A stretch of 64,000 nucleotides of DNA from positions 124,001-188,000 of the forward strand of contig JAXGZF010000003.1 in NCBI GenBank assembly GCA_040771865.1, written 5' to 3'. The position numbers were made by a program, and so were the translations under genes. The stretch is from Desulfobacterales bacterium. GTDB lineage: Bacteria > Desulfobacterota > Desulfobacteria > Desulfobacterales > UBA2245. The notes under the pieces were generated by a model. It made no database searches and was not told the DNA's origin. It worked only from the letters and a program-made list of their open reading frames with translations. Shown here piece after piece: positions 1 to 64,000 of the stretch (position 1 is the first letter of the stretch; every line of letters begins with the position of its first letter).

Positions 1-448
1 CCGAGCTGATCCACAGCAGCTCGTTTTCAAGGGGAAGATAACGGTAAAGCCCCTGGGAAAGGCCATTGACGCGCATTGCAAACAGGTAGGTCTCAAAGCA
101 GTGACGGGCTCCTGCGGACGGCACGATCCGGTAGGTAAAATGCGTATGCGCGGGCTGTCGAATTCCCTGTGTGGCCCAGAGCAGAAAGGCCAGTTCATCA
201 AAGTTTATACTTTCGGACGTATATCTTCTCCGACTTTGTCTGTTTAACATCGCCGTTATCAGATCTTTTTTGGGAATATGCGGCATCCACTGGTCGGACG
301 ACGGCAGCCGAACGCGAGGCGCTTTTGGATCAAAGGGCTTTTCGACCGGCGGCGCCGGAACGCCCAGGCTTTGATCCGTGGTTCGAAAATCAATGGTCTT
401 GCGGATACTGTCCTTGAGAAAATAGCGATAAAGCTCTGTTTCGTTCAT
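1..448 (-). CDS. SagB/ThcOx-family dehydrogenase (nitroreductase superfamily), 3' end outside window
   Basis: Not in the ORF track. Hand translation from ATG at 448: MNETELYRYFLKDSIRK...NRQSRRRY...LAFLLWATQG...RIVPSAGARHCFETY...GLYRYLP. The RxSxR, LLWA.QG and PSAGA motifs are typical of SagB-type FMN enzymes. Confidence 0.85.
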   Translation of the reverse strand, partial: MNETELYRYFLKDSIRKTIDFRTTDQSLGVPAPPVEKPFDPKAPRVRLPSSDQWMPHIPKKDLITAMLNRQSRRRYTSESINFDELAFLLWATQGIRQPAHTHFTYRIVPSAGARHCFETYLFAMRVNGLSQGLYRYLPLENELLWISS

Positions 449-476
449 ACAGGGCTCCCTTTCCGTTTTTGACGCG

Positions 477-1379
477 TCAGGGATATGAATCGGATTCCTG
501 ACGCATTTCGGCCATTTTGCGGTCTTCCTCGTTCTGGTACTGGGGAACCGCCACCCGGGGCTTTCGCACATCCTGAGGCCGAATGGGCTCGGATTTCCAG
601 GATGCGTCCGGGCTCCAGCAAAAGGAAAGCCTTTTCACCGCACCGGGGGTTTGAAGTGCATCGAAGGCCTGAAGCGCCTCCCGAACAATGGCTTCCTGAA
701 GCGCGGAATCACCGGGCTTTCCACAGATGTAGCCGATGGGAAAATCCAGAAAAGCGATCCGTGGCGGATTCACCGATCGGGTGATATCCAGTGCGCTGGT
801 CAGGCACAGGGTACTGATGCCATGTTGCTCCAGATGTCGGGCCACGATCGCCGTGGCCTGATGGCAGACCGGGCAAACCGGAACCAGCAGGGCAGCTTCG
901 GCACGGTCTGCAAGCAGACGTTCGGTCAAAGCCGGCGCCAGTTCCTCGGAAACCTTTCTGGCCGAGTAAATGCCGCCCATGAACGTGTATGCATATTTGG
1001 TCAGAGAGCCGATTTTGCCTTTCTGAACCAGGCGCTTCAGGGCGGCCAGGGGAAAGACGATGCCGGGATCTTTTCGAGCCTCGGTCAGGTCAAAGGCAAA
1101 ATGGGTGACGCGAAGATCCGCCGGTGCGACATCGACCGGAATTGTTCGATAGGATGTATCGTCCTTGTAGTGAAAGGCTCTCTGGCCGGCGGCGTAAATT
1201 CCGCCCGAGGCCACGAGGGCCAGGCGGGTTTGGGCAAGGGGCCGGACCATGGAATTCCAGGGCGGCGCATCGGCATTTTTCGTCCACTGGTAGGCCGAAT
1301 ATCCTTTGGATGTGTACTTTTCACTGATCAGCGTAATGTAATCAACCGGTTCAAATGCGCCCTTATCTGAATCCTTCAA
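477..1379 (-). CDS. Glycine/sarcosine/betaine/D-proline reductase selenoprotein B-like (GrdB/PrdB-like) protein, Cys-containing CxxC form
   Basis: Motifs LALVASGG, DDTSYRTIP, THFAFD, DPGIVFPL and FMGGIYS, followed by LLVPVCPVCHQ...ARHLEQHGISTL...VNPPRIAFLDFPIG. Confidence 0.75.
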   Translation of the reverse strand: MKDSDKGAFEPVDYITLISEKYTSKGYSAYQWTKNADAPPWNSMVRPLAQTRLALVASGGIYAAGQRAFHYKDDTSYRTIPVDVAPADLRVTHFAFDLTEARKDPGIVFPLAALKRLVQKGKIGSLTKYAYTFMGGIYSARKVSEELAPALTERLLADRAEAALLVPVCPVCHQATAIVARHLEQHGISTLCLTSALDITRSVNPPRIAFLDFPIGYICGKPGDSALQEAIVREALQAFDALQTPGAVKRLSFCWSPDASWKSEPIRPQDVRKPRVAVPQYQNEEDRKMAEMRQESDSYP

Positions 1380-2500
1380 ATCACTTTCTCCTGTTCCAGT
1401 TGCCGGATCTGTTCGGGGCCGTATCCCAGTGCCGACAGGATTTCATGCGTGTCCTTCCCGAATTCCGGGTGGTGCGCGTGCAGCCTTGTCGGCGTTGCGC
1501 TGAGCCGAATTGCGGAGCGCAGCACCTGCCGTCCGTTGAGTTCACTTACAAGCCCTCTTTCTTTGAAGTACTTTCCGGTCAAAACCTCGGCCGGACTTGA
1601 AACCCGGGTGATGCATACCCGCAGTGAATCAAAGACGTCCAGCCAGTGAGCGCTGGGCTTTTCGCTGAAGCGTGCCGCAAAAAAATCGATCAGTTCCTGC
1701 CGGGATTTGGAATCAAACTGAAGATCGATATATTCCGGAACCTTGAAATAATGGCAGACTTTCTCCCAGAACGCCCTTTCTATGGCGGCCAGGGCCAGGT
1801 GCCTTCCGTCCGCGGCCCGGTAAATGGAATAGCAGGCAAAAACGGGGGAAGCGATTCCCTTTGTGGTCATAGGCGCAGGTCCCAGAGCGTCGGGCCATTC
1901 GTCGGAAACCGGCAGAAGCGCGGCCAGGGCATCGGTCAGGGCGATTTCCACCTGCTGACCCATGCCGGTTTTCTCCCGGCAGAGCAGGGCCAGCAGAATT
2001 CCGGAAAAGGCGTTCAGAGCGCCAGCCTGGGCGGCCAGGGCGATGCCGGGAATCCTGAAATCACCGCGCTGCATCAGATCCAGCGCCCCGCTCTGGGCCA
2101 TAAAATTGATGTCGTGACCGGGGCGGTCGCAAAAGGCGCCGTTCAGGCCGTAGCCGGTGATCGAACAATGAATCAGCCCGGGATGGACGGCCTTCAGAGT
2201 TTCATATTCCAGATTCAGTCGTCTGGCAGTTGCGGGCCTGAAACCGCAGATCACCACATCGGCGGTTTTGACCATTTTAAGAAACACGGCCCGGCCTTTC
2301 TCGCTTCTTAAACTCAGCGACATGTGTGCCTTGTTGCGGCTGAGCTGTGCCACGGGCAGAAAAGAGCGTTTTTCGAAGATCCTGTCTTCAATGCAAACAA
2401 CCCGGGCGCCGTGGTCGGCCAGCATTCCGGCGCATAGCGCTCCCGGCAGAAGCCGGGAGATATCCAGCACCGTGAAATCCGTCAACACGCCGTTGATCAT
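1376..2500 (-). CDS. CaiB/BaiF family III CoA-transferase / acyl-CoA racemase
   Basis: VLDISRLLPG, LADHGARVV, RNK, FRP and SITGYG...PGHDINF motifs. Start placed at ATG 2500. Confidence 0.9.
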   Translation of the reverse strand: MINGVLTDFTVLDISRLLPGALCAGMLADHGARVVCIEDRIFEKRSFLPVAQLSRNKAHMSLSLRSEKGRAVFLKMVKTADVVICGFRPATARRLNLEYETLKAVHPGLIHCSITGYGLNGAFCDRPGHDINFMAQSGALDLMQRGDFRIPGIALAAQAGALNAFSGILLALLCREKTGMGQQVEIALTDALAALLPVSDEWPDALGPAPMTTKGIASPVFACYSIYRAADGRHLALAAIERAFWEKVCHYFKVPEYIDLQFDSKSRQELIDFFAARFSEKPSAHWLDVFDSLRVCITRVSSPAEVLTGKYFKERGLVSELNGRQVLRSAIRLSATPTRLHAHHPEFGKDTHEILSALGYGPEQIRQLEQEKVI

Positions 2501-2535
2501 GCAATTCCTGTTGTTTATTGTCTTCAAGAAAAAAT

Positions 2536-3465
2536 TTAAAAAACACAGCAAAAGGACAGCCCCAGGCCGGCATCTTTCGCGGAAACCTGAATCCGAATGT
2601 TTTGTTTCAGTTCCTGAATGAAGCCCCGAGCCTGTGCGCGGTTGTATTTGTGGGCCGCAGCAACCGCGCCGTGGACGTTTCCGGCGTAAAATCCGAATTC
2701 CACAAAACTGATCACAGCGCCCAGAGCATATTGCTCGTTGTCAAAGGATTCCACCGCGGCCCAGATCAGGGCACCGTTGAGCAAAAACGCCACCAGGGCG
2801 TCCTGGTACCGTTCGCAGTAAAGAAACCCGCCGCCGGGAACCACCGAAAGAATGCCGGCGGTTGTCGGGTCTTTCATTTCAAGGGCGTCTACACGCGCAA
2901 GTTCGCGGCCCAGGTCGTCCAGCCGGTACAATGCCCTGTTTTCCGGACTGATACGGTCAAAATAAGATTTCGCTTTTTCCCACTGCCCGTTTTCGACCTG
3001 AATCCATCCCAGTCGGTAACGGGCCCGGTCGATGACCGCCTGATCATCGGAAAGCGAAATCAGGTTGAGCATTACGGCCTCGGCGGATACCGGATCACGG
3101 CGCTGCATATGACAAAGGCTGATCTGAAAAAAGGCGTCCGCGGCAAGCTTCGTATTTGGATAGCGGTTGATCAGCTCGGAAAACGACTGAATCGCCTCAT
3201 TCGGGCTTCCGGCCTGAAAATGGGACTCGCCGATTCGAAACATGGCCTTTTCCACACGCGGGTCATTTTCGAAAAAATGGATAAAGCGCTGATATTCAAA
3301 AACCGCCGACGAGTAGTCCTGCTTTGAAAAAAGGGATTCCGCGAAGGAAAACTGCTGGTCCGCATCAATCTGAAGGGTCTGAGAAAAAGCTGGCGGACCC
3401 AGGACTTCAAGAAGTGCAACCATGCCAACAGCAATCAAAAGGGATTTTGTCTTATTTGCGTTCAT
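2536..3465 (-). CDS. Exported tetratricopeptide-repeat protein with C-terminal hydrophobic segments
   Basis: Signal peptide (..PPAFS|Q), BamD/YfiO-like TPR helices (AVFEYQRF, FSELINRYP), and a C-terminal 'AGILSVVPGGGFLY' plus hydrophobic helices. Confidence 0.75.
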   Translation of the reverse strand: MNANKTKSLLIAVGMVALLEVLGPPAFSQTLQIDADQQFSFAESLFSKQDYSSAVFEYQRFIHFFENDPRVEKAMFRIGESHFQAGSPNEAIQSFSELINRYPNTKLAADAFFQISLCHMQRRDPVSAEAVMLNLISLSDDQAVIDRARYRLGWIQVENGQWEKAKSYFDRISPENRALYRLDDLGRELARVDALEMKDPTTAGILSVVPGGGFLYCERYQDALVAFLLNGALIWAAVESFDNEQYALGAVISFVEFGFYAGNVHGAVAAAHKYNRAQARGFIQELKQNIRIQVSAKDAGLGLSFCCVF

Positions 3466-3829
3466 AAGAATCTTTCCACCAGAAATCATTAGCGCTGACC
3501 GGATCATAACAGCGTTTTTCGCCGTTGATCCATATCGGAGAAGCGATGGAGACCTCGTCGCGGCCGCAGCGCATCAGACGGTCACAGCACATGATCCAGC
3601 CCGCAATGGAACCGTGCTTTTCGATCGCTTCCACACAGTAGGCCGAACAGCTGGGGTTCATAGCGCACCGATCCCCATCGGCCCCGGAAAGATATTTCTG
3701 GAAAAACCTTACCGGCGCCGCGCTCCAGGCACCGGGGGCCGTATCCACTGCGGCGGGGTTCGGGGAAACCGAACAGCCCATAAATAACAATGCCGCTATG
3801 CCGATGAGCCGGCACCGTCTCAGGTTCAT
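3452..3829 (-). CDS. YidD-like (membrane protein insertion efficiency factor domain) protein with lipoprotein-type signal
   Basis: FFQKYLS..DGDRCAMNPSCSAY..EAIEKHG...CDRLMRC matches the YidD Cys pattern. N-terminus RRCRLIGIAALLFMG|C resembles a lipobox. Confidence 0.75.
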   Translation of the reverse strand: MNLRRCRLIGIAALLFMGCSVSPNPAAVDTAPGAWSAAPVRFFQKYLSGADGDRCAMNPSCSAYCVEAIEKHGSIAGWIMCCDRLMRCGRDEVSIASPIWINGEKRCYDPVSANDFWWKDSYERK

Positions 3830-4125
3830 AATCGGGTCTATTTCCTCAAACCGCTTCACTTCCAGGCCCCTGAATGGATCTTCTTGTGCATTCTTTTATT
3901 CCCCTGCTTCCTACCAGAAAACGATGCTGAAAACAAATCGGATTGCCCGTAAATTCCACAGGAGCTTGCCCGGTCATGTTTTCATGTGAAAAATCGGCAA
4001 TTCCGGAGCAGCCGGCGGTTCTCAGCAGGCTATAACGGGGAAAAAGGCCATTGGATTTTCGAATGCGGGGATTGGTATTCCGGGGCTCTTTGCGCACGGC
4101 TCATTCAGGAGACGAATACGCATGC

Positions 4126-5868
4126 CTATTTTTGGGTGACCCGCAAAATTTCTTCAATGGTGGTCAGACCGCTTCGAACCTTCTGTATGCCGTCCTGACG
4201 AAGCGTGATCATGTTCTGGGCCACAGCCTCGCTTTTGATGAGGTTGGAATCAAATGTCTTGAGAATCAGGCTCTTCAGGCTGTCGGTCATCACCATGATT
4301 TCAAATATGGCAAGCCGGCCCCGGTATCCGGTGTGAAAACATTTTTCGCACCCTCTGGCACGATAGACGGCGGCATCCCGAATCTGATCGGGTTGCATGC
4401 CGATGGTCTTCAGGGCCGCAGCGTCCGGAGCGTAGGGCTGTTTACACTCGGGACACAGTACGCGTACAAGACGCTGGGCGATTACAGCGATCACCGACGA
4501 GGAGATTAAAAAAGGCTCCACCCCGATGTCCACCAGTCGGGTGATGGCACTGGCCGAATCGTTGGTATGCAGGGTGGAAAAAACCAGGTGGCCGGTCAGA
4601 GCCGACTGCACGGCGATTTCGGCGGTTTCCAGATCCCGTATCTCTCCGACCAGAATTACGTCCGGATCCTGACGCACGATGGACCGAAGGCCCCTGGCAA
4701 AGGTCAGATCGATCTTCGGGTTTACCTGAATCTGACTGATGCCCTTGAGCTGGTATTCCACCGGATCCTCGATGGTGATGATATTGATGTCCGGGGTGTT
4801 GATGGAGGACAGAATCGCGTACAGGCTTGTGGTTTTGCCGCTTCCCGTGGGCCCGGTGACCAGAATGATCCCGTTGGCAGAAGAAACCAGTTCTTCGAAA
4901 AGCGTCAGTCTTTCAGGTTCCAGCCCAAGTTCGGAAAGGGAAAGAATTGAACCGGATTTATTGAGAAGCCTCAGGACCACCCGCTCTCCGAAGGTGGTGG
5001 GAAGGGTTGAGACACGTACATCGATATCCTGGTCTCCCATGCGCACGTCCAGACGGCCGTCCTGGGGAAGACGCTTTTCGGCGATGTTCATCTTGGCCAT
5101 GACCTTGATTCGGGAGATCAGGGCCGGCTGAACCCACTTGGGTGGGGTGAGCAGATCATAAAGAATGCCGTCCACGCGGTAACGGATCTTGAAGCTGTCC
5201 TGATAGGGCTCTATATGAATATCACTGGCCCGCGCCTTTATGGACTGGGTGAGCACGTGGTTGACCAGTCTGATGATCGGCGCATCGCTGGTATCGTCGA
5301 GAAGATCGGCCGTATCCTGAATCTCGTCCAGAATCATGGAGTCGCTTTCTTCCATGTCCTGCACCAGTTGTTCTGCAGAATCCCGTCCGCCTTCGTAAAT
5401 CAGGTTGATCATTCCCAGAATCGATTCCCGGGTCGAAAGCACCACCCGGAAGTCTTCCGCGCCCAGCAAACGGAGCAGATCATCCAGGGCCTGGAACCGG
5501 CTGGGATGATTCACCGCAATGGTGTAAACGGTTTTTCCTCCGGACTGGGCGCTTTCCGCCGTTTCTTGCCGAAAAGGGGCTATCAGATGCTTCTTCAAAA
5601 ACCAGGAAGGGACCTGAAGCATCCGATCATCGACCTCGGGAACCGGCAGCATCCGCTGGAAATCCATGTCATACACCCTGGCGTATGCCTCAAGCAGAAG
5701 ATCTTCGGAAACCAGCTTTTTCTGAAGCAGGGCCTCGCCCAGATCCATGTCCTTTTCCGCGCAGGTTTTGAGTACGTCCGCGTAATCGGTATTGGAAATA
5801 TTCAGAGCCTCTTTTAAAGCTCTGGATGGATGCATTCTCATAAGCCGGCCGTTATCGCTGCTCTTCAA
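4126..5868 (-). CDS. gspE: Type II secretion ATPase GspE (start uncertain)
   Basis: ASDIHIEP, RLPQDG, Walker A GPTGSGKT, TIEDPVE, RQDPDVILVGEIRD, TGHLVFSTLH and a tetra-Cys Zn site. Confidence 0.95.
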   Translation of the reverse strand: MKSSDNGRLMRMHPSRALKEALNISNTDYADVLKTCAEKDMDLGEALLQKKLVSEDLLLEAYARVYDMDFQRMLPVPEVDDRMLQVPSWFLKKHLIAPFRQETAESAQSGGKTVYTIAVNHPSRFQALDDLLRLLGAEDFRVVLSTRESILGMINLIYEGGRDSAEQLVQDMEESDSMILDEIQDTADLLDDTSDAPIIRLVNHVLTQSIKARASDIHIEPYQDSFKIRYRVDGILYDLLTPPKWVQPALISRIKVMAKMNIAEKRLPQDGRLDVRMGDQDIDVRVSTLPTTFGERVVLRLLNKSGSILSLSELGLEPERLTLFEELVSSANGIILVTGPTGSGKTTSLYAILSSINTPDINIITIEDPVEYQLKGISQIQVNPKIDLTFARGLRSIVRQDPDVILVGEIRDLETAEIAVQSALTGHLVFSTLHTNDSASAITRLVDIGVEPFLISSSVIAVIAQRLVRVLCPECKQPYAPDAAALKTIGMQPDQIRDAAVYRARGCEKCFHTGYRGRLAIFEIMVMTDSLKSLILKTFDSNLIKSEAVAQNMITLRQDGIQKVRSGLTTIEEILRVTQK

Positions 5869-7924
5869 TGGTTTCGACTCCGGATTGATTCCCGGGGGCC
5901 GATGGTTTCAAATAAAGCTTGATGTTGTTTTCGCGCACCGAGTCGTAATGGGCCTTTTTATCCTGATAGACAGCCTCGGCTTCGGCCGGGCTCTCGATCA
6001 CCCTGGGTGTGAGAAATACAAAGAGATTGGTTTTGGAGTTGCCTTTGGCCACGGATTTAAAAAGATATCCGACCAGCGGCACATCCCCGAGACAGGGAAC
6101 ACGGTATTCGGTATTGGTGATGTTGTCGTCGATCAGCCCGCCGATGACTACGGTATTACCGTCTCGGACGATCACCGTGGTGTCCACGGTGCGCTTGAGC
6201 GTGGTGGGCCGGTAATCCGTTGATGATTCCAGGTCCGTGACCTCCAGAGAGATGTTCAGCCGCACCATCCGGTCCTTGGTGATCTGGGGCGTTATTTTCA
6301 GCGTTTTTCCGACATCCTTGTATTCAAAGGAGTTGTAGGTATCGTTGTCTGTGGTCGAGGTGCGGGTTTGAAACGGCACGTTCTTGCCGACCGTGATTTT
6401 GGCCTCCTGATTGTCGGTGGTCAGCACCTGCGGCGTGGACAGAATGTGAACGTCCTTGTCCTTCTTGTAAGCCTGAATCACCGCCCCGATGCTGGGAAAT
6501 GAGATGCCGCCGATAGACAGCGCCTCTCCGAAGATGCCCATGGAAAAACCGGGGGGAAGCGGTACGCCCTTTTTTATCGTTGTCGTTCCAACCACGGTCT
6601 CGGTTGACAGATTCTGGTAACCCTCATCCCCGCCGGAAGCGCCGCCGCTGAATCCGCTGCCATAAACCGCGTCTCGATTGTTAAAGGTCGTGTCATCGCC
6701 CACCGCCCATTCGGTTCCAAGTCGGAAATCCTTGTCCACGTTGACTTCCATGATCAGACTTTCGATATAGACCATGGCGCGGGGGATATCCAGCTTTTTG
6801 ATGATGTCTTCGAAGACCTGGTAGTCTTCCTTGTCGGCCATGATGATCAGACTGTTGGTGGCCTTGTCCGAAGTGATGCGAGATTTCTCAGACACCACCG
6901 GCATGTTCTTGGCAGCCGGCTCCCCGCTTTCCTGCTGTTTGGAGGGAATCTCCTGAAGCACCTTGGCCAGATCCTCTGCATTGGCGTTTTCAAGATAATA
7001 AACACGGATCCTTTCGCTTCCGCGGGGAATCTCCTTGTCCAGCGTGGCAATCAGGTCCTTGATCTTCAGAGTTTTATCCTCTGTGGCCAGAATCACCAGC
7101 GTGTTGGTGCGTTCGTCCGCTTCAAACCGGATCGTATCCTCCGGATTGGTTTTGGTCCGGGGTCCGCCCTTGGTATCCTCGAAGATCGACCGGAGCAGCT
7201 TGACAAAATTTACCGCATCGGCGTATTTGAGCGGAATGATGGAAAGCTGGAGGCCGATACCTTCCACGTCAATGGTTTTCAGTATGCGCATCAGCCGCTG
7301 AATGTTGGAGTGGACATCCGTGATGATCAGAAGGTTACTGGGAGTATAGGCCAGCATGACGCTGTTTTTGGAAATCAGCGGCGCCATGAGCTTTTTGATT
7401 TCTTCGGCATCGGCAAATTTGAGGGGAATCAGCTGGGTGACCACCTTGTCTTCCGGAGATGTCAGCTCCTGATGTAGCCGGGTTTCGATGTTCATGGCCC
7501 GGGCGTCGGGGGAGGGAACGATCTTGATCACCTCGCCGGCAGGAACCGTTGCATATCCGTTTACCTCAAGAACGGACTCAAAAACCTTGTATGCCTCCTC
7601 GACCGAAATCCGGGTGGGCGAAATAATCGTGACCTTGCCCTTAATCCGCTGATCCACGACGAAATTTTTTCCGGTCAGCTCGCTGATGAACTTGATGAAG
7701 ACCATGAAATCCACATCGTTAAAGTCAATGGAAACAAAGCGTTCAGAGGCTGCAAGCGTTTTGTCGGAATCCGGCCGCATAACCTCGGAAGGCTGGGCCC
7801 AGGAAACTGTCGTAGTCAGGCAGAAACACAGAAATGCCGCCGTCCGCACCATCCAACCCATATCCAAATGTCTCATGATTTGCCTCAATTTGTTACCTGT
7901 GTCCCTGTTTTTGGATAATCGCAT
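5852..7924 (-). CDS. gspD: Type II secretion secretin GspD (start uncertain)
   Basis: N0 domain (IDFNDVD...ISELTGKNFVVD), repeated N domains, and secretin C-terminus (LSTPQVLTTDNQEA, VPCLGDVPLVGYLF, FLTPRVI). Confidence 0.95.
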   Translation of the reverse strand: MRLSKNRDTGNKLRQIMRHLDMGWMVRTAAFLCFCLTTTVSWAQPSEVMRPDSDKTLAASERFVSIDFNDVDFMVFIKFISELTGKNFVVDQRIKGKVTIISPTRISVEEAYKVFESVLEVNGYATVPAGEVIKIVPSPDARAMNIETRLHQELTSPEDKVVTQLIPLKFADAEEIKKLMAPLISKNSVMLAYTPSNLLIITDVHSNIQRLMRILKTIDVEGIGLQLSIIPLKYADAVNFVKLLRSIFEDTKGGPRTKTNPEDTIRFEADERTNTLVILATEDKTLKIKDLIATLDKEIPRGSERIRVYYLENANAEDLAKVLQEIPSKQQESGEPAAKNMPVVSEKSRITSDKATNSLIIMADKEDYQVFEDIIKKLDIPRAMVYIESLIMEVNVDKDFRLGTEWAVGDDTTFNNRDAVYGSGFSGGASGGDEGYQNLSTETVVGTTTIKKGVPLPPGFSMGIFGEALSIGGISFPSIGAVIQAYKKDKDVHILSTPQVLTTDNQEAKITVGKNVPFQTRTSTTDNDTYNSFEYKDVGKTLKITPQITKDRMVRLNISLEVTDLESSTDYRPTTLKRTVDTTVIVRDGNTVVIGGLIDDNITNTEYRVPCLGDVPLVGYLFKSVAKGNSKTNLFVFLTPRVIESPAEAEAVYQDKKAHYDSVRENNIKLYLKPSAPGNQSGVETIEEQR

Positions 7925-7933
7925 CCGCCCGCC

Positions 7934-8785
7934 TCACTGAATCCGGTATTCAATCGCCTGCTCCTGCCCCTGACGCACAATCTGAAGCTTGACTCCTGAA
8001 GACTCCTTCATGCCCTGGTAAAGCTGCAATGCATCATCTACGGATTGAATCGGGTTTCCGTCCACACCGACAATCACATCTCCGTTCTCCAGGCCCATGT
8101 CGCTGAAAATCGAGTTCTCCTGAATACGGGTGATGACCAGGCCGGCGGGTTTGCCGTCCTGAAAATGGGGCCGGATTCTGGCCTGTTTCATGAGCTCGTT
8201 GATATTGCCCGTTGCATCATCAATGCGTGTACGCGGCATGCTGACGCTTTCCGGACTTTCCGGTCGGGTTCGCGACCCTTCCGCCGGTCTTCCGGGTCCT
8301 GCACCGCTCCGCTCTTCCATCTGCAGGACCTCATCCCGGCCGTTGACATTCAGGACGACCTTTTCCCTGAATATCATCCGGATCTCGGCGCCCTGAATGC
8401 TGTCGCCCACCCTGTAAAGGTCCTGGGTCTTTCGGGAGCGGTCCTCGATCACGGCATAAGCACGCTGACTGCTGCCAGCCACCGTTCCCCAGAGTCTCAG
8501 GTTCAAATCCGTCTGTTTGAGCGCTTCGAGGTTAACGGACCTGGATTCCGGTTTGGAATCGGCCTCTGTCTGAAAAAGATTCCGGGAAACGATGGTTTCA
8601 TACCGTTCCATCGAAATTCTGGTTCCATCGCCGGCCGCCTGATTCGACCGCGGGGGTTCGGGCGCGCCGGCTTCCGGATCCGTCATCCGTACGGCCATCA
8701 GCTTGTAGATTCCGCTGATGCCCAGATATATGATCCCGGTAACCAGAAGAATGTTGATCAGGGTAAGATATCGTTTCATGACCAT
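7934..8785 (-). CDS. gspC: Type II secretion protein GspC with PDZ domain
   Basis: N-terminal TM, HR domain (LRLWGTVAG...AVIED...LYRVGDSI) and C-terminal PDZ (GLENGDVIVGVDG). Lies directly upstream of gspD. Confidence 0.9.
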   Translation of the reverse strand: MVMKRYLTLINILLVTGIIYLGISGIYKLMAVRMTDPEAGAPEPPRSNQAAGDGTRISMERYETIVSRNLFQTEADSKPESRSVNLEALKQTDLNLRLWGTVAGSSQRAYAVIEDRSRKTQDLYRVGDSIQGAEIRMIFREKVVLNVNGRDEVLQMEERSGAGPGRPAEGSRTRPESPESVSMPRTRIDDATGNINELMKQARIRPHFQDGKPAGLVITRIQENSIFSDMGLENGDVIVGVDGNPIQSVDDALQLYQGMKESSGVKLQIVRQGQEQAIEYRIQ

Positions 8786-8815
8786 CGGCCTGTCCGTGAT
8801 TTTTTCCCGAAAGTG

Positions 8816-9667
8816 CTACCGGAATGAAAACCGGGGCGTCTCCAGGGTATTGTAAAAGCGAATCGGTATTCCATTTTTCCCGGTTCTTTGGTTGTCCAGC
8901 AGCTGCAACGGCAGAACCTGACCGACCTTTGACAAAAAAACCGGATGCGGCTGAATGGTTCCGGAAACCTTGATAACGCTCGTTCCAATCGGATTTTTCA
9001 AGTCAATCGTTCCGCTGAATCGGGCATCCAGATCGCTTCCCTTTAATTCGCATCGGGTGATCGCCAGCTCTGCACCCATGACCGTCATATCCGCCTCAAG
9101 GCTGCGAAAGCTTATGAGATCCAGATCAAAAAGCGGCGGTTGAAGGGCTATGGCGGCATCAATCGCCTTGAACGACGCGTTCCCCTTTCGTTTGTCCGGG
9201 CCTTTCCCGTGATAATAAAATGTGCCGTCGACCTGTCCGGACAGTTTGTGCGTCATCAGTGTTTCTACTGCGGATATCCTGGAGATCTGGAGCCCGGAAA
9301 GCGTTCCTTCGACCGAAGGTCCGTCTTTCCCCAGACCAATTCGACCGGATACAATTCCGTCAAAGACTTGGGCTGAAAAAGGAAAACGGCCGGTAAACGC
9401 CGATGAAATTCCCACTCCGATTCTCAGGTCCGCCGCATCCAGCACAATCCCTTCCTGATGGTTCAGCCGGGCGGACTCAAAAACAATGCTCAGAGGAAAT
9501 CGAAGTCGCGCATCGGACAACACCACTCGAGATTGCGTACACAGCCGATTGACGCGTGTTTCTATGTAACTGCCGACGACCTCCGATGGGAACAGACGAT
9601 ACGCAAAAAAAACAGCGGCGGCCAGAATATAAAGGCTCCACAAGAGCCTTCGATGCATGGGTTTCAT
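8816..9667 (-). CDS. gspN: Type II secretion protein GspN
   Basis: N-terminal TM ending 'YRLFP', a beta-rich body, and position between gspM and gspC. GAAGGA RBS before ATG 9667. Confidence 0.75.
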   Translation of the reverse strand: MKPMHRRLLWSLYILAAAVFFAYRLFPSEVVGSYIETRVNRLCTQSRVVLSDARLRFPLSIVFESARLNHQEGIVLDAADLRIGVGISSAFTGRFPFSAQVFDGIVSGRIGLGKDGPSVEGTLSGLQISRISAVETLMTHKLSGQVDGTFYYHGKGPDKRKGNASFKAIDAAIALQPPLFDLDLISFRSLEADMTVMGAELAITRCELKGSDLDARFSGTIDLKNPIGTSVIKVSGTIQPHPVFLSKVGQVLPLQLLDNQRTGKNGIPIRFYNTLETPRFSFR

Positions 9668-9714
9668 TATTCCTTCAGATTCACCCTTCCGGTATGGAAA
9701 GCGACAGTTTTGGA

Positions 9715-10251
9715 TCAGAGTTCCATAGTTTCCACCTGCAGAACCCAATCCACCGATTTTTCATTTTTTCCTTTTTTGGTAATCGACATCCGTTTAACCG
9801 AAACCATCTGATCGGAAGCCTCGATCCTGTACAGATAGGTTGCCAGCTGCTTGAGGGTGATGTCCTGCAGCTTCATCTCCACCTGGGAAATCTTGTAGGG
9901 GCTGTCCTTCTGTTCGGTCTTCGCGGGCTTCATGTACGCAATATGTTCCTTGATGCGGGTTTCTCCAGCCAACTGATCCATGAAGGCAAACAGGGTGAAA
10001 TTCGGACTTCTGCTTTCGTAGCGTCCGAGGGTCAGATCTCCCCGGGTTCGCATGGTCTCGTATTCGGCCCTCAACGCCGTGATCTGATCAAGAACGGCGG
10101 TCTTAACTTCAACACCCCGCATCAGCCGGGAACGTTTCTCCACCAGGGGAAAGATTCCGAACTGAACGATTATAAACAGGCCGAGAAATCCGGCTGCAGC
10201 GTAAACGATGATTTTTTCCCGCCGGTTGAGTTTTCTCGTCATGCGTTGCAT
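9715..10251 (-). CDS. gspM: Type II secretion protein GspM
   Basis: LNRREK followed by TM, coiled coil and ferredoxin-like C-terminus (LKQLATYLYRIE). Follows gspL. Confidence 0.85.
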   Translation of the reverse strand: MQRMTRKLNRREKIIVYAAAGFLGLFIIVQFGIFPLVEKRSRLMRGVEVKTAVLDQITALRAEYETMRTRGDLTLGRYESRSPNFTLFAFMDQLAGETRIKEHIAYMKPAKTEQKDSPYKISQVEMKLQDITLKQLATYLYRIEASDQMVSVKRMSITKKGKNEKSVDWVLQVETMEL

Positions 10252-10254
10252 TCC

Positions 10255-11688
10255 TTAAAATTGCAGTTTCAGCTTGAACTGAACCCGGTTGCTGGTGCGA
10301 TCCATGTTGGCGGCGGTGATGGTCACGGTTTTGAAGAGCTCTCCCTTTTCCAGGCGGTTCTTGATTTCATCCACCGCGTTGAAGGTATCAGTGGTTCCGG
10401 AGACAACCACACCGTCGCTTCCGGACACGAAACTGGTCAATTCCACATCCACGGATGAGGGAATCCGGGTGCTGATTTCATTGAGCATGTCCAGGTGCCG
10501 GACTGGGTTTTCGCCGGATTGCGGAACGGCATATCGGCTTCGAATTTCATTGATCTTCTGCTGCATCTGCTGAAGGGGATCCACGATCCGGGTCACCTCG
10601 GGAAAGGTTGAGGCAAACTGGGCATGGATGCGGCTGTCGAGCAGGGTCATCCTTTTTTCCAGGCCATGTAGGTCCGTGAAGATATTGATGCCGGCCAGCA
10701 GCAGAACCACACCCGCCAGAATGCCGGTCTGAATCAGGGAGTTTTTGTGTTCCGCCCAGCGTTTTTTCAGAGTGCTTCTTCGAAAACTTATTCCTTCAAA
10801 GCGATTGTGGGCGGTCAAAGCAAGAGCAAGGGCATAATCCATCTGCGGGCTTTGCCAGGGATCAGTCCGGGACCGGCTCAGTCCGTGATCAATGTCCTGA
10901 AAAAGATTCAAACGGGCAACCGGACAGCCCATGGCATCGGAAAGCGGAATCAGGTTTTCGGCCGAATCGGAATCACCTCCGCACCAATAGATTTTTTCGC
11001 AGGCAGCTTCTTTGAATCCTGCCTCTTCAAAGGCGCTCAGGGTCTGAAGGATGCTTCGGCGAATGATGGCCGTCCGATCCGATTCAAAGGGCAATGCAAA
11101 TGAACGCAGAACCGCCAGCTGGGCCCCGGAAATTAAGGCCAGAACTCCATGAGCGGCCTCAGTGCACAGGATCAAACAGTTCTGGGGAATATTCCCGAGA
11201 TGCATCAGGCACTGAACCATCGCATAAGCACGGGGAGTGATGATTTCAGGTTCAAGACCGGCATTGCGGACCGGCGCCAGAAAGGACTGAAGCCTGGATT
11301 TTTCGATGGCCGCGGCAATAAGCCGGTTATGATCGGCGGATTTGACTAGGTGGAAGTCAATGACCAGTTCATCGACGGGAAGGGGGAGGTACGCTTCCAG
11401 CTCAAAAGGCAGAATCTGTCGAATCTTTCGGGTCTCCTTGAACGGAACTCGAAGATTGCGAAAAAAAACCTCATGCGCGGGAAAGCCCGTTGCGCACAGG
11501 CATTCGGCCGAATTCAGACCGGTCGAGACCCCCTTGAGACATTCGGTCAATCCTTCCGCTTCCGGAAGGTTCGAAGGAAGGGTAAAGCTGGCTTCGAAAT
11601 CAATCCACGAACCTTTCAGGCCGCTCTTGATGATGACCGCCGACACGGTGTTCTTCTGAATGTCCAGCCCCAGTATCGATTTATTCAT
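10255..11688 (-). CDS. gspL: Type II secretion protein GspL (PilM-like cytoplasmic plus PilN-like periplasmic domain)
   Basis: ILGLDI actin-like start, RNLRVPF...QILPFELE, a single TM and a PilN-like C-terminus. Confidence 0.88.
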   Translation of the reverse strand: MNKSILGLDIQKNTVSAVIIKSGLKGSWIDFEASFTLPSNLPEAEGLTECLKGVSTGLNSAECLCATGFPAHEVFFRNLRVPFKETRKIRQILPFELEAYLPLPVDELVIDFHLVKSADHNRLIAAAIEKSRLQSFLAPVRNAGLEPEIITPRAYAMVQCLMHLGNIPQNCLILCTEAAHGVLALISGAQLAVLRSFALPFESDRTAIIRRSILQTLSAFEEAGFKEAACEKIYWCGGDSDSAENLIPLSDAMGCPVARLNLFQDIDHGLSRSRTDPWQSPQMDYALALALTAHNRFEGISFRRSTLKKRWAEHKNSLIQTGILAGVVLLLAGINIFTDLHGLEKRMTLLDSRIHAQFASTFPEVTRIVDPLQQMQQKINEIRSRYAVPQSGENPVRHLDMLNEISTRIPSSVDVELTSFVSGSDGVVVSGTTDTFNAVDEIKNRLEKGELFKTVTITAANMDRTSNRVQFKLKLQF

Positions 11689-11750
11689 TCAGTTTTCCGA
11701 ATTCAAAAATATCCGCGATAAATGATGGCATTTCTGCCTATAAAATAAAA

Positions 11751-12818
11751 TCACTGCCATTGCAATATCCTGCATTGCCATACGCCGGTTTTCGAATCCT
11801 GCTGCCGTTCGACCACGACGTCGGCGGCATAACGCATTCCGGGCAGCTCGGCCGTGGCTCGAATTCTGAAAATATCGCTTTGCGTGGTGATCAAACGGGA
11901 ATCGATCTGAATGTCGCTGCATCCCGGAACATCCTTGTACCAGGTGGGCGATGTCAAATCATGAGTATAAACGCCGCCCGAATTTTCCAGGCGGTATTCG
12001 TAAATGGCAAGGGCCAGGTCCTGGTTTTCTCCGGGCAGCAGAGCGGCCAGTACGGGCATGTCAGCGGTATTGATATTAATTTTTCCTGAATAGGAAAAGC
12101 GGTCTTCGAAGACCGCGGCCCCGTATACCGTGATGAATTCGGAAATGCCGGGAATATCTCCCCGTCCGTAAAAAAGTTCGGGGAACACCCCTTTGACCTG
12201 CAGCAGTTCTCCAACATGGGTAAGCGGACCGTTGCGGCAGGAATAGGGAGGATTCAGGGACTGATAATATTCGGACTCGGCCCCGCTGAGTCCGGTGAGT
12301 GACCCTCCTTCCCCGGAATCGATCCAGTCAATCAGGGAATTGACGATGGCTGTGGGCGAACTTTCCTCGGGAAGTTCTTCATATGGAAAGGCGGCGATTG
12401 TGAAGGCCTGTTCCCAGATCAGGCGAAGAGCGCCGTCGGGATCCGTTCCCTCGGGAAACATAACCAGTGCGTTGACCTGAAGTCTGGCCATCTCGTCGCT
12501 GATGACACAGCGGACCCCTCCTCTTTCAAAGGAAAGCACATCCAGGGCCTGCCGCACTTTTTCGGGATCTGCCCAGTCTTCCTGAACCGAATCGATATCC
12601 GATTCCATCCGGTCCTGAATCAGCATGCCCATGGCCGCCTGAACTGCCGAAGCGGCCATCTGGCCAAGGATCAGCCGGTCTTTGACTCCGGCCCCCCTGA
12701 TTGCGGTTTCCCGCGACTGACGATGCAGCTCCAGAGCCAGACTGACCAGAAGGGACAGTATGCCCAGGGTGATGATCAGGGCGATGCCGCGGCGATTCCC
12801 CAGGGTCTTATGAATCAT
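11751..12818 (-). CDS. gspK: Minor pseudopilin GspK
   Basis: RRG|IALIITL prepilin site lacking E5, plus DE.ARLQVN, IDWID and KININTA motifs. Confidence 0.93.
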   Translation of the reverse strand: MIHKTLGNRRGIALIITLGILSLLVSLALELHRQSRETAIRGAGVKDRLILGQMAASAVQAAMGMLIQDRMESDIDSVQEDWADPEKVRQALDVLSFERGGVRCVISDEMARLQVNALVMFPEGTDPDGALRLIWEQAFTIAAFPYEELPEESSPTAIVNSLIDWIDSGEGGSLTGLSGAESEYYQSLNPPYSCRNGPLTHVGELLQVKGVFPELFYGRGDIPGISEFITVYGAAVFEDRFSYSGKININTADMPVLAALLPGENQDLALAIYEYRLENSGGVYTHDLTSPTWYKDVPGCSDIQIDSRLITTQSDIFRIRATAELPGMRYAADVVVERQQDSKTGVWQCRILQWQ

Positions 12819-13537
12819 TTCAATGGCTCCCGGATCACGGGCAGATGGACCCGTGTCTGATAAATCTGCGTATTTTCCGAATCTCCGATTTCAAGACGGA
12901 TGCCGACAGCCGAAGGAGTTGCATGTTTACAAGCATCTGATTCAGAGTCCCAGGCATCGAATTCCTGTCCTGTATGGTCATAGTAGGTCAGCTTGAAGCC
13001 CCGCACGTGAAAACACAGCGCAGGATCATCGCGGTCCGAATCTAGGGATTCATCCCGAAACAGCCGGTCCGACCGTTTCAGGACAAAACCGTTCCGCACG
13101 TCATTTTTCACCTGATAGACGATTTCGGCCACCCCTTGCGGGAAATCCCTTCGTGAGGGCACATGCGAAACAGAAGCGAACTTGAGACGCGAAAAATTTT
13201 CCCGTCCCTCCGTAACCTGATCCCCGACAACGGCATAAGGATCTGCGTTGGCGTCAGAATTCGAGTGCCTGTATTGCGGGGGCAACATGACGTGAATGCC
13301 GGTCAGATCGATAATGATCCGGTCGAGGCAGTTCCTGGCCATTTCAAAGTCCGTGCGGAACTGCTCCAGCGTGCCGGCGTTGGAAAAAACCGCCCTGTAA
13401 GCGCCGAAAAGCGTGGTGACGATGATCGCAAGAATAAAAACCGAAATCATCAGCTCCACCAGCGTAAAGCCAGCTCTGCCGAGGGCGGCGGGTCTTTCCG
13501 TCTCGAAGTCGCTTTGGGTCTGTTGAAAGATGATCAT
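12815..13537 (-). CDS. gspJ: Minor pseudopilin GspJ
   Basis: RAG|FTLVELMI N-methylation site. Lies between gspI and gspK. Confidence 0.85.
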   Translation of the reverse strand: MIIFQQTQSDFETERPAALGRAGFTLVELMISVFILAIIVTTLFGAYRAVFSNAGTLEQFRTDFEMARNCLDRIIIDLTGIHVMLPPQYRHSNSDANADPYAVVGDQVTEGRENFSRLKFASVSHVPSRRDFPQGVAEIVYQVKNDVRNGFVLKRSDRLFRDESLDSDRDDPALCFHVRGFKLTYYDHTGQEFDAWDSESDACKHATPSAVGIRLEIGDSENTQIYQTRVHLPVIREPLK

Positions 13538-13544
13538 CGTGCGC

Positions 13545-13919
13545 TCAGGGCAATATGTATCGATAGGTCCGCAGTGCGTATTGATCTTCATTCGGATTCC
13601 GAATGAGGATATCGATTTTTTTCAAACGCCAGCGGGAGTGTTCGGAAAGATTCGAGGCCGCATCCTCAACAAGGATATGCCAGGAATATCCGGAAAATTC
13701 TTTTTCAAAAACACCCGATTCAACTGCCGGAATGCTGTTCTCGATCTGAGCCAGCTTTTCCTGGGCCAGCAGGGCGGCAATCGTATAAAATTTCGCCTGG
13801 CGATCGACAAACAGGGTCTGCGAATGCATCCGCAGCACGGCCGTCAGCACGATGGCGAGAATGCCGAGCGCCACCATGGTTTCCAGCAGGGTAAAACCCG
13901 ATGCCGTCCGTTGAGGCAT
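13545..13919 (-). CDS. gspI: Minor pseudopilin GspI
   Basis: SG|FTLLETMVALGILAI, A..LAQEKL and ESG.F motifs. Start uncertain. Confidence 0.85.
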   Translation of the reverse strand: MPQRTASGFTLLETMVALGILAIVLTAVLRMHSQTLFVDRQAKFYTIAALLAQEKLAQIENSIPAVESGVFEKEFSGYSWHILVEDAASNLSEHSRWRLKKIDILIRNPNEDQYALRTYRYILP

Positions 13920-13935
13920 TTGTTCATGCAGCGTT

Positions 13936-14454
13936 TTACAGCCCAAACCCCAGATAGCCATCATGCTGTTCCACATTATTGAGAAAGGTTTCCACCAGAA
14001 ACGAACGTTTGCGGTCTTCTTCTGCCAGATGAATCCATGCCCGGTCCGAAAATCCCCGGGAATAAAAACAAATTTCAGCGTTCCCGCCGGACAGGACCGG
14101 TTCTCCCGGAAACTCTACGTCCAAGATTCGAATGCTTTCGGATAGCCGGAAACCCTCCTTCCGGGCGGCATCGCGCTGCTCGTCGGTCATATCGGGGCTG
14201 GAAACCCAAAGAATGTTGTCCCGCATATCCAGATGAAGCGACAAATCGATCTGCTGCTGAATGGCCTGTTCCTTTAGACGGGGGATATTGATGACCAGCC
14301 ACTGGGAGGCTTGCCGCATATTCCCGGCCGTATGAATTTTTTCCAGGCGGGGAATGCTCAGAAACAGAACCAGGCTGATAAGTGCGCATACCACCACCAG
14401 CTCGATCAGGGTAAAGCCACGGTTATCGGGCGTGGGCTGATCCATGTTCTTCAC
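13936..14454 (-). CDS. gspH: Minor pseudopilin GspH
   Basis: RG|FTLIELVVV and a C-terminal 'ICFYSRG' (F.P.G-like) motif. Follows gspG. Confidence 0.82.
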   Translation of the reverse strand: MKNMDQPTPDNRGFTLIELVVVCALISLVLFLSIPRLEKIHTAGNMRQASQWLVINIPRLKEQAIQQQIDLSLHLDMRDNILWVSSPDMTDEQRDAARKEGFRLSESIRILDVEFPGEPVLSGGNAEICFYSRGFSDRAWIHLAEEDRKRSFLVETFLNNVEQHDGYLGFGL

Positions 14455-14463
14455 GAGCCCCGG

Positions 14464-14919
14464 CTATTCGATCTCCCAGCTGTTGATGTCCATGTCGGCA
14501 TCTTCTCCGCCCGGAACGCCGTCGGCCCCGTAGGAGATGATGTCGAATTCGCCGTTCACGCCCGGGCATAGATAGATGAAATCATTCTTCCACGGATCCT
14601 TGGGAATTTTGTTCTTTTCCATATATCCGCCCTTTCTCCAGGCCCTGGGAACCGGCGGCGAGGCGGGCATTTCCACCAGAGCCGCCAGGCCCTGTTCGGT
14701 GGTTGGATACATATCGTTGTCCAGCCGGTACATCTTTAATGCGGTTTCGAGGCTCTGAATCTGCATCTTGGCCTTCAGCTGCTTGGCCTCGTCCGGGCGG
14801 CCCATGATTTTTGGCAAAAGGACTCCGGCAAGAATGCCCAGAATCACAATTACCACCATCAGCTCGATGAGGGTAAACCCGTACGGATTTTTCAGTCTCA
14901 TAAAGGTCTTTTTTTTCAT
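14464..14919 (-). CDS. gspG: Major pseudopilin GspG
   Basis: [36 protein letters not shown] and SYGADG..GGE motifs. GGAGG RBS. Confidence 0.96.
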
Positions 14920-14998
14920 CCGGCCTCCAATCAATCCATTGAATATTCACTCTCAAATCAACCCCCCCTTCAGGGATTGCCCAGAGTATCATATCCCT

Positions 14999-15652
14999 TT
15001 ACGGCATGCAAACCGCCCCTGCCGCAAGTGTAATGACAAAAAGTGCAGTATTTCCAAGTACATGAACCACAATGGGAACTATCAGGTTCTTTTCAATTTC
15101 ATAGGCAACGGCAAAGGCAAGTCCTCCGATAATCTGAGTGACCGGAACTTCTGAGAATGAGTGCGCCGCCGCAAATGCCGCCGTACTGCCCAACAGCGCC
15201 CATCCGAACCCCCAGGATCTGAGATATCCGTAAATCACGCCGCGGAAAAACAACTCTTCCGCCACAGGTCCGAGCAGGCTTCCCACAACAAAAAACAAAA
15301 CCATGCCGGCGGCCGGAAACCGCACATGAAACAGCCGAAGTGGATCGATATGAAACAGCGTCAGGCACAGCGCCAGCAGTCCGGCAAAAACGGCAAAACA
15401 CGAAGACCAGAGCAGCCCTCTGTAAAGTCCGGTCAGAATCCGGTCTTTCGTCAGCCCCAGGCATGCCAGATTTCCCGTTTGAAAACGAACAATCCCCGCC
15501 AGCAGCCCGGTTTCAACCATCCGTGCGCCGGCAAGAAGCCAGAGTCGATATCCAGACAGGCGGAAGGATGCCGTCGTAAGAATGAGCTCGATTGTAAATA
15601 CAGCGAAAACGCTGATCAGGAGGATTTTTGCATCAATATGGCGGGTTTCCAT
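14999..15652 (-). CDS. CPBP-family (CAAX/Abi) glutamic-type intramembrane protease
   Basis: Multi-TM protein with EELFFRG (EExxxR), FAAAH (FxxxH) and HVLGN (HxxxN). AAGGAG RBS before ATG 15652. Confidence 0.88.
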   Translation of the reverse strand: METRHIDAKILLISVFAVFTIELILTTASFRLSGYRLWLLAGARMVETGLLAGIVRFQTGNLACLGLTKDRILTGLYRGLLWSSCFAVFAGLLALCLTLFHIDPLRLFHVRFPAAGMVLFFVVGSLLGPVAEELFFRGVIYGYLRSWGFGWALLGSTAAFAAAHSFSEVPVTQIIGGLAFAVAYEIEKNLIVPIVVHVLGNTALFVITLAAGAVCMP

Positions 15653-17112
15653 CCCAGGCTCCTTAATGCCTTGTATGCATACCATTGAACATAGTCATGC
15701 CGCAGGCCTGAGATTCTGGAGACGATGACTTCCACCGATCGTGAATTACCGCGCCTCCCCAAGGCCTGAAACGCCATGCAAGCCACATTGGCCTGAGGAT
15801 CGTCGAGAAAATTCTGAATCAGGGCAAGGGTCTCCGGTTTACGGCTGACTCCCAGACATTTGACCAGCCAGTAGCGTTCGACGGCATGTTCACTTGAAAG
15901 CAGACCTGTATAAACGGGGTAGTCGGCGATTTCCAAGTTTTTTCTGGCAACCGTTTTCAGCGCCGCCACCCGGTTCCGCAGCTGTGAAGCTCCCAGAGCG
16001 TCCGGTATCCGATCGTTGTCGAGATCTCCGGGCCGGCTTGCGTAAAAAAAAGCCAGAAGGACCACTCCGGCTCCCAGGCAGACACCGGCGGCCCAAAAGG
16101 AAGCGTGTCCGGACTTCAAGGTTCGGGCGATCATGGCTGCCGCACCGTAGATGCCCATATAGCAGAGAACCGGCAACCCGATCAGAACGGTTGTCAGGGT
16201 AAATTGCCTGTAAAAAAGCCATTGATCGGTTTTTTCTGAAAACTCGGCGATGATGCGAGAGGTCTTTGAAAAAAAAGTCTGAACCGGGGTCTGAACCACC
16301 GATCTCGAGTCGTGTTCCAGCACCAGAAGATCCCCTGCCTGCCGGATCCAGAGATCGCAGAAGTCCGGATGCCGCATTTTCAGATAATCGAAATTGACAA
16401 GCCTTTTTTCAATCTCTGCCTGCAAAGCGGGTTCCACGCCCGCATCAAAGCCGACGGTTTTGATCAGTTTCTGATTCATCGATTTGAAGACTTCTGCGGG
16501 ATAAAGGGTGTAACGGTAATAAAAATCGTTTATATCCCGGCCCAGGGAATTCGACAGCAGCAAACCGTCACGGAAATCGATCATCATGTGCGCGTCCATC
16601 TGACTCAGCCACATTCCGGCCAGTATCGCCGCCGGAAGCACCGCAGCGGCCAGACGCCTCCGGTCAAGCCTTTCGGCGGGCATCCACCGGATTGCGGACA
16701 GAAAGGAGACGGCAGGGGCTGCCAGGAAAACGGCCGTAATCCAAGGGCAGAATCCCTTTGCGTTGGCCGCACAGATACAGACAACCCATGGCAGGCACAA
16801 AGCGCTCAGCACCATCCGTCTTCGGCCGCCCAGCCGATCCCATACCCAGGCTCCGGCCAGAGCGCCCAGGCTCAGGAAAGCGCCGACGCTCAGGGAAAAA
16901 AACAGGGCTCCGTAAAAAGCGGAATCGATTCTCGTCAGATTGAAGGCGGTTGTTGCGTTGGGAACCACCAGATACCCGGCATCGGCCATCGCCTTGATCC
17001 GTTCATAAAGCTTGTGGTTTGCAGCGTATATCTGCAGGAAAAAAAGCATCTGGGATGTCAGCAGACCGGCTGCAAGGCTCTTGGAGACGTATATGCCGCT
17101 TCGTGTCCTCAT
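15616..17112 (-). CDS. Multi-pass membrane protein with C-terminal HEAT/PBS-lyase-like repeats
   Basis: Several TM segments, then RVAALK, ERYWLVKCLG, VACMAFQALG and VQWYAYKAL HEAT-like helices. Overlaps the CPBP gene start. Confidence 0.7.
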   Translation of the reverse strand: MRTRSGIYVSKSLAAGLLTSQMLFFLQIYAANHKLYERIKAMADAGYLVVPNATTAFNLTRIDSAFYGALFFSLSVGAFLSLGALAGAWVWDRLGGRRRMVLSALCLPWVVCICAANAKGFCPWITAVFLAAPAVSFLSAIRWMPAERLDRRRLAAAVLPAAILAGMWLSQMDAHMMIDFRDGLLLSNSLGRDINDFYYRYTLYPAEVFKSMNQKLIKTVGFDAGVEPALQAEIEKRLVNFDYLKMRHPDFCDLWIRQAGDLLVLEHDSRSVVQTPVQTFFSKTSRIIAEFSEKTDQWLFYRQFTLTTVLIGLPVLCYMGIYGAAAMIARTLKSGHASFWAAGVCLGAGVVLLAFFYASRPGDLDNDRIPDALGASQLRNRVAALKTVARKNLEIADYPVYTGLLSSEHAVERYWLVKCLGVSRKPETLALIQNFLDDPQANVACMAFQALGRRGNSRSVEVIVSRISGLRHDYVQWYAYKALRSLGWKPAILMQKSS

Positions 17113-17319
17113 GAAGATTCTGTTCCGCAAATGAATGAATATTTCGGGAGCGCCGCCGAGAAACCGTTGAAAACCTAACACGCTTTCAAGCGGCAAGCCA
17201 CTGATTTTTAGAAAAGACCCATTGACGCCGGACTCCTGAAAATTTTTCGCTGAAATGGCTGACGGTCTTACAATATTTTATTAAAACCAAGCCACACACA
17301 TCAACCCATCAAATCGGAC

Positions 17320-17351
17320 AAAAAAACCGGGAAGCAGCATCTGCTTCCCGG
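17320..17351 (-). terminator. Rho-independent terminator after the poly-Gly protein gene
   Basis: Perfect 11-bp stem CCGGGAAGCAG/CTGCTTCCCGG (17327-17351). The adjacent A-run reads as a U-tail on the minus strand. Confidence 0.85.
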
Positions 17352-17396
17352 CCAATGTGTTTTGATTTGTTACTGAAGCGGGCGTTATATGTCCGG

Positions 17397-18245
17397 TTAC
17401 CGGCCGCCGCCGCCACCGCCGCCACCGCCGCCGCCACCGCCGCCACCGCCGCCACCGCCGCCGCCGCCGCCACCCGATGACTTGCTTACGCTCTGGGCGG
17501 TCTCACCGCGACTGATTCCAGCCGCATAAGATTTGGCAAGCTGATGGACTGAGGAGGAACGCGCCTGGCTGACAAAGGATTGCCGCAACATTTTCGTATC
17601 TGCGGCGCTGTAACCATTCCGCAGGCCATTGACCATCATGTTGACCGTCATATCGGCAGGCACGCCCAATCGCATCATGTCGCGGGTCGCCAGCATGGTT
17701 TGAACACACAACTCGAATGCCTCGGCCTGATTGCCCGTCATCGTTTGGACCCGGTTTTCAAGCTGGGCCACGATGCGTTCCATGGATTGGGTTGTCAATC
17801 CGGCTGCCATGGCGTCTACGGAAATATTGCCGATTCTTTGAACCGTGGCCTGATCTTTTGCCAGATTTCGTGCAAATTGATATGAAGCAGCATACCTGGA
17901 TTGAACCTGCTGCATGGCCGCAAGGATCGCCTGCGCATCCACCTGTTTGGCCATGCCTTCGTAAGCCTTGTTTATGATAGCCCTTTCAGGTAATATCTGT
18001 GTTCGAGCTTCCATCACAATCCGTTGCGCCGCTATGACCTCGCGTTCCTGAAAACGGTTCTGAATCATGGCCCGGGTCATTTTGATCGCGTCCTCGCTGT
18101 CCACGCCGAAACGGATCATGGCCCGGGTATTGGTTCTGAGCTGGTTGCTCACCGGCTCGGGCAGCAGCTGATCGACTTCGTCGGCCCATACGGCAGCAGA
18201 TAAAAAGAAAAGCACCGCCGTAACAGTTGCAAATATGTTTTTCAT
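17397..18245 (-). CDS. Exported hypothetical protein, helical, with C-terminal 24-Gly tail
   Basis: Sec signal peptide MKNIFATVTAVLFFLSAAVWA|DE, an AAGGGGG RBS-like sequence and a terminator downstream. Confidence 0.8.
   Translation of the reverse strand: MKNIFATVTAVLFFLSAAVWADEVDQLLPEPVSNQLRTNTRAMIRFGVDSEDAIKMTRAMIQNRFQEREVIAAQRIVMEARTQILPERAIINKAYEGMAKQVDAQAILAAMQQVQSRYAASYQFARNLAKDQATVQRIGNISVDAMAAGLTTQSMERIVAQLENRVQTMTGNQAEAFELCVQTMLATRDMMRLGVPADMTVNMMVNGLRNGYSAADTKMLRQSFVSQARSSSVHQLAKSYAAGISRGETAQSVSKSSGGGGGGGGGGGGGGGGGGGGGGGGR
17403..17474 (-). repeat. (GGC/GGT)24 trinucleotide repeat encoding poly-Gly
   Basis: 72 nt of GCC/ACC triplets on the + strand. Confidence 0.95.
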
Positions 18246-18286
18246 GCTTCCCCCTTATTTTTTTGTTATTTTGCTTTTCTGCCTTG

Positions 18287-18313
18287 AGAACGATCCTTAG
18301 ACGGAATGGTTAC
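18287..18313 (-). promoter_or_regulatory. Putative ECF sigma promoter for the poly-Gly protein gene
   Basis: Minus strand GTAAC-cattccgtctaaggat(16 nt)-CGTTCT. Same architecture as the promoter before the ECF gene. Confidence 0.65.
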
Positions 18314-18630
18314 GGTATCGGCGCGTAAATACAGTTTTTGGATCCAAAATCATCATATTCCGTATACCTGCACTCAGTCGGCAGAAAAATACGTCCGTCA
18401 ACCCGGTAAAAATAGCTAAATTCGGTCTTGTCGGGTACGGTGACCCGCCAGAGGTTTTTGCTCTGCTGACAGGCCTTTTGTGGCTGGTAATTGTCCAAGG
18501 ATGAAAAAAAATAAACCTCGTGCGCCTTGGTGCGCAGAAAAATATCCGCAGAATTGCCGGAAACCCTGTAATAATGGCTTGCACATCCAGTAAGCAGCAA
18601 TACTGCCGCAATCGTCCAGAGTTTTTTCAT
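18310..18630 (-). CDS. Small lipoprotein with degenerate CBM48/E-set (glycogen-binding-like) domain
   Basis: Lipobox LLTG|C. The YFYRVDG...DDFGSKNCI segment resembles the C-terminus of the adjacent anti-sigma. Confidence 0.7.
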   Translation of the reverse strand: MKKLWTIAAVLLLTGCASHYYRVSGNSADIFLRTKAHEVYFFSSLDNYQPQKACQQSKNLWRVTVPDKTEFSYFYRVDGRIFLPTECRYTEYDDFGSKNCIYAPIP

Positions 18631-19193
18631 GTTTTCGCCCCCACATGTAAAATAGAGTTTTCACCTCCAAAATCATCTTTTTCCCGGGTTAAAATGGTCG
18701 GATCCGGCAGGCGCCCGATGCCTTCGATCAGATACGAAAATCGGTGCTCTCCTTCGGGAAGATTCAGCACAATCTCCCAATAGCCGGTGGTGCCGATCCG
18801 GTTCATGGGCGTTTTTTTCCACTGGGTGAAAGTGCCCACAATGTCGGTCTGGCTTGCCTGGGGCTGATAGATGACAAACCGGCAGGGCAAGGCTGGGGCG
18901 CTGGGTTCCCTTCCGCTAACGAGCATGAAAAACAACAGCACAGCCGCTGCGGCCGCCAATGCCGGCACAAGGGGCCACAGCCGGCGCCATTCGGCAAACC
19001 AGTTCCGCTTTTGTGGAAAAACGTCAAAAACCGGTTCCCGGTAAACAAATTCCTGCCGCAGGGCTTTTTCGAACTGAATGAGTTCAATTGTTTCGTTTTT
19101 AAAGGACCGGTCGCCATGAACCTTTTCCACAAACTGAATTTTCTCATCCATGGTCAGTTCATCGTCTATGTACATGCTGATCCATTCTTGCAT
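18627..19193 (-). CDS. Putative anti-sigma factor with C-terminal CBM48/AMPK-beta-like glycogen-binding domain
   Basis: N-terminal ISMYIDDEL anti-sigma-like helix, one TM, then IVGTFTQW...GYWEIVLNLPEGEHRFSYLIEG...PDP...DDFGGENS. AGGAG RBS. Confidence 0.8.
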   Translation of the reverse strand: MQEWISMYIDDELTMDEKIQFVEKVHGDRSFKNETIELIQFEKALRQEFVYREPVFDVFPQKRNWFAEWRRLWPLVPALAAAAAVLLFFMLVSGREPSAPALPCRFVIYQPQASQTDIVGTFTQWKKTPMNRIGTTGYWEIVLNLPEGEHRFSYLIEGIGRLPDPTILTREKDDFGGENSILHVGAKT

Positions 19194-19203
19194 GATAAAA
19201 CTC

Positions 19204-19671
19204 CTATAGATCAAGAATCTGTTTGAGTTTCAGGCGTATCCGGTGAATTCTCACCTTGATGTTCGCCTCGCTGGTTCCCACAATGGCAGCGATGTCCCTG
19301 TAAGACAGATTGTCGCTGACGGCCAGGGAAATAATGTCCCGATCATCAGGTTTCAGCTGCTGCAAACCGTCCAGAACTCTTCTGTATTCCTCCCGCACCA
19401 CCATCTGGCGCTCTTCGTCAGCGTCGTCGAGAATATCCTGTTGAATTTGCGTCTGCCGGGCATGCTTTCTGAAATAATCGAAAAGTGCATTGCGCGCGAT
19501 CGTATACAGCAGTGAGACATGGTTGTTTTTGTGATCCCCGTAATGTTCCAGATGCCTTGCGAAGCTTTCCTGCACGATGTCGCCGGAAAGCTCGTAATCT
19601 CCGGTCATTCTCATCAGATACGAAAATAGCTTCGACTTGTACTGGATATAAAAGGCCCTGTATGTATCCAT
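19204..19671 (-). CDS. ECF sigma-70 family sigma factor
   Basis: Region 2 (DIVQESF, LLYTIARN...DYFRK) and region 4 (LSYRDIAAIVGTSEANIKVRIHR). Confidence 0.93.
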   Translation of the reverse strand: MDTYRAFYIQYKSKLFSYLMRMTGDYELSGDIVQESFARHLEHYGDHKNNHVSLLYTIARNALFDYFRKHARQTQIQQDILDDADEERQMVVREEYRRVLDGLQQLKPDDRDIISLAVSDNLSYRDIAAIVGTSEANIKVRIHRIRLKLKQILDL

Positions 19672-19680
19672 TGCTTTAAT

Positions 19681-19708
19681 TAAACGTGAAATAACGGAAA
19701 AAGTTACA
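19681..19708 (-). promoter_or_regulatory. Putative autoregulatory ECF promoter
   Basis: Minus strand TGTAAC-tttttccgttatttca(16 nt)-CGTTTA, ending 9 nt before the ATG. Classic AAC/CGT ECF architecture. Confidence 0.7.
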
Positions 19709-19948
19709 TGTTCAGCCTATCAGCTCTCAAACGCCGTTCACAATAAAAATCCATGGCCCCGGGGCTTGAGAGTATTTTCATCAAATACAGACGCGATTTA
19801 AATAAGCATGTTGTCCGCGATCATTCGATTTCTATCGGCCGGTTGCTTTACAATCTGCCGGAATATCTGGTAGACAGAAATAATATTTCATGATCTGAAT
19901 TGGTTGCAAAAATCCCCACGGACTCGCCGTGAATCAAGGAATGGGACG

Positions 19949-22300
19949 ATGAACGCGGAAATCCTAAGCGTATTGATCATCCTGCTGATTGCCACGATTT
20001 TTCTGGTCTTCGAATGGATCCCTGCCGAGATCACAGCGCTGCTGGTCCTTGTTTCGCTGACTCTTTCCGGCGTGATTTTGCCTTTTGAAGCCATTTCAGG
20101 ATTCGGCAGCCCCGCCGTGGTGACGATCTGGGCGGTTTTCATTTTGAGCGGCGGCCTGACGCGCACCGGCGTCGGAGATCGCATCAGCCGGCTGGTGCTC
20201 AAGTTTTCAGGCCGCCGGGAGCGGGTGGTGGTTCTGATCATCATGCTCAGCGCCGGCGTCATGTCGGCCTTCATGAACAATACGGCCGTAGCGGCCCTGA
20301 TGCTGCCCGTTGTCGCCGATATCGCCCGCCGGACCGGGATATCCCCATTCCGCCTTTTTCTGCCGCTGTCTTACGGCTCTCTGCTGGGGGGGTTGACCAC
20401 ATTGATCGGAACTCCTCCCAATATTCTGGTCAGCGAAGCGCTGGTCAGCCAAGGGCTGAAACCGTTCGGCTTTTTCGATTTCACGCCGATCGGTCTCTGC
20501 GTGATGTTCGTCGGCATTGTTTTCATGACTCTGGCCGGTCCGTATCTGCTTCCGGAACGGAAACTCCCGGCGTCGCAGGCCTGCGAACCCTGTCTGGAAG
20601 ATCAGTACGGCCTTCAGGACCGCATGTTTCTGCTCAGGGTTCCGGAAGATTCCCGGCTTTCCGGAAAAACGCTGGCTGAAATCCGCATTGGCGCTCTGCT
20701 GGGTTTAAACGTAGTCACCATATACCGCAAGGATAACGTTGTTTACATTCCGGGTCCGCATACCCGGATTCAGGCGGGAGATCGACTGCTGGTCACAGGC
20801 CGCATCGAACAGCTTGAAAAACTGCGTAACTGGCTGAAGCTGACCATCGAACCGGCGGAAATCACCTTTGTTGAAATTATGACCGAACCGATTCGGGCCG
20901 CCCGTGTTGCCATCGCCGAACAGAGCGGCCTGAATGGCCAGTCGCTTTTCCAGGCCGGTCTGCGAGACCGGTTCGGCATTCAGGTGCTGGCGATTCTGGA
21001 ATCCGGACACCCGAGGCAGGGTCATTTTCAGGATGGCCCGCTTAAAGAAAACGACGTGCTTCTGGTCTTTGGACCAGAGGATCGAATGAAGGAGTTTCTG
21101 TCTCAGCCCGGCTTTGTCGGCGTCCAGCGGCTGTCGTCCCTTGAGTTGTCTCAGGCTTTCGGTCTGGACCGCCGCCTGTTTTCGCTGCGGGTGCCGCCGG
21201 GGTCCGCGCTTGCCGGAAAATCGCTCCGCTCCGCCCAGTTTTCAAGGGCGCTGGGAATGCAGCCCGTGGCCCTGATTCGAAAAGACGGCATCTTGCCGAT
21301 GCCGGACCCCGATGAGACAATCCTGGAAGGCGATCGTCTGGTGATTCTGGGAAGAATCGAAAATATCCTGTTGCTCAAAGATCTGGAAACGCTTTCCGTT
21401 CAGACCGAAATACCGGATATCAGCGCGCTGGAATCCGGAGAGATCGGCATGGTCGAGGCTATTGTTTCTCCTCACGGACGGCTGGCCGGAAAGACCTTGC
21501 GTCAGCTCAATTTCCGGGAAAAATACGGGCTGAATGTTCTGGCTTTCTGGCGCGAGGGCAGGGCCTTTCGAAGCGAGCTTGGCGACATGGCCCTTCGTTT
21601 CGGAGACGCCCTGCTGCTGATCGGGCCCCGGAAAAAGCTTCAGATGCTGGCGGCGGAAAAAGACCTTATCGTCCTGAACCCTGCCGTGCAGGAAGAACCC
21701 CGGCGTGAAAAAGTACATGCCGCCATTGTCATTATGGGGCTGGTGCTGATTCCGGTGCTTTTTGGCTGGATTCCCATCTATGTTTCGGCCGTTCTGGGCG
21801 CATCCCTGATGGTGATCAGCGGTTGCCTGACCATGGAAGAAGCCTACCGGTCCATCGAATGGAAGGCCGTGTTTCTAATTGCCGGCATGCTGCCCCTGGG
21901 AACGGCGATGGATCAGACCGGAGCGGCCCGGTTTCTGGCGGAAAATCTTTTATCCGTCCTGGGACAGTTCGGCCCCATGGCTGTGATGGCCGGATTGATC
22001 GGCATCACTTTTCTGGCCACCTGCTTTATTCCCACGTCGGCCTTGGTGGTGCTCATGATTCCCATCGTATTGACCACATCGGTCGATACCGGCATGTCTG
22101 CCCAGGCTCTGACCATGACCGTCGCCATGGCGGCTTCTTCCAGCTTCATGACGCCGATTTCGCATCCGGCCAACCTGATGGTCATGGGTCCCGGAGGGTA
22201 CCGTTTTCTGGATTATTTAAAGGCGGGACTTCCGCTGACCCTGATCGTGACGGTGGTTCTCATGGTCTTGCTGCCGGTCTTCTGGCCGCTTTTTCCGTAA
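19949..22300 (+). CDS. SLC13/DASS-CitMHS family permease with multiple TrkA-C (RCK_C) domains
   Basis: SAFMNNT, LGGLTTLIGTPPNI and FMTPISHPANLMVMGPGGYRF motifs, with four 'L.GK/Q.L' TrkA-C repeats in the middle. Confidence 0.9.
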   Translation: MNAEILSVLIILLIATIFLVFEWIPAEITALLVLVSLTLSGVILPFEAISGFGSPAVVTIWAVFILSGGLTRTGVGDRISRLVLKFSGRRERVVVLIIMLSAGVMSAFMNNTAVAALMLPVVADIARRTGISPFRLFLPLSYGSLLGGLTTLIGTPPNILVSEALVSQGLKPFGFFDFTPIGLCVMFVGIVFMTLAGPYLLPERKLPASQACEPCLEDQYGLQDRMFLLRVPEDSRLSGKTLAEIRIGALLGLNVVTIYRKDNVVYIPGPHTRIQAGDRLLVTGRIEQLEKLRNWLKLTIEPAEITFVEIMTEPIRAARVAIAEQSGLNGQSLFQAGLRDRFGIQVLAILESGHPRQGHFQDGPLKENDVLLVFGPEDRMKEFLSQPGFVGVQRLSSLELSQAFGLDRRLFSLRVPPGSALAGKSLRSAQFSRALGMQPVALIRKDGILPMPDPDETILEGDRLVILGRIENILLLKDLETLSVQTEIPDISALESGEIGMVEAIVSPHGRLAGKTLRQLNFREKYGLNVLAFWREGRAFRSELGDMALRFGDALLLIGPRKKLQMLAAEKDLIVLNPAVQEEPRREKVHAAIVIMGLVLIPVLFGWIPIYVSAVLGASLMVISGCLTMEEAYRSIEWKAVFLIAGMLPLGTAMDQTGAARFLAENLLSVLGQFGPMAVMAGLIGITFLATCFIPTSALVVLMIPIVLTTSVDTGMSAQALTMTVAMAASSSFMTPISHPANLMVMGPGGYRFLDYLKAGLPLTLIVTVVLMVLLPVFWPLFP

Positions 22301-22534
22301 GAACTGCCCCGGTGTCTCAGCGGGAATTTTGCCCGAAAATCTGTGTATAACGGGTGTGGACAAGCCTGTTGAAAAAGGGTAAGGTGCAGCCGTTTTAATG
22401 CTCTGAAGAGGTTTTGACGGACGGAACTTCCGGAAAATCCTGAAACGGACCTGAAACGTCTGAATTCAGAAAAAACCAGACGCCCTGCGGCATTTTCTGA
22501 ATGAAATCCCTTACTTTTTCCTTTATTGAGTCCT

Positions 22535-23683
22535 ATGATGCCTTTTGAATATCAACGAACCGGCCGATTCTTCGCCCAGGTGTCTGAAGATCTTAAAGAT
22601 ATCGGCATTCGGGAGCTGTCTGAAAATCAGGCCGGAAACATTAAACCGGGTTACGCCGGAATTTATTTCTCGGCGGACAAGGCCGATTTTTACCGGATTC
22701 ATTACACGACCCGGATTCTGACCCGGATTCTGGCCCCGCTGGCCGTCTTCACCTGCCGGGACAAGGATGATCTTTATGCGAATATCAAACAACTCGCCTG
22801 GCCCGAAATTTTTTCGGTCAACAACAGCTTTGCCGTATTTGCCAATGTGTCCAACCATCCGAACATCACCCATTCCCATTATGCATCACTGTGCCTGAAA
22901 GACGCCGTGGCCGATCATTTCCAGCAACGCTTCGGAAAACGGCCCTCGGTTGACGCACGGGCCCCGGATCTCTGGATCAATCTGCATATTCGTGAAAATC
23001 AGGCCACCGTCAGCCTGGACACCTCGGGCGGATCCCTGCACCGCAGGGGATACCGAACGGCTCAGGTGGATGCGCCGATGCAGGAGAATCTGGCCGCCGC
23101 CATTATCGAGCTTTCCGAATGGGATGGAATCCGGCCCCTCTATGATCCCATGTGCGGTTCGGGAACCCTGATCAGCGAAGCCCTGATGCGTTACTGCCGG
23201 ATTCCTGCCGGAATCTTGAGAAAACACTATGGGCTGGGGTATCTTCCGGATTTTGACGCCTATCTCTGGCAGAACGTCGTAAAGAAGGTCAACGAAGCCA
23301 TCCGCCCCCTGCCCGTCGGACTGATCGGCGGCAGCGACATATCCGCCAAGGCCCTGGCCGCGGCCCAGACCAATTTGCAGAATCTTCCCTTTGGCGGAAG
23401 GATCCGGCTGGAGGTCAAGGCATTTGAAAAAATCCGAAGCCTGACCGACAGCCTCATCGTGACCAATCCGCCTTACGGAATCCGTCTGGGAGAAAAATCC
23501 GATGCGGAAGCGCTGCACGAATCCTTTGGGAACTTTTTAAAACAGCGATGCAGGGGGTCTGTGGCCTATGTCTATTTCGGAGACCCTGAACTGATCAAAA
23601 AAGTCGGCCTGAAACCAAAGTGGAGAATGCCGCTTTCCAACGGCGGACTGGACGGCCGTCTGGTCAAATACGAGATTTTTTAA
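22535..23683 (+). CDS. rlmL: THUMP-domain rRNA m2G methyltransferase (RlmL-like)
   Basis: SLDTSGGSLHRRGYR, APMQENLAAA, DPMCGSGT and TNPPYG motifs. Confidence 0.85.
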   Translation: MMPFEYQRTGRFFAQVSEDLKDIGIRELSENQAGNIKPGYAGIYFSADKADFYRIHYTTRILTRILAPLAVFTCRDKDDLYANIKQLAWPEIFSVNNSFAVFANVSNHPNITHSHYASLCLKDAVADHFQQRFGKRPSVDARAPDLWINLHIRENQATVSLDTSGGSLHRRGYRTAQVDAPMQENLAAAIIELSEWDGIRPLYDPMCGSGTLISEALMRYCRIPAGILRKHYGLGYLPDFDAYLWQNVVKKVNEAIRPLPVGLIGGSDISAKALAAAQTNLQNLPFGGRIRLEVKAFEKIRSLTDSLIVTNPPYGIRLGEKSDAEALHESFGNFLKQRCRGSVAYVYFGDPELIKKVGLKPKWRMPLSNGGLDGRLVKYEIF

Positions 23684-23699
23684 GGAGGTTGAACACCCC

Positions 23700-25385
<1,686 letters not shown>

Positions 25386-26115
25386 AAGGATTTGATGGCG
25401 CAAAAACGCCTGAGAGCAGTTGAACCAGTCAGCCGGAACTTCGGAACAGACGTCCCGGCCTCTGTTTCTGAAATGCCTTGACGTGCCGGCTTCTTTTTGC
25501 CTTGCCTTGACTCACCTTGGAAATACCGGCTTTCAGGGCCAATGTCATTATCAACGCGTTCTTTAACGGAAGAAAGCGGCTTTTTAGCCTTGATCAGAGC
25601 ATACTTACCCTGCTGATGCCATCACTCGATTGCTGATGCAGCGGCTGATTCGGCAAGGCCGGATGAGTTCGGTCAGGTCGTTGCGGCTTTCCGGAAATGT
25701 CCGTATCGGCAACACGCCCCCGTCTGACATGCATCAACGTAAAATCGCGACACCCTTCGCAACTTCGGCCCAGCATCGTCAATTCCATGGACAACTATTC
25801 TTTGACATGAAAACAGTTTTACTTTATAGTTCAACATTAAAAAAAGAAATTGTCATCAATTCAATAAATGACTTTACAATTGATGAAGAATATTGCAGCC
25901 GAAGGTGTGAGAATCTTGAGCGTTAAATGCCCATTTGAACATGAAAACGATCTTGGTTTCCATGCCCAATGAACGGGAAATGAGACAATAAAGAAGGTCT
26001 GTTTTATGAAGCAATTGAACGGGAATATCCATTCCAGGTCGGGTATCAGGAAGAAGACATTCAGAAGCAGCGCCCTTTTTTCTTTGTGTAAACTTTGCTC
26101 CACAAGGAGAATGTC

Positions 26116-26511
26116 ATGAAAACCCTGATTGTAGAAGACGATTTCACCAGCCGCCTTCTTCTGCAGGAACTGCTGAAGATCTACGGCCCGACCCATATTG
26201 CCGTCAACGGCAGGGAGGCGGTTGATGCCATGCGTCTGGCCCGTGTATCCGGAGAACCCTATGACCTCATCTGTCTGGACATCATGATGCCGGAAATGGA
26301 CGGACAGGAGGCTCTGAGCATCATTCGTCAGATGGAAGCATCTACGGGCGCCCGAAGGGAACACTCTACCAGAATTGTAATGACAACCGCCCTGGCGGAC
26401 AGGGCAAATGTTATGAAAGCGGCTCAACAGCGATGTGACGCCTTTCTGGTAAAGCCCATCGAGAAAGCAAAACTGATAGAAGCATTGCACAGGCTCAACC
26501 TGATTTCATGA
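26116..26511 (+). CDS. Single-domain response regulator (CheY-like)
   Basis: LIVEDD, LDIMMPEMDG, MTTA and LVKP motifs. AAGGAG RBS. Confidence 0.92.
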   Translation: MKTLIVEDDFTSRLLLQELLKIYGPTHIAVNGREAVDAMRLARVSGEPYDLICLDIMMPEMDGQEALSIIRQMEASTGARREHSTRIVMTTALADRANVMKAAQQRCDAFLVKPIEKAKLIEALHRLNLIS

Positions 26512-26527
26512 CCCGGAAATATGAACC

Positions 26528-26673
26528 ATGCGTATTCTGATAGCCGAAGATGAATTCACACTCCGCGTCCTGCCGTTCCAGACCGCATGATGCCGGAGAT
26601 GGATGGACCGGAGATTTTGCGCCACGCCCGCACCCTCATGAAGCGGAATGAGCCACGGAATCGGCTGAAGTAA
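26528..26673 (+). pseudogene. Internally deleted, frameshifted response-regulator remnant
   Basis: ATG 26528 gives MRILIAEDEFTLR, then a stop. A second frame from 26581 gives DRMMPEMDGPEILRHAR. These are two receiver motifs with the intervening helix/strand missing. Confidence 0.7.
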
Positions 26674-26706
26674 TGAAGAAGCTGTATTTCGAACATTGCA
26701 AAGACG

Positions 26707-29700
26707 GTGATGACGAAACCGAAAAGGGACGACATGAAAGAAGACATTTCCAAACCTGCCGGCACGACCGCCGTGGTGGTCAATGACGATGCGACCCAGC
26801 TCAACCTTCTGTCCGGACTGGTGCGCAAGGCAGGTCTCGAGCCGATCGCCTTCGCTGGGGCTGAGGCCGCCCTGGCCGCCATGAACCATGAGCATCCGCC
26901 CGCACTTATCGTGACAGACCTCTACATGCCGGGCGTTGATGGCTGGCGATTCTGCCGCCTGCTGCGTTCGACCGAATACGCCGCTTTCAACAAAATCCCC
27001 ATTCTGGTGGTTTCGGCCATTTTCGCGGGCGATGAGCCCGACAGGATTGCCGCCGATCTCGGAGCCGACGCCTTCCTTTCCTCTCCGGTGGATGGCAAGC
27101 ACTTCGTCGAGCAGGTGCGGGCAATTCTTCGCGGTGAGCGCAAGCCGACACCCCTGCGCGTCCTGATCGTCGAGGACAGCAAGACCCTGGTTGCTGTATT
27201 CAAGAAGGCATTTGCGGCCGAAGGCTGGCATGCGGACGCGGCGCTTACGGCCCGCGGGGCGGTCCAAGCCTTTTCTGGAATTGCCTATGACGTGGCTGTA
27301 CTGGATTACAATCTGCCCGATGGTACGGGGGACGTTCTGCTCGATGCGTTTCGGGCGCAGCGGCCCGCCTGCGTATGCATCATGATGACCTCGAATCCGG
27401 GGCCGATGCTGGCTCTGGACTGGATGAAACGGGGCGCTGCCGCCTATCTGCGCAAGCCTTTCGAGCCTGCGTACCTCATAGAGCTGTGCGTCCGGGCCCG
27501 TAGGGAGCGCGCACTTTTGCGCGCGCAGGAACTGCTCGAAGTTCGAACCCGCGAATTGCGGGAGAGCGAGGCCTTCGTCAGATCCGTCATGGATCATCTG
27601 CCCATAGGCCTAGCTGTGAACTCGGTGGATCCTGCTGTGGAGTTCACCTACATGAACGACAATTTTCCCAGGATATACCGGACGACGAGAAAAGCGCTTG
27701 CCGGCCCGGATGCGTTCTGGAATGCCGTCTATGAGGATCCTGTTTTCCGTGAAGAAATTAAGAAAAGGGTATTGAATGATTGCGCCAGCGGCGACCCGGA
27801 ACGCATGCATTGGGAAGATGTCCCGATCACCCGCAGGGGGGAGGACCCCGTCTTCATCTGTGCACGCAATATACCTTTGCCTGAAAAACAGTTGATGATG
27901 TCGACCGTTTGGGACGTCACCGAGCGCAAGCGGGCGGAGGAGGCCCTGCAGGCCAGCGAAAAACTCTATCGCAGCGTTATTGAAAATATCAACGACACCT
28001 TTTACCGGACCGATTTTAAAGGAAACCTCGTGATGGCAAGCCCTTCGGTCAAGAAATTGCTCGGTTATGATTCGGTTGAAGAAATCATCGGGCTCAACGT
28101 CGCCGAAGAGTTTTATTTTTATCCCGAAGATCGTGACATTCTCCTGTCGGCAGTTGAAAACCAGGGAGCTGTTACAGATTATGAGATAACACTCAAACGC
28201 CGTGACGGCACTCCGGTAGCAGTGGCCACGAGCAGTCATCAATATTTTGACGAAGATGGAAATCTGCTTGGAATCGAAGGGATCCTGCGGGATATCACGG
28301 AACGGAAGCAGTCCGAAAAAACGCTGCGCGACAGCGAATCCAAATTTCGCGCCCTTGCAGAAAGTTCATCCTCCGCGATATTCCTTGTTCAGGGTACAAA
28401 ATATATTTACACGAATCCGGCATTTGAGACGGTTACCGGTTATACGACGGATGACTTTGTCGACATGAATTTCTGGGATATTATGCATCCGGATTTTCGG
28501 GAGCTGGTGAAAAGCAGGGGAATCAATCGGCTGAAAAAAGAGAGCCCGCCATCCAGATACGAGATCAAATTCATCACCAAGAATGGCCAGGTAAAATGGG
28601 TCGATTACTCCGCCGCGCTCATCGACCTTGACAATACGCCGACGATCATGGGGTCGGCTTTCGACATTACCGAGCGCAAACAGGTGGAGGAAGCCCTGCG
28701 GGAATCGGAACAGCGGTTGTCTCATATTATTGATTTTTTGCCGGATGCCACGTTTGTGATTGACGGAACCGGGAGAGTTGTCGCCTGGAACCGGGCCATC
28801 GAAAGGATGACCGGGATCAGTGCGGCCGATATGCTCGACAAGGGTGATCATGAATATTCCCTGCCGTTTTACGGGATTCGCCGGCCCGTGCTTGCAGATC
28901 TCGTGTCCCAATCTGTTGAGGAGATCAAGAAGCACTATCATTCCGTCAGAAAAGAAGGGGACATTGTTTTGGCCGAGGTGGAGGTGCCCGTAAAGGGACA
29001 TACCCGTGCCCTCTGGAGTATCGCCAGACCTTTATACGACAGCGGGGGTCATGTCGCGGGGGCCATTGAATCCATCCGCGATATAACCGATCAGAAAAAA
29101 CTCCAGATCCAGCTCCGCCAGGCCCAGAAGATGGAGGCCATCGGCACGCTGGCCGGAGGAATCGCCCATGATTTCAATAATATTTTGAGTTCCGTCATCG
29201 GCTACACGGAAATGGCGCTTGAAGAATCCGATGCGGACGGCCGTCTCCGGCGCTACCTCGAGCAGATTCACAAGGCGGGCGGGCGGGCAAGGGATCTGGT
29301 GAATCAGATTCTTACTTTCAGCCGCAAAGAGGGACAGATCCGGAAACCCGTTCTGGTTGCATCCATCATTGATGAAGGAATAAAAATGCTCCGGTCTTCC
29401 CTGCCTTCAAGCGTTCAGATTACCCGGCGCATTACACAGGCGCCCGCCATGATTCTTTCCGATTCAACGGAGATCCATCAGGTTCTGATGAATCTCTGCA
29501 CCAATGCCGCCCATGCGATGCGTGAAGCAGGCGGGATATTGGATATTCAACTGACGCAGGAAAAGGTGGACCTTGACAGAGAAATGTACCCCTTCAACCT
29601 TGCCGCAGGCAACTATGTGAAACTCATTGTCAGCGATACCGGGCATGGAATTGATTCGTCCGTTATGGAACGGATGTTCGACCCCTTCTTTACCACCAAG

Positions 29701-30249
29701 GGTCCGGGGGAAGGAACAGGCCTGGGTCTTTCCGTGGTGTATGGAATCGTCAGGGATCACGGGGGCGCCATCGATATTGTGAGCGAAGTCGGAAAGGGAA
29801 CGACCTTCAGCGTGTATTTTCCGCTTGAAGAAATGGAGACGCCTATGCAGGAACATGCGCCCGAACAGATTCCCGGAGGCAGCGAGCGGATTCTCTTTGT
29901 CGATGACGAGGCGGCCCTGGTTGAACTGGGGGACATCATGCTGACATCCCTCGGTTACCAGGTAACATCCAGAACGAGCAGCGTCGAGGCACTGGAGCTC
30001 TTTCGCGCCCTGCCCCATGATTTTGATCTGGTGATTTCAGACATGACCATGCCGAATATGAGGGGAAACGATCTTGCAAGGGAGATGCTGAAAATACGAT
30101 CCGACATTCCGGTGATTATCTGCACGGGTTTCAGCGAGATGATCACGGAAGAGAAGGCAAGGGCTCTCGGCATTCGCCGGCTGGTCATGAAGCCCATCTT
30201 CAAGAAGAATATCGCCCGGGTGATCCGGGACGTTCTGGACAAAGAATAG
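26707..30249 (+). CDS. Hybrid sensor histidine kinase, REC-REC-PAS x4-HisKA-HATPase-REC (start may be 26734)
   Basis: Two N-terminal receivers, four PAS/PAC units ending D[VI]T[ED], H-box [12 protein letters not shown] boxes (NLCTNA, DTGHG, FFTTK..GTGLGL) and a C-terminal receiver. No TM segment. Confidence 0.95.
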
Positions 30250-30328
30250 TGGATGGAATTGCCCGTAAAGCCGGACCGTCCGAAAGCACCCGCCAGCCAA
30301 TCCCTCCGGGCCGATCCGCAATCGGTTG

Positions 30329-30357
30329 TTGACAGATTAAAACAATTGTTTTAAAAA
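30329..30357 (+). promoter_or_regulatory. Sigma-70 promoter overlapped by a perfect 18-bp palindromic TetR operator
   Basis: TTGACA (30329-34), 17-nt spacer, TAAAAA. The palindrome TTAAAACAATTGTTTTAA spans 30337-30354. Confidence 0.8.
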
Positions 30358-30405
30358 AGACGCATTCAGCCTGTTTCCCGGGTCTTGTTGTTTAAAGGAG
30401 GGCAT

Positions 30406-31083
30406 ATGGAAAACAGACCAGGCGGCACGCGGGATCGTATTCTGGATGCGGCCGGAGCGATCTTTGCCCAGCGCGGGTTCAAGGCGGCCACGGTCCGGCA
30501 GATCGCCGAGGCCTCGGATGCCAATATCGCCGCGGTCAGCTATTATTTCAGGAGTAAGCAGGGTCTTTACCGTGCGGTTCTCGAGGATCTGCTGGCCGGC
30601 GGATTTGAAAAGTTTCCCGCGGACATGGGCATTGATGCGTCCGCCGGACCGGAGGACCGCCTGAGAGCGTTTGTCCGGTCGTTTCTTTACCGGCTGCTGA
30701 GCCGCGAGGGATGGGGCGGCTATGAAGGCAAGGCCCGGCTGATCGCCAAGGAATTTTCAGATCCGTCATCTGCCATGGGCAAGGCGGTGGAAAAGCATAT
30801 TCTGCCCCACAAGCGGATGCTTGTACAAATCATATCAGATCTTCTGGGACCCGGCGCCGGGCAGGAAACGGCGCTGCGGTGCGCTTTCAGCATCATCGGG
30901 CAGTGCCTGTACTATGTGCTGGCCCGGCCGGTCATTGACCGGATCGCGCCGGAGGGGGTGCCCGCCGAGGACCGGATCGAAGATCTGGCCGAACATGTGA
31001 TCTGCTTTTCGCTGGGCGGCATCGCCCGCCTCAGAACTCCTTTTCAAACCGCTTCGCAACAGTCCGGAAAGGGAAGGGCATGA
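30406..31083 (+). CDS. TetR/AcrR regulator, CecR/YbiH-like
   Basis: HTH RILDAAGAIFAQRGF..ATVRQIA...YYFRSKQGLY and C-terminal SIIGQC...FSLGG. Heads a ybhGFSR-like operon. Confidence 0.9.
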   Translation: MENRPGGTRDRILDAAGAIFAQRGFKAATVRQIAEASDANIAAVSYYFRSKQGLYRAVLEDLLAGGFEKFPADMGIDASAGPEDRLRAFVRSFLYRLLSREGWGGYEGKARLIAKEFSDPSSAMGKAVEKHILPHKRMLVQIISDLLGPGAGQETALRCAFSIIGQCLYYVLARPVIDRIAPEGVPAEDRIEDLAEHVICFSLGGIARLRTPFQTASQQSGKGRA

Positions 31084-32267
31084 ATAAGCGTTTGCGGATT
31101 ATTCTTCCGGTGCTGCTCGCCGCTGCGGCCGTTGGCGTCTATTTCTGGGTCGTGAAAAATCACCGGAACGCGGGACGGCTGATGGTCTCCGGCAACATCG
31201 AGGCGACCCAGGTGCAGCTTGGATTCAAGATTTCAGGAAGATTGATCGAACGGCTGGCGGACGAGGGGGACAGGGTCGTTGCGGGTCAGAAGATCGCGGT
31301 CCTCGATGCGACGGATCAGCGGATCGCCTTGGCCCGCGCCGAAGCCGAGCTGGCATACCGGAAATCGATTGCGGCCGAGCTGGAGGCCGGAAGCCGGCCG
31401 GAGGAGATTCAACAGGCCGCGGCCCGGTTTCAGCAGGCCCGTTTCGCTCTCGATGAGCTGGTTCGCGGAAGCAGGGTTCAGGTGATCGCCGATGCCCGTT
31501 CCGAACTGGACCGGGCGCTTGCCGCCGAAAAGGCCGCCGCTTCCGAGCTTGAACTGGCCAGAGCCGACAACACCCGGTATGCCGTTCTGGTGAAGGAAGA
31601 AGTGGTCAGCCAGAGGGACTACGATGTCGTCAAAACGAGGCTGGACGCGGCATACAATGCCTGGCTGGAAGCTCAGGCCAGAGCGCAGAGCGCCAGGGAA
31701 CGGCTCAGTCTTGCTCAGGAGGGACCCCGGACCGAACAGATTCAACAGGCCCGTGCGGCCCTGAGGCAGGCCGAGGCCGAATATGCGCTGGTTCAGGCCG
31801 GCCCCCGGTCCGAAACCATCGCTCAGGCCTTGGCCCAGGTCGTGGTTGCCGAACAGACCCTGAGCCATGCCCGGCAGCAGCTTGCCGAAACCGAGCTTTT
31901 TTCTCCCATCGACGGCGTGGTGCTTTCCAAGTCGGCCGAGCCCGGCGAGTTTCTCAGCCCGGGCGCACCGGTGGTCATGGTCGGGGACCTGATCAACACC
32001 TGGGTGCGGGCCTTTGTCAATGAGAAGGATCTGGGCCGAATCCGGCTCAACCAGCCGGCCCAGATCACTACGGACGCCTATCCGAAGGAGGTTTTCAAGG
32101 GAAAGATCCGCTTTATCGACAGCCAGGCGGCATTTACCCCCAAATCGGTTCAGACCTTCGAGGAGCGAGTCAAGCTGATGTACCGGATCAAGATAGAGGT
32201 CATGAACCCGGACCTGAAGCTTAAACCCGGAATGCCCGCTGATGCCCTGATCCTTCCGGAGCCCTGA
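31080..32267 (+). CDS. HlyD-family membrane fusion protein (YbhG-like)
   Basis: N-terminal TM, SGNIEAT, lipoyl-like halves, long coiled coil, FTPKSVQT and LKPGMPAD. Confidence 0.92.
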   Translation: MNKRLRIILPVLLAAAAVGVYFWVVKNHRNAGRLMVSGNIEATQVQLGFKISGRLIERLADEGDRVVAGQKIAVLDATDQRIALARAEAELAYRKSIAAELEAGSRPEEIQQAAARFQQARFALDELVRGSRVQVIADARSELDRALAAEKAAASELELARADNTRYAVLVKEEVVSQRDYDVVKTRLDAAYNAWLEAQARAQSARERLSLAQEGPRTEQIQQARAALRQAEAEYALVQAGPRSETIAQALAQVVVAEQTLSHARQQLAETELFSPIDGVVLSKSAEPGEFLSPGAPVVMVGDLINTWVRAFVNEKDLGRIRLNQPAQITTDAYPKEVFKGKIRFIDSQAAFTPKSVQTFEERVKLMYRIKIEVMNPDLKLKPGMPADALILPEP

Positions 32268-32271
32268 GATC

Positions 32272-34203
32272 ATGACATCTCCCGGAATTTTCGCCGACGC
32301 GCTGACCCGGTGCTTCAAGGACCTGGTCGCCGTGGACCGTCTCTCTCTGAGCGTTCATCCCGGAGAGATCTTCGGGCTGGTCGGCCCGGACGGGGCCGGA
32401 AAAACCACGACCCTGCGCATGCTGGCGGGAATTCTTTCGCCCACGGAAGGCGTGGCTCGGGTCGCCGGGTTTGACACGGAAAAAGAGCATTCGGCGGTCA
32501 AGGACAACCTGGCCTACATGAGCCAGCGTTTCGGGCTTTACGGGGATCTGACCGTTTACGAGAACATCCGGTTTTACGCTGACCTTTACGGCATGCCCCG
32601 CAGGGATCTGGACCGGCGCGTCGATGAGCTTCTGGATTTCAGCGGCATGACGCCGTTTCGAAAGCGCCGGGCATCGGCCCTTTCCGGCGGAATGAAGCAG
32701 AAGCTTCAGCTGGCCTGCGCGCTGGTGCACACGCCGGGGGTACTTCTGCTCGACGAGCCGACCAACGGCGTGGACCCGGTCAGCCGCCGGGATTTCTGGA
32801 AGATTCTCTACCGCCTGCTTCGGCAGCAGGTGACCATTCTCGTGACCACGGCCTATCTGGACGAGGCCGAGCGGTGCAGCCGGGTGGGCCTTCTGGACCA
32901 CGGCCGAATGCTGGCTTCGGGACCGCCGGGCGAAATCCGGCGCATGATGAAGGAAACGATACTGGCGGTTCAGAGCTTTGAGTCCCGGGCGATTCGAAAC
33001 CTGCTTCGAAAACACCCGGAAACGAGCCGGGTCGTGCTTTTCGGGGACCGGGTTCATGTGGTCTGCGAGGATTTTGATAAAACTGCTCAACAGGTGAGGC
33101 GGATTCTGGACGACGAAAAGATCGCGTATGAGGATATTCGCGAACGCGATCCATCCCTGGAAGACGTTTTTGTCAGCGCGCTTTCGAAAGATCAGGATTC
33201 GAAGGCGCATCAGGGCGGATCGGTTAACGAAGGCAGCCATTCCGGCCCGCAGATGAAGAGCGGAACTGCTGTTTCCGTGAAAAACCTGACCCGGCGGTTC
33301 GGCGATTTTGTCGCCGTCGACCGGGTGAGCTTTGAGGTTTCCAGCGGGGAGATTTTCGGTTTTCTGGGCCCTAACGGAGCGGGCAAATCCACCACCATTC
33401 GAATGCTCTGCGGCCTCCTTTCGCCCACTGAAGGCGAGGGAACCGTTGCCGGATTTGACGTGAGAACCCAGCCCGAAGAGATCAAGCGCAACATCGGCTA
33501 TATGAGCCAGAAGTTTTCCCTGTACGAGGATCTGACCGTGGCCGAGAACATCGACTTTTACGGCGGCATATACGGGCTTTCCGGAAAGCGCCTGGAAGAC
33601 CGGAAAAACTGGGCCGTAACAATGGCCGGGCTTTCGGAAAGGCAGGACGCCCTGACCTCGGTGCTCAGCGGGGGCTGGAAGCAGAGACTGGCGCTCGCCT
33701 GCGCCATCCTGCACGAGCCGCCCATACTCTTTCTCGACGAGCCCACCAGCGGCGTGGACCCCTTGAGCCGCCGCCGTTTCTGGGACCTGATCTACGAGAT
33801 GGCCGACCGGGGAGTGACCGTTTTCGTCACCACCCATTACATGGAGGAGGCCGAATACTGCCACCGGCTCGCCCTGATCTACCGAGGGAAGATGATCGCC
33901 CTGGGAACGCCCCGGCAGCTGAAATCCGGCATCGGCGACCGGATCATCGCCGTGTCCTGTCCGGATCCTCAGGCAGCCATGGAGGCTCTGGAAGGTCTTG
34001 AAGAAATTCAGGAGATCGCGCTTTTCGGCGCGGGTCTGCATGTCACCGCGCCGGATGCGGACCCGGCCCGCATAGCGATTGAAAAAAGGCTTTCCGAGCG
34101 GGGCGTTGCGGCGTCCTCCATCGAACCGGTTGCGCCGGACATGGAGGATGTCTTTGTTTCCATGATCGAAGCCGCGGATCGAAACCGGGCGCAGTCGACA
34201 TAA
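32272..34203 (+). CDS. ABC exporter ATP-binding protein with two ATPase domains (YbhF-like)
   Basis: GPDGAGKT and GPNGAGKS Walker A motifs, two LSGG and two LDEPT.GVDP. Confidence 0.93.
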   Translation: MTSPGIFADALTRCFKDLVAVDRLSLSVHPGEIFGLVGPDGAGKTTTLRMLAGILSPTEGVARVAGFDTEKEHSAVKDNLAYMSQRFGLYGDLTVYENIRFYADLYGMPRRDLDRRVDELLDFSGMTPFRKRRASALSGGMKQKLQLACALVHTPGVLLLDEPTNGVDPVSRRDFWKILYRLLRQQVTILVTTAYLDEAERCSRVGLLDHGRMLASGPPGEIRRMMKETILAVQSFESRAIRNLLRKHPETSRVVLFGDRVHVVCEDFDKTAQQVRRILDDEKIAYEDIRERDPSLEDVFVSALSKDQDSKAHQGGSVNEGSHSGPQMKSGTAVSVKNLTRRFGDFVAVDRVSFEVSSGEIFGFLGPNGAGKSTTIRMLCGLLSPTEGEGTVAGFDVRTQPEEIKRNIGYMSQKFSLYEDLTVAENIDFYGGIYGLSGKRLEDRKNWAVTMAGLSERQDALTSVLSGGWKQRLALACAILHEPPILFLDEPTSGVDPLSRRRFWDLIYEMADRGVTVFVTTHYMEEAEYCHRLALIYRGKMIALGTPRQLKSGIGDRIIAVSCPDPQAAMEALEGLEEIQEIALFGAGLHVTAPDADPARIAIEKRLSERGVAASSIEPVAPDMEDVFVSMIEAADRNRAQST

Positions 34204-34207
34204 GGAA

Positions 34208-35350
34208 ATGTCCATGTTCAACCGCCAGCGGCTTTTCGCTGTGGTGCATAAGGAATTCATTCATGTTTTCCGGGACTGGCGAAGCCTTTTTCTGGCCATC
34301 GCCATTCCCATGACCCTGATTATGCTTTTCGGCTATGCCCTGAACATGGACCTGAACCAGGTTCCCACCGGCGTCTGGGACCGGTCCATGACTCCGGAGA
34401 GCCGGGAATTTCTCAGCCTGCTCGACGGGTCCGCCTATTTTTCCCTGACCGGGTTTTCCCAGGGATACCGGAAACTTCAGACCGACCTTGAGACGGGAAA
34501 GAACCTCCTTGCCGTCGTGATTCCGGGTGATTTTGCCGAAAAGATCCGATCCGGCAAGAGCGTTTCCATTCAGGTGATCGCCGACGGCAGCGACGCCAAC
34601 ACGGCGCGCCTGGCCCTGTCCTATGTCTCCGCTCTTGGAATGATCTACAACCGGAACCTTGCGGTCCGGCGAATGCATGCGGACGGAAAGGGTGATCCGG
34701 TTGTTCCGGCGGCGATGGAAAACCGGGTCTGGTATAATGCCGATCTGAGAAGCCCCAGCAGCATCATTCCCGGCATTGTCGCCGTGGTGATGGTGGTGAT
34801 CGCCGCCATGCTCACCAGCGTGACCGTAGCCCGGGAGTGGGAGACCGGCACCATGGAACAGCTGATCAGCACCCCGGTCCGGGGGTCGGAACTGGTTTTC
34901 GGAAAGGCGGCCCCCTATTTCGTGATCGGCATGGCGGACGTGGCCATTGCCGTTTACATGGGACAGTGGCTGTTCGATGTCCCTTTGCGGGGAAGCACGG
35001 CCCTGGTCTTTGCCATGGCGGCCGTGTTTCTGACCGGAGCGCTTTTTTTCGGCCTGACCCTGAGCATCGTGCTCAAGAACCAGGTGCTGGCCAATCAGGC
35101 CGCGCTTCTGGGAAGCTATCTTCCCACGCTGATGCTCAGCGGATTTGTATTTGCCATCGAAAACATGCCCGTGCCGATCCAGTGTCTGACCTATATCGTG
35201 CCGGCCCGGTATTTTATCGCCCTGCTGCGGGGAATTTACCTGAAGGGAATCGGCCTGGAAATTCTCTGGGTCAACGCCCTGCTCCTGGCGCTTTACGGCG
35301 CCGTCATGGTGCTGGCGGCAAACCGCCGGATGAAGCTCAAACTGGAGTAG
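34208..35350 (+). CDS. ABC-2 type permease (YbhS-like)
   Basis: KEFIHVFRD, WYN and AREWETGTMEQL motifs, multi-TM. Confidence 0.92.
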   Translation: MSMFNRQRLFAVVHKEFIHVFRDWRSLFLAIAIPMTLIMLFGYALNMDLNQVPTGVWDRSMTPESREFLSLLDGSAYFSLTGFSQGYRKLQTDLETGKNLLAVVIPGDFAEKIRSGKSVSIQVIADGSDANTARLALSYVSALGMIYNRNLAVRRMHADGKGDPVVPAAMENRVWYNADLRSPSSIIPGIVAVVMVVIAAMLTSVTVAREWETGTMEQLISTPVRGSELVFGKAAPYFVIGMADVAIAVYMGQWLFDVPLRGSTALVFAMAAVFLTGALFFGLTLSIVLKNQVLANQAALLGSYLPTLMLSGFVFAIENMPVPIQCLTYIVPARYFIALLRGIYLKGIGLEILWVNALLLALYGAVMVLAANRRMKLKLE

Positions 35351-35353
35351 AAG

Positions 35354-36460
35354 ATGATCAACCGCCTGCGATGCATGCTGATCAAGGAATTTCTTCAGAT
35401 GCTCAGGGACCCGCGCATGCGGGCGATCATTTTTGTCGCCCCGGTGGTCCAGATGATGGTCATCGCCTTTGCGCTGACCACGGATGTCACGCATATCCGC
35501 ACCGGCCTGGTGGATCTGGACGGCACGCCGGCATCGCGCGAAATGGTCGCCGCCTTTACCGGAAGCGGTCATTTCAACCTTCTGGAACAGGCCTTTTCAT
35601 CTTCGGAGATTCAACGGATGCTCGATCAGGGAAGGGTTCGGGCCGTGATCCATCTTCCGGCCGGATTTGAATCGGATCTGCGCGCCGGAAGAACCGCCTC
35701 CCTTCAGCTGATTGTCGACGGCACGGACAGCAATACCGCCGCCATCGTCTCCGGATATGCAACCGCCGTTGTCGAGACGTTCAACCAGGCGGAACTTTCC
35801 GGCAGGGCGGCGGTTTCCGGCGTTCAGATCGAAACACGGGCCTGGTTCAACCCGAACCTCGAGAGCCGGTATTATTTTGTGCCCGGCCTGATCGCCGTCA
35901 TGCTGATGGTGGTCAGCCTGATTCTGACCAGCATCGCCATTGTCCGGGAAAAGGAGATCGGCACCATGGAACAGGTTATGGTAACCCCGATCCGGCGGCT
36001 GGAGTTCATTCTCGGAAAGACCATTCCCTACCTGATCACCGGGTACATCACCATGACCCTGATGTTCGCCGCGGCCATGCTGATCTTCGGCGTCCGCATT
36101 GAGGGAAGTTCACTGCTTCTTTACGTTCTGGCCGGTATTTACCTGACCGGCAATCTGGGCATCGCCCTGAGCGTGAGCGCCGGCGCCGCCACCCAGCAGC
36201 AGGCGCTTTTGACGGCTTTTTTCATCGTGCTTCCCGGCGTGCTGCTCAGCGGGTTCATGTTTCCCATCCGCAACATGCCCCAGCCGGTTCAGATCATCAC
36301 CGTGCTCAACCCCATGCGCTGGTTTCTGGAGATTCTACACGGAATTGCCTTGAAAGGTGCCGGAATACAAACACTCTGGCCGGCCATTGCGGCCTTGACA
36401 GTCCTTGCCCTGTTTTTTATCGTGCTGGCCGCGCTTCGGTTTCGAAAAACGCTTGATTGA
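35354..36460 (+). CDS. ABC-2 type permease (YbhR-like)
   Basis: KEFLQMLRD, WFNPNL, VREKEIGTMEQ and LSGFMFPI.NMP motifs. Confidence 0.92.
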   Translation: MINRLRCMLIKEFLQMLRDPRMRAIIFVAPVVQMMVIAFALTTDVTHIRTGLVDLDGTPASREMVAAFTGSGHFNLLEQAFSSSEIQRMLDQGRVRAVIHLPAGFESDLRAGRTASLQLIVDGTDSNTAAIVSGYATAVVETFNQAELSGRAAVSGVQIETRAWFNPNLESRYYFVPGLIAVMLMVVSLILTSIAIVREKEIGTMEQVMVTPIRRLEFILGKTIPYLITGYITMTLMFAAAMLIFGVRIEGSSLLLYVLAGIYLTGNLGIALSVSAGAATQQQALLTAFFIVLPGVLLSGFMFPIRNMPQPVQIITVLNPMRWFLEILHGIALKGAGIQTLWPAIAALTVLALFFIVLAALRFRKTLD

Positions 36461-36632
36461 ACCGATATGCCCGATTTGACATCAGATATTTCCCTTGATT
36501 TTCAGGATGTTAAATTTTTTGTATCGGCATGAGGATTTTGTTGATTTGACGAACGCCTGCGATTATATAAACATCCGGGTTCGAAACCAGAACCCGTTCA
36601 GTGAATTTTTTTTCTTCGAAAAGGATTTTCCC

Positions 36633-37664
36633 ATGAATCCCCCGGGCGCAAAGAGGCAAAGATGCATATGGTTGATTGTTATTTTTCTGTTTTCACTGGC
36701 CGGCGCCGGCCATGCGAGGACCCGTGATTTTCGCCTCAGCCCGCAGGATTGTTCGCAGATCGAGGATGACGAAGCCCGTCTGCAGTGCTATGACCATATC
36801 TTCGGTCGCGGTTCCGATCTGCCCGAACTCGAGCCGGCCGAAGAAGAGGGGCCGCCCCCGCTTGAGGATGACTCCTATCTGGCCAAAGTCTGGGAACTGG
36901 ATGAAACCGGACCCCGGGGTAAATTTGCGATCCGAATGCACCGGTCCAATTACGTTCTGCCGGTTTCCTACAATTCGGCACTCAGCGGCAGCCGCTTTAA
37001 AGAGGGCGATTCCGCGATGGATGTCAATGAAACCGAGGTGAAGTACCAGATCAGCATCAAGTCCAAACTCTGGCAGGATGTTCTGGGAAAGGACATGGAT
37101 CTGTGGTTCGGGTATACCCAGCGGTCATTCTGGCAGTTTTACAACTTCGACGACTCCGCTCCTTTTCGCGAGACCAATTACGAGCCGGAGATCCTGCTGA
37201 ATTTCCGTACGAATTTTGACGTGCTGGGCCTCAAGGGCCGCATGGTGAATGTGGGGCTCAATCATCAATCCAACGGCCGTTCCGAACCGACCTCCAGAAG
37301 CTGGAACCGGATTGTGGGGAACGTGGGATTTGAGAAGGGCGATTTTGTTCTGCTGCTCAGCGCCTGGTACCGCATACCGGAAAGCGAAGAGGATGACGAT
37401 AATCCGGATATCGATGATTACCTGGGACCCGGCGAGATTCAGGGCTACTATTTCTGGAACCGGCAGCGCTTCGGCGTGATGCTTCGCAACAGCCTGGATT
37501 TCGACGACAACCACGGCGCCGTGCAGCTCGAATGGAGCTTTCCGCTTTTTGAAAAAATCGGCGGATATATTCAGTACTTCAACGGCTACGGGGAAAGCCT
37601 GCTGGATTACGATTCGAGCTCAAACCGGATCGGAATCGGCTTTATTCTGACCGACTGGAATTAG
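36633..37664 (+). CDS. pldA: Outer-membrane phospholipase A1 (OMPLA)
   Basis: Signal peptide, YTQRSFWQ, PFRETNYEPE, catalytic HQSNG, SRSWNR and GYGESLLDY. Confidence 0.93.
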   Translation: MNPPGAKRQRCIWLIVIFLFSLAGAGHARTRDFRLSPQDCSQIEDDEARLQCYDHIFGRGSDLPELEPAEEEGPPPLEDDSYLAKVWELDETGPRGKFAIRMHRSNYVLPVSYNSALSGSRFKEGDSAMDVNETEVKYQISIKSKLWQDVLGKDMDLWFGYTQRSFWQFYNFDDSAPFRETNYEPEILLNFRTNFDVLGLKGRMVNVGLNHQSNGRSEPTSRSWNRIVGNVGFEKGDFVLLLSAWYRIPESEEDDDNPDIDDYLGPGEIQGYYFWNRQRFGVMLRNSLDFDDNHGAVQLEWSFPLFEKIGGYIQYFNGYGESLLDYDSSSNRIGIGFILTDWN

Positions 37665-37718
37665 CGCCCGGCCTTTAAACAGCGGGCAACGCTGGATGAC
37701 AACCTCAGGCGCAGATTT

Positions 37719-38126
37719 TTAAAGCTCTTTTTCCGTTGCAAGGCAGAGCCTTTCCGCTCCAGCCGCCTTGGCAAGATCCATGACCTTGACCGCATGGTTC
37801 AGGATCACGGCCCTGTCCGCCTTAATGACCACCAGTTTGTCCTTTTGCCCTCCGATGAGTTTTTTCAGCTCGGCAAACAGAATGTTCAAGGGGGTTTCCT
37901 GGTTCATCAGGTATGCCCTGCCTTCTCTGTCGACGTAAATCGTAATCTCCTGCTGGGTTTGAGGGGCGGCAGCCTTTGCCTGCGGCAGTTTGATCTTGAT
38001 CCCCTCGTCGACCATGAAATTGGTGGTCAGCAGAAAATAGATCAGCAGCATGAACACGATATCAATCAGCGAGGTCAGGGGCGCCTGAATCTGGTAAGGC
38101 TGTTTCTTTCGAGACAGTAATGCCAT
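37719..38126 (-). CDS. exbD: Biopolymer transport protein ExbD
   Basis: TSLIDIVFMLLIYF TM with the conserved Asp, LPQA and VIKAD. Confidence 0.93.
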   Translation of the reverse strand: MALLSRKKQPYQIQAPLTSLIDIVFMLLIYFLLTTNFMVDEGIKIKLPQAKAAAPQTQQEITIYVDREGRAYLMNQETPLNILFAELKKLIGGQKDKLVVIKADRAVILNHAVKVMDLAKAAGAERLCLATEKEL

Positions 38127-38205
38127 GTGTTATTCCTTTAAAGGAATGCAGGGTTGAAATTTCAGACCGCAAGACGATCATAAAATCCATCGAAGCCGCG
38201 GCGGT

Positions 38206-38841
38206 TCAGTGGATCCGGCCGTTATTCGAAGCCATCGAACCCCTGCCGAATGCCTTGATAAAAACAACCGCTCCGGCCTGCAACCGGGCCTCGTATTTAT
38301 CGATTCTGGAAATCAGGTAACTGTGAGCCACCATGGTGGGAAGGGCTACGGCAAGTCCCAGAGCCGTCGTGAGCATGGCCTCCCATATGCCGCCTGCCAG
38401 AACCGCCGCATTCACCTTTCCGCCCATCTGCTGAATGACCATGAATGCCTTGATCATGCCCAGAACAGTTCCCAGAAGGCCCAGAAGGGGGGCGATATTT
38501 CCCATCGTTGCAAGGGCCTGAACATAAGATGAAAGGCTTCGGACCTCTTCGTCCGTTGAATGGGCGATAACGGTTTCCAGAGTCTCCCGGTCCTGGTCCT
38601 TGACCTCGATTGCCTGCGCCAGCACCCTTCCCATGGGCGAGTTGCTTTGAATCAGCATTTCGTACGCTTCCTGATCCTGTCCCGACTCCATCATGGCAAC
38701 GGTTTTTTCAGCCAGTCCCGCGCCGCGGCTTCGAAGCCGGGTGAAACGGATCAGCCTTTCCACAAAAATGGCGAGAGAAAGAACGGAACATAATAAAATC
38801 GGGATGACTAGGACCCCGCCTTTTGATAAAAATTCGAGCAT
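38206..38841 (-). CDS. exbB: MotA/TolQ/ExbB proton channel protein
   Basis: APLLGLLGTVLGMI.AF and GIWEAMLTTALGLAVALP motifs. Confidence 0.93.
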   Translation of the reverse strand: MLEFLSKGGVLVIPILLCSVLSLAIFVERLIRFTRLRSRGAGLAEKTVAMMESGQDQEAYEMLIQSNSPMGRVLAQAIEVKDQDRETLETVIAHSTDEEVRSLSSYVQALATMGNIAPLLGLLGTVLGMIKAFMVIQQMGGKVNAAVLAGGIWEAMLTTALGLAVALPTMVAHSYLISRIDKYEARLQAGAVVFIKAFGRGSMASNNGRIH

Positions 38842-38897
38842 GTATTACCTCCGATAGTGTGTTTCAGTTTTTTTGTTCCGCCAGTATAAAATTCCGA

Positions 38898-39602
38898 TCA
38901 TGTCAGCTCGAACACGACGGCCAGAACCAGCCGGATGGGCTGATTCTGCGTGAAAATGGTCGTGGGCGGCGCCGGAAAAGGCGATGCTTTTTGAATGGCC
39001 TCAACCGCCGCATCATCGAGGATTTTGTGGCGGGAACTTATTCTGATTTCGATCGATGATACCGTTCCGTCGGGATCGATGGCAAATTCCACCGTGATGC
39101 GCCCCTCTATGTGGCGACTCTGGGCGGAAACCGGATATTTCTTGAATTGTTCGATTTTCAGCCGGACCATCTCGAAATAATCTTCCGCGGTTCCGAAGTC
39201 GCCGCTGGCAAGCGGCTCGGCCTGCCACCGTCCGATTTGAAGACCCGGAAGATTCGAGACCGGATTGTCGGCGGATATGGATTCAACGAGGCTGTCGGGC
39301 ACCGTTTTGTCCGCAGGATCGAGGCGGATCGGTTGAATGGCCGGAGGAGCGATGCGGTTCATTTTGATTTCTTCAACCACTTTCGGACGGATATGTGGAT
39401 TCGGGCGATGCCTCGGCCTTGGAATGTTGCGGACCTCGGGCGCCGATATGTTTCGAATGGCAATCTCGATGCAGCTGACGGCGTTTGAATGATACAGGCC
39501 CGCAATATGCAGAAAAATCACGAGGTGGAGGCAGACCGAGGGGATGATCAGGCCTCTGAGCAGCCAGTTGGGCTTGGTTTTATGATGGGATTCGATCTGC
39601 AT
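38898..39602 (-). CDS. tonB: Energy transducer TonB
   Basis: TM with SxxxH (SVCLH), Pro-rich linker, and YP..AQ...IEG.I.V.F.I.PDG C-terminal domain. Confidence 0.9.
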   Translation of the reverse strand: MQIESHHKTKPNWLLRGLIIPSVCLHLVIFLHIAGLYHSNAVSCIEIAIRNISAPEVRNIPRPRHRPNPHIRPKVVEEIKMNRIAPPAIQPIRLDPADKTVPDSLVESISADNPVSNLPGLQIGRWQAEPLASGDFGTAEDYFEMVRLKIEQFKKYPVSAQSRHIEGRITVEFAIDPDGTVSSIEIRISSRHKILDDAAVEAIQKASPFPAPPTTIFTQNQPIRLVLAVVFELT

Positions 39603-39670
39603 ACGCCGATTTGTCAGAATCTTTTTTCCTCTTCCGCCGCTGAATGCGAACCGGATTTTGCAGCCGAAGA

Positions 39671-41338
39671 TTACCGCTCCACATCGGGCGTACCGTCGAA
39701 ATCGAGATCTTTCGATTGCCTGACCAGCGTTTCGGATTCATCATATTCTTCCCAGAGATCCGGTCGGCCGTCCTTGTTCGTATCTTCTTCCAGTTTGCAG
39801 AGCCGGTTGTTCTCGTAATAAAACCAGATATCCGTTTTCCCGTCTTTATCGGAGTCTTTTTCGGCTTTATAGGCCTGCCCGCTGTTGTCATAATGCCAGG
39901 TCAGGTTCATGCGGCCGGTAAAGCCCTCGTCTTCCCTGCTTTGAATCAGACGTTCCCGGTCGTCGTAGCTCTCTTCCAGATCCATGATTCCGTCGCCGTT
40001 GGAGTCGATCTGTTTCACCACCAGGCGCTGATCGCGGTAAAAAAGCCGATGCTCGGGTTTTCCGTTGAGATTCGAGTCCAGCTCGATGATGGTCGACCAT
40101 TCCGGCTTCTGAAGCCACTGGGTGATCTCGAACCGGCCGTCATAATCCCTGTCTTCAAGGATTTTAAATGGTTTTCCATTTTCGTGGAAAACCTTGAGAT
40201 CGGTTTTCCCGTCATGGTTTTGATCCTTTTCCGTACGGATCATGGCTTCGTTTTCGTCATAAAACTGTTTTGCGTCGAACGCGCCGTCCAGATTCGTATC
40301 GGATTCCATGAGCCGGCGTTTTCCGCTGGTAAAATGTATCCTGACATCCGGGGTTCCGTTCCGGTTCGTATCCCGGGTCTGAAGATGGATCTCGGAATTC
40401 CGGTAAAGGGAGACGGACTCCCGGAATCCGTCCCCGTCTTCGTCCCATTCCACGCGAAGCGGTTTTCCGGATTCAAACGTCCGGATCCGGTCGATATTCC
40501 CGTCGTTACGGGTGTCTTCCCGTATCTCCTGAGGAAGACCGCCCCTGTCGAACCGGACAAAACAGTCCATCTTTCCGTCCAGATTCGTATCCTTTTCCAT
40601 GGCGGCGGACTTTCCGCTCGTAAATCGGGTGACGATGTCAAAGCGCCCGCTTCCGGTCGAATCCTTTTTCTGCTCGGTTATGACGCCCTTGCTGTAGATC
40701 CGGATCGTTTCCATGCGGCCGTCCTTGTCCAGATCGTGACGGCTTTCGGCGGGAAGTCCGCCGGCATCGTAGTGAATGATTTTTTCCGGCTTTCCGTTCC
40801 CGTCGTCATCGACCTCGCACTGCTCCGGCTTTCCGTTCCGGTAGGTCTGGCGAACATTGGGAATCCCGTTTCCATCCGAGTCGCGGGTGTAAAGCACGGT
40901 TTTCCCGTTTTCCAGGTGATAGACGGAATCCAGGCGTCCGTCGCCGGTGGAATCTTTTTCAATGCGCCGGGGCTGCTCGTTTGAATCAAACAGGATGATC
41001 CGGTCAATTTTTCCCGACTCCGCATAATGCTCGTGGCGGGAACGTTTCTGGTCTTTGAATTCGTCGCGGCTTTGGATCTGTCCGTTTGCACGGGTCTTTT
41101 CAATGCGGGTCAGAACGCCGCGTTCGTAATGCTGAAACTGGTCCATGATCCGGTCATGATCGCTGTCCAGCTCCAGTCGAATCAGGTTTCCCGAGGCGTC
41201 GACATGGGCGATCTGATCGATATGCCCGTCATGATTCAGGTCTTTTTCGATGCGCCGCTCCGCACTCACAGCTGCGGGAAGCATCGGAACAATAAGCAGG
41301 GCAAAGGCAATGCCCCAGAATGACAGACCGGACTTCAT
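39671..41338 (-). CDS. Exported repeat protein with ~22 tandem ~23-aa units carrying Dx[DN]x[DN]G loops
   Basis: ATG 41338 overlaps the DUF364 stop (ATGA). Signal peptide MKSGLSFWGIAFALLIVPMLPAAVSA. Repeats include DLNHDGHID, DTNLDGKMD, DQNHDGKTD, DSDKDGKTD and DLDFDGTPD. Confidence 0.85.
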   Translation of the reverse strand: MKSGLSFWGIAFALLIVPMLPAAVSAERRIEKDLNHDGHIDQIAHVDASGNLIRLELDSDHDRIMDQFQHYERGVLTRIEKTRANGQIQSRDEFKDQKRSRHEHYAESGKIDRIILFDSNEQPRRIEKDSTGDGRLDSVYHLENGKTVLYTRDSDGNGIPNVRQTYRNGKPEQCEVDDDGNGKPEKIIHYDAGGLPAESRHDLDKDGRMETIRIYSKGVITEQKKDSTGSGRFDIVTRFTSGKSAAMEKDTNLDGKMDCFVRFDRGGLPQEIREDTRNDGNIDRIRTFESGKPLRVEWDEDGDGFRESVSLYRNSEIHLQTRDTNRNGTPDVRIHFTSGKRRLMESDTNLDGAFDAKQFYDENEAMIRTEKDQNHDGKTDLKVFHENGKPFKILEDRDYDGRFEITQWLQKPEWSTIIELDSNLNGKPEHRLFYRDQRLVVKQIDSNGDGIMDLEESYDDRERLIQSREDEGFTGRMNLTWHYDNSGQAYKAEKDSDKDGKTDIWFYYENNRLCKLEEDTNKDGRPDLWEEYDESETLVRQSKDLDFDGTPDVER

Positions 41339-42084
41339 GGGAATAAAGTTTTTCCTCCGCCCCAGAGAACATGGGTTACGCCTTGAACCATTCGAAATGA
41401 ACAGCCCGAGGCGATGCATATTTGGGCCGTCGGTTTATCGCTGACGATGCTTCCCGCGAGTGCACAAAAACCCATGCGAAACAGGACCCGCGCCATCGGA
41501 GTGCTGGGGCCGACCATAATTTTTACGGCATTTGAAGATATGTGTGAAAGAATTTCCCCCAGCGTTCCGTTGGCCAGCGTGGTAGCGGTGATGGCCACGA
41601 GATCGGACTGAGGCAGCACGTCCGGCGACTGGCCGGCGTCGATGTCTCCGGGCCGGGGGTATTTTTCGAGCACCCGGAATTGTGCAAACTGGTCTCCCAT
41701 CTGCTCAACAAAGGGAAAATGTCCGATCACGGCGACATTTTTTCCTTTTCCGTATTCGAGAATCAGATCCGAAGCATTGCGGTCGATCAATTCGGCGGCG
41801 GGCGGATCAGGCAGCAGCGAATTGACGGCCGCCAGCCCCAGAGAGGCACGAACCGGATCCGGACTCAGCAGAAAACGGGCCATTTCCTTGGCTGATTCGG
41901 GCAGGCTTCTTTCAGGGAAATCATCGACCGAAAGCGGATGTTTTCCGATCGCCCATGTGGCGATTCCCATCTTGGCACTTTCAACGGCGACGATATGGCT
42001 GCCCATGATTAGGTTTGTAACCGGATGATCCGGAATCGGATCGAGTTCATCCAGTATGGCGTTCAAGATGTCCTGGTGTTTCAT
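41335..42084 (-). CDS. DUF364 / Rossmann-like putative heavy-metal chelation protein
   Basis: SLGLAAVNSL, KNVAVIGHFPF, VAITATTLANGT and MVGPSTP motifs. Confidence 0.85.
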   Translation of the reverse strand: MKHQDILNAILDELDPIPDHPVTNLIMGSHIVAVESAKMGIATWAIGKHPLSVDDFPERSLPESAKEMARFLLSPDPVRASLGLAAVNSLLPDPPAAELIDRNASDLILEYGKGKNVAVIGHFPFVEQMGDQFAQFRVLEKYPRPGDIDAGQSPDVLPQSDLVAITATTLANGTLGEILSHISSNAVKIMVGPSTPMARVLFRMGFCALAGSIVSDKPTAQICIASGCSFRMVQGVTHVLWGGGKTLFP

Positions 42085-42100
42085 GATGTTTCTCCAGAAT

Positions 42101-42667
42101 TCAAACACGCGGTATCTTCTGGCAGGTTTCCAGTATTAAATTCAAAAGCCTGTCCGATGCATTCGGTTCATCCGCCCGGACCTGGGGCGGTCGGTCGAGA
42201 TTCCAGATTCTGCAGACATCATTCACCAGTCCGGTTCGAACCACCCATATGTGGATCGCATCTTTCAATTGAAGCAGCGGCGTCAGAAAAGGCGCCCATC
42301 CCATTCCGGCGATTTCCAGGCGACCGACCTCATCTACGACAATAATTTCAGCCCCGGCGCAGGATTCAACGGACAGGGCGCGCCGGCCGGCTTTAATGCC
42401 GGATGAAAAAAACTCGAACGGAACTGTATTCCGGCCGTCGTTTATGACGCGACGGGCCAGCGGAACGCTTTTCCCGTATTTGAGATCGATCAGAATAAAT
42501 CCGCTTCGAATGTTGCTTTCCCAAAGCCCCCTTGCCAGAATGCCTGCGAGTTTCAGCTTTCGCTGTTTCAGAACCGGAATCAGCCCCTCGATAAAGGAGG
42601 ACTTTCCGCCTTGCGTATTTCCCGTGACAAGGATGATTCGGGGGCCTGAATCTTCGAAATGCATCAC
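42101..42667 (-). CDS. P-loop NTPase (NTPase_1 / DUF2478-like)
   Basis: ILVTGNTQGGKS Walker A and IIVVDEVGRLE..G.GW Walker B. Confidence 0.78.
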   Translation of the reverse strand: MMHFEDSGPRIILVTGNTQGGKSSFIEGLIPVLKQRKLKLAGILARGLWESNIRSGFILIDLKYGKSVPLARRVINDGRNTVPFEFFSSGIKAGRRALSVESCAGAEIIVVDEVGRLEIAGMGWAPFLTPLLQLKDAIHIWVVRTGLVNDVCRIWNLDRPPQVRADEPNASDRLLNLILETCQKIPRV

Positions 42668-43470
42668 GGCAGCGACTCCCGGTCCTGATCCTGCGGTACG
42701 ATGTCGGCCGGCAGGAATATCTGTACCGCGTCCGAGAGGCCGATCTTCTGCGTTTTGGAATCATACAGCTCGCTGACGTTGAAACTGGTCATGACCTCCT
42801 CGGTTTTTCCCTGAGCCACAATGCGTCCGTTTTTCAGCATGACCACCTGGTCGGAAAACAGCAGGGCCAGGTTGGGGTCGTGCATGGTCGCGATAATTCG
42901 GGAGCCCCTGTCCCTGCAAAGACGCTTCATCCGGTCCAGCATGCGGTACCGGTGATTGAAATCAAGATGATTGGTCGGTTCATCCATTAGCACGGTGGCA
43001 GAACTCTGAAGCAGGGCTCTGGCCAGAAGGGCGATCTGCCGTTCTCCTCCGGAGATCTGATTGTAATTCCGTTCGGCCAGAAAACCGGCGTTGAGGGTTT
43101 GCAGTGCGTCCAGGGCCATGCGGTAGTCTTCGGGACCCGGGCCGGCCATCATTTTCAGAAACGGGGTCCGTCCCATGACGACGAAATCGATGACGCTGAA
43201 CGGAAAAATATCCGTATGCTCCTGCGGCACCATGCTGACCTGCCGGGCGATCTGCGCCTGAGAGACGGTTCCCAGATCCATGCCGTCTAAGGAAATGCGC
43301 CCGCGGTACGGTTTCAGAATGCCGTTGAGGCAGTGCAGCAGGGTGGTTTTTCCGGAGCCGTTCCGCCCGAGAATGGCGCAGAAGGTTCCTGTTTTGACTT
43401 CAAAGCTGATGTCTTCCAGAACACGGCGGCCATTGTAGCTGAAAGACACGGATCGGCACAAGAGCGTCAT
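42664..43470 (-). CDS. FecE/FepC-type ABC transporter ATPase
   Basis: GRNGSGKT, ISGGERQ, MDEPTNHLD and MHDPNLA. True start at ATG 43470 overlaps the permease stop. Confidence 0.92.
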   Translation of the reverse strand: MTLLCRSVSFSYNGRRVLEDISFEVKTGTFCAILGRNGSGKTTLLHCLNGILKPYRGRISLDGMDLGTVSQAQIARQVSMVPQEHTDIFPFSVIDFVVMGRTPFLKMMAGPGPEDYRMALDALQTLNAGFLAERNYNQISGGERQIALLARALLQSSATVLMDEPTNHLDFNHRYRMLDRMKRLCRDRGSRIIATMHDPNLALLFSDQVVMLKNGRIVAQGKTEEVMTSFNVSELYDSKTQKIGLSDAVQIFLPADIVPQDQDRESLP

Positions 43471-44525
43471 ATCCATCCACTCCTGCGGTTTTTGTACAGC
43501 AGATAGACAAACAGCGGCGCTCCGGCCAGGGCTGTAATGATGCTGACCGGAAGTTCCGCGGACGTGATCGAACGGGCGAGCATGTCTGCCGCCAGAAGAA
43601 AAATGCCGCCGATCAGCATGGTGATCGGAATCATTCTCGAATGATTCGGCCCGACCACGGTTCGGGCGATATGCGGAATCACCAGTCCGATCCAGCATAC
43701 CTGTCCGCAGGTGGAAACGGTGACCGCCACCATCAGCGAACTGATGGAGATGAAAATGATTCGATACAGGGTCGGATTCATGCCCAGAGACCGGGCCTGA
43801 AGGTCTCCCAGAGAGAGCACGTTCAGCCGGTACCGAAGCGCATGAACCAGAATCAGCCCGATGCCGATGGTCGGCATGATAAGGTACAGGTCGTTCCATT
43901 CCACCCGGCTCAGGCTTCCCATGATCCAGAACACGATGGCCGGCAGTGCGCTGTAAGGATCCGCCAGGTATTTGAGAATCATGAGCAGTGCGTTGAACAC
44001 CGATGTGGCCACTAGGCCGGCCAGGATCAGCACGAGAATGGGTCTGACGGCGACCATTCTGGCGATGCCGACGGCCAGGAATACGGCCGCCAGTCCGAAA
44101 ACAAATGAGAGTATTCGGACCAGCAGAAAGGAGTTTCCGGGAAGAATCAGGCCCAGGGCCGCGCCGAATGTGCAGCCCGCCGATACTCCCAGAATGTCCG
44201 GAGACACCAGCGGGTTTCGAAACAGGCCCTGATAGACCGCGCCGGAAACCGACAGTCCCATGCCGACAAATATCGCCAGCAGTCCTCTCGGAAAACGGAT
44301 CAGGGTAAACACCTGGGCCTTGGAAAGAAGTTCTTCGGGAACCGGGCTCCCGAACAGGGACGAGCCGACAATCGTCATCGCTTCGCTCAATCGGATATCC
44401 AGGCGTCCGACCATTAGTGAAAGCAGAAACAGTCCCGCCAGCAGAAAGACCAGCAGAACGGTCAAATACCGCGTGTTGTGAAAAAAGCCCGCAGCGGGTT
44501 TTGAGTCGGAGACCGGTTGTGTCAT
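43467..44525 (-). CDS. FecCD/BtuC-family ABC permease
   Basis: IRFPR, QGLFRNPLVSPDILGVSAG, WIMGSL and WIGLVIPH motifs. Confidence 0.94.
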   Translation of the reverse strand: MTQPVSDSKPAAGFFHNTRYLTVLLVFLLAGLFLLSLMVGRLDIRLSEAMTIVGSSLFGSPVPEELLSKAQVFTLIRFPRGLLAIFVGMGLSVSGAVYQGLFRNPLVSPDILGVSAGCTFGAALGLILPGNSFLLVRILSFVFGLAAVFLAVGIARMVAVRPILVLILAGLVATSVFNALLMILKYLADPYSALPAIVFWIMGSLSRVEWNDLYLIMPTIGIGLILVHALRYRLNVLSLGDLQARSLGMNPTLYRIIFISISSLMVAVTVSTCGQVCWIGLVIPHIARTVVGPNHSRMIPITMLIGGIFLLAADMLARSITSAELPVSIITALAGAPLFVYLLYKNRRSGWI

Positions 44526-44538
44526 ATGCCTTCAATAT

Positions 44539-44569
44539 CAGGAGCCCCTTCAGCTGACGGGGCTGCCTG
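44539..44569. other. Intergenic stem-loop between binding-protein and permease genes
   Basis: CAGGAGCCCC...GGGGCTGCCTG imperfect inverted repeat. Confidence 0.5.
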
Positions 44570-44584
44570 TAAAAGTTCAAAAAA

Positions 44585-45694
44585 TTACGGGCCCAGGACG
44601 TCGTCCAGCCGGCCCCCCATTTCCGTAAAGGATCTGGAAAACAGAATTTCATGAAAACCATCGATTTCTTTGATTAAATCAATATCATGAAACCGGTCCG
44701 GATACAGTCTCTTTCCGGCCCAGAGCACGCCCAGCACGGACAGGGGGGATGGAAAGTCCCACGGCGCAAGACTGGATGGAATGCAGAAAAATTGGCCGAA
44801 TTTGACGGCCTCGACTTCGGCCAGTTCGGGTTTGCCGAGATATTTTCCGGCGGACGATCGAATCTCCCGGCAGGCAAACACCGCATCCGGGTTCCATTGA
44901 ACGAGCTGCTCCGGGGAAATGGACTTGAAAAAACCGGTCAGGTCATGGGCCGCGTTGATTCCGCCGGCTTGGGAGATCATTTCATCCTGAAGCATATCGC
45001 CGGGGGCGGTCGTGAAAAACCCCTCCGGCCCAGCGTAATACACCGTTTTGCGCTCTTGGGCTTTCAGACCTGCGGTCCGGGTATGGACCATGTCCATGAC
45101 ATGATCGATCGCCTGAATCACCGTATCCGCCCGTTCAGGGCAGCCCGCCGCGCGGGCGATGATGCGAAGCGTTTCCTCGATGCTGGCCAGGCTTTCCGGC
45201 AGAATCACGATGGCCGGAATTCCGGACCGGACCAGCCGGTCTGCCGTCAGAATTCCGTCTTTCTGGGCGTAAAGGATCACCAGATCGGGCTTGAGAGATA
45301 TTACGGTCTCCATGTTCAGGCCCGTGGAGCGGTTGCCGATTTTCGGAAGCAAGCTCATGGCCGGATATACCGCCGTGTTGATCCGGACCCGGGGCGAGAA
45401 ACTGTCCACCGCGACCAGGCGGTCGGCCAGCCCCAGAGACAAAATGCTGAGCGTGGCCGGCTTGAAGGTCGTGATGATGTGCTCGGCCCTGCCGGAAAGG
45501 GCGACGTTCCGGCCGGCCATATCCACGATCGTGTATTGGGTTTGGGCGAGTGCGCTTACGGTAATGCAGCAGGCGATCAAGCCGGAACTCAGAATGCCGA
45601 GCAGCCATGTCCTTAAGTGGCATCCGGCCGATGACTGGATGGTTTTTTGAATCATCATGTTCGAATCAAACCCTTGTTTTTTTAATAGGTCCAT
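44585..45694 (-). CDS. Periplasmic binding protein, helical-backbone (BtuF/FhuD/TroA class III); start likely a downstream Met
   Basis: IVDMAGRNV, NMETVISLKPDLV, EQLVQWNPD and WDFPSP motifs. Confidence 0.9.
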   Translation of the reverse strand: MDLLKKQGFDSNMMIQKTIQSSAGCHLRTWLLGILSSGLIACCITVSALAQTQYTIVDMAGRNVALSGRAEHIITTFKPATLSILSLGLADRLVAVDSFSPRVRINTAVYPAMSLLPKIGNRSTGLNMETVISLKPDLVILYAQKDGILTADRLVRSGIPAIVILPESLASIEETLRIIARAAGCPERADTVIQAIDHVMDMVHTRTAGLKAQERKTVYYAGPEGFFTTAPGDMLQDEMISQAGGINAAHDLTGFFKSISPEQLVQWNPDAVFACREIRSSAGKYLGKPELAEVEAVKFGQFFCIPSSLAPWDFPSPLSVLGVLWAGKRLYPDRFHDIDLIKEIDGFHEILFSRSFTEMGGRLDDVLGP

Positions 45695-45735
45695 TTTCTC
45701 TTCGGAAAACGTCTGAACCGGAATTTCCGCCTGAG

Positions 45736-45775
45736 CGGAACCGGCTTTCCGCGGTGTTATAGAAAACCGGTTCCG
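45736..45775. other. Stem-loop downstream of the TonB-dependent receptor gene (mRNA stabiliser or partial terminator)
   Basis: CGGAACCGGCTTTC / GAAAACCGGTTCCG, 13 of 14 bp complementary, no U-tail. Confidence 0.55.
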
Positions 45776-45790
45776 TCTGGAGGAATGACA

Positions 45791-47773
45791 TCAGAATGTG
45801 GTGCGCACCAGCGCAAAAAAGGTGCTGCCTTCTCGAGGATATCCGTTTTTATACATGTAATCCTCGTCAAAAAGGTTCTTCACCCCGGCCTCAATGGTCA
45901 TGAATTTTGCGGGCTTCACCATGATCTTGGCGTCCACGGTCCAGAACCCGTCGATGGAATCAAATTCGCCGTCGCTGTTTTCCTGATACCGTTCGGAGTT
46001 CCACTGGACTCTGGCAAAGGCCGAGAGCCAGTCGTTGAATTTGTAATGATCGCTTATGTAAAGCTGGTGTTCGGAAACCTCTTCCAGTTTGTCGCTGATC
46101 CGGTCATCCGACCGGTTTTCGGCGTCCAGGTAGGTGTAATGGCATTCAATCTCGTTCTTCGGAATAATGCCAGTCTTCAGAATCAGCTCGAATCCCTGGT
46201 ACCGGGCCTCTCCGATATTCTGATACTGGTCGGTACCGTCCGAAAGTTCTTTTTGCACGATCTTGTCTTCGACATCCGAGAGGAACAGATTCGCCTGAAA
46301 GAGAGAATCCGCCGGCAGGGGTTTTTCGATGCCGACCTCGTAGTTGGTCGCTTTTTCGTTGGCCAGATCGGGATTGGGCGTATTGCCGCCTATTTCACTC
46401 GAATACAGCTCATGCATGGTCGGGAAACGGGTTTTCTGGCCCACGGATGCATGCAGCACGGTATCCTCGAACACGTTCAGGTACAACCCGGCCTGGGGAT
46501 TGTAGGCGTCCTCATCGTCCCGTACAGGTTCGCCGTTGGCGTATTCCGGACACTGAAGGTCGTAGCTGATGCCCAGCACCAGAGAAAGCCGGTCGTTGAA
46601 CTTGATGTCGTCTTCCAGACCAAGGGAGTACATTTCGGTCTCGTATTTTTCCCAATCGTCGCCACGATCGCCCTGAGCCTCATGAACGTCCTTCTTGTAA
46701 TGAAAAGCGGCGCTGATGGTCTGATTGGCAAGATGCCGGGACCGCAGCGTCAAAGATCCGCCGTCGCTGTGATCGTCATAGATGCTGTGGAAAGCATATC
46801 GTTTTGTCTGAGAGCTGTAGGTGCCGTCATCATAAGAATCCAGCACATTGTAGTATTCGTCGTGAAAGGCCCTGATTTTGGCGGAAAATTGTTCCGTGAA
46901 GTCGATGTTGCCGATCAGGTAATAGGTATCTTTGTCCCAGTCGGTAAACCGCCAGTACCGGGTTTTGTCGGCCAGCGACGCCGACGGAGGCAGCCCCTTT
47001 TCCATGGATACGGTGTTGACGCCGATGGCGTATTCCTGATTGTCGGTGGGCGTAAAGCCGATTTTTAACGCTCCGCTTTTCTGCTCCACATCCGAATTGT
47101 CCCGAAGGCCGCCGTCTTCAATGGCGTTCGCATCAAAGTCGTCTGAAAGCCGGAATCCGTCGGAATTCAGATACCCGCCGCTGAGCATGAAATAAAATTT
47201 ATCCAGCCTGGATCCCAGGTTGATATTCGTATGATACGCTTTTTCTTCCGCGTATCCGAATTCCATCTCGCCCTCGATGGCTTTTTGCGGTTTCATGGTA
47301 ACGATGTTGATCACGCCGCCCATGGTGTTGGGACCGTAGAGCGCCGAGCTGATGCCCTTGGTCAGCGTGATTTTCGACAGGCTGGAGGTGGGCAGGTTGC
47401 CGGTGTCCACATAGCCATCATAAGGTATGTAAATGGGAATGCCGTCCAGAAACGTCGGCACATAGCGTTCGTTGAACCCCCGGACGTTGATGTTCTGCTC
47501 ATTCTTGGAACCGACCGACACGGTCACGCCCGGCAGGGATTCGAGCGCGTCTGAAATGTTCTCGGCGTTGATCAGATCGATGCGATCCTGGCTGACGGTT
47601 TCTACCGTCGATACCTGGGTGATGGTTTCTCCCTTTCCCTCCACGACGACCTCGCCGATATCAAACGTTCCGGCTGAATCCGAGACCGTTGCCGTCTCCT
47701 GGGACTGAGCGGTTGCTCCCCAGAAGCATAATAGCGCCAGGGAGAAAATCCATAACAATGCCTTGCGTCTCAT
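45791..47773 (-). CDS. TonB-dependent outer-membrane receptor
   Basis: Signal peptide, TonB box (EVVVEG), plug motifs (LESLPGV, NVRGF, GGVINIVT), NPDL.NE, GVKNLFD and C-terminal Phe. Confidence 0.95.
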   Translation of the reverse strand: MRRKALLWIFSLALLCFWGATAQSQETATVSDSAGTFDIGEVVVEGKGETITQVSTVETVSQDRIDLINAENISDALESLPGVTVSVGSKNEQNINVRGFNERYVPTFLDGIPIYIPYDGYVDTGNLPTSSLSKITLTKGISSALYGPNTMGGVINIVTMKPQKAIEGEMEFGYAEEKAYHTNINLGSRLDKFYFMLSGGYLNSDGFRLSDDFDANAIEDGGLRDNSDVEQKSGALKIGFTPTDNQEYAIGVNTVSMEKGLPPSASLADKTRYWRFTDWDKDTYYLIGNIDFTEQFSAKIRAFHDEYYNVLDSYDDGTYSSQTKRYAFHSIYDDHSDGGSLTLRSRHLANQTISAAFHYKKDVHEAQGDRGDDWEKYETEMYSLGLEDDIKFNDRLSLVLGISYDLQCPEYANGEPVRDDEDAYNPQAGLYLNVFEDTVLHASVGQKTRFPTMHELYSSEIGGNTPNPDLANEKATNYEVGIEKPLPADSLFQANLFLSDVEDKIVQKELSDGTDQYQNIGEARYQGFELILKTGIIPKNEIECHYTYLDAENRSDDRISDKLEEVSEHQLYISDHYKFNDWLSAFARVQWNSERYQENSDGEFDSIDGFWTVDAKIMVKPAKFMTIEAGVKNLFDEDYMYKNGYPREGSTFFALVRTTF

Positions 47774-48615
47774 TTCGTGTTTCCTCCTGATGATGTTGAT
47801 GCGTTTTGTTGATAACCGGGCTGTTTCCAGGTCATGATCAGGTAAACGGCGATGCCGACAATCATGAGTGGAAACAGCGTGAACACAACATTTTTGGCCG
47901 GATTTCTGGATATAAAAAGAATCGTCCCGGCGGTCGACGATTCCGGATCGGTTTTTCCGACTGAAGGGGGCGGAGTGAAATTTTTCAGCGTAAACTGGAT
48001 GCCGTCGAGAACCAGCGGTTTGAGAAAAGACAGGCGGCCTGATTTCAGAAACAGGTCATTTTTGTACAGGGAGACCTGAACACAATTGGATTCAAAGCTG
48101 AATTCGTCCGATGTCATGGCTTTGATGGGTTTTGTCAGAACGGAGAAGTCGTTTACGAAATGGATCGCATTGGCTGTTACCCGGTATCCGTTTTGCAGCT
48201 CGAAGGACTCTCCCTGCCGGAGCCGGACATTTGCATACCGGAATCCGACCATCAGGCTGGCAAAATGGCATAGAATCACCAGTCCGAATACGATATGAAT
48301 GGCCAGCATGAGCATGGCCGGTTGGTTCATGCGTCTGGAGGTCATCTTGAGAAACTTGTTCCAGGAGCAGAAAATCAGATTGATGCCAAGGGCCGCCGCC
48401 ACAGCGCACAACCCAAAGAACCAGAAGCGGATCAGCGGCGATTTACCATGGGAAACTGAGAGCCAGTCCGGCATCAGATAGTTGTTCATCTGCTGAAATA
48501 TTTCGTAATAACCGGTAGTTGTGAGAACAACCGCCCAGGTGAACCAGACACTCAGAATGATCAGAAGCCAGAGGGAGAAATGAAGGGAGGAGAGAAAATC
48601 AATCAGTTTTTTCAC
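47770..48615 (-). CDS. ResB/CcsB-like membrane protein (short, divergent)
   Basis: FLSSL.FS..LL start, WF...NLI.CS, a TM His (AIHIVFGLVILCHF), a periplasmic domain and C-terminal 'SRNP' plus TM. Confidence 0.6.
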   Translation of the reverse strand: MKKLIDFLSSLHFSLWLLIILSVWFTWAVVLTTTGYYEIFQQMNNYLMPDWLSVSHGKSPLIRFWFFGLCAVAAALGINLIFCSWNKFLKMTSRRMNQPAMLMLAIHIVFGLVILCHFASLMVGFRYANVRLRQGESFELQNGYRVTANAIHFVNDFSVLTKPIKAMTSDEFSFESNCVQVSLYKNDLFLKSGRLSFLKPLVLDGIQFTLKNFTPPPSVGKTDPESSTAGTILFISRNPAKNVVFTLFPLMIVGIAVYLIMTWKQPGYQQNASTSSGGNTK

Positions 48616-49352
48616 AGCAGGCTCCGAATCATCGTCATGGTCAGAAGGAAAACCCCGCTCAATCCGCCGAGCAGGGAACGAATTCGGGCTGCATTTTCAT
48701 TTCTGCCGGGAATGTGAAATGCGATCATGAGATACAGCAGCACCAGAGTGGATTGAAAAAAAACATTGCTCCAGTGCCAGAAGTCCCCCCAGCCCTGCTG
48801 GCACCAGATCATTCCGGAATATTCGGAGATGAGAAAGCAAATGGCGCCAAGGATCAGGTAGTTTCTGCCCCGATGATGCCATGCCGGGTCTGAAAAGTGT
48901 TTTCGTCCGGTTTTCCGGTGCTGAAAGAAGTGACAGGATGAAAACAGCATGAGGGCCAGGGAGATTCTTCGAAATGCGTGAAAGAGAATGACCCAGAGGT
49001 GGCGATATTGGTACTCGTTTTGACCATTGCTTTGGGGACAGAACAGGCAAAAAGACAAAAGGATTAAAATAAAAACATATCCCCAGCGTCTGAGTTCCGT
49101 GTCTGAATCGTCATGGGAGGTACCAAATGAAATCAGGATGCCGAGAATGAAAGTTACCAGCAGCATGGATTCGAAATCCGTGAAAACGGGAATGCGGCTG
49201 CCGGCGTAGGTCATCGCTGCCAGGGCCGATGCGGAACATGCGCAGCCCGCCCACAAGGAATATTTTTCCAGCGAAAACCGCCTTGTGTGAAGGCAAAACA
49301 GAGCCGATACGAAACAGATCAGGGTCAAACAGAAAAAAGATACCGGCTGCAT
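48612..49352 (-). CDS. CcsA/ResC-like (WWD-domain, heme-handling superfamily) membrane protein, divergent
   Basis: RIP.....ES, LFH, GMIWCQQGWGDFWHW (WWD-like) and AFH. GAGGA RBS before ATG 49352. Confidence 0.72.
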   Translation of the reverse strand: MQPVSFFCLTLICFVSALFCLHTRRFSLEKYSLWAGCACSASALAAMTYAGSRIPVFTDFESMLLVTFILGILISFGTSHDDSDTELRRWGYVFILILLSFCLFCPQSNGQNEYQYRHLWVILFHAFRRISLALMLFSSCHFFQHRKTGRKHFSDPAWHHRGRNYLILGAICFLISEYSGMIWCQQGWGDFWHWSNVFFQSTLVLLYLMIAFHIPGRNENAARIRSLLGGLSGVFLLTMTMIRSLL

Positions 49353-49494
49353 GTTCGTGTCCTCAAACAGTCTCATCCGAACGATCGGTTTATTCCGGAA
49401 ACCAGCGCCATGGATGCCCTTATGTTCCCAATGAAAGGGCATCGTACCCGGTAGACGGAAAGCGTCCTGACATGAAGTGTTATTAAAAGAAATT

Positions 49495-49523
49495 TTTAAA
49501 GCGTTTATTACTGTTTTTGTCAA
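49495..49523 (-). promoter_or_regulatory. Putative sigma-70 promoter of the ccsA-like/TBDR operon
   Basis: TTGACA (49523-49518) in a very AT-rich intergenic stretch, with a weak -10 (TTTAAA or TAAAAA). Confidence 0.5.
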
Positions 49524-49626
49524 TATATATTTAAATAAATCTAATAAAAACGAATTCTAACTTAAAAGAACAAAAAAGGGGCTTCTTTTTTGAATGAACG
49601 CTGTTTGTTTGGATTTTCGTCTTTTA

Positions 49627-50460
49627 TCAGGCGCTGGATACCTGCACGTTATAACGTTCGTTTGCAGCACAATGCCCGTACCGCCCTTTGACCCCTTCCG
49701 GAACGCAGATATGGCCGCCTCCATCCAGATCCATGACCGTGATGCGGGTGTTGTACAGGTTGTACAGATTGAGTCGATTGACCTTCTGCGAGGCGTCTCC
49801 GTCCGCAATCACTCTTCCGTCTTTCAGCATGACGACGCGGTCTGAAAACCAGAGTGCGTGATCGGGGAAATGAGTGGTTTTGATGAAGGTGTACCCATGA
49901 TGCGCAAGGTCCGTAATCCGGGACAGGAGCCGAATCTGGTTGCCGTAATCCAGGCCGTTGACTGGTTCATCCATGATGAAAATGCCGGCGCCCTGGGCCA
50001 GTGCGCGGGCGATCAGCGTGAGCTGTCGCTCGCCGCCGCTGATCTCAGTGTAGGGCCGGTCCCTGAGGTGAGCGATAGAGAGCCGTTCCAGGGCCTCAAC
50101 GGCCGCCTTTTCGTCGTCGTCGCTAAAACGGAAGAAAAACGGCTTGTGCGGCATTCTCCCCATCAGCACGACGTCCAGGACCCGGTAGCCGAATGAAAGA
50201 CGGTGAAATTGAGGAACGTACGCGATGCGTTTGGACAGCTGTTTCGGGGGAATGTTGCAGACCGGCCGGCCTTCAAACAGCACCCGGCCTTCCTGGGGAC
50301 GAAATAATCCCAGCAGCAGTTTAAGCAGAGTCGTCTTGCCGCTGCCGTTCGGCCCCAGAAGCGAGACGATTTCACCTTGGTGAAAATCGACCGAAATGTC
50401 GTTGAGAACCGGCTGGCGGGAATAGCCGTAGGTAACGTGATCGACTGAAATCAGGCTCAT
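49627..50460 (-). CDS. FecE/FepC-type ABC transporter ATPase
   Basis: GPNGSGKT, ISGGERQ, MDEPVNGLDYGNQ and THFPDHA. Confidence 0.93.
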   Translation of the reverse strand: MSLISVDHVTYGYSRQPVLNDISVDFHQGEIVSLLGPNGSGKTTLLKLLLGLFRPQEGRVLFEGRPVCNIPPKQLSKRIAYVPQFHRLSFGYRVLDVVLMGRMPHKPFFFRFSDDDEKAAVEALERLSIAHLRDRPYTEISGGERQLTLIARALAQGAGIFIMDEPVNGLDYGNQIRLLSRITDLAHHGYTFIKTTHFPDHALWFSDRVVMLKDGRVIADGDASQKVNRLNLYNLYNTRITVMDLDGGGHICVPEGVKGRYGHCAANERYNVQVSSA

Positions 50461-51473
50461 CTGTTCCATCCTTTCCTGGCGTTGCGAAGCACCAGGGCGA
50501 AAAAGGGGATGCCCACCAGAGAGGTTAAGATTCCAATAGGGATCTCCACACTGAACATCAGACGCGCGATATTATCCACTATCAGCAGATAGGCGGCGCC
50601 GATCAATGCGGTTGAGGCCAGTAGAATGCGGTTGTCCGGCCCGACCAGCATGCGGGCGATATGCGGAATCAACAGGCCCACCCAGCCGATGATGCCGCCC
50701 ATGACTACTGTCAGCGCGCTGATAACGGTGGCCAGAAAGATAAATAAAAGACGGAGAAAACGGACATTGACGCCCAACGAACGGGCTTCTTCATCGCCCA
50801 TGCTCATCACATTCAAATATCCGGAAAGCAGCAGCAGAATCAGAATGCCGGCGGAAATCGGGCCGAATACGGCCAGAACCGTTGCCTTGTCAATGGCGGA
50901 AAGTCCGCCCATGAGCCAGTAGGTTATGGCCGGAAGCTGTTCGAACGGATCGGCCAGGTATTTGACCACCGAGAGCAGAGAAGTAAACAGCGCGCCGCTG
51001 ATGATGCCGCCCAGTATCAGCATCAGGAGCTGATTCCCGCGATTGACGGCAGACATTGCCAGAGCCGCCAGCACGGCGATCAGGCCGAATGAAAGGGCGC
51101 TCAACTGAACCACGAGCCAGTTGTTGGCGACGACCATGCCCAGAGCGGCGCCAAAGGAAGCGCCGGCAAGAACGCCCAGCAGACCTGGAGAAACCAGGGG
51201 ATTCATGAACATGGACTGAAAAACCGCGCCGGATACCGAAAGGCCTGCGCCGATCAGAATGGCCGCCGAAATGCGCGGCAGGCGGATGTCAAGCAGGATG
51301 TTTTTGAGGAGCTGGCAGCGGTGCTCGTTCATGACCGGCTGACCCGAAACCTGGAGGGAAACAAATCGGACCAGGTCGCCGGCGCCGACCGGATAACGTC
51401 CGACAGACAAGGAAACCAGCGCCGTCAGGCATAGTATGACAAACAGGACCGGAATCATCATGGATCGTTTCAT
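50457..51473 (-). CDS. FecCD/BtuC-family ABC permease
   Basis: IRLPR, NPLVSPGLLGV, WLMGGL and GWVGLLIPH. ATGA overlap with the upstream gene. Confidence 0.94.
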   Translation of the reverse strand: MKRSMMIPVLFVILCLTALVSLSVGRYPVGAGDLVRFVSLQVSGQPVMNEHRCQLLKNILLDIRLPRISAAILIGAGLSVSGAVFQSMFMNPLVSPGLLGVLAGASFGAALGMVVANNWLVVQLSALSFGLIAVLAALAMSAVNRGNQLLMLILGGIISGALFTSLLSVVKYLADPFEQLPAITYWLMGGLSAIDKATVLAVFGPISAGILILLLLSGYLNVMSMGDEEARSLGVNVRFLRLLFIFLATVISALTVVMGGIIGWVGLLIPHIARMLVGPDNRILLASTALIGAAYLLIVDNIARLMFSVEIPIGILTSLVGIPFFALVLRNARKGWNR

Positions 51474-52504
51474 GGCTGCAGAAGCTCTCGGGTTGCCGCC
51501 TCGTCCAGAGAGATATTCAAAAAGAGCTTGTAGAAATGGCGAGTCTCGGCTGCAAGATCGAGCGGATAAACCGAAGGATAGAGTTTGCATGTGAGCCAAT
51601 GGAGGCCAAGCAGGCGCATGAAGGACGGGGGACGGTCAAACCAGTTCAACGGTTCCTTTGGAATTCTGTACACGCGGCCGTCCTGAACGGCGCGGATATT
51701 TTTCCATCTGGAATCGGATGCGACCCGGTCGAGAAACGATGCGTCATGAGATACGATCGCCCGGGGGTCGTATTGCAGGAGCTGTTCCATGGATATCTTC
51801 TGCATGCCGTAACCTCTTTCATTGCTGCAGCGATGCACGTTTTTCCCGCCGCTCAGGTGAATCAGCTCGGCATGCAGCGACGCATGGCATTCGGTGCTCA
51901 GGCCGTCGGCGCTTTCGGCATAATAGACCGTGATCCGGTTTTCTTCCGGAATGGCCGCGCGTATCCGGTCTGTTTCATCAAGAGTTTTCTGAGCGTACCG
52001 GCTGAGAATGTCCGCTCTTTCATGTCGCTTGAGCAGTTGCCCGAGGAACTGAAAAACGGCCGGATAATCGTACAGATGGTCCACGGTAACATGCACCACC
52101 GGAATCCGCAGCGGCTTCAGGGTTTGTTCGATTTTTTCGCCGACGGCGGTTTCCTGCCATGTGCTGTCGACGATGATATCGGGTCCGACCTGCAGCAATG
52201 TTTCCAGGTTGGGGGTCCGTCCCTGGCCGAACCAGCCGCCGATTACCGGCAGTTTTTGCAGGCGCGGGTCCAGCATCCGACGCTCCGGCGGATTGAGGGG
52301 AACATTAAGTCCAGACAGCAGCCCGGGATCCATCGCATACAACAGACAGGTGGATGACGGCGAGGTGCAGTACACTTTTCGAATCTCGTCCGGAACGGTC
52401 ACCCTTTGGCCGGCCATGTCGATGATCTCCCCGGCTGCAGCATTTGGACCGAAGGGAGTGATGATGAAAAGCGCAACTAAACAGAAAACGCGGATTTTAA
52501 GCAT
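51470..52504 (-). CDS. Periplasmic binding protein, helical-backbone class III (start uncertain)
   Basis: IIDMAGQRV, GGWFGQG..PNLE, SMEQLLQYDP and WFDRPP motifs. Confidence 0.9.
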   Translation of the reverse strand: MLKIRVFCLVALFIITPFGPNAAAGEIIDMAGQRVTVPDEIRKVYCTSPSSTCLLYAMDPGLLSGLNVPLNPPERRMLDPRLQKLPVIGGWFGQGRTPNLETLLQVGPDIIVDSTWQETAVGEKIEQTLKPLRIPVVHVTVDHLYDYPAVFQFLGQLLKRHERADILSRYAQKTLDETDRIRAAIPEENRITVYYAESADGLSTECHASLHAELIHLSGGKNVHRCSNERGYGMQKISMEQLLQYDPRAIVSHDASFLDRVASDSRWKNIRAVQDGRVYRIPKEPLNWFDRPPSFMRLLGLHWLTCKLYPSVYPLDLAAETRHFYKLFLNISLDEAATRELLQP

Positions 52505-52547
52505 TAAGTCTTTCTGTCTTCCGGTCATGCCCCCAATTCCGGCATAT

Positions 52548-53393
52548 TCATGTTTCAGCAAAATCTTCATCCGGAACGTCCCACCAGATGACGGCCCAGC
52601 GCACCGGCGGCACGTCCGGCAATACCCAGCTGCCGTTTTGCCGGACCAGATGATCCTGGAAAAAAATCCTCAGCCGCTTTTCCTCATCAGGCGTCATATC
52701 GTCCACCATCCACCGGCTTTTATTCAGCGCGTCCTCGTGGTCCGCGTAGGTCCGGTTCACCGGATGGAAGGTAAAGGAAAGATTGGCGTAGATTCCCATC
52801 TGATGCAGGAGATTCAGGATGTAGATATAACCGGGGCTGGGGACATAATCCCGGCCGGCGGCGTTGATGATGCGCCGGACGGCGGGACCGTCGCCCACGA
52901 CGGCGGAAACATAGACGCGTTTGCGGGCAAACCGGTTGAGTTTGATGATGGCGCTCTTTAAATCCTCGATGTTCACGGAGCGGGATGCGATTACCACATC
53001 GTGCGAGTCGATTCCAATACGCTCCCAGTCGTCTTCCCAGGCCGCCAGAACGGGTTGAATGTTTTTGATGGTTTTCGTCGCGCATTCCTGTCTGAGTATG
53101 GAAAGCATGCTTTCCGAAAAATCCATGGCGGTGATGGAAGCGACGCGTTCCGCCAGCGGAATGGCGATCGTGCCGGACCCGCAGCCCACGTCCAGAATGC
53201 GCCAGGCCGGATCGGGGTCCAGTATCCTGATGAACTGATGCGGATAATCGCTTTTATGCGCCTGATGATCCGAAAAGTCGCGGGCGCGTCTGTTCCAGTA
53301 CACCGCCCCCTTGGGTGCGCGGTTCAGACGTTTCCGGCGTTGCGCGGCCCGCCAGGCAAGGTTCCAGTCGATTTGATCAATATCTGTTTTCAT
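52548..53393 (-). CDS. Class I SAM-dependent methyltransferase
   Basis: YWNRRA..F, ILDVGCGSG, HDVVIASRS and YIYILNLLHQMGI. This type is commonly found beside FecCD transporters. Confidence 0.9.
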   Translation of the reverse strand: MKTDIDQIDWNLAWRAAQRRKRLNRAPKGAVYWNRRARDFSDHQAHKSDYPHQFIRILDPDPAWRILDVGCGSGTIAIPLAERVASITAMDFSESMLSILRQECATKTIKNIQPVLAAWEDDWERIGIDSHDVVIASRSVNIEDLKSAIIKLNRFARKRVYVSAVVGDGPAVRRIINAAGRDYVPSPGYIYILNLLHQMGIYANLSFTFHPVNRTYADHEDALNKSRWMVDDMTPDEEKRLRIFFQDHLVRQNGSWVLPDVPPVRWAVIWWDVPDEDFAET

Positions 53394-53420
53394 GATTGAG
53401 AAACGCGTTTCACTGGAAAA

Positions 53421-53496
53421 GTATTTTTAAAACTACATTAATACGCTTATAAACGACAAGAAAAACCTTCTAACACGTGCCGTGTACAGGTGTCAA
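53421..53496 (-). promoter_or_regulatory. Putative sigma-70 promoter with downstream dyad operator
   Basis: TTGACA (53496-53491), 18-nt spacer with TG, TAGAAG. Downstream dyad GTATT-N14-AATAC at 53421-53444. Confidence 0.5.
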
Positions 53497-54028
53497 GATG
53501 CAATTCCATTCCAAAAACCACGTTCGGCGTTTCTCAGACGGGTAATACGCCTGAATCGGTTCAAAATGCAGTCCGGACGGATAGAAGCGGCATGGAGATA
53601 CCGGTTCATCAGCGCAAGTTTTTTGGAACCTGTTTATGCTTGACGGCGAAACGGGAGGGGTTGTCGGAGATGCCTTGCGCCATTCACGCGCACAAAGAAT
53701 CATAACCCCGAAACATCGCAGTACTGGTTTGAATCCCTGCAAGGCGAATCATGCGACTTTTTATCTGTGTCTTCTTGGCGACGCAGCCAATCCGCTTGTC
53801 ATCAGTGTCATGATTCTGGGCGCATGTGCCTTGCGTTCTTGCCATCAGACGGGTTCCCGGCGTTGCCGGGCCCGAAGTGGTGTGGACTGATGGAAGTTTT
53901 AATATCAACGGCGATCAGAGCGGATACGGAATGCTCGGCCCCTGTGTTTTTATACCGGTCGGCGCCGGCCTGCTGCTGATTGGGGGGCGCAAGAAAGGTT
54001 AAAAAAGCCGCTGTTCCAGGAAACGCGA

Positions 54029-55309
54029 CTAGAGTTTCAGTTTTTCCGCCAGATATTCCATGTAGCGGGATTTTACCTGTTTGCCGGCCGTAATCCTTTT
54101 GACGGGGGGCAGACGCAGAATAACACCTGTGACCGCGGCAAGGGCGCGATGATTCCACATCACGCGGTTGTCAAAAATCATGTGCTGAAGAGTTCCGCGT
54201 TCAATGGCCATCATAACGGTTTTATGCACCGAATTCACCGGCGTGATGACCCGTTTTCCGCGTGCACGAAGCGAGATGGCTCCCTGCGGGCAGGCCCGCG
54301 CACACACGCCGCACCCCAGACAGATCTCTTCGTTGACGCGCGCTTTTTTCTTTTTCGGCTCGTGCGGATCATTCGCAGATACCAGACCAACGGCCTCCAC
54401 CGGGCAGGCGGAAACGCACCTGCCGCAGCCGCTGCACCGTGAGGCATCCACAAACGGAATGAAATTTGAGGTATGCACCGGATGCAGCATTCCAAATTTT
54501 CTGGCGGCAATCATGGCTTCGCAGCAGCATCCGCAGCAGTTGCAGATAAAGTTCACGCTCTTTCGAACATTTTCTCCGAACTGAACCAGTCCATGCCCAT
54601 AGGCCTGCTGCAACAGATCGAGCCCCTCGCCGATATCGACTTCCCGTGCGAACCCATGCTTTATCAATGACCGGGCCGAGGTGTTGAATGTCATGCAGAT
54701 ATCCATCGGCGCATCGCAGTTGCGGCCCAGATGCCTCATTTTGTGACGGCAGTAACACATGCTGATTCCCCGATGAGTTGCCGTGCGGATCACCTCGCTG
54801 GCACGCTCGTAATCGAGCACATGCACGCCGTTTTCGGAAGAAAGCATGGACTCCTGTACGAAAATCCGGCCGATCTGGGTTTCTCCATTGACGAACAGGC
54901 TGAGAATAAACTCCTCTTCAACATTGATGTACTGGTAGAAAAGTTCCGCCAGGAGATGCTGATCGATGTCGCCGCGTGTCCTCATCATGGAAAATTCAAA
55001 AAAACCGGCCATGGGCGGAGGCAGAACATAGGTGGTGCGGCCTTCGCATTCGATATCCACCAGCAGGGCGCGACCGGCCAGATTGTCCAGAATCGCCCAT
55101 GCCTGCGCCGGTTTCATTTTCCATGCTTTGGCTGCCTGTTCTGCGGTGAACGGCTTGATGGGAAGCAGAGCGATCAGCTCCGCTTCCCGTTCGCTGAAAA
55201 GAATTTTAAGAATCCTGTAGAGGGTCTCCGATGGCGGCGCGCCCTGCGGAAAACGATTCAGGCGGTCGACCAGCTCCGAGTATCCGGATCGATGTGAAAT
55301 GTGCGACAT
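54029..55309 (-). CDS. 4Fe-4S dicluster domain-containing protein
   Basis: CYCRH, ICNCCGCCC, CSGCGRCVSACP and CLGCGVCARACP motifs. Confidence 0.9.
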   Translation of the reverse strand: MSHISHRSGYSELVDRLNRFPQGAPPSETLYRILKILFSEREAELIALLPIKPFTAEQAAKAWKMKPAQAWAILDNLAGRALLVDIECEGRTTYVLPPPMAGFFEFSMMRTRGDIDQHLLAELFYQYINVEEEFILSLFVNGETQIGRIFVQESMLSSENGVHVLDYERASEVIRTATHRGISMCYCRHKMRHLGRNCDAPMDICMTFNTSARSLIKHGFAREVDIGEGLDLLQQAYGHGLVQFGENVRKSVNFICNCCGCCCEAMIAARKFGMLHPVHTSNFIPFVDASRCSGCGRCVSACPVEAVGLVSANDPHEPKKKKARVNEEICLGCGVCARACPQGAISLRARGKRVITPVNSVHKTVMMAIERGTLQHMIFDNRVMWNHRALAAVTGVILRLPPVKRITAGKQVKSRYMEYLAEKLKL

Positions 55310-55381
55310 GACAAGTTATATGCTGTTGAATCCAAACACGCTCAAACGGTTCTGGTTTTCAGGAGGCTTCAAACCGGGCCA

Positions 55382-56302
55382 TCATTTCAGGAAGCCCTGA
55401 ATAATCCGGTTTACCGCCTCATCATAAGTCAGCCCCAGGCTCATCAGCTTGGTCAGTTGATCGCTCGCAATCTTGCCGATCGAGGCTTCATGGGTTAATT
55501 CCGCATCGGGATGGCCGGCTTTGAGCGACGGCATGGTTTCATTGGTGCCGTTATCCATAATGATCGCATCACATTCAATATGACCGAAACATTTGTTTTG
55601 CGCATCTATCGTCGCGTAAAAAGTCTGTTTGGAGTCGCCCTTCATCACGGAGCGTGAAATCATGTTGGCCCGGCTTCCCGCGCCTTTTAAAACAATATTG
55701 TTCGTTGATACGGCGGTCTGATTTCCATCCGTCAAAACCCTTTCCGTGATCAGCAGCAGACTGTCCGCTGCCAGCACCGCCTCATTGGCCCGGCTGGCTT
55801 CATCCACGCCGGCAATCTGGGTCAATTCCATCGCCGCCTCCGCGCCTTCGGCCAGAAACACCCTGGTGGTCGGATTGAGCGTCCGGCGGCCCCTGCCGTC
55901 GCCCGAGGCATAATGTTTTTCAACATAGGTCACCTTCGCCCTCTTGCCTACCTGGAAATCATGGATGCCCGCGTGGCCCTCAGGCTCGGATGTGCCGCAG
56001 TGAATCCCGCAGCCGGCAACAATCGTCACCTCGGCATCTTCCCCGATAATAAAGGAATTATGGACCACGTCATACAGACCGGCCTGACTCAGAATAACGG
56101 GAATATGAACCGATTCGTTTTTGGTCCCCGGTTTGATGGTGACGACAATGCCCGTATTGTCGGCGTTGGTTTCGATATCGATATTTGCCGATACCTTCCG
56201 GCTCAGGAGTTTGCCGTTTTTCCGTATGTTGTAGGCGCCTTTTGGCAGCCCTTCCAGATCGGCGACTGCCTTTAACAACGATTTATCTAAAGCATTGAGC
56301 AT
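55382..56302 (-). CDS. SufB/SufD-family Fe-S scaffold (minimal SMS-type SmsB)
   Basis: VHIPVI, AGCGIH, GHIECDAII and AELTHEASIGKIA..QL.KLMSLGL motifs. Confidence 0.88.
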   Translation of the reverse strand: MLNALDKSLLKAVADLEGLPKGAYNIRKNGKLLSRKVSANIDIETNADNTGIVVTIKPGTKNESVHIPVILSQAGLYDVVHNSFIIGEDAEVTIVAGCGIHCGTSEPEGHAGIHDFQVGKRAKVTYVEKHYASGDGRGRRTLNPTTRVFLAEGAEAAMELTQIAGVDEASRANEAVLAADSLLLITERVLTDGNQTAVSTNNIVLKGAGSRANMISRSVMKGDSKQTFYATIDAQNKCFGHIECDAIIMDNGTNETMPSLKAGHPDAELTHEASIGKIASDQLTKLMSLGLTYDEAVNRIIQGFLK

Positions 56303-57041
56303 CACGGTCTCCTTCACAGCTGTCCCGATAGGTGCATACACTCAAATCTTCCAGAAGCGGCAGCGCGTCTTTCAGGTTTCCGCTATAGACAATCTTGCCT
56401 GAGTTGATGATAATCACGATGTCTGCGGCCTCCAGAAAGGCTCTGTTATGACTGACCACGATGGTGGTTGTCTGCTTTTCGGCCGCTTCTTTTTTCAGCA
56501 GACTCACCATCGGTCCAATGGTCCATAAATCGATTCCCGTATCCGGCTCGTCGTATATCGCCAGGCTGGGGCTGGCGGCAATCGTCGTCGCCAGCTCCAT
56601 TTTCTTGATTTCGCCGCCGGACAGCCTTGCATCCACTTCTTTATCCAGAAAGGACAGCGGACAGATGCCCACCCGCCTCATGATCCCCAGAAGTTCATTC
56701 TCATCTTCGATGCCGGTGGCAACGGTCAGAAGCTCCCGGAATGTAATGCCTTTGAACCGCGCGGGCTGCTGAAAGCTGTAAGCGATTCCCGCTTTGGCCC
56801 GCTCGGTGATCGTCCAGTCCGCGATATCCTGACCATTATAGAGAATGGTGCCTTGCGATACCGGATAGATGCCCATGATCAGTTTGGCCAGTGTGGTCTT
56901 GCCGCTGCCGTTGGGTCCGGTGATCGCGTAAAATTTCCCGGCTTCAAACGTGAAATTGACTCCGTCAATGATGTTGAGCAGATCCTCTCTGTTTTCTTCA
57001 CTTTTCGGTACGGAGAAAAATACGTTTTTTAATTCCAGCAT
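56283..57041 (-). CDS. sufC: SufC-like ABC ATPase (SmsC)
   Basis: GPNGSGKT, ITERAKAGI...FQQP, LSGGEIKK.E and DEPDTGID, with a Cys-containing C-terminal tail. Confidence 0.85.
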   Translation of the reverse strand: MLELKNVFFSVPKSEENREDLLNIIDGVNFTFEAGKFYAITGPNGSGKTTLAKLIMGIYPVSQGTILYNGQDIADWTITERAKAGIAYSFQQPARFKGITFRELLTVATGIEDENELLGIMRRVGICPLSFLDKEVDARLSGGEIKKMELATTIAASPSLAIYDEPDTGIDLWTIGPMVSLLKKEAAEKQTTTIVVSHNRAFLEAADIVIIINSGKIVYSGNLKDALPLLEDLSVCTYRDSCEGDRDAQCFR

Positions 57042-57392
57042 AAGTATGCCTTTTCTTTAACATTTGTAAGCTGACGTTTGATCGTTCAGCGCGTCTCTAT
57101 TATTGTCTGTGTACCATCCCTTTGCCTTTCCGGCAATGCGCCGTCGCTTTGAGATTCCGGCGCAACAGTCTGCATCCATGAAAAGGGCCGGCTGAAACCG
57201 CCGGCGGGCCGGATGTCCGCGATCCGGCAGGATGAGATTCAAAGCTGGTTCCCCCCGTGTCGAGTTCCGGACGACATGGTGTTCTATCAATTTCTGCGGA
57301 TCGGTTCCCGTATTCGATATGGCAATATTATCATAATTGCAGTATTTTAAAAGAAATATTGCTTTTTAAACATGAACGGACGGCATTTCTAA

Positions 57393-57535
57393 CGGGTTGT
57401 TGAAAAACAAGAATCGGGTCGTCAGGCAAGGCGCGCGGTGATGCGACAAGCGCGGTATATTCAAGCTTATGTGAGCATTGGCGAGAACTGCGCAACGCTG
57501 AATGTCGGCCCTGGGCGCAGTTTTTCAACAGCCCG
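57393..57535. mobile_element. 143-bp MITE-like element with 16-bp terminal inverted repeats and CTAA target duplication
   Basis: Left CGGGTTGTTGAAAAAC and right GTTTTTCAACAGCCCG (15/16 match). CTAA flanks both ends (57389-92, 57536-39). No transposase. Confidence 0.8.
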
Positions 57536-57567
57536 CTAACCCGGACTTTTCAGGAAAGGAGGTTTCC

Positions 57568-58179
57568 ATGAAGGTACTGGTCGTTTACTATTCGATGTAT
57601 GGACACGTCTACAAGTTGGCACAAGCGGCTGCCGAAGGGGCGCGGTCGGTGGAGAATGTGGAGGCCATGCTCCGACGGGTTCCGGAAACCCTGCCCGAGG
57701 AGGTGTTGGAAAAGATGGGCGCCATTAAAGCTCAGAAACTCCAGGCCGATGTGCCGGTGTGCACTGTAGACGAGCTGGGCCAGGCCGATGCAGTCATTTT
57801 TGGAACTCCGACCCGGTTCGGCAATATGTGCGGCCAGATGCGGCAGTTCCTCGATGCGACGGGAGGGCTGTGGGTGAAGGGAGCGCTGGTCGGGAAGGCG
57901 GGAAGCGTGATCACCAGCTCGAACACCCAGCACGGCGGACAGGAATCCACGATTCTCAGTTTCCATATTACCCTGCTGCATCACGGCATGGTCATTATCG
58001 GCCTGCCGTATGCGTTCCAGGGGCAGATGACCATGGATGAGATCAGCGGCGGTTCTCCATACGGCGCATCCACCATCGCCGGCGGGGACGGAAGCCGTTT
58101 TCCGAGCGAGAACGAGCTTGCCGGCGCCCGTTACCAGGGAGAACGCGTTGCACGAATCGCAAGAAAACTGACGGCGTGA
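57568..58179 (+). CDS. wrbA: NAD(P)H:quinone oxidoreductase WrbA
   Basis: [30 protein letters not shown] and GGSPYGA motifs. AAGGAGG RBS. Confidence 0.96.
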
Positions 58180-58245
58180 GCAAAAAAGCGCTAACAGGGC
58201 GCAGTACCGGCGGCAACAATAAACCGCTGCACGAAAGGAATAAGC

Positions 58246-58623
58246 GTGAAATACGTACTTAGACCTGAGGACGGAAGAAATGAACCGATCAAAGATCTGG
58301 ACAATGCAACCCGAATCGTACTGGTGGACAGGGACACGGTCGGCGCGCAAGATATCACCTTTGCCTACTGCCGGTTTGAGGCCGAAACATCATCGCACAA
58401 GAAACATACCCATCAGAACGCCGAAGAGGTGATTTACATCCTTTCCGGAAGAGGAATCAGCGGGGTTGGCGAAAAAGAGGTTGAGATGAAACAGGGGGAT
58501 ACGATGTTCGTCCCGCGCGGCGCGGTCCACTGGTTTTACAATCCGTTTCCGGAGCCGGTCGAGATGCTGTTCGTCTATACGAGGCCGTCGTTGAAATCGG
58601 CCGGGTATCGAATCGTCGAGTGA
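58246..58623 (+). CDS. Cupin domain protein
   Basis: HTH..AEEVIYILSG.G...GD.MFVPRG.VH cupin motifs. Confidence 0.88.
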   Translation: MKYVLRPEDGRNEPIKDLDNATRIVLVDRDTVGAQDITFAYCRFEAETSSHKKHTHQNAEEVIYILSGRGISGVGEKEVEMKQGDTMFVPRGAVHWFYNPFPEPVEMLFVYTRPSLKSAGYRIVE

Positions 58624-58655
58624 AAAGCCCTCGCCGGGCGACGGAGGATCGAAAA

Positions 58656-58856
58656 ATGCAAGAAGAAACCGTCCGATGTCCGGAATGCGGCTCGAATGAA
58701 ATCGTTTCAATTGTATACGGTTATCCGTCCAAGGAACAATTCGAGGCCGAGGATCGGGGCGAAATTGCCTTGGGCGGTTGCTCGGCGGATGTCTTGAGAC
58801 CGGTCTGGCAGTGCAAAAACTGCCGGCACATGTTCGGGAGGATGATGTGGAAATGA
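58656..58856 (+). CDS. Small Cys-rich (Zn-ribbon-like) hypothetical protein
   Basis: CPECGS...IVYGYP...LGGC...CKNC. GGAGGA RBS. Confidence 0.7.
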   Translation: MQEETVRCPECGSNEIVSIVYGYPSKEQFEAEDRGEIALGGCSADVLRPVWQCKNCRHMFGRMMWK

Positions 58857-59243
58857 GAAACCATGTGCCTGGATCGTATAGAATAGCCTTCCACGGAAAA
58901 TGTATCCCTTGATGTCGGAACAAGAAGGTTTATAGGAAATATTTTGCGCCACAAAAGCACCACAAATATTCATCAATTCATTTTGTTGGCCTGAAAATAC
59001 ATATTTCAAAATGTATTGGCATGAACCAATACCAAGAACAACCAGAAACGGAAAATAGAGGGCTTGATATCTTTTTCAAATTTTTACAACGAAAAGCAGT
59101 GGCATCATAACTTTGACAGGAAGGCCCCGGTTGTGGTTTACTTCGATTCAATATATAAAAAACAGACTTCGGCATGAACATGAATCCAGGGCAGTTTCAC
59201 ACTTATAAATTCCTGTTTCCTGTCTGAAGAAACCAGACCACCT

Positions 59244-60515
59244 CTAATACGGGCACCAGTCAAGAGGCAGCACTCGTATCGTGTCGCCTGCCTTTACGAC
59301 AGACCCTTCCGGAATAATTGCAAGAGAATTGGCCGATGCCATGGAAGCCAACGGACCCATTTTCTCAGAAATATTGAGTGTTACTCGATATTCTCCTTCC
59401 ATCTCCTGTAAATGTGTATACTTTGCAAATACCATTGTCTTCTTGTGCTTGATCGAGTCCAGTGCAGTTGCTTCAATCAAAGGATGAATAACTTTTGTAA
59501 ACCCAAGCATCTTGAGGAGAGCAGGCCGCACTAGTGTTTCAAAGTTGATCAGACATCCCGCAGGGGGGCCAGATAGGGAGAACATGGGTATTGCGGCACC
59601 TGCGCCAGCGGCGGCGGAGAATCGCTTAATTACGCCAAAAGTAACCGCTGCTCCCGGAGTCATCTTGATTCTGGTAAACACAAGTTCTCCGATTTTCCCC
59701 AGCACAAGCCGGACTAAATCATAGTCACCTTTGGAAACACCGCCGCTGGTGATGATGGCATCAGCAGTCATTCCTTTTCGTATTTTAGAGATAAGAGCGG
59801 GTTCTTTGTCACGGGCAATCCCCAGAATTTTCGGTATGCCGCCATAATGTGCCACTAATGACGCAATCGCAGCCGAATTGCAGTTATAGGTTTTACCGGC
59901 AGCCAACGGTTTCCCAAGATTTATCAATTCATCACCAGTGGCTATTATCGCAACAACAGGGCGACGAATCACCTTAATCTGTATTTTCCCAATAGATGCA
60001 AGGGCAGAGCATTGCATTGGACCGATTAGCCTTCCTTCCGGTACGATGAGCGTCCCTTTTCGGACATTACTCCCGATCGGGCGTATGTTGGCTCCCGGCG
60101 GCATCGCAGCGTATATTTTTACCTCTGATGGATTACTTCTATTGGGTCCATTTTTGTCTCCAGGCTCATCCGTATCCTCAAATCGGACAACGCAATCGGC
60201 GCCTCTCGGCAGTACGGATCCGGTCATGATACGAATGGCATTTCCTGGCTTTACAATACAACTGGACAGATGACCTGCGCGAACCGATGCAATGATGCAA
60301 AGGACTACAGGATTATTTTGAAGGGCGCCTTTAATGTCCTCAGCCCTTACGGCATATCCGTCATAGCCGGAGATGGCCGATTGGGGCAAATCATAATCAG
60401 CATGAATATTTTCAGCCGATATTTGACCGATGGATCCGAGGAGGGGTTTCTCCTCAATCTCCAGACGCGTGATGTTCTTGAGTAGCTTCTCCAGAGCCTC
60501 TTGATAACTTATCAT
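59244..60515 (-). CDS. moeA: Molybdopterin molybdotransferase MoeA (gephyrin E-like), divergent
   Basis: DGYAVR, RIMTG..LP.GAD.VV..E, TGDEL and SGGVSKGDYD motifs. Confidence 0.9.
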   Translation of the reverse strand: MISYQEALEKLLKNITRLEIEEKPLLGSIGQISAENIHADYDLPQSAISGYDGYAVRAEDIKGALQNNPVVLCIIASVRAGHLSSCIVKPGNAIRIMTGSVLPRGADCVVRFEDTDEPGDKNGPNRSNPSEVKIYAAMPPGANIRPIGSNVRKGTLIVPEGRLIGPMQCSALASIGKIQIKVIRRPVVAIIATGDELINLGKPLAAGKTYNCNSAAIASLVAHYGGIPKILGIARDKEPALISKIRKGMTADAIITSGGVSKGDYDLVRLVLGKIGELVFTRIKMTPGAAVTFGVIKRFSAAAGAGAAIPMFSLSGPPAGCLINFETLVRPALLKMLGFTKVIHPLIEATALDSIKHKKTMVFAKYTHLQEMEGEYRVTLNISEKMGPLASMASANSLAIIPEGSVVKAGDTIRVLPLDWCPY

Positions 60516-60600
60516 TCTTTCTCTCTTTATGTATTGAATGCCATGGCAGCGATAACACTTTCAGCGCCAACACATCACCAACGGATTACATATATGGTTT

Positions 60601-61933
60601 CACTGCTGTCCGGTTAACGTTTTTTGAATCGATATTAACATGCTATAATTATTTAAAATATAGCTAAATTTCAAAGGAAACGATTTGAATTTGGTCCGAT
60701 TTGGTTGATACCCTCCTTCTCGGCACTCGACGACCAAAGGAGGGTTTCAAATGAATCAAGGCCAAACCGTTTTTTCTCAGATCATGCATTATCTACCACA
60801 CAAACAATTCCGCCAATGCGTCGACCGCTACAAAGGCAATCAACGTGTCCGTTCTTTTACATGCTTGGATCAGTATCTATGCATGGCCTTTGCGCAACTG
60901 ACGTACCGGGAAAGCCTTCGCGATATTGAATGCTGTTTGCGTGCTTTTGCTTCCAAGCTCTACCATATGGGCATAAGGGGTCATGTCTCCAGAACAACTC
61001 TGGCCGATGCGAATGAAAACAGAGATTGGCATATTTACCGCGACTTCGCCCACATTCTTATCCAACAGGCTCGAACTCTTTACAAACAAGACGATTTTGG
61101 CGTTGAACTTGACCAGACCGTCTACGCCCTCGATGCTTCCACAATCGATTTATGTCTTTCTCTGTTTCCATGGGCCAACTTCCGCAGCGCCAAGGCCGCT
61201 GTAAAACTTCATACGCTCTTGGATTTGCGCGGCAATATCCCCACTTTCATCGAAATCACCGATGGCAAAGTTCACGATGTAAACATCCTGGACATCCTCA
61301 TCCCGGAACCCGGAGCAACCTATGTAATGGATCGCGGGTACCTGGATTTCCACCGGCTTTATAACATTCATCAAAGCGGCGCTTTTTTTATTATCCGAAA
61401 AAAGACCAACGCCGTTTTGCATCGGCTGTATTCACGACCAGTTGACAAAACAACAGGTCTGTACTTTGACCAGACCGTGACGTTGGTCAGCCCGAAGTCG
61501 AAAAAGGATTATCCGCAAAACCTGCGACTGGTGAAATTCCACGATCCTGACTCCGGGAAAAAGCTGGCCTTTTTAACCAATCAATTCTCTTTACCTGCCT
61601 TTTCCATCGCTCAACTTTATAAATGCCGATGGCAAGTGGAGCTGTTCTTCAAATGGATCAAACAGCACCTTCGTATCAAAGCGTTTTACGGCCTATCTGA
61701 AAATGCCGTTAAGACTCAAATCTGGATCGCGGTTTCGGTATACGTTCTTGTGGCGATCATTAAAAAACATCTTCGAATCGATTTGACTCTCTACACAATT
61801 TTGCAAGTCTTTAGCGTTACATTATTTGAGAAAATCCTGATTTCACAAGCCTTGGCGCCAGACTTCTACAAACCAAGAATTACTAGTGGATGTATCCAAT
61901 TGAAATTATTCGATAGTTAACCGGACACTTGTG
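60601..61933 (+). mobile_element. IS4-family insertion sequence, 1333 bp, with 9-bp target site duplication
   Basis: IRL CACTGCTGTCCGGTTAAC (60601-18) and IRR GTTAACCGGACACTTGTG (61916-33) match at 15/18. ATATGGTTT is repeated at 60592-600 and 61934-42. An extended -10 TGCTATAAT lies at 60641-49. Confidence 0.95.
60751..61920 (+). CDS. IS4-family DDE transposase (DUF4372-type N-terminus)
   Basis: LDASTI, KLH, MDRGY and YKCRWQVELFFKWIK (YREK motif). Intact ORF with GGAGG RBS. Confidence 0.96.
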   Translation: MNQGQTVFSQIMHYLPHKQFRQCVDRYKGNQRVRSFTCLDQYLCMAFAQLTYRESLRDIECCLRAFASKLYHMGIRGHVSRTTLADANENRDWHIYRDFAHILIQQARTLYKQDDFGVELDQTVYALDASTIDLCLSLFPWANFRSAKAAVKLHTLLDLRGNIPTFIEITDGKVHDVNILDILIPEPGATYVMDRGYLDFHRLYNIHQSGAFFIIRKKTNAVLHRLYSRPVDKTTGLYFDQTVTLVSPKSKKDYPQNLRLVKFHDPDSGKKLAFLTNQFSLPAFSIAQLYKCRWQVELFFKWIKQHLRIKAFYGLSENAVKTQIWIAVSVYVLVAIIKKHLRIDLTLYTILQVFSVTLFEKILISQALAPDFYKPRITSGCIQLKLFDS

Positions 61934-62113
61934 ATATGGTTTATCCCATAATTGCGGGCAGTAGCCTATTAAGGGCGTGAAGAAACGATGCTCATCAGCC
62001 GGTGATAGGGGGGACCCGAGCGTAGCGAGCGGTCCGCCCTATCAGCTAGTTTTTAGCATTCGTTTCACAAGCAATCATAAACCTGGAGTTTTTAACGCAC
62101 CGGTGATATTGTA

Positions 62114-64000
62114 TTAGAAATTATAGATCAAGGTAGCGTAGAAATTGCGTCCGGGATAAGCATATGCGTCATCGGGGACCTTGCCCATATAGGAATAGGT
62201 TTCGTTAAAAATATTGTTGATACTCACCTTCAGCTCCAAGTTACCCTTGTTCCCAAATTCTAACAACTGCTTGCGCAGACCCAGGTTGGCTACGGTAAAT
62301 TTTCCGAAACCTACAAGAGGTCCATCGCTTACGTTTGCCCTGCCGCCGTATTGCTCGCCATAGTAGCTGAAATTAAGGTTTGCGGAAAATTTCCAGTCGA
62401 AATGGGCAAAGCGGATACCGTAACTCATCGTGGTGTCCGGCATCCGGGTGATAGGCCACCATTTCCCCAGCAGACCTGGTCCGCCTTCAACGAGTACCTC
62501 TTCTTTTTCAATCATGTGAGTAATGTTGAAATACGGGCGCAGTTCGAAGCCCTCATACCCTAGAAGGCCGGCCACATTTGCGTTGGTCTGAAACTCAAAA
62601 CCTTTTTGGATGCGTTCGTCGGCGTTAAAAAGTATCCGCCCACTCGCACTTGTTCCATCAGCGGTAACAGCCGGATAAATATATACGTTGTTCTCTACAT
62701 TGTAATAAAAATAAGTGCCGGAAAATCTCAAATGGTTACGGGCTATATCAAATCCGGCTTCATACGCATTCGTCAATTCAGGCTCAAGCCTGGGATCGCC
62801 CGGAGCTCCATAGTCTTCATAAAAACTGCTGGCAAAAAGTTGACGCCCTGCAGGCGCTCGCCAGCCCTGGGTGTAATTGGCCCGCAATTTAAGCCAATCC
62901 AGAGGCAGATAGGTTACACCAAAGGTCGGCGAGAGATGGTCAAAGTTTCGGTGGGTGGGCAATTGGTCGCGGGATGTTATTCCTCTGCTTTTGAAGTATG
63001 CGACCTTATTATAGTATTCATCACCCACCGACAAATCTTTGGCCGTGGCATGTTCATATCTCAAACCACCTGAAATATTGAGAGAGCCTTCCATAAGTTT
63101 GAGCGTGCCCACCATATAAGACCCCAGAATGGTGGTGGTGCTGGTGGGGTGCATAGGGTAGCCGATCCCGCTATATTCCGGATCAAGCCCACCTGGTTTT
63201 AAATACGTGCCTCTGGCAGTGGAAGAATTTTCAAGTTCGTATTTAATGTAGTCAACACCCCCGGTAATGTCGAACAAGCCTGCATTATACGTCAAGCTGC
63301 CCTGAGCCCGATTTGTTTCAGCCTCCTGTCCCTTGGGGTATTCAGAATCTGACTGGTAAGTTTCGTAAGTGTCTTTGCCGTGTCCTACATTGGCCTGCCA
63401 TGAAAAACGGTCATTTTCGGTGGCGCCTTCATAGTTCAGATAAAACAGCTGAGTTTCCCGATCCGTGTAATTATTTTCTCGAACCACGCCCTCTTCGTCA
63501 ACATAAGTTGGTCTGTGAGCCTTATCCACATTATAGTAATAGCCATCTATGCCGATGCGGTGTTTCTCGTTCAAAGTATAACCCACATTAAAATTCACAC
63601 CGTTGGTGCCATCAGTCTTGGTGTTTTGAACCTGATCGCCATTGCCGTCTTTATAATCATCACGCACGGTGCTGTATTCGTAGCCCAGATAGTAATCGAA
63701 ATTGTTCGCTAGACCATTTATGTCCCCGCCAGCTTTCCATGCATCATAGCTTCCGTATCCCGCTCTGGCGGATCCGGAGAACTGTTCCGGGCCGCCACGC
63801 TTGGTGATGACGTTGATCACCCCGCCGGGAGAACCCATGGAGTATTTAAACATTTCAGGGCCTCGCAAAATTTCAACTCGTTCCACATTATTCAGGGTAA
63901 TTTGTCGGGTACTGGCCACGCCGGAACGCCGGCCATCTATAAGTATAAGTAATTTACCATTGGCTTCCGTCATCAGGTGCTCGGTATGAAAGCCACGGAT
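62114..64000 (-). CDS. TonB-dependent receptor, 5' end outside window
   Basis: Frame stays open to the window edge (IRGFHTEHLMTEANG...). LILIDG, VERVEILRGP, GGVINVITK, LEPE, NNIFN and PGR...YNF terminal Phe. Confidence 0.93.
   Translation of the reverse strand: MRGFHTEHLMTEANGKLLILIDGRRSGVASTRQITLNNVERVEILRGPEMFKYSMGSPGGVINVITKRGGPEQFSGSARAGYGSYDAWKAGGDINGLANNFDYYLGYEYSTVRDDYKDGNGDQVQNTKTDGTNGVNFNVGYTLNEKHRIGIDGYYYNVDKAHRPTYVDEEGVVRENNYTDRETQLFYLNYEGATENDRFSWQANVGHGKDTYETYQSDSEYPKGQEAETNRAQGSLTYNAGLFDITGGVDYIKYELENSSTARGTYLKPGGLDPEYSGIGYPMHPTSTTTILGSYMVGTLKLMEGSLNISGGLRYEHATAKDLSVGDEYYNKVAYFKSRGITSRDQLPTHRNFDHLSPTFGVTYLPLDWLKLRANYTQGWRAPAGRQLFASSFYEDYGAPGDPRLEPELTNAYEAGFDIARNHLRFSGTYFYYNVENNVYIYPAVTADGTSASGRILFNADERIQKGFEFQTNANVAGLLGYEGFELRPYFNITHMIEKEEVLVEGGPGLLGKWWPITRMPDTTMSYGIRFAHFDWKFSANLNFSYYGEQYGGRANVSDGPLVGFGKFTVANLGLRKQLLEFGNKGNLELKVSINNIFNETYSYMGKVPDDAYAYPGRNFYATLIYNF

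Follow-up and report, generated by a model that had tools for sequence, protein, structure and literature searches.

What could a TonB-dependent receptor, an ABC importer and a pair of proteins resembling CcsA and ResB be doing together in one operon? This question is raised by a locus in the window, a 64,000-nucleotide stretch of DNA from a Desulfobacterales bacterium. The operon consists of 12 genes on the minus strand, here called g01 to g12, which run from 49352 to 37719, are all intact open reading frames (ORFs), and have a GC content of 53.7%. It is preceded on the same strand by an AT-rich intergenic region, the presumed promoter region (49353..49626; 36.1% GC, and 20.7% over 49480-49600), with a TTGACA at about 49523. 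The preferred start of g01 is the ATG at 49352, the longest ORF beginning at 49523. Neighboring genes overlap by 4 bp at five junctions, with the letters GTGA (g01/g02 and g06/g07) or ATGA (g02/g03; g05/g06, with the g06 start at 43470; and g08/g09, with the g09 start at 41338), and by 8 bp at g07/g08; the remaining gaps measure 56 to 129 bp. None of the operon's intergenic gaps contains a terminator-like site on the minus strand, which, as judged from the sequence, fits a single transcript. In the g01 leader, no fitting riboswitch family of Rfam was found at the gathering score or at E ≤10. A sequence-only reading of this DNA had pointed out the 12 co-oriented genes, the many 4-bp overlaps and the AT-rich promoter region, and the ORFs, junctions and GC values agree with it.

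Pfam calls were judged against curated cut-offs. The domains above them were Plug and TonB_dep_Rec_b-barrel in the TonB-dependent receptor (TBDR) g03 (45791..47773); Peripla_BP_2 in the periplasmic binding protein (PBP) g04 (44585..45694, with possible starts at 45694 or 45658/45655); PF01032 in the FecCD-type permease g05 (43467..44525; 269.6 bits); ABC_tran in the ATPase g06 (42664..43470), whose start overlaps the g05 stop; PF03266 in g07 (42101..42667; 49.5 bits), an NTPase_1 (THEP1-like) P-loop protein; DUF4213 and DUF364 in g08 (41335..42108); and TonB_C, MotA_ExbB and ExbD in g10 (TonB, 38898..39602), g11 (ExbB, 38206..38841) and g12 (ExbD, 37719..38126), respectively. The product of g09 (39671..41338) is a secreted acidic repeat protein with DxDxDG-type motifs, with 16 strict occurrences of [DN]x[DNST]x[DN]G, most of them at intervals of 24-25 residues, and an acidic-residue content of 20%; its N terminus is signal-peptide-like if read from M28, and its Atlas neighbors were DUF6802/VCBS/FG-GAP-like clusters of Thermodesulfobacteriota. 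The Pfam matches and the repeat count showed that the earlier calls for these genes were correct. No substrate-specific NCBIfam model reached its cut-off for g03, whose closest PDB relative was BtuB (E 4e-18). For g04, the best PDB matches were 4hn9 (1e-33), 4ovk and 2etv, all uncharacterized "iron complex" binding proteins, followed in fourth place by HI_1472 (3psa/3psh; 3.9e-18, 69 bits, C-terminal half only).

The gene g01 (48612..49352) encodes a mini-CcsA of 246 aa, a membrane protein of eight helices, and g02 (47770..48615) a mini-ResB/CcsB of 281 aa, with four transmembrane (TM) helices and a β-domain of ~110 aa. No Pfam or NCBIfam match was found for g02, and g01 scored 26 bits against PF01578, under the cut-off of 29.9 bits. 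Despite this, the labels "ccsA-like" and "resB-like" given earlier were confirmed by fold. The AF2 model of g01 (pLDDT 85.5) matched the CcsA part of CcsBA (7s9y residues 626-892) with a VIA Z of 20.3 over 241 residues at 3.3 Å, and CcmF (6zmq) with a VIA Z of 19.7; the next VIA rows had a Z of ≤12.7 and covered residues 1-108 only. g02 matched 7s9y with a Foldseek E of 2.4e-5, its CcsB part (residues 3-343) with a VIA Z of 11.1 over 224 residues, and CcmF with a Z of 7.3. By hhalign, WCQxGWGDFWHWS and AFHIPG of g01 aligned to the WWD motif and TM-His2, respectively, of the genome's own CcsA. Invariant residues were W183, G189, W194 and H213 in g01 and, in 20 sequences, H107, H117, C70, C83 and W85 in g02. 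The predicted g01+g02 complex scored 0.87, versus 0.19 for the best control, with a contact agreement of at least 87% and a partner pLDDT of at least 81; among solved complexes, 116 of 157 attain the mark used for this score, as do 2 of 215 mismatched pairs, and the score may stem from resemblance to the CcsBA fusion of known structure. According to these models, g01 and g02 are a genuine pair predicted to form a small CcsBA-like membrane complex. In comparison with the related locus L002, dN/dS was 0.28 for g01, 0.19 for g02 and 0.14 for the TBDR gene.

The genome also encodes canonical ResB and CcsA, and the pair differs from such synthases in several respects. In CcsBA/ResB-ResC, the system II synthase (H. 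hepaticus CcsBA, PDB 7S9Y/7S9Z), g02 corresponds to the CcsB half and g01 to the CcsA half; the pair retains a WWD-like motif, TM-His2 and a PxxNxFES-like motif, TM-His1 of g02 was matched by eye to the genome's own ResB, and binding between the two halves is predicted as well. Unlike CcsBA, however, the pair totals 527 aa (890-901 residues in the solved chains), is encoded in the order A then B, lacks P-His2, and has a P-His1 that varies across the wider family. The WWD motif of g01 has an invariant Cys and no DPKE tail. In g02, a second His (H117) is invariant, and the periplasmic domain is limited to ~110 aa. No Pfam cut-off is cleared by either protein, and the genes lie beside receptors and Mo/W transporters instead of cytochromes. 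The fold is common to CcmF, the system I heme lyase with a stable heme b (6ZMQ), but CcmF is one chain of 589 residues. CcmF works with CcmE and CcmH, and no gene for either was found in the window's operon. In the CcmF scaffold, heme b lies between two TM histidines and has a proposed redox role. To our knowledge, all characterized members of the CcsA/CcmC/CcmF fold handle heme, which favors a tetrapyrrole reading of the pair. On balance, we lean toward the pair being a heme-bearing redox or handling module and not a cytochrome c synthase.

We examined the conservation of the operon in two sets of loci from Thermodesulfobacteriota (numbered with L), which overlap and come from related, hence nonindependent, genomes. 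The g02 gene came after g01 in all 35 assessable loci, and a TBDR gene followed the pair in 26 of 28. The order g01-g02-TBDR-PBP-FecCD-ABC-NTPase-DUF364 was also found in another family (L084 and L131) at 33-64% identity, and the same genes were reordered as PBP-FecCD-ABC-NTPase-g01-g02 in L134 and L137. A g07 homolog adjoined g01 or a DUF364 gene in L084, L131, L134, L137, L090 and L098. Most relatives have, instead of the ABC/NTPase/DUF364 block, an APC permease and a Sec-exported fusion protein made up of Oxidored_molyb and TP_methylase-like domains. This fusion, with a CxxCH motif invariant in 15/15 sequences, was encoded after the pair and the TBDR at 19 of the 22 loci that could be assessed; it had no match in the genome under study. 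Of the 22 first-set loci whose contig continues for 3.9 kb or more past g01, 2 had the ABC block; NTPase and DUF364 genes were confined, in the first set, to the closest relative, and the repeat protein occurred at 5/36 loci; g09 occurred together with ExbB/ExbD/TonB in L002, L021, L022, L025, L031, L128 and L129. The expectation that the accessory genes accompany the transporter elsewhere was borne out by the TBDR position and the eight-gene block. As for the single machine proposed earlier, the co-occurrence of its parts held up, whereas the scarcity of the ABC block and the repeat protein revealed modularity. We consider it very probable that the system is real and conserved and that its parts act jointly. 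It also appears to be undescribed, as claimed, since our literature search found no account of such a system, nor of a mini-CcsBA linked to Mo/W supply.

The earlier reading had placed the system at 37719..49352. The ATG at 49352 suits g01, but the system extends further. Upstream on the minus strand is a sister operon (49627..53393) encoding a class-I methyltransferase, a Peripla_BP_2 protein, a FecCD permease and an ABC ATPase, as identified by Pfam. It is syntenic in L002 at 80-92% identity, a 45%-identical methyltransferase is found within the L096 cluster TBDR-DUF364-FmdE-MT-APC-DUF364-fusion, and the sister operon is probably part of the same system. Also on the minus strand is a gene for MoeA, the molybdopterin molybdenum/tungsten transferase (59244..60515; MoeA_N, MoCF_biosynth and MoeA_C). 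Just past the window are another MoeA gene, an XdhC gene and two additional DUF364 genes, which brings the island to two genes for MoeA, one for XdhC and three for DUF364 proteins.

No recognized Mo/W gene is among the 12 operon genes, and the link to these metals comes from neighbors and relatives. In L141 the order is NifB-g01-g02-ModA-ModB-ABC, with NCBIfam scores above the cut-offs (NifB, 402>343.65; ModA, 291>253; ModB, 359>262), and in L138 it is ModA-ModB-ABC-DUF364-x-g01-g02-TP_methylase-like. A ModE-like gene stands ahead of g01-g02-ModB-ABC in L139; the pair lies between two molybdoenzyme genes in L144, which also has a TupA-like gene; WtpA (376>355) and a PF12727 regulator are directly upstream in L019; a PF12727 regulator is immediately past the ABC genes in L026; and MobA-like, NTPase and DUF364 genes diverge from g01-g02 in L090. 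A paralogous TBDR gene in the genome under study adjoins tupABC, a PF12727 regulator and DUF364-like-modABC. Among 401 sampled genomes of the phylum, Mo/W genes adjoined the pair at 7 of 22 places, and the other 15 had no Mo/W gene within the fetched stretch. DUF364 (g08) homologs were present in 10/14 g01-positive genomes versus 78/301 overall (first 301 sampled genomes). The accessible text of two reports describes DUF364 within the modABC operon of M. maripaludis, where it is cofit with nifH (bioRxiv 10.1101/2024.03.05.583561), and Mo, W, V and Fe transporters as neighbors of DUF364 (PMC2954201). Other DUF364 neighborhoods contained Ni, Fe-S or unrelated genes. The metallo-tetrapyrrole cargo put forward earlier did not fare well: no cobalamin riboswitch was found in the window or leader, no heme or B12 receptor model reached its cut-off, and the cross-genome context points to molybdenum/tungsten instead. 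The cargo is more likely than not tied to Mo/W, as far as gene context can indicate, and its form is most likely molybdenum and/or tungsten that is bulky or chelated. Since tupABC and modABC are already encoded in the genome, a further Mo/W route is not obviously needed.

Known uptake systems resemble parts of the operon. The usual cargo of Peripla_BP_2/FecCD systems is siderophores, heme or corrinoids, but MolBC-A of Haemophilus influenzae (HI1470/71 with HI_1472), also of this type, imports molybdate and tungstate, both of which are bound by HI_1472. We know of no TBDR, heme-handling pair, NTPase or DUF364 protein acting with MolBC-A. With respect to ModABC/TupABC/WtpABC, the relatives' pair lies inside modABC operons or adjoins WtpA; the window's importer is, in contrast, of the FecCD and not the ModB type, with a TBDR in front. 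FoxA-FoxB and XusABC combine a TBDR with an inner-membrane heme reductase by which the metal is released in the periplasm. As there, the receptor is encoded with a membrane protein, which in those systems bears heme; those reductases, however, are PepSY_TM proteins serving iron, whereas the pair has the CcsA/ResB fold. BtuB-BtuFCD shares its receptor, binding protein, permease and ATPase families with the operon, which differs in lacking a riboswitch and in scoring far below the cut-offs of the Btu equivalog models. DUF364 together with modABC, as in the accessible text on M. maripaludis (bioRxiv 10.1101/2024.03.05.583561), is found in the genome under study too.

Several other explanations were weighed. 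Uptake or salvage of heme or another tetrapyrrole, with heme imported by the TBDR, bound at the WWD site and passed by the pair inward or to periplasmic proteins while the ABC system imports the rest, is unlikely. The heme-handling fold with its retained WWD motif, TM-His1 and TM-His2 would suit it, as would the relatives' periplasmic TP_methylase-like domain (a tetrapyrrole-binding fold) with its invariant CxxCH, the heme importers among Peripla_BP_2/FecCD systems, the heme-binding proteins among the weaker g04 PDB matches and, in the accessible text of PMC10434189, an iron-starvation locus of B. thetaiotaomicron with two annotated "CcsA" genes induced 60-320 fold. However, the NCBIfam heme-receptor subfamily scored 162 bits (cut-off 316.85), the genome has its own tetrapyrrole synthesis (ALAD is present), P-His2 is absent and P-His1 variable, an APC permease is an unlikely carrier of heme, and the presence of the pair in modABC operons and beside WtpA, MobA, XdhC and molybdoenzymes is left unexplained. 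We hold equally doubtful the uptake of another metal chelate, such as a ferric siderophore or a nicotianamine- or opine-type Ni/Co/Zn metallophore, with the mini-CcsBA as a membrane reductase that frees the metal. PepSY_TM/FoxB-type reductases beside some TBDRs do free metal, and the TBDR, FecCD ABC system and TonB are all present. Nicotianamine-synthase-like genes and a methyltransferase gene occur upstream of the triad in L036, ECF/CbiQ modules lie near paralogous TBDRs, and some DUF364 genes have LarC or Opp-like genes in their vicinity. The sole characterized DUF364 enzyme, according to the accessible text of PMC12930334, cyclizes an S-adenosylmethionine derivative to an azetidine amino acid, a chemistry resembling that of nicotianamine-type chelators. 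Against this, the recurrent neighbors above cut-off are Mo/W genes, and nicotianamine synthase genes were found at 1 locus among 50 scanned of 89 upstream ORFs, selected at 20/36 first-set loci. Were such a metallophore to carry Mo/W, this explanation would coincide with the best one.

A dedicated system II cytochrome c synthase for the relatives' CxxCH fusion, which in the window would be a leftover or serve a cytochrome encoded elsewhere, is highly improbable. The invariant motif, the Sec signal and the position of the fusion after the pair and TBDR fit it, and in Wolinella, genes for special cytochromes are accompanied by those for dedicated CcsBA isoenzymes. CxxCH, however, is the standard motif and the genome has canonical ResB and CcsA; the pair is under purifying selection with no CxxCH protein in the operon (window and L002), the fusion was found neither by tblastn nor by Pfam in L084/L131, L134, L137 and modABC-type loci and is unmatched in the genome itself, and the pair lacks P-His2. 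Just as improbable is salvage of a corrinoid (cobinamide or cobamide), with g03 and g04-g06 as the BtuB/BtuFCD equivalent. De novo corrin synthesis is apparently missing (no CbiD and only two TP_methylase genes, at 98.3% completeness), though CobS is present; BtuB, BtuF and BtuC models were among the matches, and CobT-CobS-CobD-CbiB genes lie just upstream in L008, L009, L015, L017 and L018. Yet these loci form one clade, with an opposite-strand gene between the Cob genes and the triad; every Btu equivalog score was far under its cut-off; and no cobalamin riboswitch was found in the window (gathering score) or in the leader (E ≤10), compared with six strong ones (110-123 bits) elsewhere in the genome. 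Finally, there is little likelihood that the pair with the TBDR, the ABC-NTPase-DUF364 genes and the repeat protein with the TonB system are independent cassettes brought together by chance. They are found separately in many genomes, and some are set apart by gaps of 56-129 bp, but the eight-gene order recurs in another family, the same genes occur in other orders (the NTPase gene directly before g01 in L134 and L137), and 4-bp overlaps join genes both within and across cassettes, with no intergenic terminator-like site.

The best reading, to which we hold tentatively, is a modular TonB-dependent system for Mo/W acquisition with a membrane module of the heme-handling type. In such a system, g03, driven by its own TonB-ExbB-ExbD (g10-g12), would move the putative cargo into the periplasm, where the secreted g09 would be an accessory. 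Heme would be held between His107 of g02 (TM-His1) and His213 of g01 (TM-His2), so that the pair could be a trans-membrane redox or tetrapyrrole-handling module, as proposed for heme b of CcmF, and the conserved WWD-like loop would act on the imported species or a periplasmic partner to free the metal. The product would be picked up by g04 and imported via g05/g06. Once in the cytoplasm, the cargo would be received or processed by g07, the NTPase, and g08, the DUF364 protein, for cofactor synthesis, which MoeA, XdhC and the further DUF364 proteins of the island may join, as their context suggests. On this reading, the operon represents a single form of a TonB-dependent, modular acquisition system of Thermodesulfobacteriota, not one fixed machine.

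The twelve genes, g01 to g12, are all intact open reading frames running in the same direction on the minus strand, from 49352 down to 37719. The first two encode small proteins that we call mini-CcsA (g01) and mini-ResB/CcsB (g02), together "the pair." The third encodes a TonB-dependent receptor (TBDR), with both a Plug domain (PF07715, 80.6 bits) and a 22-strand barrel domain (PF00593, 141.8 bits) over the Pfam cut-offs. The products of g04, g05, and g06 matched Peripla_BP_2 (a periplasmic binding protein, PBP), FecCD, and ABC_tran, each over the curated cut-off, and make up a complete type II (BtuCD/FecCD-type) ABC importer. NTPase_1 was matched over its curated cut-off by g07, and DUF364 (PF04016, 114.3 bits) and DUF4213 (43.1 bits) were both matched over theirs by g08. 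The g09 product is a secreted acidic protein with 16 strict [DN]x[DNST]x[DN]G motifs, spaced mostly 24 to 25 residues apart. A TonB-ExbB-ExbD energizer is encoded by the adjacent g10, g11, and g12 (TonB_C, MotA_ExbB, and ExbD, over the curated Pfam cut-offs). At five junctions, start and stop codons overlap by 4 bp; a sixth overlap measures 8 bp, and the remaining junctions are gaps of 56 to 129 bp. No terminator-like site was found on the coding strand in any intergenic gap of the operon. The GC content was 36% in the 274 bp upstream of g01, versus 54% across the operon. The 12 co-oriented genes noticed in the sequence-only reading were confirmed. No Rfam family reached its gathering score across the whole window, and the leader gave only chance-level rows at an E value of ≤10. 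In two biogas-fermenter runs (X19 and X20), which are labeled RNA-Seq and look like DNA, a relative about 91% identical had the same order from exbD to the TBDR gene. An outer-membrane phospholipase A1 gene (PF02253, 343 bits; 36495 to 37664, plus strand) is convergent with the end of the operon.

The g01 protein (246 amino acids [aa]) scored 26 bits against PF01578, below the cut-off of 29.9 (25.6 bits in the genome search), and g02 (281 aa) had no Pfam or NCBIfam match. A search of the bacterium's own genome with PF05140 found only a canonical ResB on contig C7 and not g02. Sequence searches of the PDB with profiles of both proteins gave nothing relevant, so fold searches were needed. The AlphaFold model of g01 (pLDDT of 85.5) aligned along its full length with the CcsA half of Helicobacter hepaticus CcsBA (7s9y residues 626 to 892) with a Z score of 20.3 over 241 residues at 3.3 Å, and with CcmF (6zmq) with a Z score of 19.7 over 235 residues. 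Unrelated rows reached a Z score of at most 12.7 and were confined to the first 108 residues. The model thus places g01 in the 8-helix CcsA-core fold. In a profile comparison with the CcsA of the same genome, WCQQGWGDFWHWS of g01 was aligned with the WWD motif WANSAWGSYWSWD. The motif WGDFWxW[S/N/G] stands opposite WGSYWSWD of the CcsA, so that the final D of the WWD consensus (WGxxWxWD) and the PKE tail are absent. W183, G189, and W194 are invariant, distant members included. H213 (AFHIPG), aligned with TM-His2 (LLHAR) of the CcsA, is likewise invariant in two alignments (20/20 and 14/14 sequences). The same profile comparison aligned LFHAFR with P-His1 and PVFTDFES with PLSNLYES. Of 20 close members, 17 have P-His1; in the distant members aligned, F mostly takes its place (7 of the 8 between P0085 and P0199). 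No counterpart of P-His2 was found in this comparison, as g01 ends ahead of the GLHSY position.

The model of g02 matched the CcsB half of CcsBA with a Foldseek E value of 2.4e-5 and aligned with 7s9y residues 3 to 343 with a Z score of 11.1 over 224 residues at 4.8 Å. The next unrelated rows had Z scores of at most 8.8 and covered the beta-domain alone. By these comparisons, g02 is predicted to fold like the CcsB portion of CcsBA. Twenty homologues share H107 and H117, which lie on a single transmembrane helix, as well as C70, C83, and W85. The helix bearing H107, IHIVFGLVILCHFASLMVGF, resembles by eye the TM-His1 helix VHLSVVLLLCGGLIGSIFGF of the genome's ResB. In a complex prediction, g01 with g02 scored 0.87, versus 0.19 for the best of three controls, with contact agreement of at least 87% and a partner pLDDT of at least 81; the mark used is reached by 116 of 157 solved pairs and 2 of 215 mismatched pairs. 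The two proteins are thus predicted to bind each other. Because the solved CcsBA fusion resembles the pair, this result speaks of likeness more than proof. Judged from the models, the pair is a shrunken CcsBA. A canonical ResB plus CcsA and a second CcsA are also encoded in the genome, so the pair is an extra, diverged system. The dN/dS ratios against a close relative, locus L002, were 0.28 for g01 and 0.19 for g02, which argues that both genes are maintained and not decaying.

The conservation of the cluster was examined in two partly overlapping sets of genomes. Among 5.8 billion clusters, g01 had 54 relatives of about 246 aa. A first set of 36 loci came from a pattern scan with one genome per species; their hosts were without exception Desulfobacterales, Desulfatiglandales, or unclassified "delta" MAGs. 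By tblastn, g02 follows g01 in 35 of them; the contig of the 36th stops 44 bp past g01. Of the 28 loci whose contigs extend 1.8 kb or more past g01, 26 have a TBDR gene next (tblastn); L031 and L035 lack it there and continue directly with the cluster's following gene. That gene, in 19 of the 22 loci with 3.9 kb or more, encodes a fusion protein of about 590 aa with a Sec signal peptide, two Oxidored_molyb-like domains, one TP_methylase-like domain, and a CxxCH motif invariant in 15 of 15 sequences. An APC-family permease gene follows the fusion gene in 10 loci. No CxxCH was found in the proteins of the window's operon, and no match to the fusion was found in its genome. The PBP-FecCD-ABC block occurs in this set only in L002 (78 to 93% identical) and L026, the NTPase and DUF364 genes only in L002, and the repeat protein with ExbB, ExbD, and TonB in L002, L021, L022, L025, and L031. 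The fusions retain a GxGxGD motif beside the CxxCH. The TP_methylase-like proteins with a Sec signal (L138, 208 to 1098, minus strand; L144, 10410 to 11297, minus strand; and the A3 fusions) are presumably periplasmic, where SAM is not expected.

A g01 profile searched among 1.84 billion cluster representatives retrieved 200 at an E value of ≤0.001 and 119 at ≤1e-10, nearly all of 240 to 260 aa. When 401 genomes of the phylum were sampled, 21 carried the family (16 of 255 genera). It is small and well delimited, so experiments on one member would be informative for all. The second set comprised 22 places in 20 other genomes, some of them also in the first set; a TBDR gene was in the cluster at 14 places and a FecCD-type ABC importer at 5. 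L084 and L131, from one genus of a family other than the window's, have its exact order from g01 to g08 (g01-g02-TBDR-PBP-FecCD-ABC-NTPase-DUF364) at 33 to 64% identity. L130 carries the fusion and the ABC block together, and the order in L134 and L137 is PBP-FecCD-ABC-NTPase-g01-g02. A DUF364 homologue was present in 10 of 14 g01-positive genomes versus 78 of 301 overall, a comparison of the first 301 genomes sampled in which kin are not independent. The accessory genes thus travel with the transporter, in several gene orders, contrary to the lack of co-occurrence that the sequence-only reading named as refuting its proposal. The arrangements vary, and the system is modular and not one fixed machine. 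In L136 and L140 (family f53), the pair lies after subtilase-like and NapC/NirT-like cytochrome genes, with no receptor or transporter in view, and in L143 and L145, the pair and a TBDR gene are followed by genes for a GAF-domain protein and GAPDH.

Genes for molybdenum or tungsten (Mo/W) transport and use were found around the pair in several relatives. L141 has the order NifB-g01-g02-ModA-ModB-ABC, with NCBIfam scores over the cut-offs (NifB, 402 versus 343.65; ModA, 291 versus 253; ModB, 359 versus 262). In L138, ModA (88 versus 62.5), ModB, ABC, DUF364, and one further gene precede the pair, which is followed by the gene for a TP_methylase-like protein of 296 aa that carries a signal peptide. 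L139 has a ModE-like gene (below the cut-off) and then g01-g02-ModB-ABC, and L142 is similar by tblastn. L144 has the pair together with a TupA-like gene and the gene for a secreted TP_methylase-like protein, all flanked by genes for a molybdopterin oxidoreductase and an aldehyde-oxidoreductase-type molybdoenzyme. In L135, DUF364-XdhC-MobA genes lie downstream of the pair at a distance of about 9 kb, and in L090, MobA-like-NTPase-DUF364 genes are divergent from g01-g02-TBDR-fusion. L096 reads TBDR-DUF364-x-FmdE-methyltransferase-APC-DUF364-fusion, and a TupA-like gene is in the vicinity. L019 carries WtpA (376 versus 355), its permease, and a PF12727-plus-helix-turn-helix regulator immediately upstream of the pair; this regulator is also found in L004, L012, and L013, of the same clade, and in L026, a PF12727 regulator gene comes immediately after the ABC genes. 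ModABC-, TupABC-, or WtpABC-type genes are in the operon of the pair only in relatives (L138, L139, L141, L142, and L144); the bacterium studied here carries some elsewhere. Its operon has no ModA/TupA/WtpA-type binding protein or ModB-type permease, the importer being of the FecCD type.

The window has its own island with such genes, including MoeA (59244 to 60515, minus strand). Just beyond the window's end (L053, C3:186001-203000), genes were found for a TBDR, Peripla_BP_2, DUF364, and an O-methyltransferase, followed by three open reading frames without assignment, a second DUF364, XdhC, a second MoeA, and a 1,271-aa protein with a weak FG-GAP match. Elsewhere in the genome (L149, C4:305001-325000), a TBDR 31% identical to g03 precedes an ECF-type module (double ATPase plus CbiQ), and directly downstream are two TupA-like genes, a permease, a TOBE-domain ATPase, a PF12727 regulator, a DUF364-like gene, and modABC. 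L025 and L034 have a TBDR-plus-ECF module of this type upstream of the pair. The genes immediately upstream of the window's operon (49627 to 53393, minus strand) encode a class I SAM methyltransferase, 45% identical to the methyltransferase of the L096 cluster, and a second FecCD-type ABC importer (PBP, permease, and ATPase); this arrangement is syntenic in L002. Between that operon and MoeA (54029 to 57041, minus strand) are genes for a 426-aa protein with two [4Fe-4S] motifs, a SufBD-like protein, and a SufC-like ABC ATPase. The open reading frames at 57550 to 58350 and 58390 to 58923 had no family match. An IS transposase gene (DUF4372 and DDE_Tnp_1; 60751 to 61920, plus strand) lies between MoeA and a second TBDR gene (62114 to 63973).

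What the system carries was weighed from these neighborhoods and from the protein families. A link of the cargo to Mo/W seems to us reasonably probable. The fourth-ranked PDB relative of g04 (E value of 3.9e-18) is HI_1472, the molybdate/tungstate-binding MolA of a FecCD-type importer. In Methanococcus maripaludis, a DUF364 gene lies within a modABC operon that is cofit with nifH (bioRxiv 10.1101/2024.03.05.583561), and a DUF364 structure paper names transporters of Mo, W, V, and Fe among the neighbors (PMC2954201). On the other side, no recognized Mo/W gene lies within the 12-gene operon, and none was present in the stretch fetched at 15 of the 22 sampled places. Only some of 13 further DUF364 neighborhoods were Mo related (MobA-like in L098, MoaA in L100, MOSC in L102, and Nitro_FeMo-Co domains in L087, L092, and L095), and the others had LarC, Opp-like, Fe-S, or unrelated genes. 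The sole characterized DUF364 member converts a SAM derivative to a methyl-azetidine amino acid (PMC12930334). L036 has nicotianamine-synthase-like genes.

Tetrapyrroles are suggested by how the pair folds and also by the TP_methylase-like domain. No substrate-specific NCBIfam model for the TBDR, PBP, permease, or ATPase exceeded its cut-off. Heme uptake was set aside, since the heme-receptor model TIGR01785 scored under its cut-off (162.3 versus 316.85 bits); ALAD is encoded in the genome, so heme auxotrophy is not the driver. Uptake of corrinoids through a BtuB/BtuFCD-like system would suit a genome that probably salvages them, as indicated by the absence of CbiD, the presence of only two TP_methylase genes, and the presence of CobS, and CobT-CobS-CobD-CbiB genes lie upstream in one clade only. 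It was set aside because no cobalamin riboswitch (RF00174) was found in the window, the genome having six elsewhere (110 to 123 bits; contigs C5, C6, C7, and C8), and because the equivalog models were under their cut-offs (TonB-B12, 104.7 versus 599.7; BtuF, 52.7 versus 234). Chance juxtaposition of the genes and a dedicated cytochrome c synthase were also considered and set aside. As an explanation of the whole, we tentatively favor a modular TonB-dependent Mo/W acquisition system with a heme-handling-type pair, at slightly less than an even chance.

In such a Mo/W acquisition system, the receptor g03 with its own TonB system would admit a bulky Mo/W species. The pair could hold heme between H107 of g02 and H213 of g01 and act on the periplasmic side of the membrane as a module for redox work or for handling a tetrapyrrole, as has been proposed for the heme b of CcmF. 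The binding protein g04 and the FecCD/ABC importer would take the product inward, and the NTPase and DUF364 proteins may channel it towards MoeA. In loci with other genes in place of the ABC block, the Sec-exported CxxCH/Oxidored_molyb/TP_methylase-like protein with the APC permease, or ModABC, might take over the work in the periplasm and the import. Besides the parts of the system, we observed at the pair itself likeness to CcsBA, retention of TM-His2 and a WWD-like loop, a possible counterpart of TM-His1, and co-conservation with receptors and Mo/W transport genes. To our knowledge, Sec-exported proteins receive neither molybdenum cofactor nor SAM by the usual way. Exported partners would thus be without this supply, which makes a membrane partner that delivers a cofactor or electrons attractive. 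A bolder and rather unlikely reading is that the pair is the first branch of the heme-handling superfamily outside cytochrome c maturation and that, with Sec-exported partners, it forms a periplasmic redox or cofactor-loading machine that frees Mo/W in sulfidic habitats. The partners would bring the TP_methylase-like domain, the Oxidored_molyb-like domains, and the CxxCH heme; a tetrapyrrole exported or held for the partner would strip or convert thio-, chelated, or mineral-bound Mo/W, and the resulting oxyanion would enter through ModABC- or FecCD-type systems. On this reading, sulfate reducers and their kin would acquire Mo/W with the help of TonB-dependent receptors.

In the openly accessible literature searched, neither the pair nor secreted TP_methylase-like proteins are described, and no TonB-dependent Mo/W system is reported for these bacteria, in agreement with the sequence-only reading of an undescribed system. 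A Bacteroides thetaiotaomicron study describes an iron-starvation locus with two genes annotated as CcsA (PMC10434189). TonB/ABC uptake is of a known kind, and what is new here is the accessory module and probably also the class of cargo for such receptors. Carbon and nitrogen cycling under anaerobic conditions depends centrally on enzymes of Mo and W, such as formate dehydrogenases, aldehyde oxidoreductases, and nitrogenase, and the availability of the two metals is poor in sulfide-rich settings. The bacterial Mo/W uptake that we know of is essentially by the ModABC, TupABC, and WtpABC oxyanion pumps. If the proposal is true, trace-metal acquisition in sulfate reducers and syntrophs would have a new layer, namely a TonB-dependent route that includes a dedicated redox or cofactor module in the membrane. 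The CcsA/CcmF/ResB fold would gain a role outside cytochrome c biogenesis, and the orphan families DUF364, NTPase_1, the periplasmic TP_methylase-like proteins, and the DUF6802-type repeat protein would gain a testable context.

Follow-up and report, generated by a model that had tools for sequence, protein, structure and literature searches.

Why would an exported protein, built almost entirely from hairpin repeats with calcium-type loops, be encoded next to the genes of a TonB-ExbB-ExbD motor? We address this question for a gene present in a 64,000-nucleotide stretch of DNA from a bacterium of the Desulfobacterales (contig JAXGZF010000003.1; hereafter the window), whose product, a repeat protein, is referred to here as REP. 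It is a matter of debate how TonB transfers energy from the ExbB-ExbD motor in the inner membrane to receptors in the outer membrane, and to our knowledge nearly all work on TonB has dealt with the three-protein E. coli type. The reading that we favor, with slightly better than even confidence, is that REP is a periplasmic ribbon, presumably stiffened by Ca2+ and proposed to contact TonB, that serves as the fourth component of one particular TonB-ExbB-ExbD subtype.

The rep gene and its probable operon

The genes surrounding REP, and the parts of the protein considered below, are listed in Table 1. Counted from its first ATG, the open reading frame (39671..41419, minus strand) encodes 582 aa; the start codon at 41338 yields the shorter product given in the table, overlaps the stop codon of the upstream DUF364 gene, and is directly followed by a hydrophobic, signal-peptide-like N-terminus that ends at AVSA↓E, a cleavage site read by eye. 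Residues 1-25 have a pLDDT <50 in the AlphaFold2 model. A hydrophobic N-terminus precedes the first repeat in most of 30 REP homologues, none of which shows a lipobox pattern. The mature protein comprises 529 aa (61.8 kDa), with a pI of 4.98 and a net charge of -33. The initial annotation had described the gene product as a secreted 555-aa protein without a catalytic domain. The 41338 start and the N-terminus that follows it agree with this description, export is supported by computation, and profile scans against Pfam and NCBIfam likewise revealed no catalytic domain. As part of our preferred reading, REP is viewed as a probably Sec-exported, soluble protein of the periplasm.

Table 1. Features of the REP locus, in window coordinates.
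Feature	Position	Strand	Basis
TonB-dependent receptor (Plug + barrel), at the head of the same-strand cluster	45791..47773	-	Pfam
Periplasmic binding protein (Peripla_BP_2)	44585..45694	-	Pfam
ABC permease, BtuC/FecCD-like	43467..44525	-	similarity to neighbors in related loci
ABC transporter ATPase, 270 aa	42664..43476	-	ORF and related loci
NTPase_1 family gene	42101..42667	-	Pfam
DUF364/DUF4213 gene, stop overlaps REP start (ATGA)	41335..42108	-	Pfam
REP (repeat protein, 555 aa)	39671..41338	-	ORF reading; AlphaFold2 model
REP signal peptide, residues 1-26, MKSGLSFWGIAFALLIVPMLPAAVSA, no lipobox	41261..41338	-	sequence reading
REP repeat region, residues 33-555, 22 hairpin units	39674..41242	-	motif scan and model
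Last three units, residues 495-555, best-conserved part of REP	39674..39856	-	near-invariant alignment columns
tonB, 234 aa	38898..39602	-	TonB_C 61.8 bits; TIGR01352
exbB, 211 aa	38206..38841	-	MotA_ExbB 111 bits
exbD, 135 aa	37719..38126	-	ExbD 100.7 bits

The gene lies directly upstream of tonB, as had been noted from the outset, on the same strand and separated from it by a spacer of 68 nt. The ATGA overlap on one side and the terminator-free spacer on the other fit a single operon: no terminator-like site is present in the REP-tonB spacer, with 26 such sites across positions 37000-49000 vs 14.9 expected, and the same region contains nine promoter-like sites vs 7.4 expected, neither of these totals being informative. 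A search of the whole window with Rfam at gathering thresholds gave 0 matches, so that no riboswitch was found for the operon. A 665-aa open reading frame over the ABC ATPase gene was rejected as a stop-to-stop artefact. In two metatranscriptome libraries, short contigs only were found; one is identical over 193 nt within REP (40673-40865), and further pieces cover exbB (38243-38606) and the end of exbD, matches that do not prove transcription because such libraries can contain DNA. The source genome carries a single copy of REP and a second TonB system without one, and REP is therefore tied to one subtype and not to TonB systems generally.

Predicted fold and calcium-type loops

Modeling with AlphaFold2 of full-length REP (pLDDT 91.4, pTM 0.67) and of its C-terminal part (residues 372-555; pLDDT 95.8, pTM 0.85) predicts an extended, MORN/OspA-like beta-sheet, in line with the MORN/YwqK-like sheet that the initial annotation had led us to expect. 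The model is all-beta, with no helix after residue 19, and its 44 strands form 22 hairpins of 24-25 aa each that are joined into one extended single-layer sheet. If straight, this ribbon would measure ~20 nm (44 strands at ~4.8 Å). At the DNA level the repeats share a single, trivial 12-nt match; the units are therefore old and diverged, and no assembly artefact.

Nine-residue loops of the type D-x-[DN]-x-[DN]-G-x-x-[DE] occur 20 times in the model, all along a single edge of the sheet. Each of the 20 starts with D and has D, E or N at position 9, and two degenerate loops of five residues, at residues 83 and 106, lie on the same edge. These numbers match the ~20 recognisable and two degenerate units reported before. 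The strict motif D.[DN].[DN]G is present 15 times in REP; when the mature sequence was shuffled 10,000 times, it turned up 0.18 times on average and never more than three times. A relaxed version, D.[DNST].[DNST]G, is found at 17 sites of REP, with spacings of 24, 25 or multiples thereof. When the 20 loops were followed through the 30 homologues, oxygen donors occupied positions 1, 3, 5 and 9 in 91, 90, 92 and 94% of the cells and Gly position 6 in 85%, while donors were found at positions 4, 7 and 8 in just 16, 13 and 7%. The peaks of conservation (positions 1, 3, 5, 6 and 9) match the Ca-type DxDxDGxxD pattern. Although described earlier as EF-hand-like, the loops are no EF-hands in the narrow meaning of the term, as flanking helices are absent from the model and Glu occupies position 12 in just 16% of the loop copies.

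The loop that joins two antiparallel strands in integrin alpha/FG-GAP repeats (PF13517, PF01839) is, like that of REP, a nine-residue D-x-D/N-x-D/N-G-x-x-D/E element, and its coordination scheme is known from the integrin literature. Following this scheme, each REP loop would hold one Ca2+ or similar hard cation, liganded by the side chains of positions 1, 3, 5 and 9 and by the backbone of position 7. The bound ions would neutralise the negative net charge of the protein and lend rigidity to its sheet, which is devoid of a hydrophobic core. REP appears to differ from the integrins in that its 20 loops are modeled in a row on a linear ribbon and not in a closed seven-bladed propeller; FG-GAP_3 (PF13517) scores 22.4 bits vs a cut-off of 26.9, and no beta-propeller is among the fold matches listed for REP, the best of which are linear sheets.

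The best matches of the REP models among solved structures are single-layer sheets, namely the central sheet of OspA (Z 11.4, with 164 residues aligned at an rmsd of 5.0, and Z 11.8), the G-box (TCP domain) of CPAP/SAS-4 (Z 10.4 and 9.2), and the extended sheet domain of TarM/GtfA/SdgB (Z 8.6-10.8; TarM 10.8 and 8.9). The titles of these entries name a proline-rich motif as the ligand of the G-box, seen in complex with such a peptide in one matched CPAP entry, and an SD peptide as that of SdgB; the matched sheets are therefore peptide-binding platforms. None of the three sheets is related to REP in sequence (4-15% identity in the alignments); they lack Ca-type loops, are much shorter, and belong to unrelated biology. 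MORN proteins also stack hairpin units, of 23-24 aa, in one extended single-layer sheet and match REP with Z 6.0-9.5 (axonemal proteins, including those of the radial spoke, 7.5-9.5; MORN1, 8.2 and 7.7; junctophilin-2, 7.3 and 6.7; MORN4, 6.0). Their units, however, are devoid of the nine-residue acidic loop, and MORN proteins are cytoplasmic whereas REP is exported.

REP tracks one TonB-ExbB-ExbD subtype

We surveyed 151 genomes of the Desulfobacterales for REP (E<=1e-20) and for the ExbB subtype of the window (E<=1e-40), and found them in 40 and 38 genomes, respectively. Both were present in 37 genomes, REP alone in three, ExbB alone in one and neither in 110, counts that overstate independence as the 151 genomes share kinship. 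Of the 37 genomes that possess both, 35 have REP immediately upstream of the subtype exbB and oriented like it. As to the three genomes with REP alone, two have it at a contig end and the third contains a fragment. The distribution is patchy (33 of 110 sampled genera of the order). One genome (G112) has kept the ExbB subtype and is devoid of REP; in another (G027), REP lies apart from the subtype exbB, beside a receptor-like open reading frame that matches Plug weakly, with 17.9 bits vs a cut-off of 23.9; and in a third (G007) the REP match contains four stop codons. REP can therefore be lost.

A set of 80 REP-family loci from public contigs, whose flanks were scored against the window's own neighbor proteins, extends this picture beyond the order. 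Twenty of the 22 loci of the short form have exbB <=700 nt downstream, the remaining two possess <=154 nt of downstream sequence, and exbB-exbD follow in 20/20 evaluable cases. The long form, of about 1,000-1,200 aa, is encoded at 18 loci from Myxococcota and other groups; 15 of these have a tonB-like open reading frame directly upstream, the other three have <=966 nt of upstream sequence, and exbB/exbD are found within 1.7 kb in 13. Small forms are encoded directly beside tonB or exbB at six loci (four from Nitrospinota, one labelled Patescibacteria and one unclassified). The gene order changes with the lineage (REP-exbB-exbD-tonB; tonB-REP-exbB-exbD; REP-tonB-exbB-exbD; exbD-exbB<>tonB-REP), and the cargo genes (receptor, ABC importer, DUF364) occur in some loci only, while the tonB/exbB/exbD context is conserved. 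Collectively, the order-wide survey and the public contigs gave a strongly positive answer to the question, raised by the initial annotation, if homologues sit beside tonB/exbBD. Remoter proteins with the same type of repeat (from Sorangium, Polyangiaceae, Bacilli and others) showed no link to TonB. A search for longer relatives that might represent TonB-REP fusions gave three matches, none with TonB_C, a blank that is weak evidence; a Pfam scan of nine long relatives revealed fusions to HEAT, GDSL lipase, cadherin and FG-GAP domains and likewise no TonB_C.

Co-folding with TonB and the proposed role of REP

Co-folding of REP with TonB had been suggested as a check from the beginning. With residues 27-555 of REP, residues 40-234 of TonB, alignments of our own as input and three controls, the pair scored 0.50 (0.49, 0.50 and 0.51 in the individual runs) vs 0.00 for the best control, a result that stands out against the controls and yet belongs to the weak class of passes, the majority of which are false unless the pairing had been probable from the start. 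The mark that we used is passed by 116 of 157 solved complexes and by two of 215 mismatched pairs; scores <=0.60 comprise just 18 of the 157 solved complexes, yet both of the mismatches that pass. The runs agreed in at least 37% of their contacts, the pLDDT of the partners was at least 61, and the output named no interface. These models lend weak support to a direct contact between REP and TonB.

Three roles had been proposed for REP, those of a metal sponge, a ligand shuttle and a scaffold for the TonB complex. The scaffold fits best because tonB, exbB and exbD are conserved beside REP while the cargo genes vary. The stiff ribbon would dock onto the periplasmic part of TonB and would serve the motor as a strut, guide or adaptor instead of storing or carrying the substrate that is taken up. 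A further-reaching version of this proposal, according to which REP represents a new class of TonB subunit, a Ca2+-loaded ribbon of ~20 nm that runs along the TonB linker across the periplasm and is needed for force transmission, is conceivable but rather doubtful in our view. The long REP of the Myxococcota (about 1,090 aa), if straight, would reach ~2x the width of the periplasm and is therefore a poor fit to a simple, periplasm-spanning ruler.

Parallels exist in Vibrio, where TtpB, TtpC and TtpD are encoded by subtype-specific extra genes in the tonB-exbB-exbD cluster. The TonB2 and TonB3 systems are reported to contain TtpC as a fourth protein, with TtpB2 and TtpD2 named as essential (PMC6957404). 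None of the REP matches is labelled as TtpB, TtpC or TtpD. TtpC is membrane-bound, whereas REP is predicted to be a soluble, exported, all-beta protein with Ca-type loops, and it occurs in Desulfobacterota, Myxococcota and Nitrospinota, lineages that differ from those of the Ttp proteins. The open-access literature searched contained no description of the REP family together with TonB.

REP is hence a conserved, structurally simple and confidently modeled candidate for a fourth partner of TonB, present in 33 of 110 sampled genera of its order and, beyond its own phylum, in at least two others. It raises the questions if TonB needs a rigid partner in the periplasm and if uptake might be gated by calcium; should the further-reaching, doubtful version of our proposal be correct, Desulfobacterota, Myxococcota and Nitrospinota would use a four-part Ton motor that depends on periplasmic calcium. 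A natural single-layer beta-sheet with 20 regularly placed putative cation sites is also relevant to protein design and metal binding.

Does REP handle the cargo?

The loops could also be read as a cation buffer or metal chaperone of the periplasm, with 17-20 acidic sites for the storage or transfer of a cation (Ca2+, a transition metal or a lanthanide) that enters through TonB-dependent receptors, and with a linkage to TonB that reflects merely a shared metal-uptake regulon. The net charge of -33 and the 20 Ca-type loops of mature REP would suit such a sponge, as would an operon that also encodes a receptor, an ABC importer of the Peripla_BP_2 type and a protein of family DUF364 (in Pfam, 'putative heavy-metal chelation') and the EF-hand label attached to some of the Nitrospinota relatives. 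We nevertheless consider this explanation unlikely, and less probable than membership in the TonB complex, since the conserved neighbors are tonB, exbB and exbD, with cargo genes in some loci only, and since REP tracks one ExbB subtype nearly one-to-one. The most conserved part of the protein, moreover, is made up of non-loop residues in the last three units (core consensus VEEDTNxDGKPDLWExYDxSExLVxRxKDLDFDGxPD), and this suggests a protein contact. The lanthanide variant of the sponge draws solely on the motif-level match to lanmodulin, which, like other EF-hand proteins, has DxDxDG-type loops at a spacing of ~24 residues. A search of PDB sequences with the REP family profile recovered only lanmodulin (E 0.004, 18.8 bits) and one EF-hand protein (E 0.004-0.005 for the two), both at the level of the loop motif, and EF-hands are helix-loop-helix elements, while beyond its signal peptide REP is modeled without any helix.

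Capture or shuttling of a substrate, whereby the sheet would bind the transported ligand in the periplasm (for instance haem, a corrinoid or a metallophore) and deliver it to the binding protein, is still less probable. BtuF/BtuC/BtuD-like importers and receptors are located near REP in the window and at the loci L021, L025, L032, L037 and L046, a CobQ-like gene is also present at L037, and the single-layer sheets of the matched entries are known binding platforms. The operon, however, already encodes a dedicated periplasmic binding protein, no pocket-forming domain was found in REP, and it is the tonB/exbBD context that is conserved and not that of the cargo.

Family membership

No Pfam cut-off is passed by REP of the window. 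Several homologues were named 'antitoxin component YwqK' by JGI, and MORN_2/YwqK (PF07661; 18.6 bits vs a cut-off of 29.6) and the Lsa25.6 family (NF050087; 85.9 bits over five stretches vs a cut-off of 150), with which REP has its type of repeat in common, gave sub-threshold matches. Lsa25.6 of Leptospira is described as a fibrinogen-binding protein of the outer membrane (PMC8657130). That REP might be an antitoxin or immunity protein of the YwqK/MORN_2 type, or a surface adhesin resembling Lsa25.6, placed beside tonB by chance, is nonetheless highly improbable, and the YwqK reading ranks below that of a TonB component: a signal peptide is not expected of a cytoplasmic antitoxin, the Pfam scan found no toxin families among the nine neighboring open reading frames of the window, where REP is flanked by the DUF364 gene and tonB, the scans revealed neither an anchor for the outer membrane nor a lipobox nor genes of a secretion system, every family cut-off is missed, and the linkage to tonB/exbBD across several gene orders is far above chance. 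Our reading would consequently correct the automatic label 'YwqK antitoxin' of REP-type proteins.

The shells formed by Rhs/YD repeats (teneurins, Tc toxin BC, Rhs proteins of the T6SS) are locally alike in their strips of hairpins (Foldseek E down to 1.5e-13), but compared with the whole REP model they reach a TM of 0.09-0.17 at an rmsd of 40-48 Å (VIA Z 5-6.7, rmsd >40 Å), and neither a closed shell, nor toxin or plug domains, nor a Pfam RHS match was found in REP.

A further family is DUF6802 (PF20615), which is carried by the Atlas clusters nearest to REP. It is uncharacterised, its model of 102 positions corresponds to about four REP units, it is not mentioned in the open-access literature searched, and the sources consulted record no connection between it and TonB. 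Its cut-off of 27 bits is missed by REP of the window with 23.5 bits (E 5.7e-05), and 19 of the 30 homologues are matched at E<=0.001. A role of REP in the Ton motor would provide a first functional context for DUF6802. Two relatives exceed the cut-off, the long form from Myxococcota at L054 (38.3 bits) and the Nitrospina form at L037 (30.3 bits). At L054, a 358-aa open reading frame between exbB and the long REP turned out to be a wrong-strand artefact of GC-rich DNA; the true gene at this site is a tonB-like open reading frame on the opposite strand.

Linkage of REP to the tonB, exbB and exbD genes

Among 151 sampled genomes of the window's order, the 555-aa repeat protein (REP; threshold E<=1e-20) occurs in 40 genomes, representing 33 of 110 genera, and the ExbB subtype encoded in the window (E<=1e-40, set in advance) in 38; 37 genomes possess both. 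REP is found without this subtype in three genomes, at a contig end in G057 and G088 and as a fragment only in G069, while G112 alone has the subtype without REP. In 35 of the 37 genomes that have both, REP directly precedes the subtype exbB on the same strand; the exceptions are G081, in which the genes are on two contigs, and G027, in which REP comes after a receptor-like ORF that matches Plug weakly. The REP match of G007 contains four stops. Upstream of exbB in G112 (locus L087) lies a tandem duplication whose unit comprises a 143-aa response regulator and a 469-aa permease.

Public contigs provided 80 loci, in 73 of which REP was recovered by phmmer. At the 22 loci of the short form, exbB-exbD follows within 700 nt downstream in 20, and the remaining two end within 154 nt. 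The long form (about 1,000-1,200 aa; 18 loci, mainly from Myxococcota) has a tonB-like ORF immediately upstream in 15 of the 18 (TonB_C 26.3 bits in contig L054), the other three having at most 966 nt of upstream sequence, and exbB/exbD at most 1.7 kb away in 13, mostly divergent. At six loci a small form (250-420 aa) adjoins tonB or exbB, four of these loci being from Nitrospinota, one labelled Patescibacteria and one unclassified. REP keeps its place next to one of these two genes in four or more gene orders, despite changing flanking genes; such neighbours are absent at about 26 loci of weaker repeat relatives (Sorangium, Polyangiaceae, Bacilli and others). The question raised by the initial annotation, whether homologs adjoin tonB/exbBD, is answered positively by both data sets.

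Beside exbD-exbB, the Myxococcota long-form loci, L054 among them, further contain genes for an ABC ATPase, an ABC-2 permease and ABC_transp_aux (PF09822), and possibly represent a larger conserved cluster. In L037, a Nitrospina MAG contig, btuF/D/C-like genes are followed in order by genes for a CobQ-like amidotransferase, a 645-aa TonB, a 322-aa REP relative and a cytochrome c. This arrangement hints that, in this lineage, the TonB linked to REP has a corrinoid-related role.

In the window, ten minus-strand genes form a single run: TonB-dependent receptor, Peripla_BP_2 binding protein, permease, ATPase, NTPase_1, DUF364/DUF4213 ('putative heavy-metal chelation'), REP, tonB, exbB and exbD. 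The NTPase_1 and DUF364/DUF4213 genes, located between the ABC importer and REP, recur in this order in the same-genus genome G014 (L089) and were undetected in most other REP loci. A PLA1 outer-membrane phospholipase A1 gene converges on exbD and neighbours the locus in G014 too. The window's own genome contains one REP copy, a second TonB system without REP, a Tol-like set, and eight Plug-domain receptors in total.

Coordinates of features in the window, its genome and other REP loci
Feature	Location	Strand	Remark
PLA1	window 36495-37664	+	343 bits
REP	window 39671-41338	-	555 aa from ATG at 41338
Open frame containing REP	window 39671-41419	-	582 codons
DUF364/DUF4213 and NTPase_1	window 41335-42667	-
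ABC ATPase	window, start 43476	-	270 aa; overlaps end of permease gene
665-aa ORF	window 42664-44661	-	rejected: stop-to-stop artefact crossing permease gene in another frame
Plug-domain receptor	C3:187818-188141 (~window 63818 onward)		cut by window end
Second TonB system	C5:102436-106217		receptor, ExbB, TonB_C 84.9 bits
Tol-like set	C3:362788-364480		weak TonB_C match, 25.5 bits
Duplication in G112	G112:C21 3302-7690		L087
Myxococcota cluster	L054 2251-6532
Nitrospina MAG locus	L037 6001-11333

REP is a predicted single-layer sheet with calcium-type loops

The start chosen in the initial annotation is likely the true one, since its ATG shares bases with the stop codon (TGA) of the DUF364 gene upstream, forming ATGA, and is directly followed by a hydrophobic, signal-peptide-like segment that ends in AVSA, ahead of E. 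No lipobox was found in this N-terminus or among the aligned homologues checked. The mature protein (529 aa, 61.8 kDa, pI 4.98) carries a net charge of -33; Asp accounts for 13% of it.

REP contains 15 copies of the strict motif D.[DN].[DN]G (10,000 shuffles: mean 0.18, maximum 3) and 17 of its relaxed version D.[DNST].[DNST]G, the latter spaced by 24 or 25 residues or multiples thereof. No DNA-level repeat was found within the gene, so the units are old and diverged. The AlphaFold2 model, built with 30 homologues (mean pLDDT 91.4, pTM 0.67), comprises 44 strands and lacks helices past the signal peptide; each 24-aa unit forms one hairpin. Tight turns of two or five residues line one sheet edge, and the opposite edge carries 20 nine-residue loops and, at residues 83 and 106, two degenerate ones of five residues, in agreement with the about 20 recognisable and two degenerate units counted initially.

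When the 20 loops were mapped onto the 30 homologues, oxygen-donor residues filled positions 1, 3, 5 and 9 in 91, 90, 92 and 94% of cells, with Gly at position 6 (85%) and Tyr or Phe at position 14 (91%); donors reached 16, 13 and 7% at positions 4, 7 and 8, and Glu 16% at position 12. By sequence, this pattern corresponds to the DxDxDGxxD hairpin loop of integrin-type (FG-GAP) calcium sites, and would imply their coordination scheme. An EF-hand helix-loop-helix is ruled out by the model, helix-free after the signal peptide, and by the scarcity of Glu at position 12, and lanmodulin was matched by the family profile in the PDB at E 0.004 only, via the loop motif. We infer on good grounds that the loops would bind calcium.

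A fold search independent of Foldseek (48,161 representative chains) ranked single-layer sheets at the top for the full and C-terminal models (the latter, residues 372-555, with pLDDT 95.8 and pTM 0.85): OspA (Z 11.4 full, 11.8 C-terminal), the CPAP/SAS-4 G-box (10.4, 9.2), the sheet domain of TarM/GtfA/SdgB (9.5-10.8, 8.6-8.9) and MORN proteins (7.3-9.5, 6.0-8.5). The MORN/YwqK-like sheet anticipated initially is thereby borne out at the level of fold class. With the full model, the top Foldseek matches were Rhs/teneurin shells (E 1.5e-13); their TM-scores of 0.09-0.17 at an rmsd above 40 A point to local hairpin likeness only.

No Pfam or NCBIfam model exceeded its cut-off on REP: DUF6802 scored 23.5 bits (cut-off 27), FG-GAP_3 22.4 (26.9), MORN_2 18.6 (29.6) and Lsa25.6 85.9 (150). 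DUF6802 is matched by 19 of 30 homologues at E<=0.001, and the closest Atlas clusters, from Thermodesulfobacteriota, Myxococcota and Nitrospinota, are labelled DUF6802, 'VCBS', FG-GAP or EF-hand. An exhaustive representative search yielded 72 clusters at E<=1e-30 and 531 at E<=1e-10. In four distant relatives (P0056, P0163, P0170, P0174) the repeat type is fused to HEAT repeats, a GDSL lipase, or cadherin/FG-GAP/PepSY domains; it is therefore a reusable module beyond the TonB-linked family.

A possible fourth component of a Ton system

Co-folding of REP 27-555 with TonB 40-234 (alignments A1 and A2) scored 0.49, 0.50 and 0.51 in three runs, the best of three controls scoring 0.00; the runs share at least 37% of contacts, with a partner pLDDT of at least 61. 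We rate this as weak support: of 157 solved complexes 116 passed the mark, as did 2 of 215 mismatches, and only 18 of those 157 complexes, plus both passing mismatches, scored 0.60 or less. On top of the strong prior that gene linkage provides, the score modestly raises the odds of direct contact, to which we give slightly less than an even chance. No TonB-REP fusion was found among the longer REP relatives searched. Conservation within REP is highest on the non-loop surface of the last three units. In the REP-linked TonB proteins (alignment A2; residues 55-63 of the window's TonB), a conserved R-x-I-P-R-P just past the membrane helix is a candidate contact site; R58 and P61 are invariant, and I60 and P63 present in at least 90%, of 19 sequences.

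The conserved partners of REP are energiser genes, not cargo genes, and solved single-layer sheets akin to its model are, going by entry titles, peptide-binding platforms. Together with the conserved terminal surface, this leads us to favour a periplasmic ribbon that calcium would stiffen, that would dock on TonB, and that could serve this Ton subtype as strut, guide or adaptor. Its 44 strands would span about 20 nm; the long forms of Myxococcota would reach double this length, a point against a simple 'ruler'. The loops would also suit a metal buffer or chaperone, a role we consider unlikely given the energiser linkage; a ligand shuttle, given the variable cargo genes, seems less likely still. 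A YwqK-like antitoxin, echoing the JGI label 'antitoxin component YwqK' on several homologues, or an adhesin is very unlikely.

In the literature searched, we found no paper in which TonB is tied to the REP family, to DUF6802 or to a MORN/FG-GAP-like protein. In concept, the closest known counterparts of the favoured TonB-docked ribbon are the additional Ttp proteins of Vibrio TonB2 systems (PMC6957404). The favoured reading is of a variant Ton system whose fourth component would be a periplasmic calcium-loop beta-ribbon.

RNA-library contigs over REP and exbB are few and possibly DNA, and so do not demonstrate expression. Near-identical DNA is present in metagenome runs from anaerobic digesters and wastewater, with word shares of 0.97, 0.92 and 0.69; the source sample may be among them.

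Follow-up and report, generated by a model that had tools for sequence, protein, structure and literature searches.

A gene pair encoding divergent relatives of the cytochrome c synthase components CcsA and ResB specifies a two-subunit inner-membrane complex of the CcsBA/CcmF fold that is maintained by selection, and the pair is a fixed component of a conserved TonB-dependent uptake module. Our preferred reading, which we hold tentatively, is that the pair is a CcmF-like heme-b membrane module for the periplasmic step of the uptake system. The family to which it belongs is small, uncharacterised and tied to outer-membrane nutrient-uptake gene clusters of sulfate-reducing bacteria. We analysed the pair in a 64,000-nucleotide stretch of DNA from a Desulfobacterales genome, the whole of which is referred to as the window. 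The features of its uptake locus are listed in Table 1.

Table 1. Features of the uptake locus in window coordinates (L numbers denote related loci from other genomes).
Feature	Position	Strand	Remarks
ExbD (37719-38126), ExbB (38206-38841), TonB (38898-39602)	37719..39602	-	
Exported repeat protein, 582 aa	39671..41419	-	DxDxDG-like repeats; 46% identity to the protein preceding ExbB-ExbD-TonB in L035
DUF4213 + DUF364 protein	41335..42108	-	profile matches
NTPase_1 (PF03266) P-loop protein	42101..42667	-	also adjoins the pair in L006, L042 and L045
ABC ATPase	42664..43470	-	start approximate, placed by likeness to L006
FecCD-type ABC permease	43467..44525	-	profile match
Periplasmic binding protein (Peripla_BP_2)	44585..45694	-	weak BtuF and IsdE-type matches, below cut-offs
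TonB-dependent receptor	45791..47773	-	660 aa; Pfam Plug + barrel; start overlaps ResB-like stop
Short ResB-like partner	47770..48615	-	281 aa; 4 helices + ~115-aa beta-domain, predicted periplasmic
CcsA-like (heme-handling-protein fold) membrane protein	48612..49352	-	246 aa, 8 predicted helices
Second ABC ATPase	49627..50469	-	upstream of the pair, block 49627..53393
Second FecCD permease	50457..51599	-	upstream of the pair, same block
Second binding protein	51470..52570	-	upstream of the pair, same block
Class I methyltransferase	52548..53393	-	upstream of the pair, same block

Overlaps of 4 nt join the CcsA-like gene to the ResB-like gene and the latter to the receptor gene. The CcsA-like gene lies in a larger open reading frame, 48612-49523(-), which contains MIWCQQGWGDFWHWSNVFFQS, then ...MIAFHIPG, with VILFHAFRR upstream. 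Its start at 49352 corresponds to M58 of this frame and is preceded by GAGGA 7 nt upstream; the resulting length matches that of 54 database relatives, and one database record of 246 aa is 100% identical. The gap to the upstream ABC ATPase gene measures 104 nt (275 nt counted from the ATG at 49352), is AT-rich and has TTGACA. No consensus promoter was found there in a promoter scan, and co-transcription of the pair with the upstream genes is therefore possible. A preceding sequence-only reading had placed the pair at the head of a TonB-receptor operon; the overlap with the receptor gene agrees with this, but the leading position is less certain. Among the RNA-library contigs compared, matches fell on the receptor, FecCD and ExbB and none on the pair, an observation that runs against our preferred reading. 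No CxxCH motif occurs in any of the 19 proteins that the operon encodes between 37.7 and 57.0 kb, and the CxxCH strings within 30-64 kb all lie in frames other than those of called genes.

Family profiles place the two proteins at the margin of known families. The CcsA-like protein scored 26.0 bits against PF01578 (Cytochrom_C_asm), just below the Pfam cut-off of 29.9, and was below the NCBIfam cut-offs for CcsB (TIGR03144, 17 vs 187.6) and CcmC (TIGR01191, 18 vs 186). The ResB-like protein had no Pfam or NCBIfam match at E<=0.01, and the PF05140 profile was not reached; the Atlas clusters closest to it consist of short 'ResB-like' proteins, and 40-91% of their members carry PF05140. No sequence-level match of the pair to any PDB chain was found. 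Using hhalign, we aligned the CcsA-like protein with the genome's own CcsA (probability 76%, E 2.3e-5, 223 columns) and the ResB-like protein with the genome's own ResB (probability 88%, E 3.1e-6). The AF2 model of the CcsA-like protein (pLDDT 85) superimposed on CcmF (6zmq) with a Z of 19.8 and an rmsd of 3.2 over 235/246 residues in VIA, where CcsBA reached Z 12.5, CcmC Z 10.1 and the next unrelated row Z 12.6. In Foldseek, its best two matches were CcsBA 7s9z and 7s9y, with weak E values (0.036 and 0.11) and a TMq of 0.68 for 7s9y. The ResB-like model (pLDDT 81), four helices and a beta-domain in the ResB arrangement (helices at the N-terminus, then the periplasmic beta-domain, then a C-terminal helix), matched CcsBA (E 2.2e-5 and 1.6e-4) and CcmF (E 1.9e-4). 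The likeness of the pair to CcsA/ResB goes beyond chance. These matches to CcmF and CcsBA bear out the original assignment as a divergent CcsA/ResB pair, and CcsBA is the best Foldseek match for both models.

The heme-site motifs of the pair are partly kept and partly lost. The CcsA-like protein has a Trp-rich loop, WCQQGWGDFWHW, a histidine at the P-His1 position (H125) and a membrane histidine past the loop (H213), which falls on LLH in the alignment with the genome's own CcsA. P-His2 is missing because the protein stops after its last helix. As first described, the WWD-like motif is followed by SNVF and not by DPKE: the window reads WHWSNVF, and W.WDP[KRV]E is present in 0/51 relatives. The membrane histidines ascribed to the ResB-like partner, H107 and H117, share one predicted helix (helix 3), located one helix after the canonical TM-His1 helix. 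The canonical ResB membrane histidine (TM-His1, in the YHSWWF helix) aligns to Arg/Lys in the ResB-like family. Three histidine positions are thus kept, but P-His2 and the canonical ResB membrane histidine are not.

We measured conservation in 51 CcsA-like sequences (41 close and 10 distant relatives) from several clades, down to 25% identity. W183, G189, W192, W194 and H213 occur in all 51; in the partner, H107 is present in 49/49 sequences and H117 in 45/46. The flanking histidines LFH and AFH, earlier said to be retained, are both found in the window, but LFH (H125) is kept in 38/41 close and 0/10 distant relatives. A histidine within the last 15 residues occurs in 2/41 close and 8/10 distant relatives. 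DPKE, the C-terminal His and P-His1 would make up what the outer heme site of a synthase requires, and the motif comparison suggests that the family has lost them. The residues kept presumably correspond to those holding the heme b of CcmF. A search of 1.84 billion representatives with the profile of the CcsA-like family gave only 208 clusters at E<=1e-3; canonical CcsA proteins thus stay outside it. Comparison of the window with L006, both of which are without the CxxCH protein described below (dS ~0.4), gave dN/dS values of 0.28 for the CcsA-like gene, 0.19 for the ResB-like gene and 0.14 for the receptor gene. The pair is under purifying selection.

The two chains were modelled as a complex. 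The model scored 0.85 compared to 0.03 for the best of three controls, a pass that may reflect memory, since the similar complex CcsBA is already solved. The score mark was reached by 116/157 solved complexes and 2/215 mismatched pairs, a calibration that is only roughly valid here, as our own alignments and two riding hemes were used. Across runs, at least 82% of contacts agreed and the partner pLDDT was at least 80. The model thus favours binding of the CcsA-like to the ResB-like chain. The predicted interface comprises residues 185-196 and 213-216 of the former and residues 117 and 120-121 of the latter, H107 not being among them. From this list, we infer a putative heme b pairing H213 with H107 or H117.

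The genome has its own cytochrome c maturation genes. Contig C7 encodes a canonical ResB (461 aa) and a CcsA (288 aa) with WGSYWSWDPKE and all three CcsA histidines, and contig C6 encodes, within a sirC-hemA operon, a HemX-like CcsA whose loop also has WDPKE. A CcmE was not found above the cut-off (best 19 bits vs 24.6). The pair is distinct from the genome's cytochrome c synthase, and the expectation of a canonical system elsewhere in the genome proved correct; the pair is not the sole maturation system.

In related loci, the receptor comes after the pair in 26 of the 28 with room for it. A Sec-exported protein that has two YedY-like domains, and in some cases also a CbiF-like one, is encoded in 25 loci, and 23 of these proteins carry a conserved CxxCH (..P[HR][HKR][DG]CxxCH.PE..); the others are those of L038, cut at the contig end, and L024. 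A neighbour conserved to this degree is the pattern expected of a dedicated lyase, a point against our preferred reading. The absence of a CxxCH substrate from the module is confined to the window and two relatives. In the window, an ABC importer, the NTPase and DUF364 stand in place of the exported protein, and two queries of the genome (98.3% complete) gave no match to it. The claim that the pair has no cytochrome substrate therefore applies to the window operon, but not to most related loci. Distant clades of the pair lie beside receptor, ABC and NTPase genes, a receptor alone, or modABC. Mo/W genes occur in the examined stretch of 20/67 loci (among them ModA and WtpA over their cut-offs, TupA-like proteins, and HTH + PF12727 regulators), and one clade has the order nifEN-nifB-pair-modABC. 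The modABC setting of that clade shows no evident need for a reductase and sits poorly with our preferred reading. A relative of the window's DUF364 protein is reported to belong to a modABC operon cofit with nifH in Methanococcus. These neighbourhoods hint at Mo/W as a possible substrate.

According to our preferred model, the pair would work as CcmF does and not as a synthase. A b-type heme would be held in the membrane between the invariant H213 and a helix-3 histidine of the ResB-like chain (H107 or H117). Electrons from the quinol pool would pass through this heme to a partner docked on the Trp-rich periplasmic loop, in most relatives probably the module's exported CxxCH protein. In the window, where a binding-protein-dependent ABC importer, NTPase and DUF364 replace that protein, the role of acceptor would consequently fall to the imported ligand or to its binding protein. 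The pair would thereby serve a periplasmic uptake step, the reduction or release of an imported metal complex, and would take part neither in general cytochrome maturation nor in transport across the inner membrane. Of the roles proposed for the pair on the basis of sequence, that of a reductase fits best. Regarding habitat, a need for reductive iron release is not obvious in strictly anoxic, sulfidic settings, which weighs against this model.

The main rival, to which we give appreciable but clearly lower probability, sees in the pair a System II-type heme lyase, or a machine for heme delivery, dedicated to the exported CxxCH protein; in the window it would now be an orphan serving another periplasmic heme protein. 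The presence of that protein in the module in so many loci is what such a lyase predicts. Moreover, in loci without the receptor (L035 and L039) and in a further clade (L066 and L070), the gene immediately after the pair is the CxxCH gene; a sub-clade (L046/L047) adjoins multiheme cytochromes, and an axial ligand, missing from the pair, could come from the His-rich stretch before the CxxCH. However, the family has at most one periplasmic His and no DPKE, and the pair is under purifying selection where the locus, and by two queries the genome, have no CxxCH protein. In a phylum sample of 14 fetched loci, no homolog of that protein was seen in 10, of which 7 also had no CxxCH frame <=6 kb from the pair. 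Conversely, about 21 sampled genomes have the CxxCH protein and no close pair; of 16 such loci fetched, 6 still have an even more divergent short CcsA-like gene alongside, a point in favour of a lyase, but 10 have none. Since the motif, a candidate heme site, is a standard CxxCH, the canonical system could handle it. A further explanation, a decaying ccsBA duplicate that no longer has a function, would account for the pair's shortened chains, its sub-threshold Pfam score and its missing motifs. We consider this highly improbable given the intact frames, dN/dS of 0.19-0.28, invariant motifs in 51 relatives and synteny conserved across clades; the selection and conservation data contradict it.

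An inner-membrane tetrapyrrole channel or chaperone, in effect CcsBA run backward or sideways for heme or corrinoid delivered by the receptor, was another earlier proposal. CcsBA is a heme channel according to its PDB titles, the Trp-rich loop is invariant, and the nearest solved relative of the receptor is BtuB (E 4e-18), followed by YncD/PqqU, Fiu, CirA and heme receptors. The CxxCH protein has a CbiF/CbiL-like domain at its C-terminus (E 2e-17), and in L012, L013 and L022 operons of cobT/cobS/cbiB that have cobalamin riboswitches are found 7 kb upstream, with cob genes also in L019 and L021. The genome itself has two TP_methylase matches and CobS but no CbiD, a gene set from which it apparently cannot make the corrin ring. 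Against this role, every module variant already has another inner-membrane transporter (an APC permease or FecCD ABC system), which makes a channel less likely. Between the cob neighbourhood and the pair stands a gene in divergent orientation, and this neighbourhood is limited to one lineage. The six cobalamin riboswitches of the genome all lie elsewhere (before cobQ, a BtuF-CbiZ fusion plus receptor, cobT, and a receptor plus ExbBD), and a search of the window, and of the sequence immediately preceding the pair in 15 loci, gave none. We regard the channel as unlikely. Still less probable is a heme-free re-use of the fold, with a metal or oxyanion, either Mo/W or a thiophilic metal, being handled on the periplasmic side by the conserved membrane His/Cys and the Trp-rich loop. 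The Mo/W genes, the nif-flanked clade, the DUF364 relative and the mostly conserved C184, C70 and C83 would suit it. Yet the universal residues are exactly those of the CcmF/CcsBA heme site (Trp-rich loop and membrane His), the cysteines are not universal (C184 in 5/10 distant sequences), and the window contains no Mo/W transport gene, the genome's ModA-type genes being on contigs C4 and C10.

To our knowledge, all characterised members of the CcsA/CcmF/CcmC superfamily act in cytochrome c maturation. The pair appears from its motifs to represent a distinct superfamily branch that has shed synthase-specific residues, kept those of the membrane heme site and become fixed beside TonB-dependent receptors across several divergent clades. 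If so, this would be a new use of a heme-handling fold, and would identify a missing periplasmic/inner-membrane step of nutrient uptake in strict anaerobes. It also brings into view a conserved exported protein joining two YedY-like domains, a CxxCH and a corrin-methyltransferase-like domain, of which a full-text literature search found no description. The recurrent molybdate/tungstate neighbours offer a testable link to Mo/W acquisition by sulfate reducers under sulfide, a question relevant to nitrogen fixation, formate metabolism and corrosion control. More speculatively, and with a rather low probability, the pair, receptor and exported CxxCH/YedY-like protein could form a previously undescribed TonB-dependent system by which sulfate reducers scavenge Mo, W or another sulfide-locked metal. 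A CcsBA-derived heme complex would pass electrons by way of the periplasmic c-heme protein, so that the imported metal is converted or freed before uptake by ModABC, TupABC, an APC permease or FecCD, the carrier being a chelator from SAM-derived chemistry (DUF364, nicotianamine-synthase-like genes, methyltransferase).

Compared to known systems, the pair shares with CcsBA of Helicobacter hepaticus (7S9Y/7S9Z) a two-part organisation (ResB/CcsB plus CcsA) of the same fold, with a periplasmic Trp-rich loop that is followed at once by a membrane His, and an adjacent ResB-like partner whose binding is predicted. CcsBA channels heme and requires both periplasmic histidines. In contrast, the pair is without DPKE and the C-terminal periplasmic His, has Arg/Lys for the ResB membrane His and a ResB-like periplasmic domain reduced to ~115 aa, totals 527 aa (the genome's own ResB and CcsA total ~750 aa), and sits in an uptake operon with the canonical copy elsewhere. 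CcmF of Thermus thermophilus (6ZMQ), the System I heme lyase that contains a membrane heme b and operates alongside CcmE and CcmH, gave the best structural match to the CcsA-like chain and is also matched by the ResB-like model; the window version differs in being split over two genes, in having one periplasmic His only and in the lack of a CcmE over the cut-off in its genome.

NrfI and CcsA1 of Wolinella succinogenes are dedicated CcsBA-type lyases for NrfA and MccA that keep the full motif set and serve the unusual motifs CX2CK and CX15CH. They likewise are extra System II paralogues encoded beside a particular exported heme-motif protein, but the motif of the pair's neighbour is a plain CxxCH, the pair's motif set is incomplete and the window has no such neighbour. 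FoxB, FpvG and MsrQ (with MsrP) are heme-b reductases of the inner membrane whose partners are TonB-dependent receptors or periplasmic enzymes. By analogy, the pair may be a membrane heme protein that delivers electrons to the periplasm beside a receptor or periplasmic YedY-type protein; the folds, however, are unrelated. Finally, one report describes BT2473-BT2482 of Bacteroides thetaiotaomicron as a strongly iron-regulated, uptake-type iron-starvation locus with CcsA-annotated genes and no cytochromes (PMC10434189). It belongs to another phylum and has other neighbours (porin, thiol oxidoreductase as well as peptidase M75), but its extra 'cytochrome c biogenesis CcsA' genes stand in a comparable setting (PMC10434189).

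The main new result of this analysis is the neighbourhood of the CcsA-like/ResB-like pair. In the window, the two genes head a minus-strand row for TonB-dependent uptake (see the table), and the first three genes of this row, CcsA-like, ResB-like and receptor, overlap by 4 nt each. The start of the CcsA-like gene at 49352 agrees with 54 relatives, which are about 246 aa long, and is preceded by GAGGA 7 nt upstream. A methyltransferase gene and a second binding-protein/FecCD/ATPase set are encoded further upstream, on the same strand. The motifs quoted in the sequence-only reading of this DNA were all found in the two proteins, and, as that reading had stated, no CxxCH protein is encoded nearby (the motif is in none of the row's 19 proteins). 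The exported repeat protein had no Pfam match; it is 46% identical to a protein that precedes ExbB-ExbD-TonB in L035, one of the loci fetched for comparison.

Features of the window, of other contigs of its genome and of the fetched loci (L numbers); positions are relative to the window or to the locus
Feature	Place	Position	Strand	Length	Remark
CcsA-like gene	window	48612-49352	minus	246 aa	
ResB-like gene	window	47770-48615	minus	281 aa	
TonB-dependent receptor	window	45791-47773	minus		
Peripla_BP_2 binding protein, FecCD permease, ABC ATPase	window		minus		next in row
NTPase_1 protein, DUF4213/DUF364 protein	window		minus		further in row
Exported DxDxDG-type repeat protein	window	39671-41419	minus	582 aa	
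TonB, ExbB, ExbD	window		minus		end of row
SufC-like ATPase, SufBD-like protein, protein with two 4Fe-4S motifs	window	54029-57041	minus	426 aa (last protein)	upstream, same strand as uptake genes
DDE transposase (DUF4372 + DDE_Tnp_1)	window	60751-61920	plus		adjoins second receptor
Second TonB-dependent receptor	window	62114-63973	minus		plug domain matched only in part in the called frame
Type II secretion cluster (GspE, secretin, GspC, L, K, G-like genes)	window	4126-14934	minus		
Canonical CcsA	contig C7			288 aa	WGSYWSWDPKE, all three CcsA His; adjoins 461-aa ResB
Second CcsA with canonical motif (WDPKE)	contig C6, L002	1318-2139			between sirC-like (precorrin-2 dehydrogenase-like) gene and hemA; HemX-type arrangement
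CxxCH-type protein (examples among others)	L016	11568-13325			
CxxCH-type protein	L012	11565-13334			
CxxCH-type protein	L039	9478-11238			
CxxCH-type protein	L035	4984-6003			
Distant-clade pair	L042, L045				with receptor, binding protein, FecCD, ATPase, NTPase
Distant-clade pair	L044, L050				with receptor alone
Distant-clade pair	L043 (also L048, L051)	7633-14446			nifEN-nifB upstream, modABC downstream, same strand as pair
Distant-clade pair	L046, L047				with multiheme cytochromes
Three-CxxCH and eight-CxxCH proteins flanking pair	L046	7027-7713			
Three-CxxCH and eight-CxxCH proteins flanking pair	L047	5109-8015; 9965-10693			
Distant-clade pair	L049				with TupA-like gene and TP_methylase
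Fused BtuF-like + CbiZ amidohydrolase	contig C7, L062 (also L063)	5261-7285		674 aa	riboswitch before it, receptor after it
Two nicotianamine-synthase-like genes, methyltransferase	L040	4254-6834			just upstream of module

Judged from sequence alone, the likeness of the pair to CcsA and ResB was borderline. PF01578 scored 26.0 bits against the CcsA-like protein (cut-off 29.9), and the ResB-like protein had no Pfam match. Searches of PDB sequences with family profiles returned nothing for the former and chance rows alone for the latter (E 0.36 and 0.68), so that a fold comparison was needed. Profile-profile comparison aligned the CcsA-like protein with the genome's own CcsA (probability 76%, E 2.3e-5, 223 columns) and the ResB-like protein with its ResB (88%, E 3.1e-6). 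The AF2 models had pLDDT values of 85 and 81, respectively. The CcsA-like model matched CcmF (6zmq) with Z 19.8 and rmsd 3.2 over 235 of 246 residues; the next unrelated row had Z 12.6, ahead of CcsBA (Z 12.5) and CcmC (Z 10.1). Foldseek placed CcsBA at ranks 1 and 2 (TMq 0.68 for 7s9y), although the E-values (0.036 and 0.11) were weak, and the ResB-like model matched CcsBA (E 2.2e-5) and CcmF (E 1.9e-4). Together, profile and fold evidence settle that the pair is CcsA/ResB-like, as the sequence-only reading had proposed.

A two-chain model of the complex with two hemes scored 0.85, compared to 0.03 for the best of three controls, with at least 82% of contacts agreeing between runs and a partner pLDDT of at least 80. 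Of 157 solved complexes, 116 attain this mark, as do 2 of 215 mismatched pairs, in a calibrated setup from which our own alignments and ligands depart. Since CcsBA has already been solved, this pass indicates likeness and may reflect the model's memory of that structure. The predicted interface involves residues 185-196 and 213-216 of the CcsA-like protein and residues 117 and 120-121 of the ResB-like protein.

The pair is not the cytochrome c maturation system of this genome. The assembly (2.98 Mb, 98.3% complete) contains three PF01578 matches, the third being the window's own copy, and no CcmE above the cut-off. A canonical system, ResB plus CcsA, is present elsewhere, on contig C7.

We compared 51 CcsA-like sequences, comprising that of the window, 36 from loci that a pattern search had turned up and 14 from a phylum sample; 41 count as close and 10 as distant (25-35% identity). 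Ten residues are invariant: P55, F124, R163, L174, G180, W183, G189, W192, W194 and H213, the last of which aligns with the membrane His after the WWD loop of the genome's own CcsA. C184 is found in 39/41 close and 5/10 distant sequences. DP(K/V)E does not follow the loop in any of the 51; the loss of DPKE had been seen earlier in the window. The first periplasmic His position (H125) is His in 38 of the 41 close sequences and in none of the 10 distant ones. The protein stops right after its last helix, and the last 15 residues include a His in 2 of the 41 close and 8 of the 10 distant sequences; no clade thus has both periplasmic His. Among 49 ResB-like sequences (one fragment below 200 aa was left out), H107 (49/49) and H117 (45/46) both lie within helix 3. 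At the position of the canonical ResB membrane His (YHSWWF), the family has Arg or Lys, and the periplasmic domain spans about 115 aa, compared to about 250 aa in the genome's own ResB. Of the flanking His residues seen earlier in the window, the membrane His H213 is thus universal, and H125 is kept in most close sequences.

Among 1.84 billion representatives, a profile search picked up 208 clusters at E<=1e-3; 119 of them reached <=1e-10 and 43 reached <=1e-30. The proteins are almost all about 245 aa long. An evenly drawn sample of the phylum had a match at E<=1e-20 in 21 of its 401 genomes, that of the window included. All named records of the family come from Desulfobacterales or Desulfatiglandales-type metagenome-assembled genomes, and when the distant clade served as query for homologs, none of the proteins carried the name of a cultured organism. 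Near-identical DNA (at least 86% of sampled words) was detected in four runs; they come from two metagenome studies on anaerobic digesters and wastewater, and one may be the window's own source. Neither this family nor the exported protein treated below was described in the open literature that we searched. The closest published hint comes from Bacteroides thetaiotaomicron, in which two CcsA-annotated genes lie in a strongly iron-induced locus free of cytochromes (PMC10434189).

In 35 of the 36 loci from the pattern search, the CcsA-like gene is followed by the ResB-like gene, the sole miss being a contig end. A receptor follows the pair in 26; eight loci end too early, and two with sufficient room (L035 and L039) have none. 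In 21 of the 36 loci and four from the phylum sample, the module includes an exported CxxCH-type protein with a Sec-type signal peptide, no twin arginine and two weak Oxidored_molyb-like (YedY-type, PF00174) domains. A conserved CxxCH lies between these two N-terminal domains in 23/25, the misses being L024 and L038, which is cut by a contig end. The earlier statement that the pair has no cytochrome substrate holds for the window and two relatives only; in these loci, the protein would be a candidate. Long forms carry an added C-terminal TP_methylase domain, nearest to precorrin-4/precorrin-2 methyltransferases (E 2e-17), and usually occur with an APC-family permease; short forms occur with FecCD ABC genes. 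This CbiF/CbiL-like domain sits behind a Sec signal, where SAM is unexpected. The protein forms a conserved family without a name of its own, and its Atlas clusters are labelled by domains alone. A binding-protein/FecCD/ATPase set replaces it only in the window, L006 and L030, and neither a full-length nor an N-terminal query found it in the window's genome.

The CxxCH protein has a wider distribution than the pair: about 32 genomes of the 401-genome sample had a match to its N-terminal part, and 11 of these also had the pair. Among 16 fetched loci with the CxxCH protein from genomes without a match to the pair, 10 have a receptor, and six have a more divergent short CcsA-like gene adjoining the CxxCH gene, four of them with a ResB-like match as well. 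The 10 distant-clade pairs occur in varied gene contexts (see the table). The sub-clade flanked by three-CxxCH and eight-CxxCH proteins may be a true dedicated cytochrome synthase.

We searched for signs of regulation. The window contained no match to a Fur box (consensus, up to three mismatches) and no Rfam family at the cut-off; a permissive scan of 49250-49700 gave one chance snoRNA row only, so that a riboswitch in the approximately 170-nt leader is unsupported. A promoter scan of the gap before the pair found no consensus promoter, and alignment of the upstream regions of 11 loci revealed no common element. A palindrome, ATATTCTAC.ATAGAATAT, occurs in L036, L037 and L040 (alignment A3, columns 165-195), directly after TTGACA and about 250 to 300 nt upstream of the CcsA-like gene; it could be an operator and is absent from the window and L006. 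Seven contigs of the metatranscriptome library X15 fell on the 19.4-kb operon (ExbB, FecCD1, the receptor and the Fe-S gene) and none on the pair, from which neither expression nor silence of the pair follows; such libraries can contain DNA. The contig on the receptor (352 nt) showed no differences.

The receptor passed no NCBIfam cut-off. Among solved structures it comes closest to BtuB (E 4e-18, with some rows spanning the full length), and after that to YncD/PqqU, Fiu, CirA and heme receptors. The CbiF-like domain and nearby cob operons suggest a corrinoid ligand: L012, L013 and L022 have such operons with riboswitches 7 kb upstream, and cob genes also occur in L019 and L021. Pointing the same way, the window's genome lacks corrin-ring synthesis (two TP_methylase matches, no CbiD), and CobS is present. 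What weakens corrinoid uptake as the window's function is the placing of the genome's six cobalamin riboswitches: every one is at another locus, and two precede other receptors.

A second line of evidence points to molybdenum and tungsten. Within the stretches covered, Mo/W genes were found in 20 of 67 loci, which were picked in three different ways and include many short contigs: ModA and WtpA, both over the cut-off, TupA-like genes, and HTH + PF12727 (TupR-like) regulators. PF12727 occurs as the additional domain in a MoeA of Desulfovibrio, and the same paper cites a tungstate/molybdate regulator family (PMC10102598). The sole Mo-related gene in the window is moeA, 6 kb upstream of the methyltransferase gene; the genome's ModA-type genes are on other contigs. 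DUF364 is present in the window's operon. Its one characterised member cyclises methylated SAM to methyl-azetidine-carboxylate (PMC12930334), and a further member is found in a modABC operon of Methanococcus maripaludis that is cofit with nifH (bioRxiv 10.1101/2024.03.05.583561). The genes just upstream of the module in L040 hint at a SAM-derived metal chelator.

What, then, does the pair do? Where a System II paralogue adjoins the gene of an exported CxxCH protein, the textbook reading is a dedicated heme lyase for that protein, and this reading deserves real weight. We nevertheless consider it rather unlikely, since it leaves unexplained the loss of outer-site residues, the loci with a CxxCH protein but no pair, and selection on the pair where no CxxCH protein exists. 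In a comparison of the window with L006, neither of which encodes the protein, dN/dS was 0.28 for the CcsA-like gene and 0.19 for the ResB-like gene, with the receptor (0.14) as the only baseline and dS about 0.4, which argues that the job of the pair is independent of the CxxCH protein. A role as an import channel (the sequence-only reading had spoken of a tetrapyrrole channel or chaperone) is the least needed, because every variant of the module already carries an inner-membrane transporter.

Our tentative preference is for a CcmF-like heme-b electron conduit, in which heme binding by the pair would follow from homology. In such a conduit, the membrane His and the Trp-rich loop would be universal and the outer His dispensable, and the same pair could serve with a c-heme protein, a binding-protein ABC system or modABC; it would thus explain the universal residues, the dispensable outer His and the varied partners. 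The known systems with which we compared the pair are CcsBA, through the roles of its four His, CcmF, through the role of its heme b, and the Wolinella lyases, FoxB/FpvG and MsrPQ.
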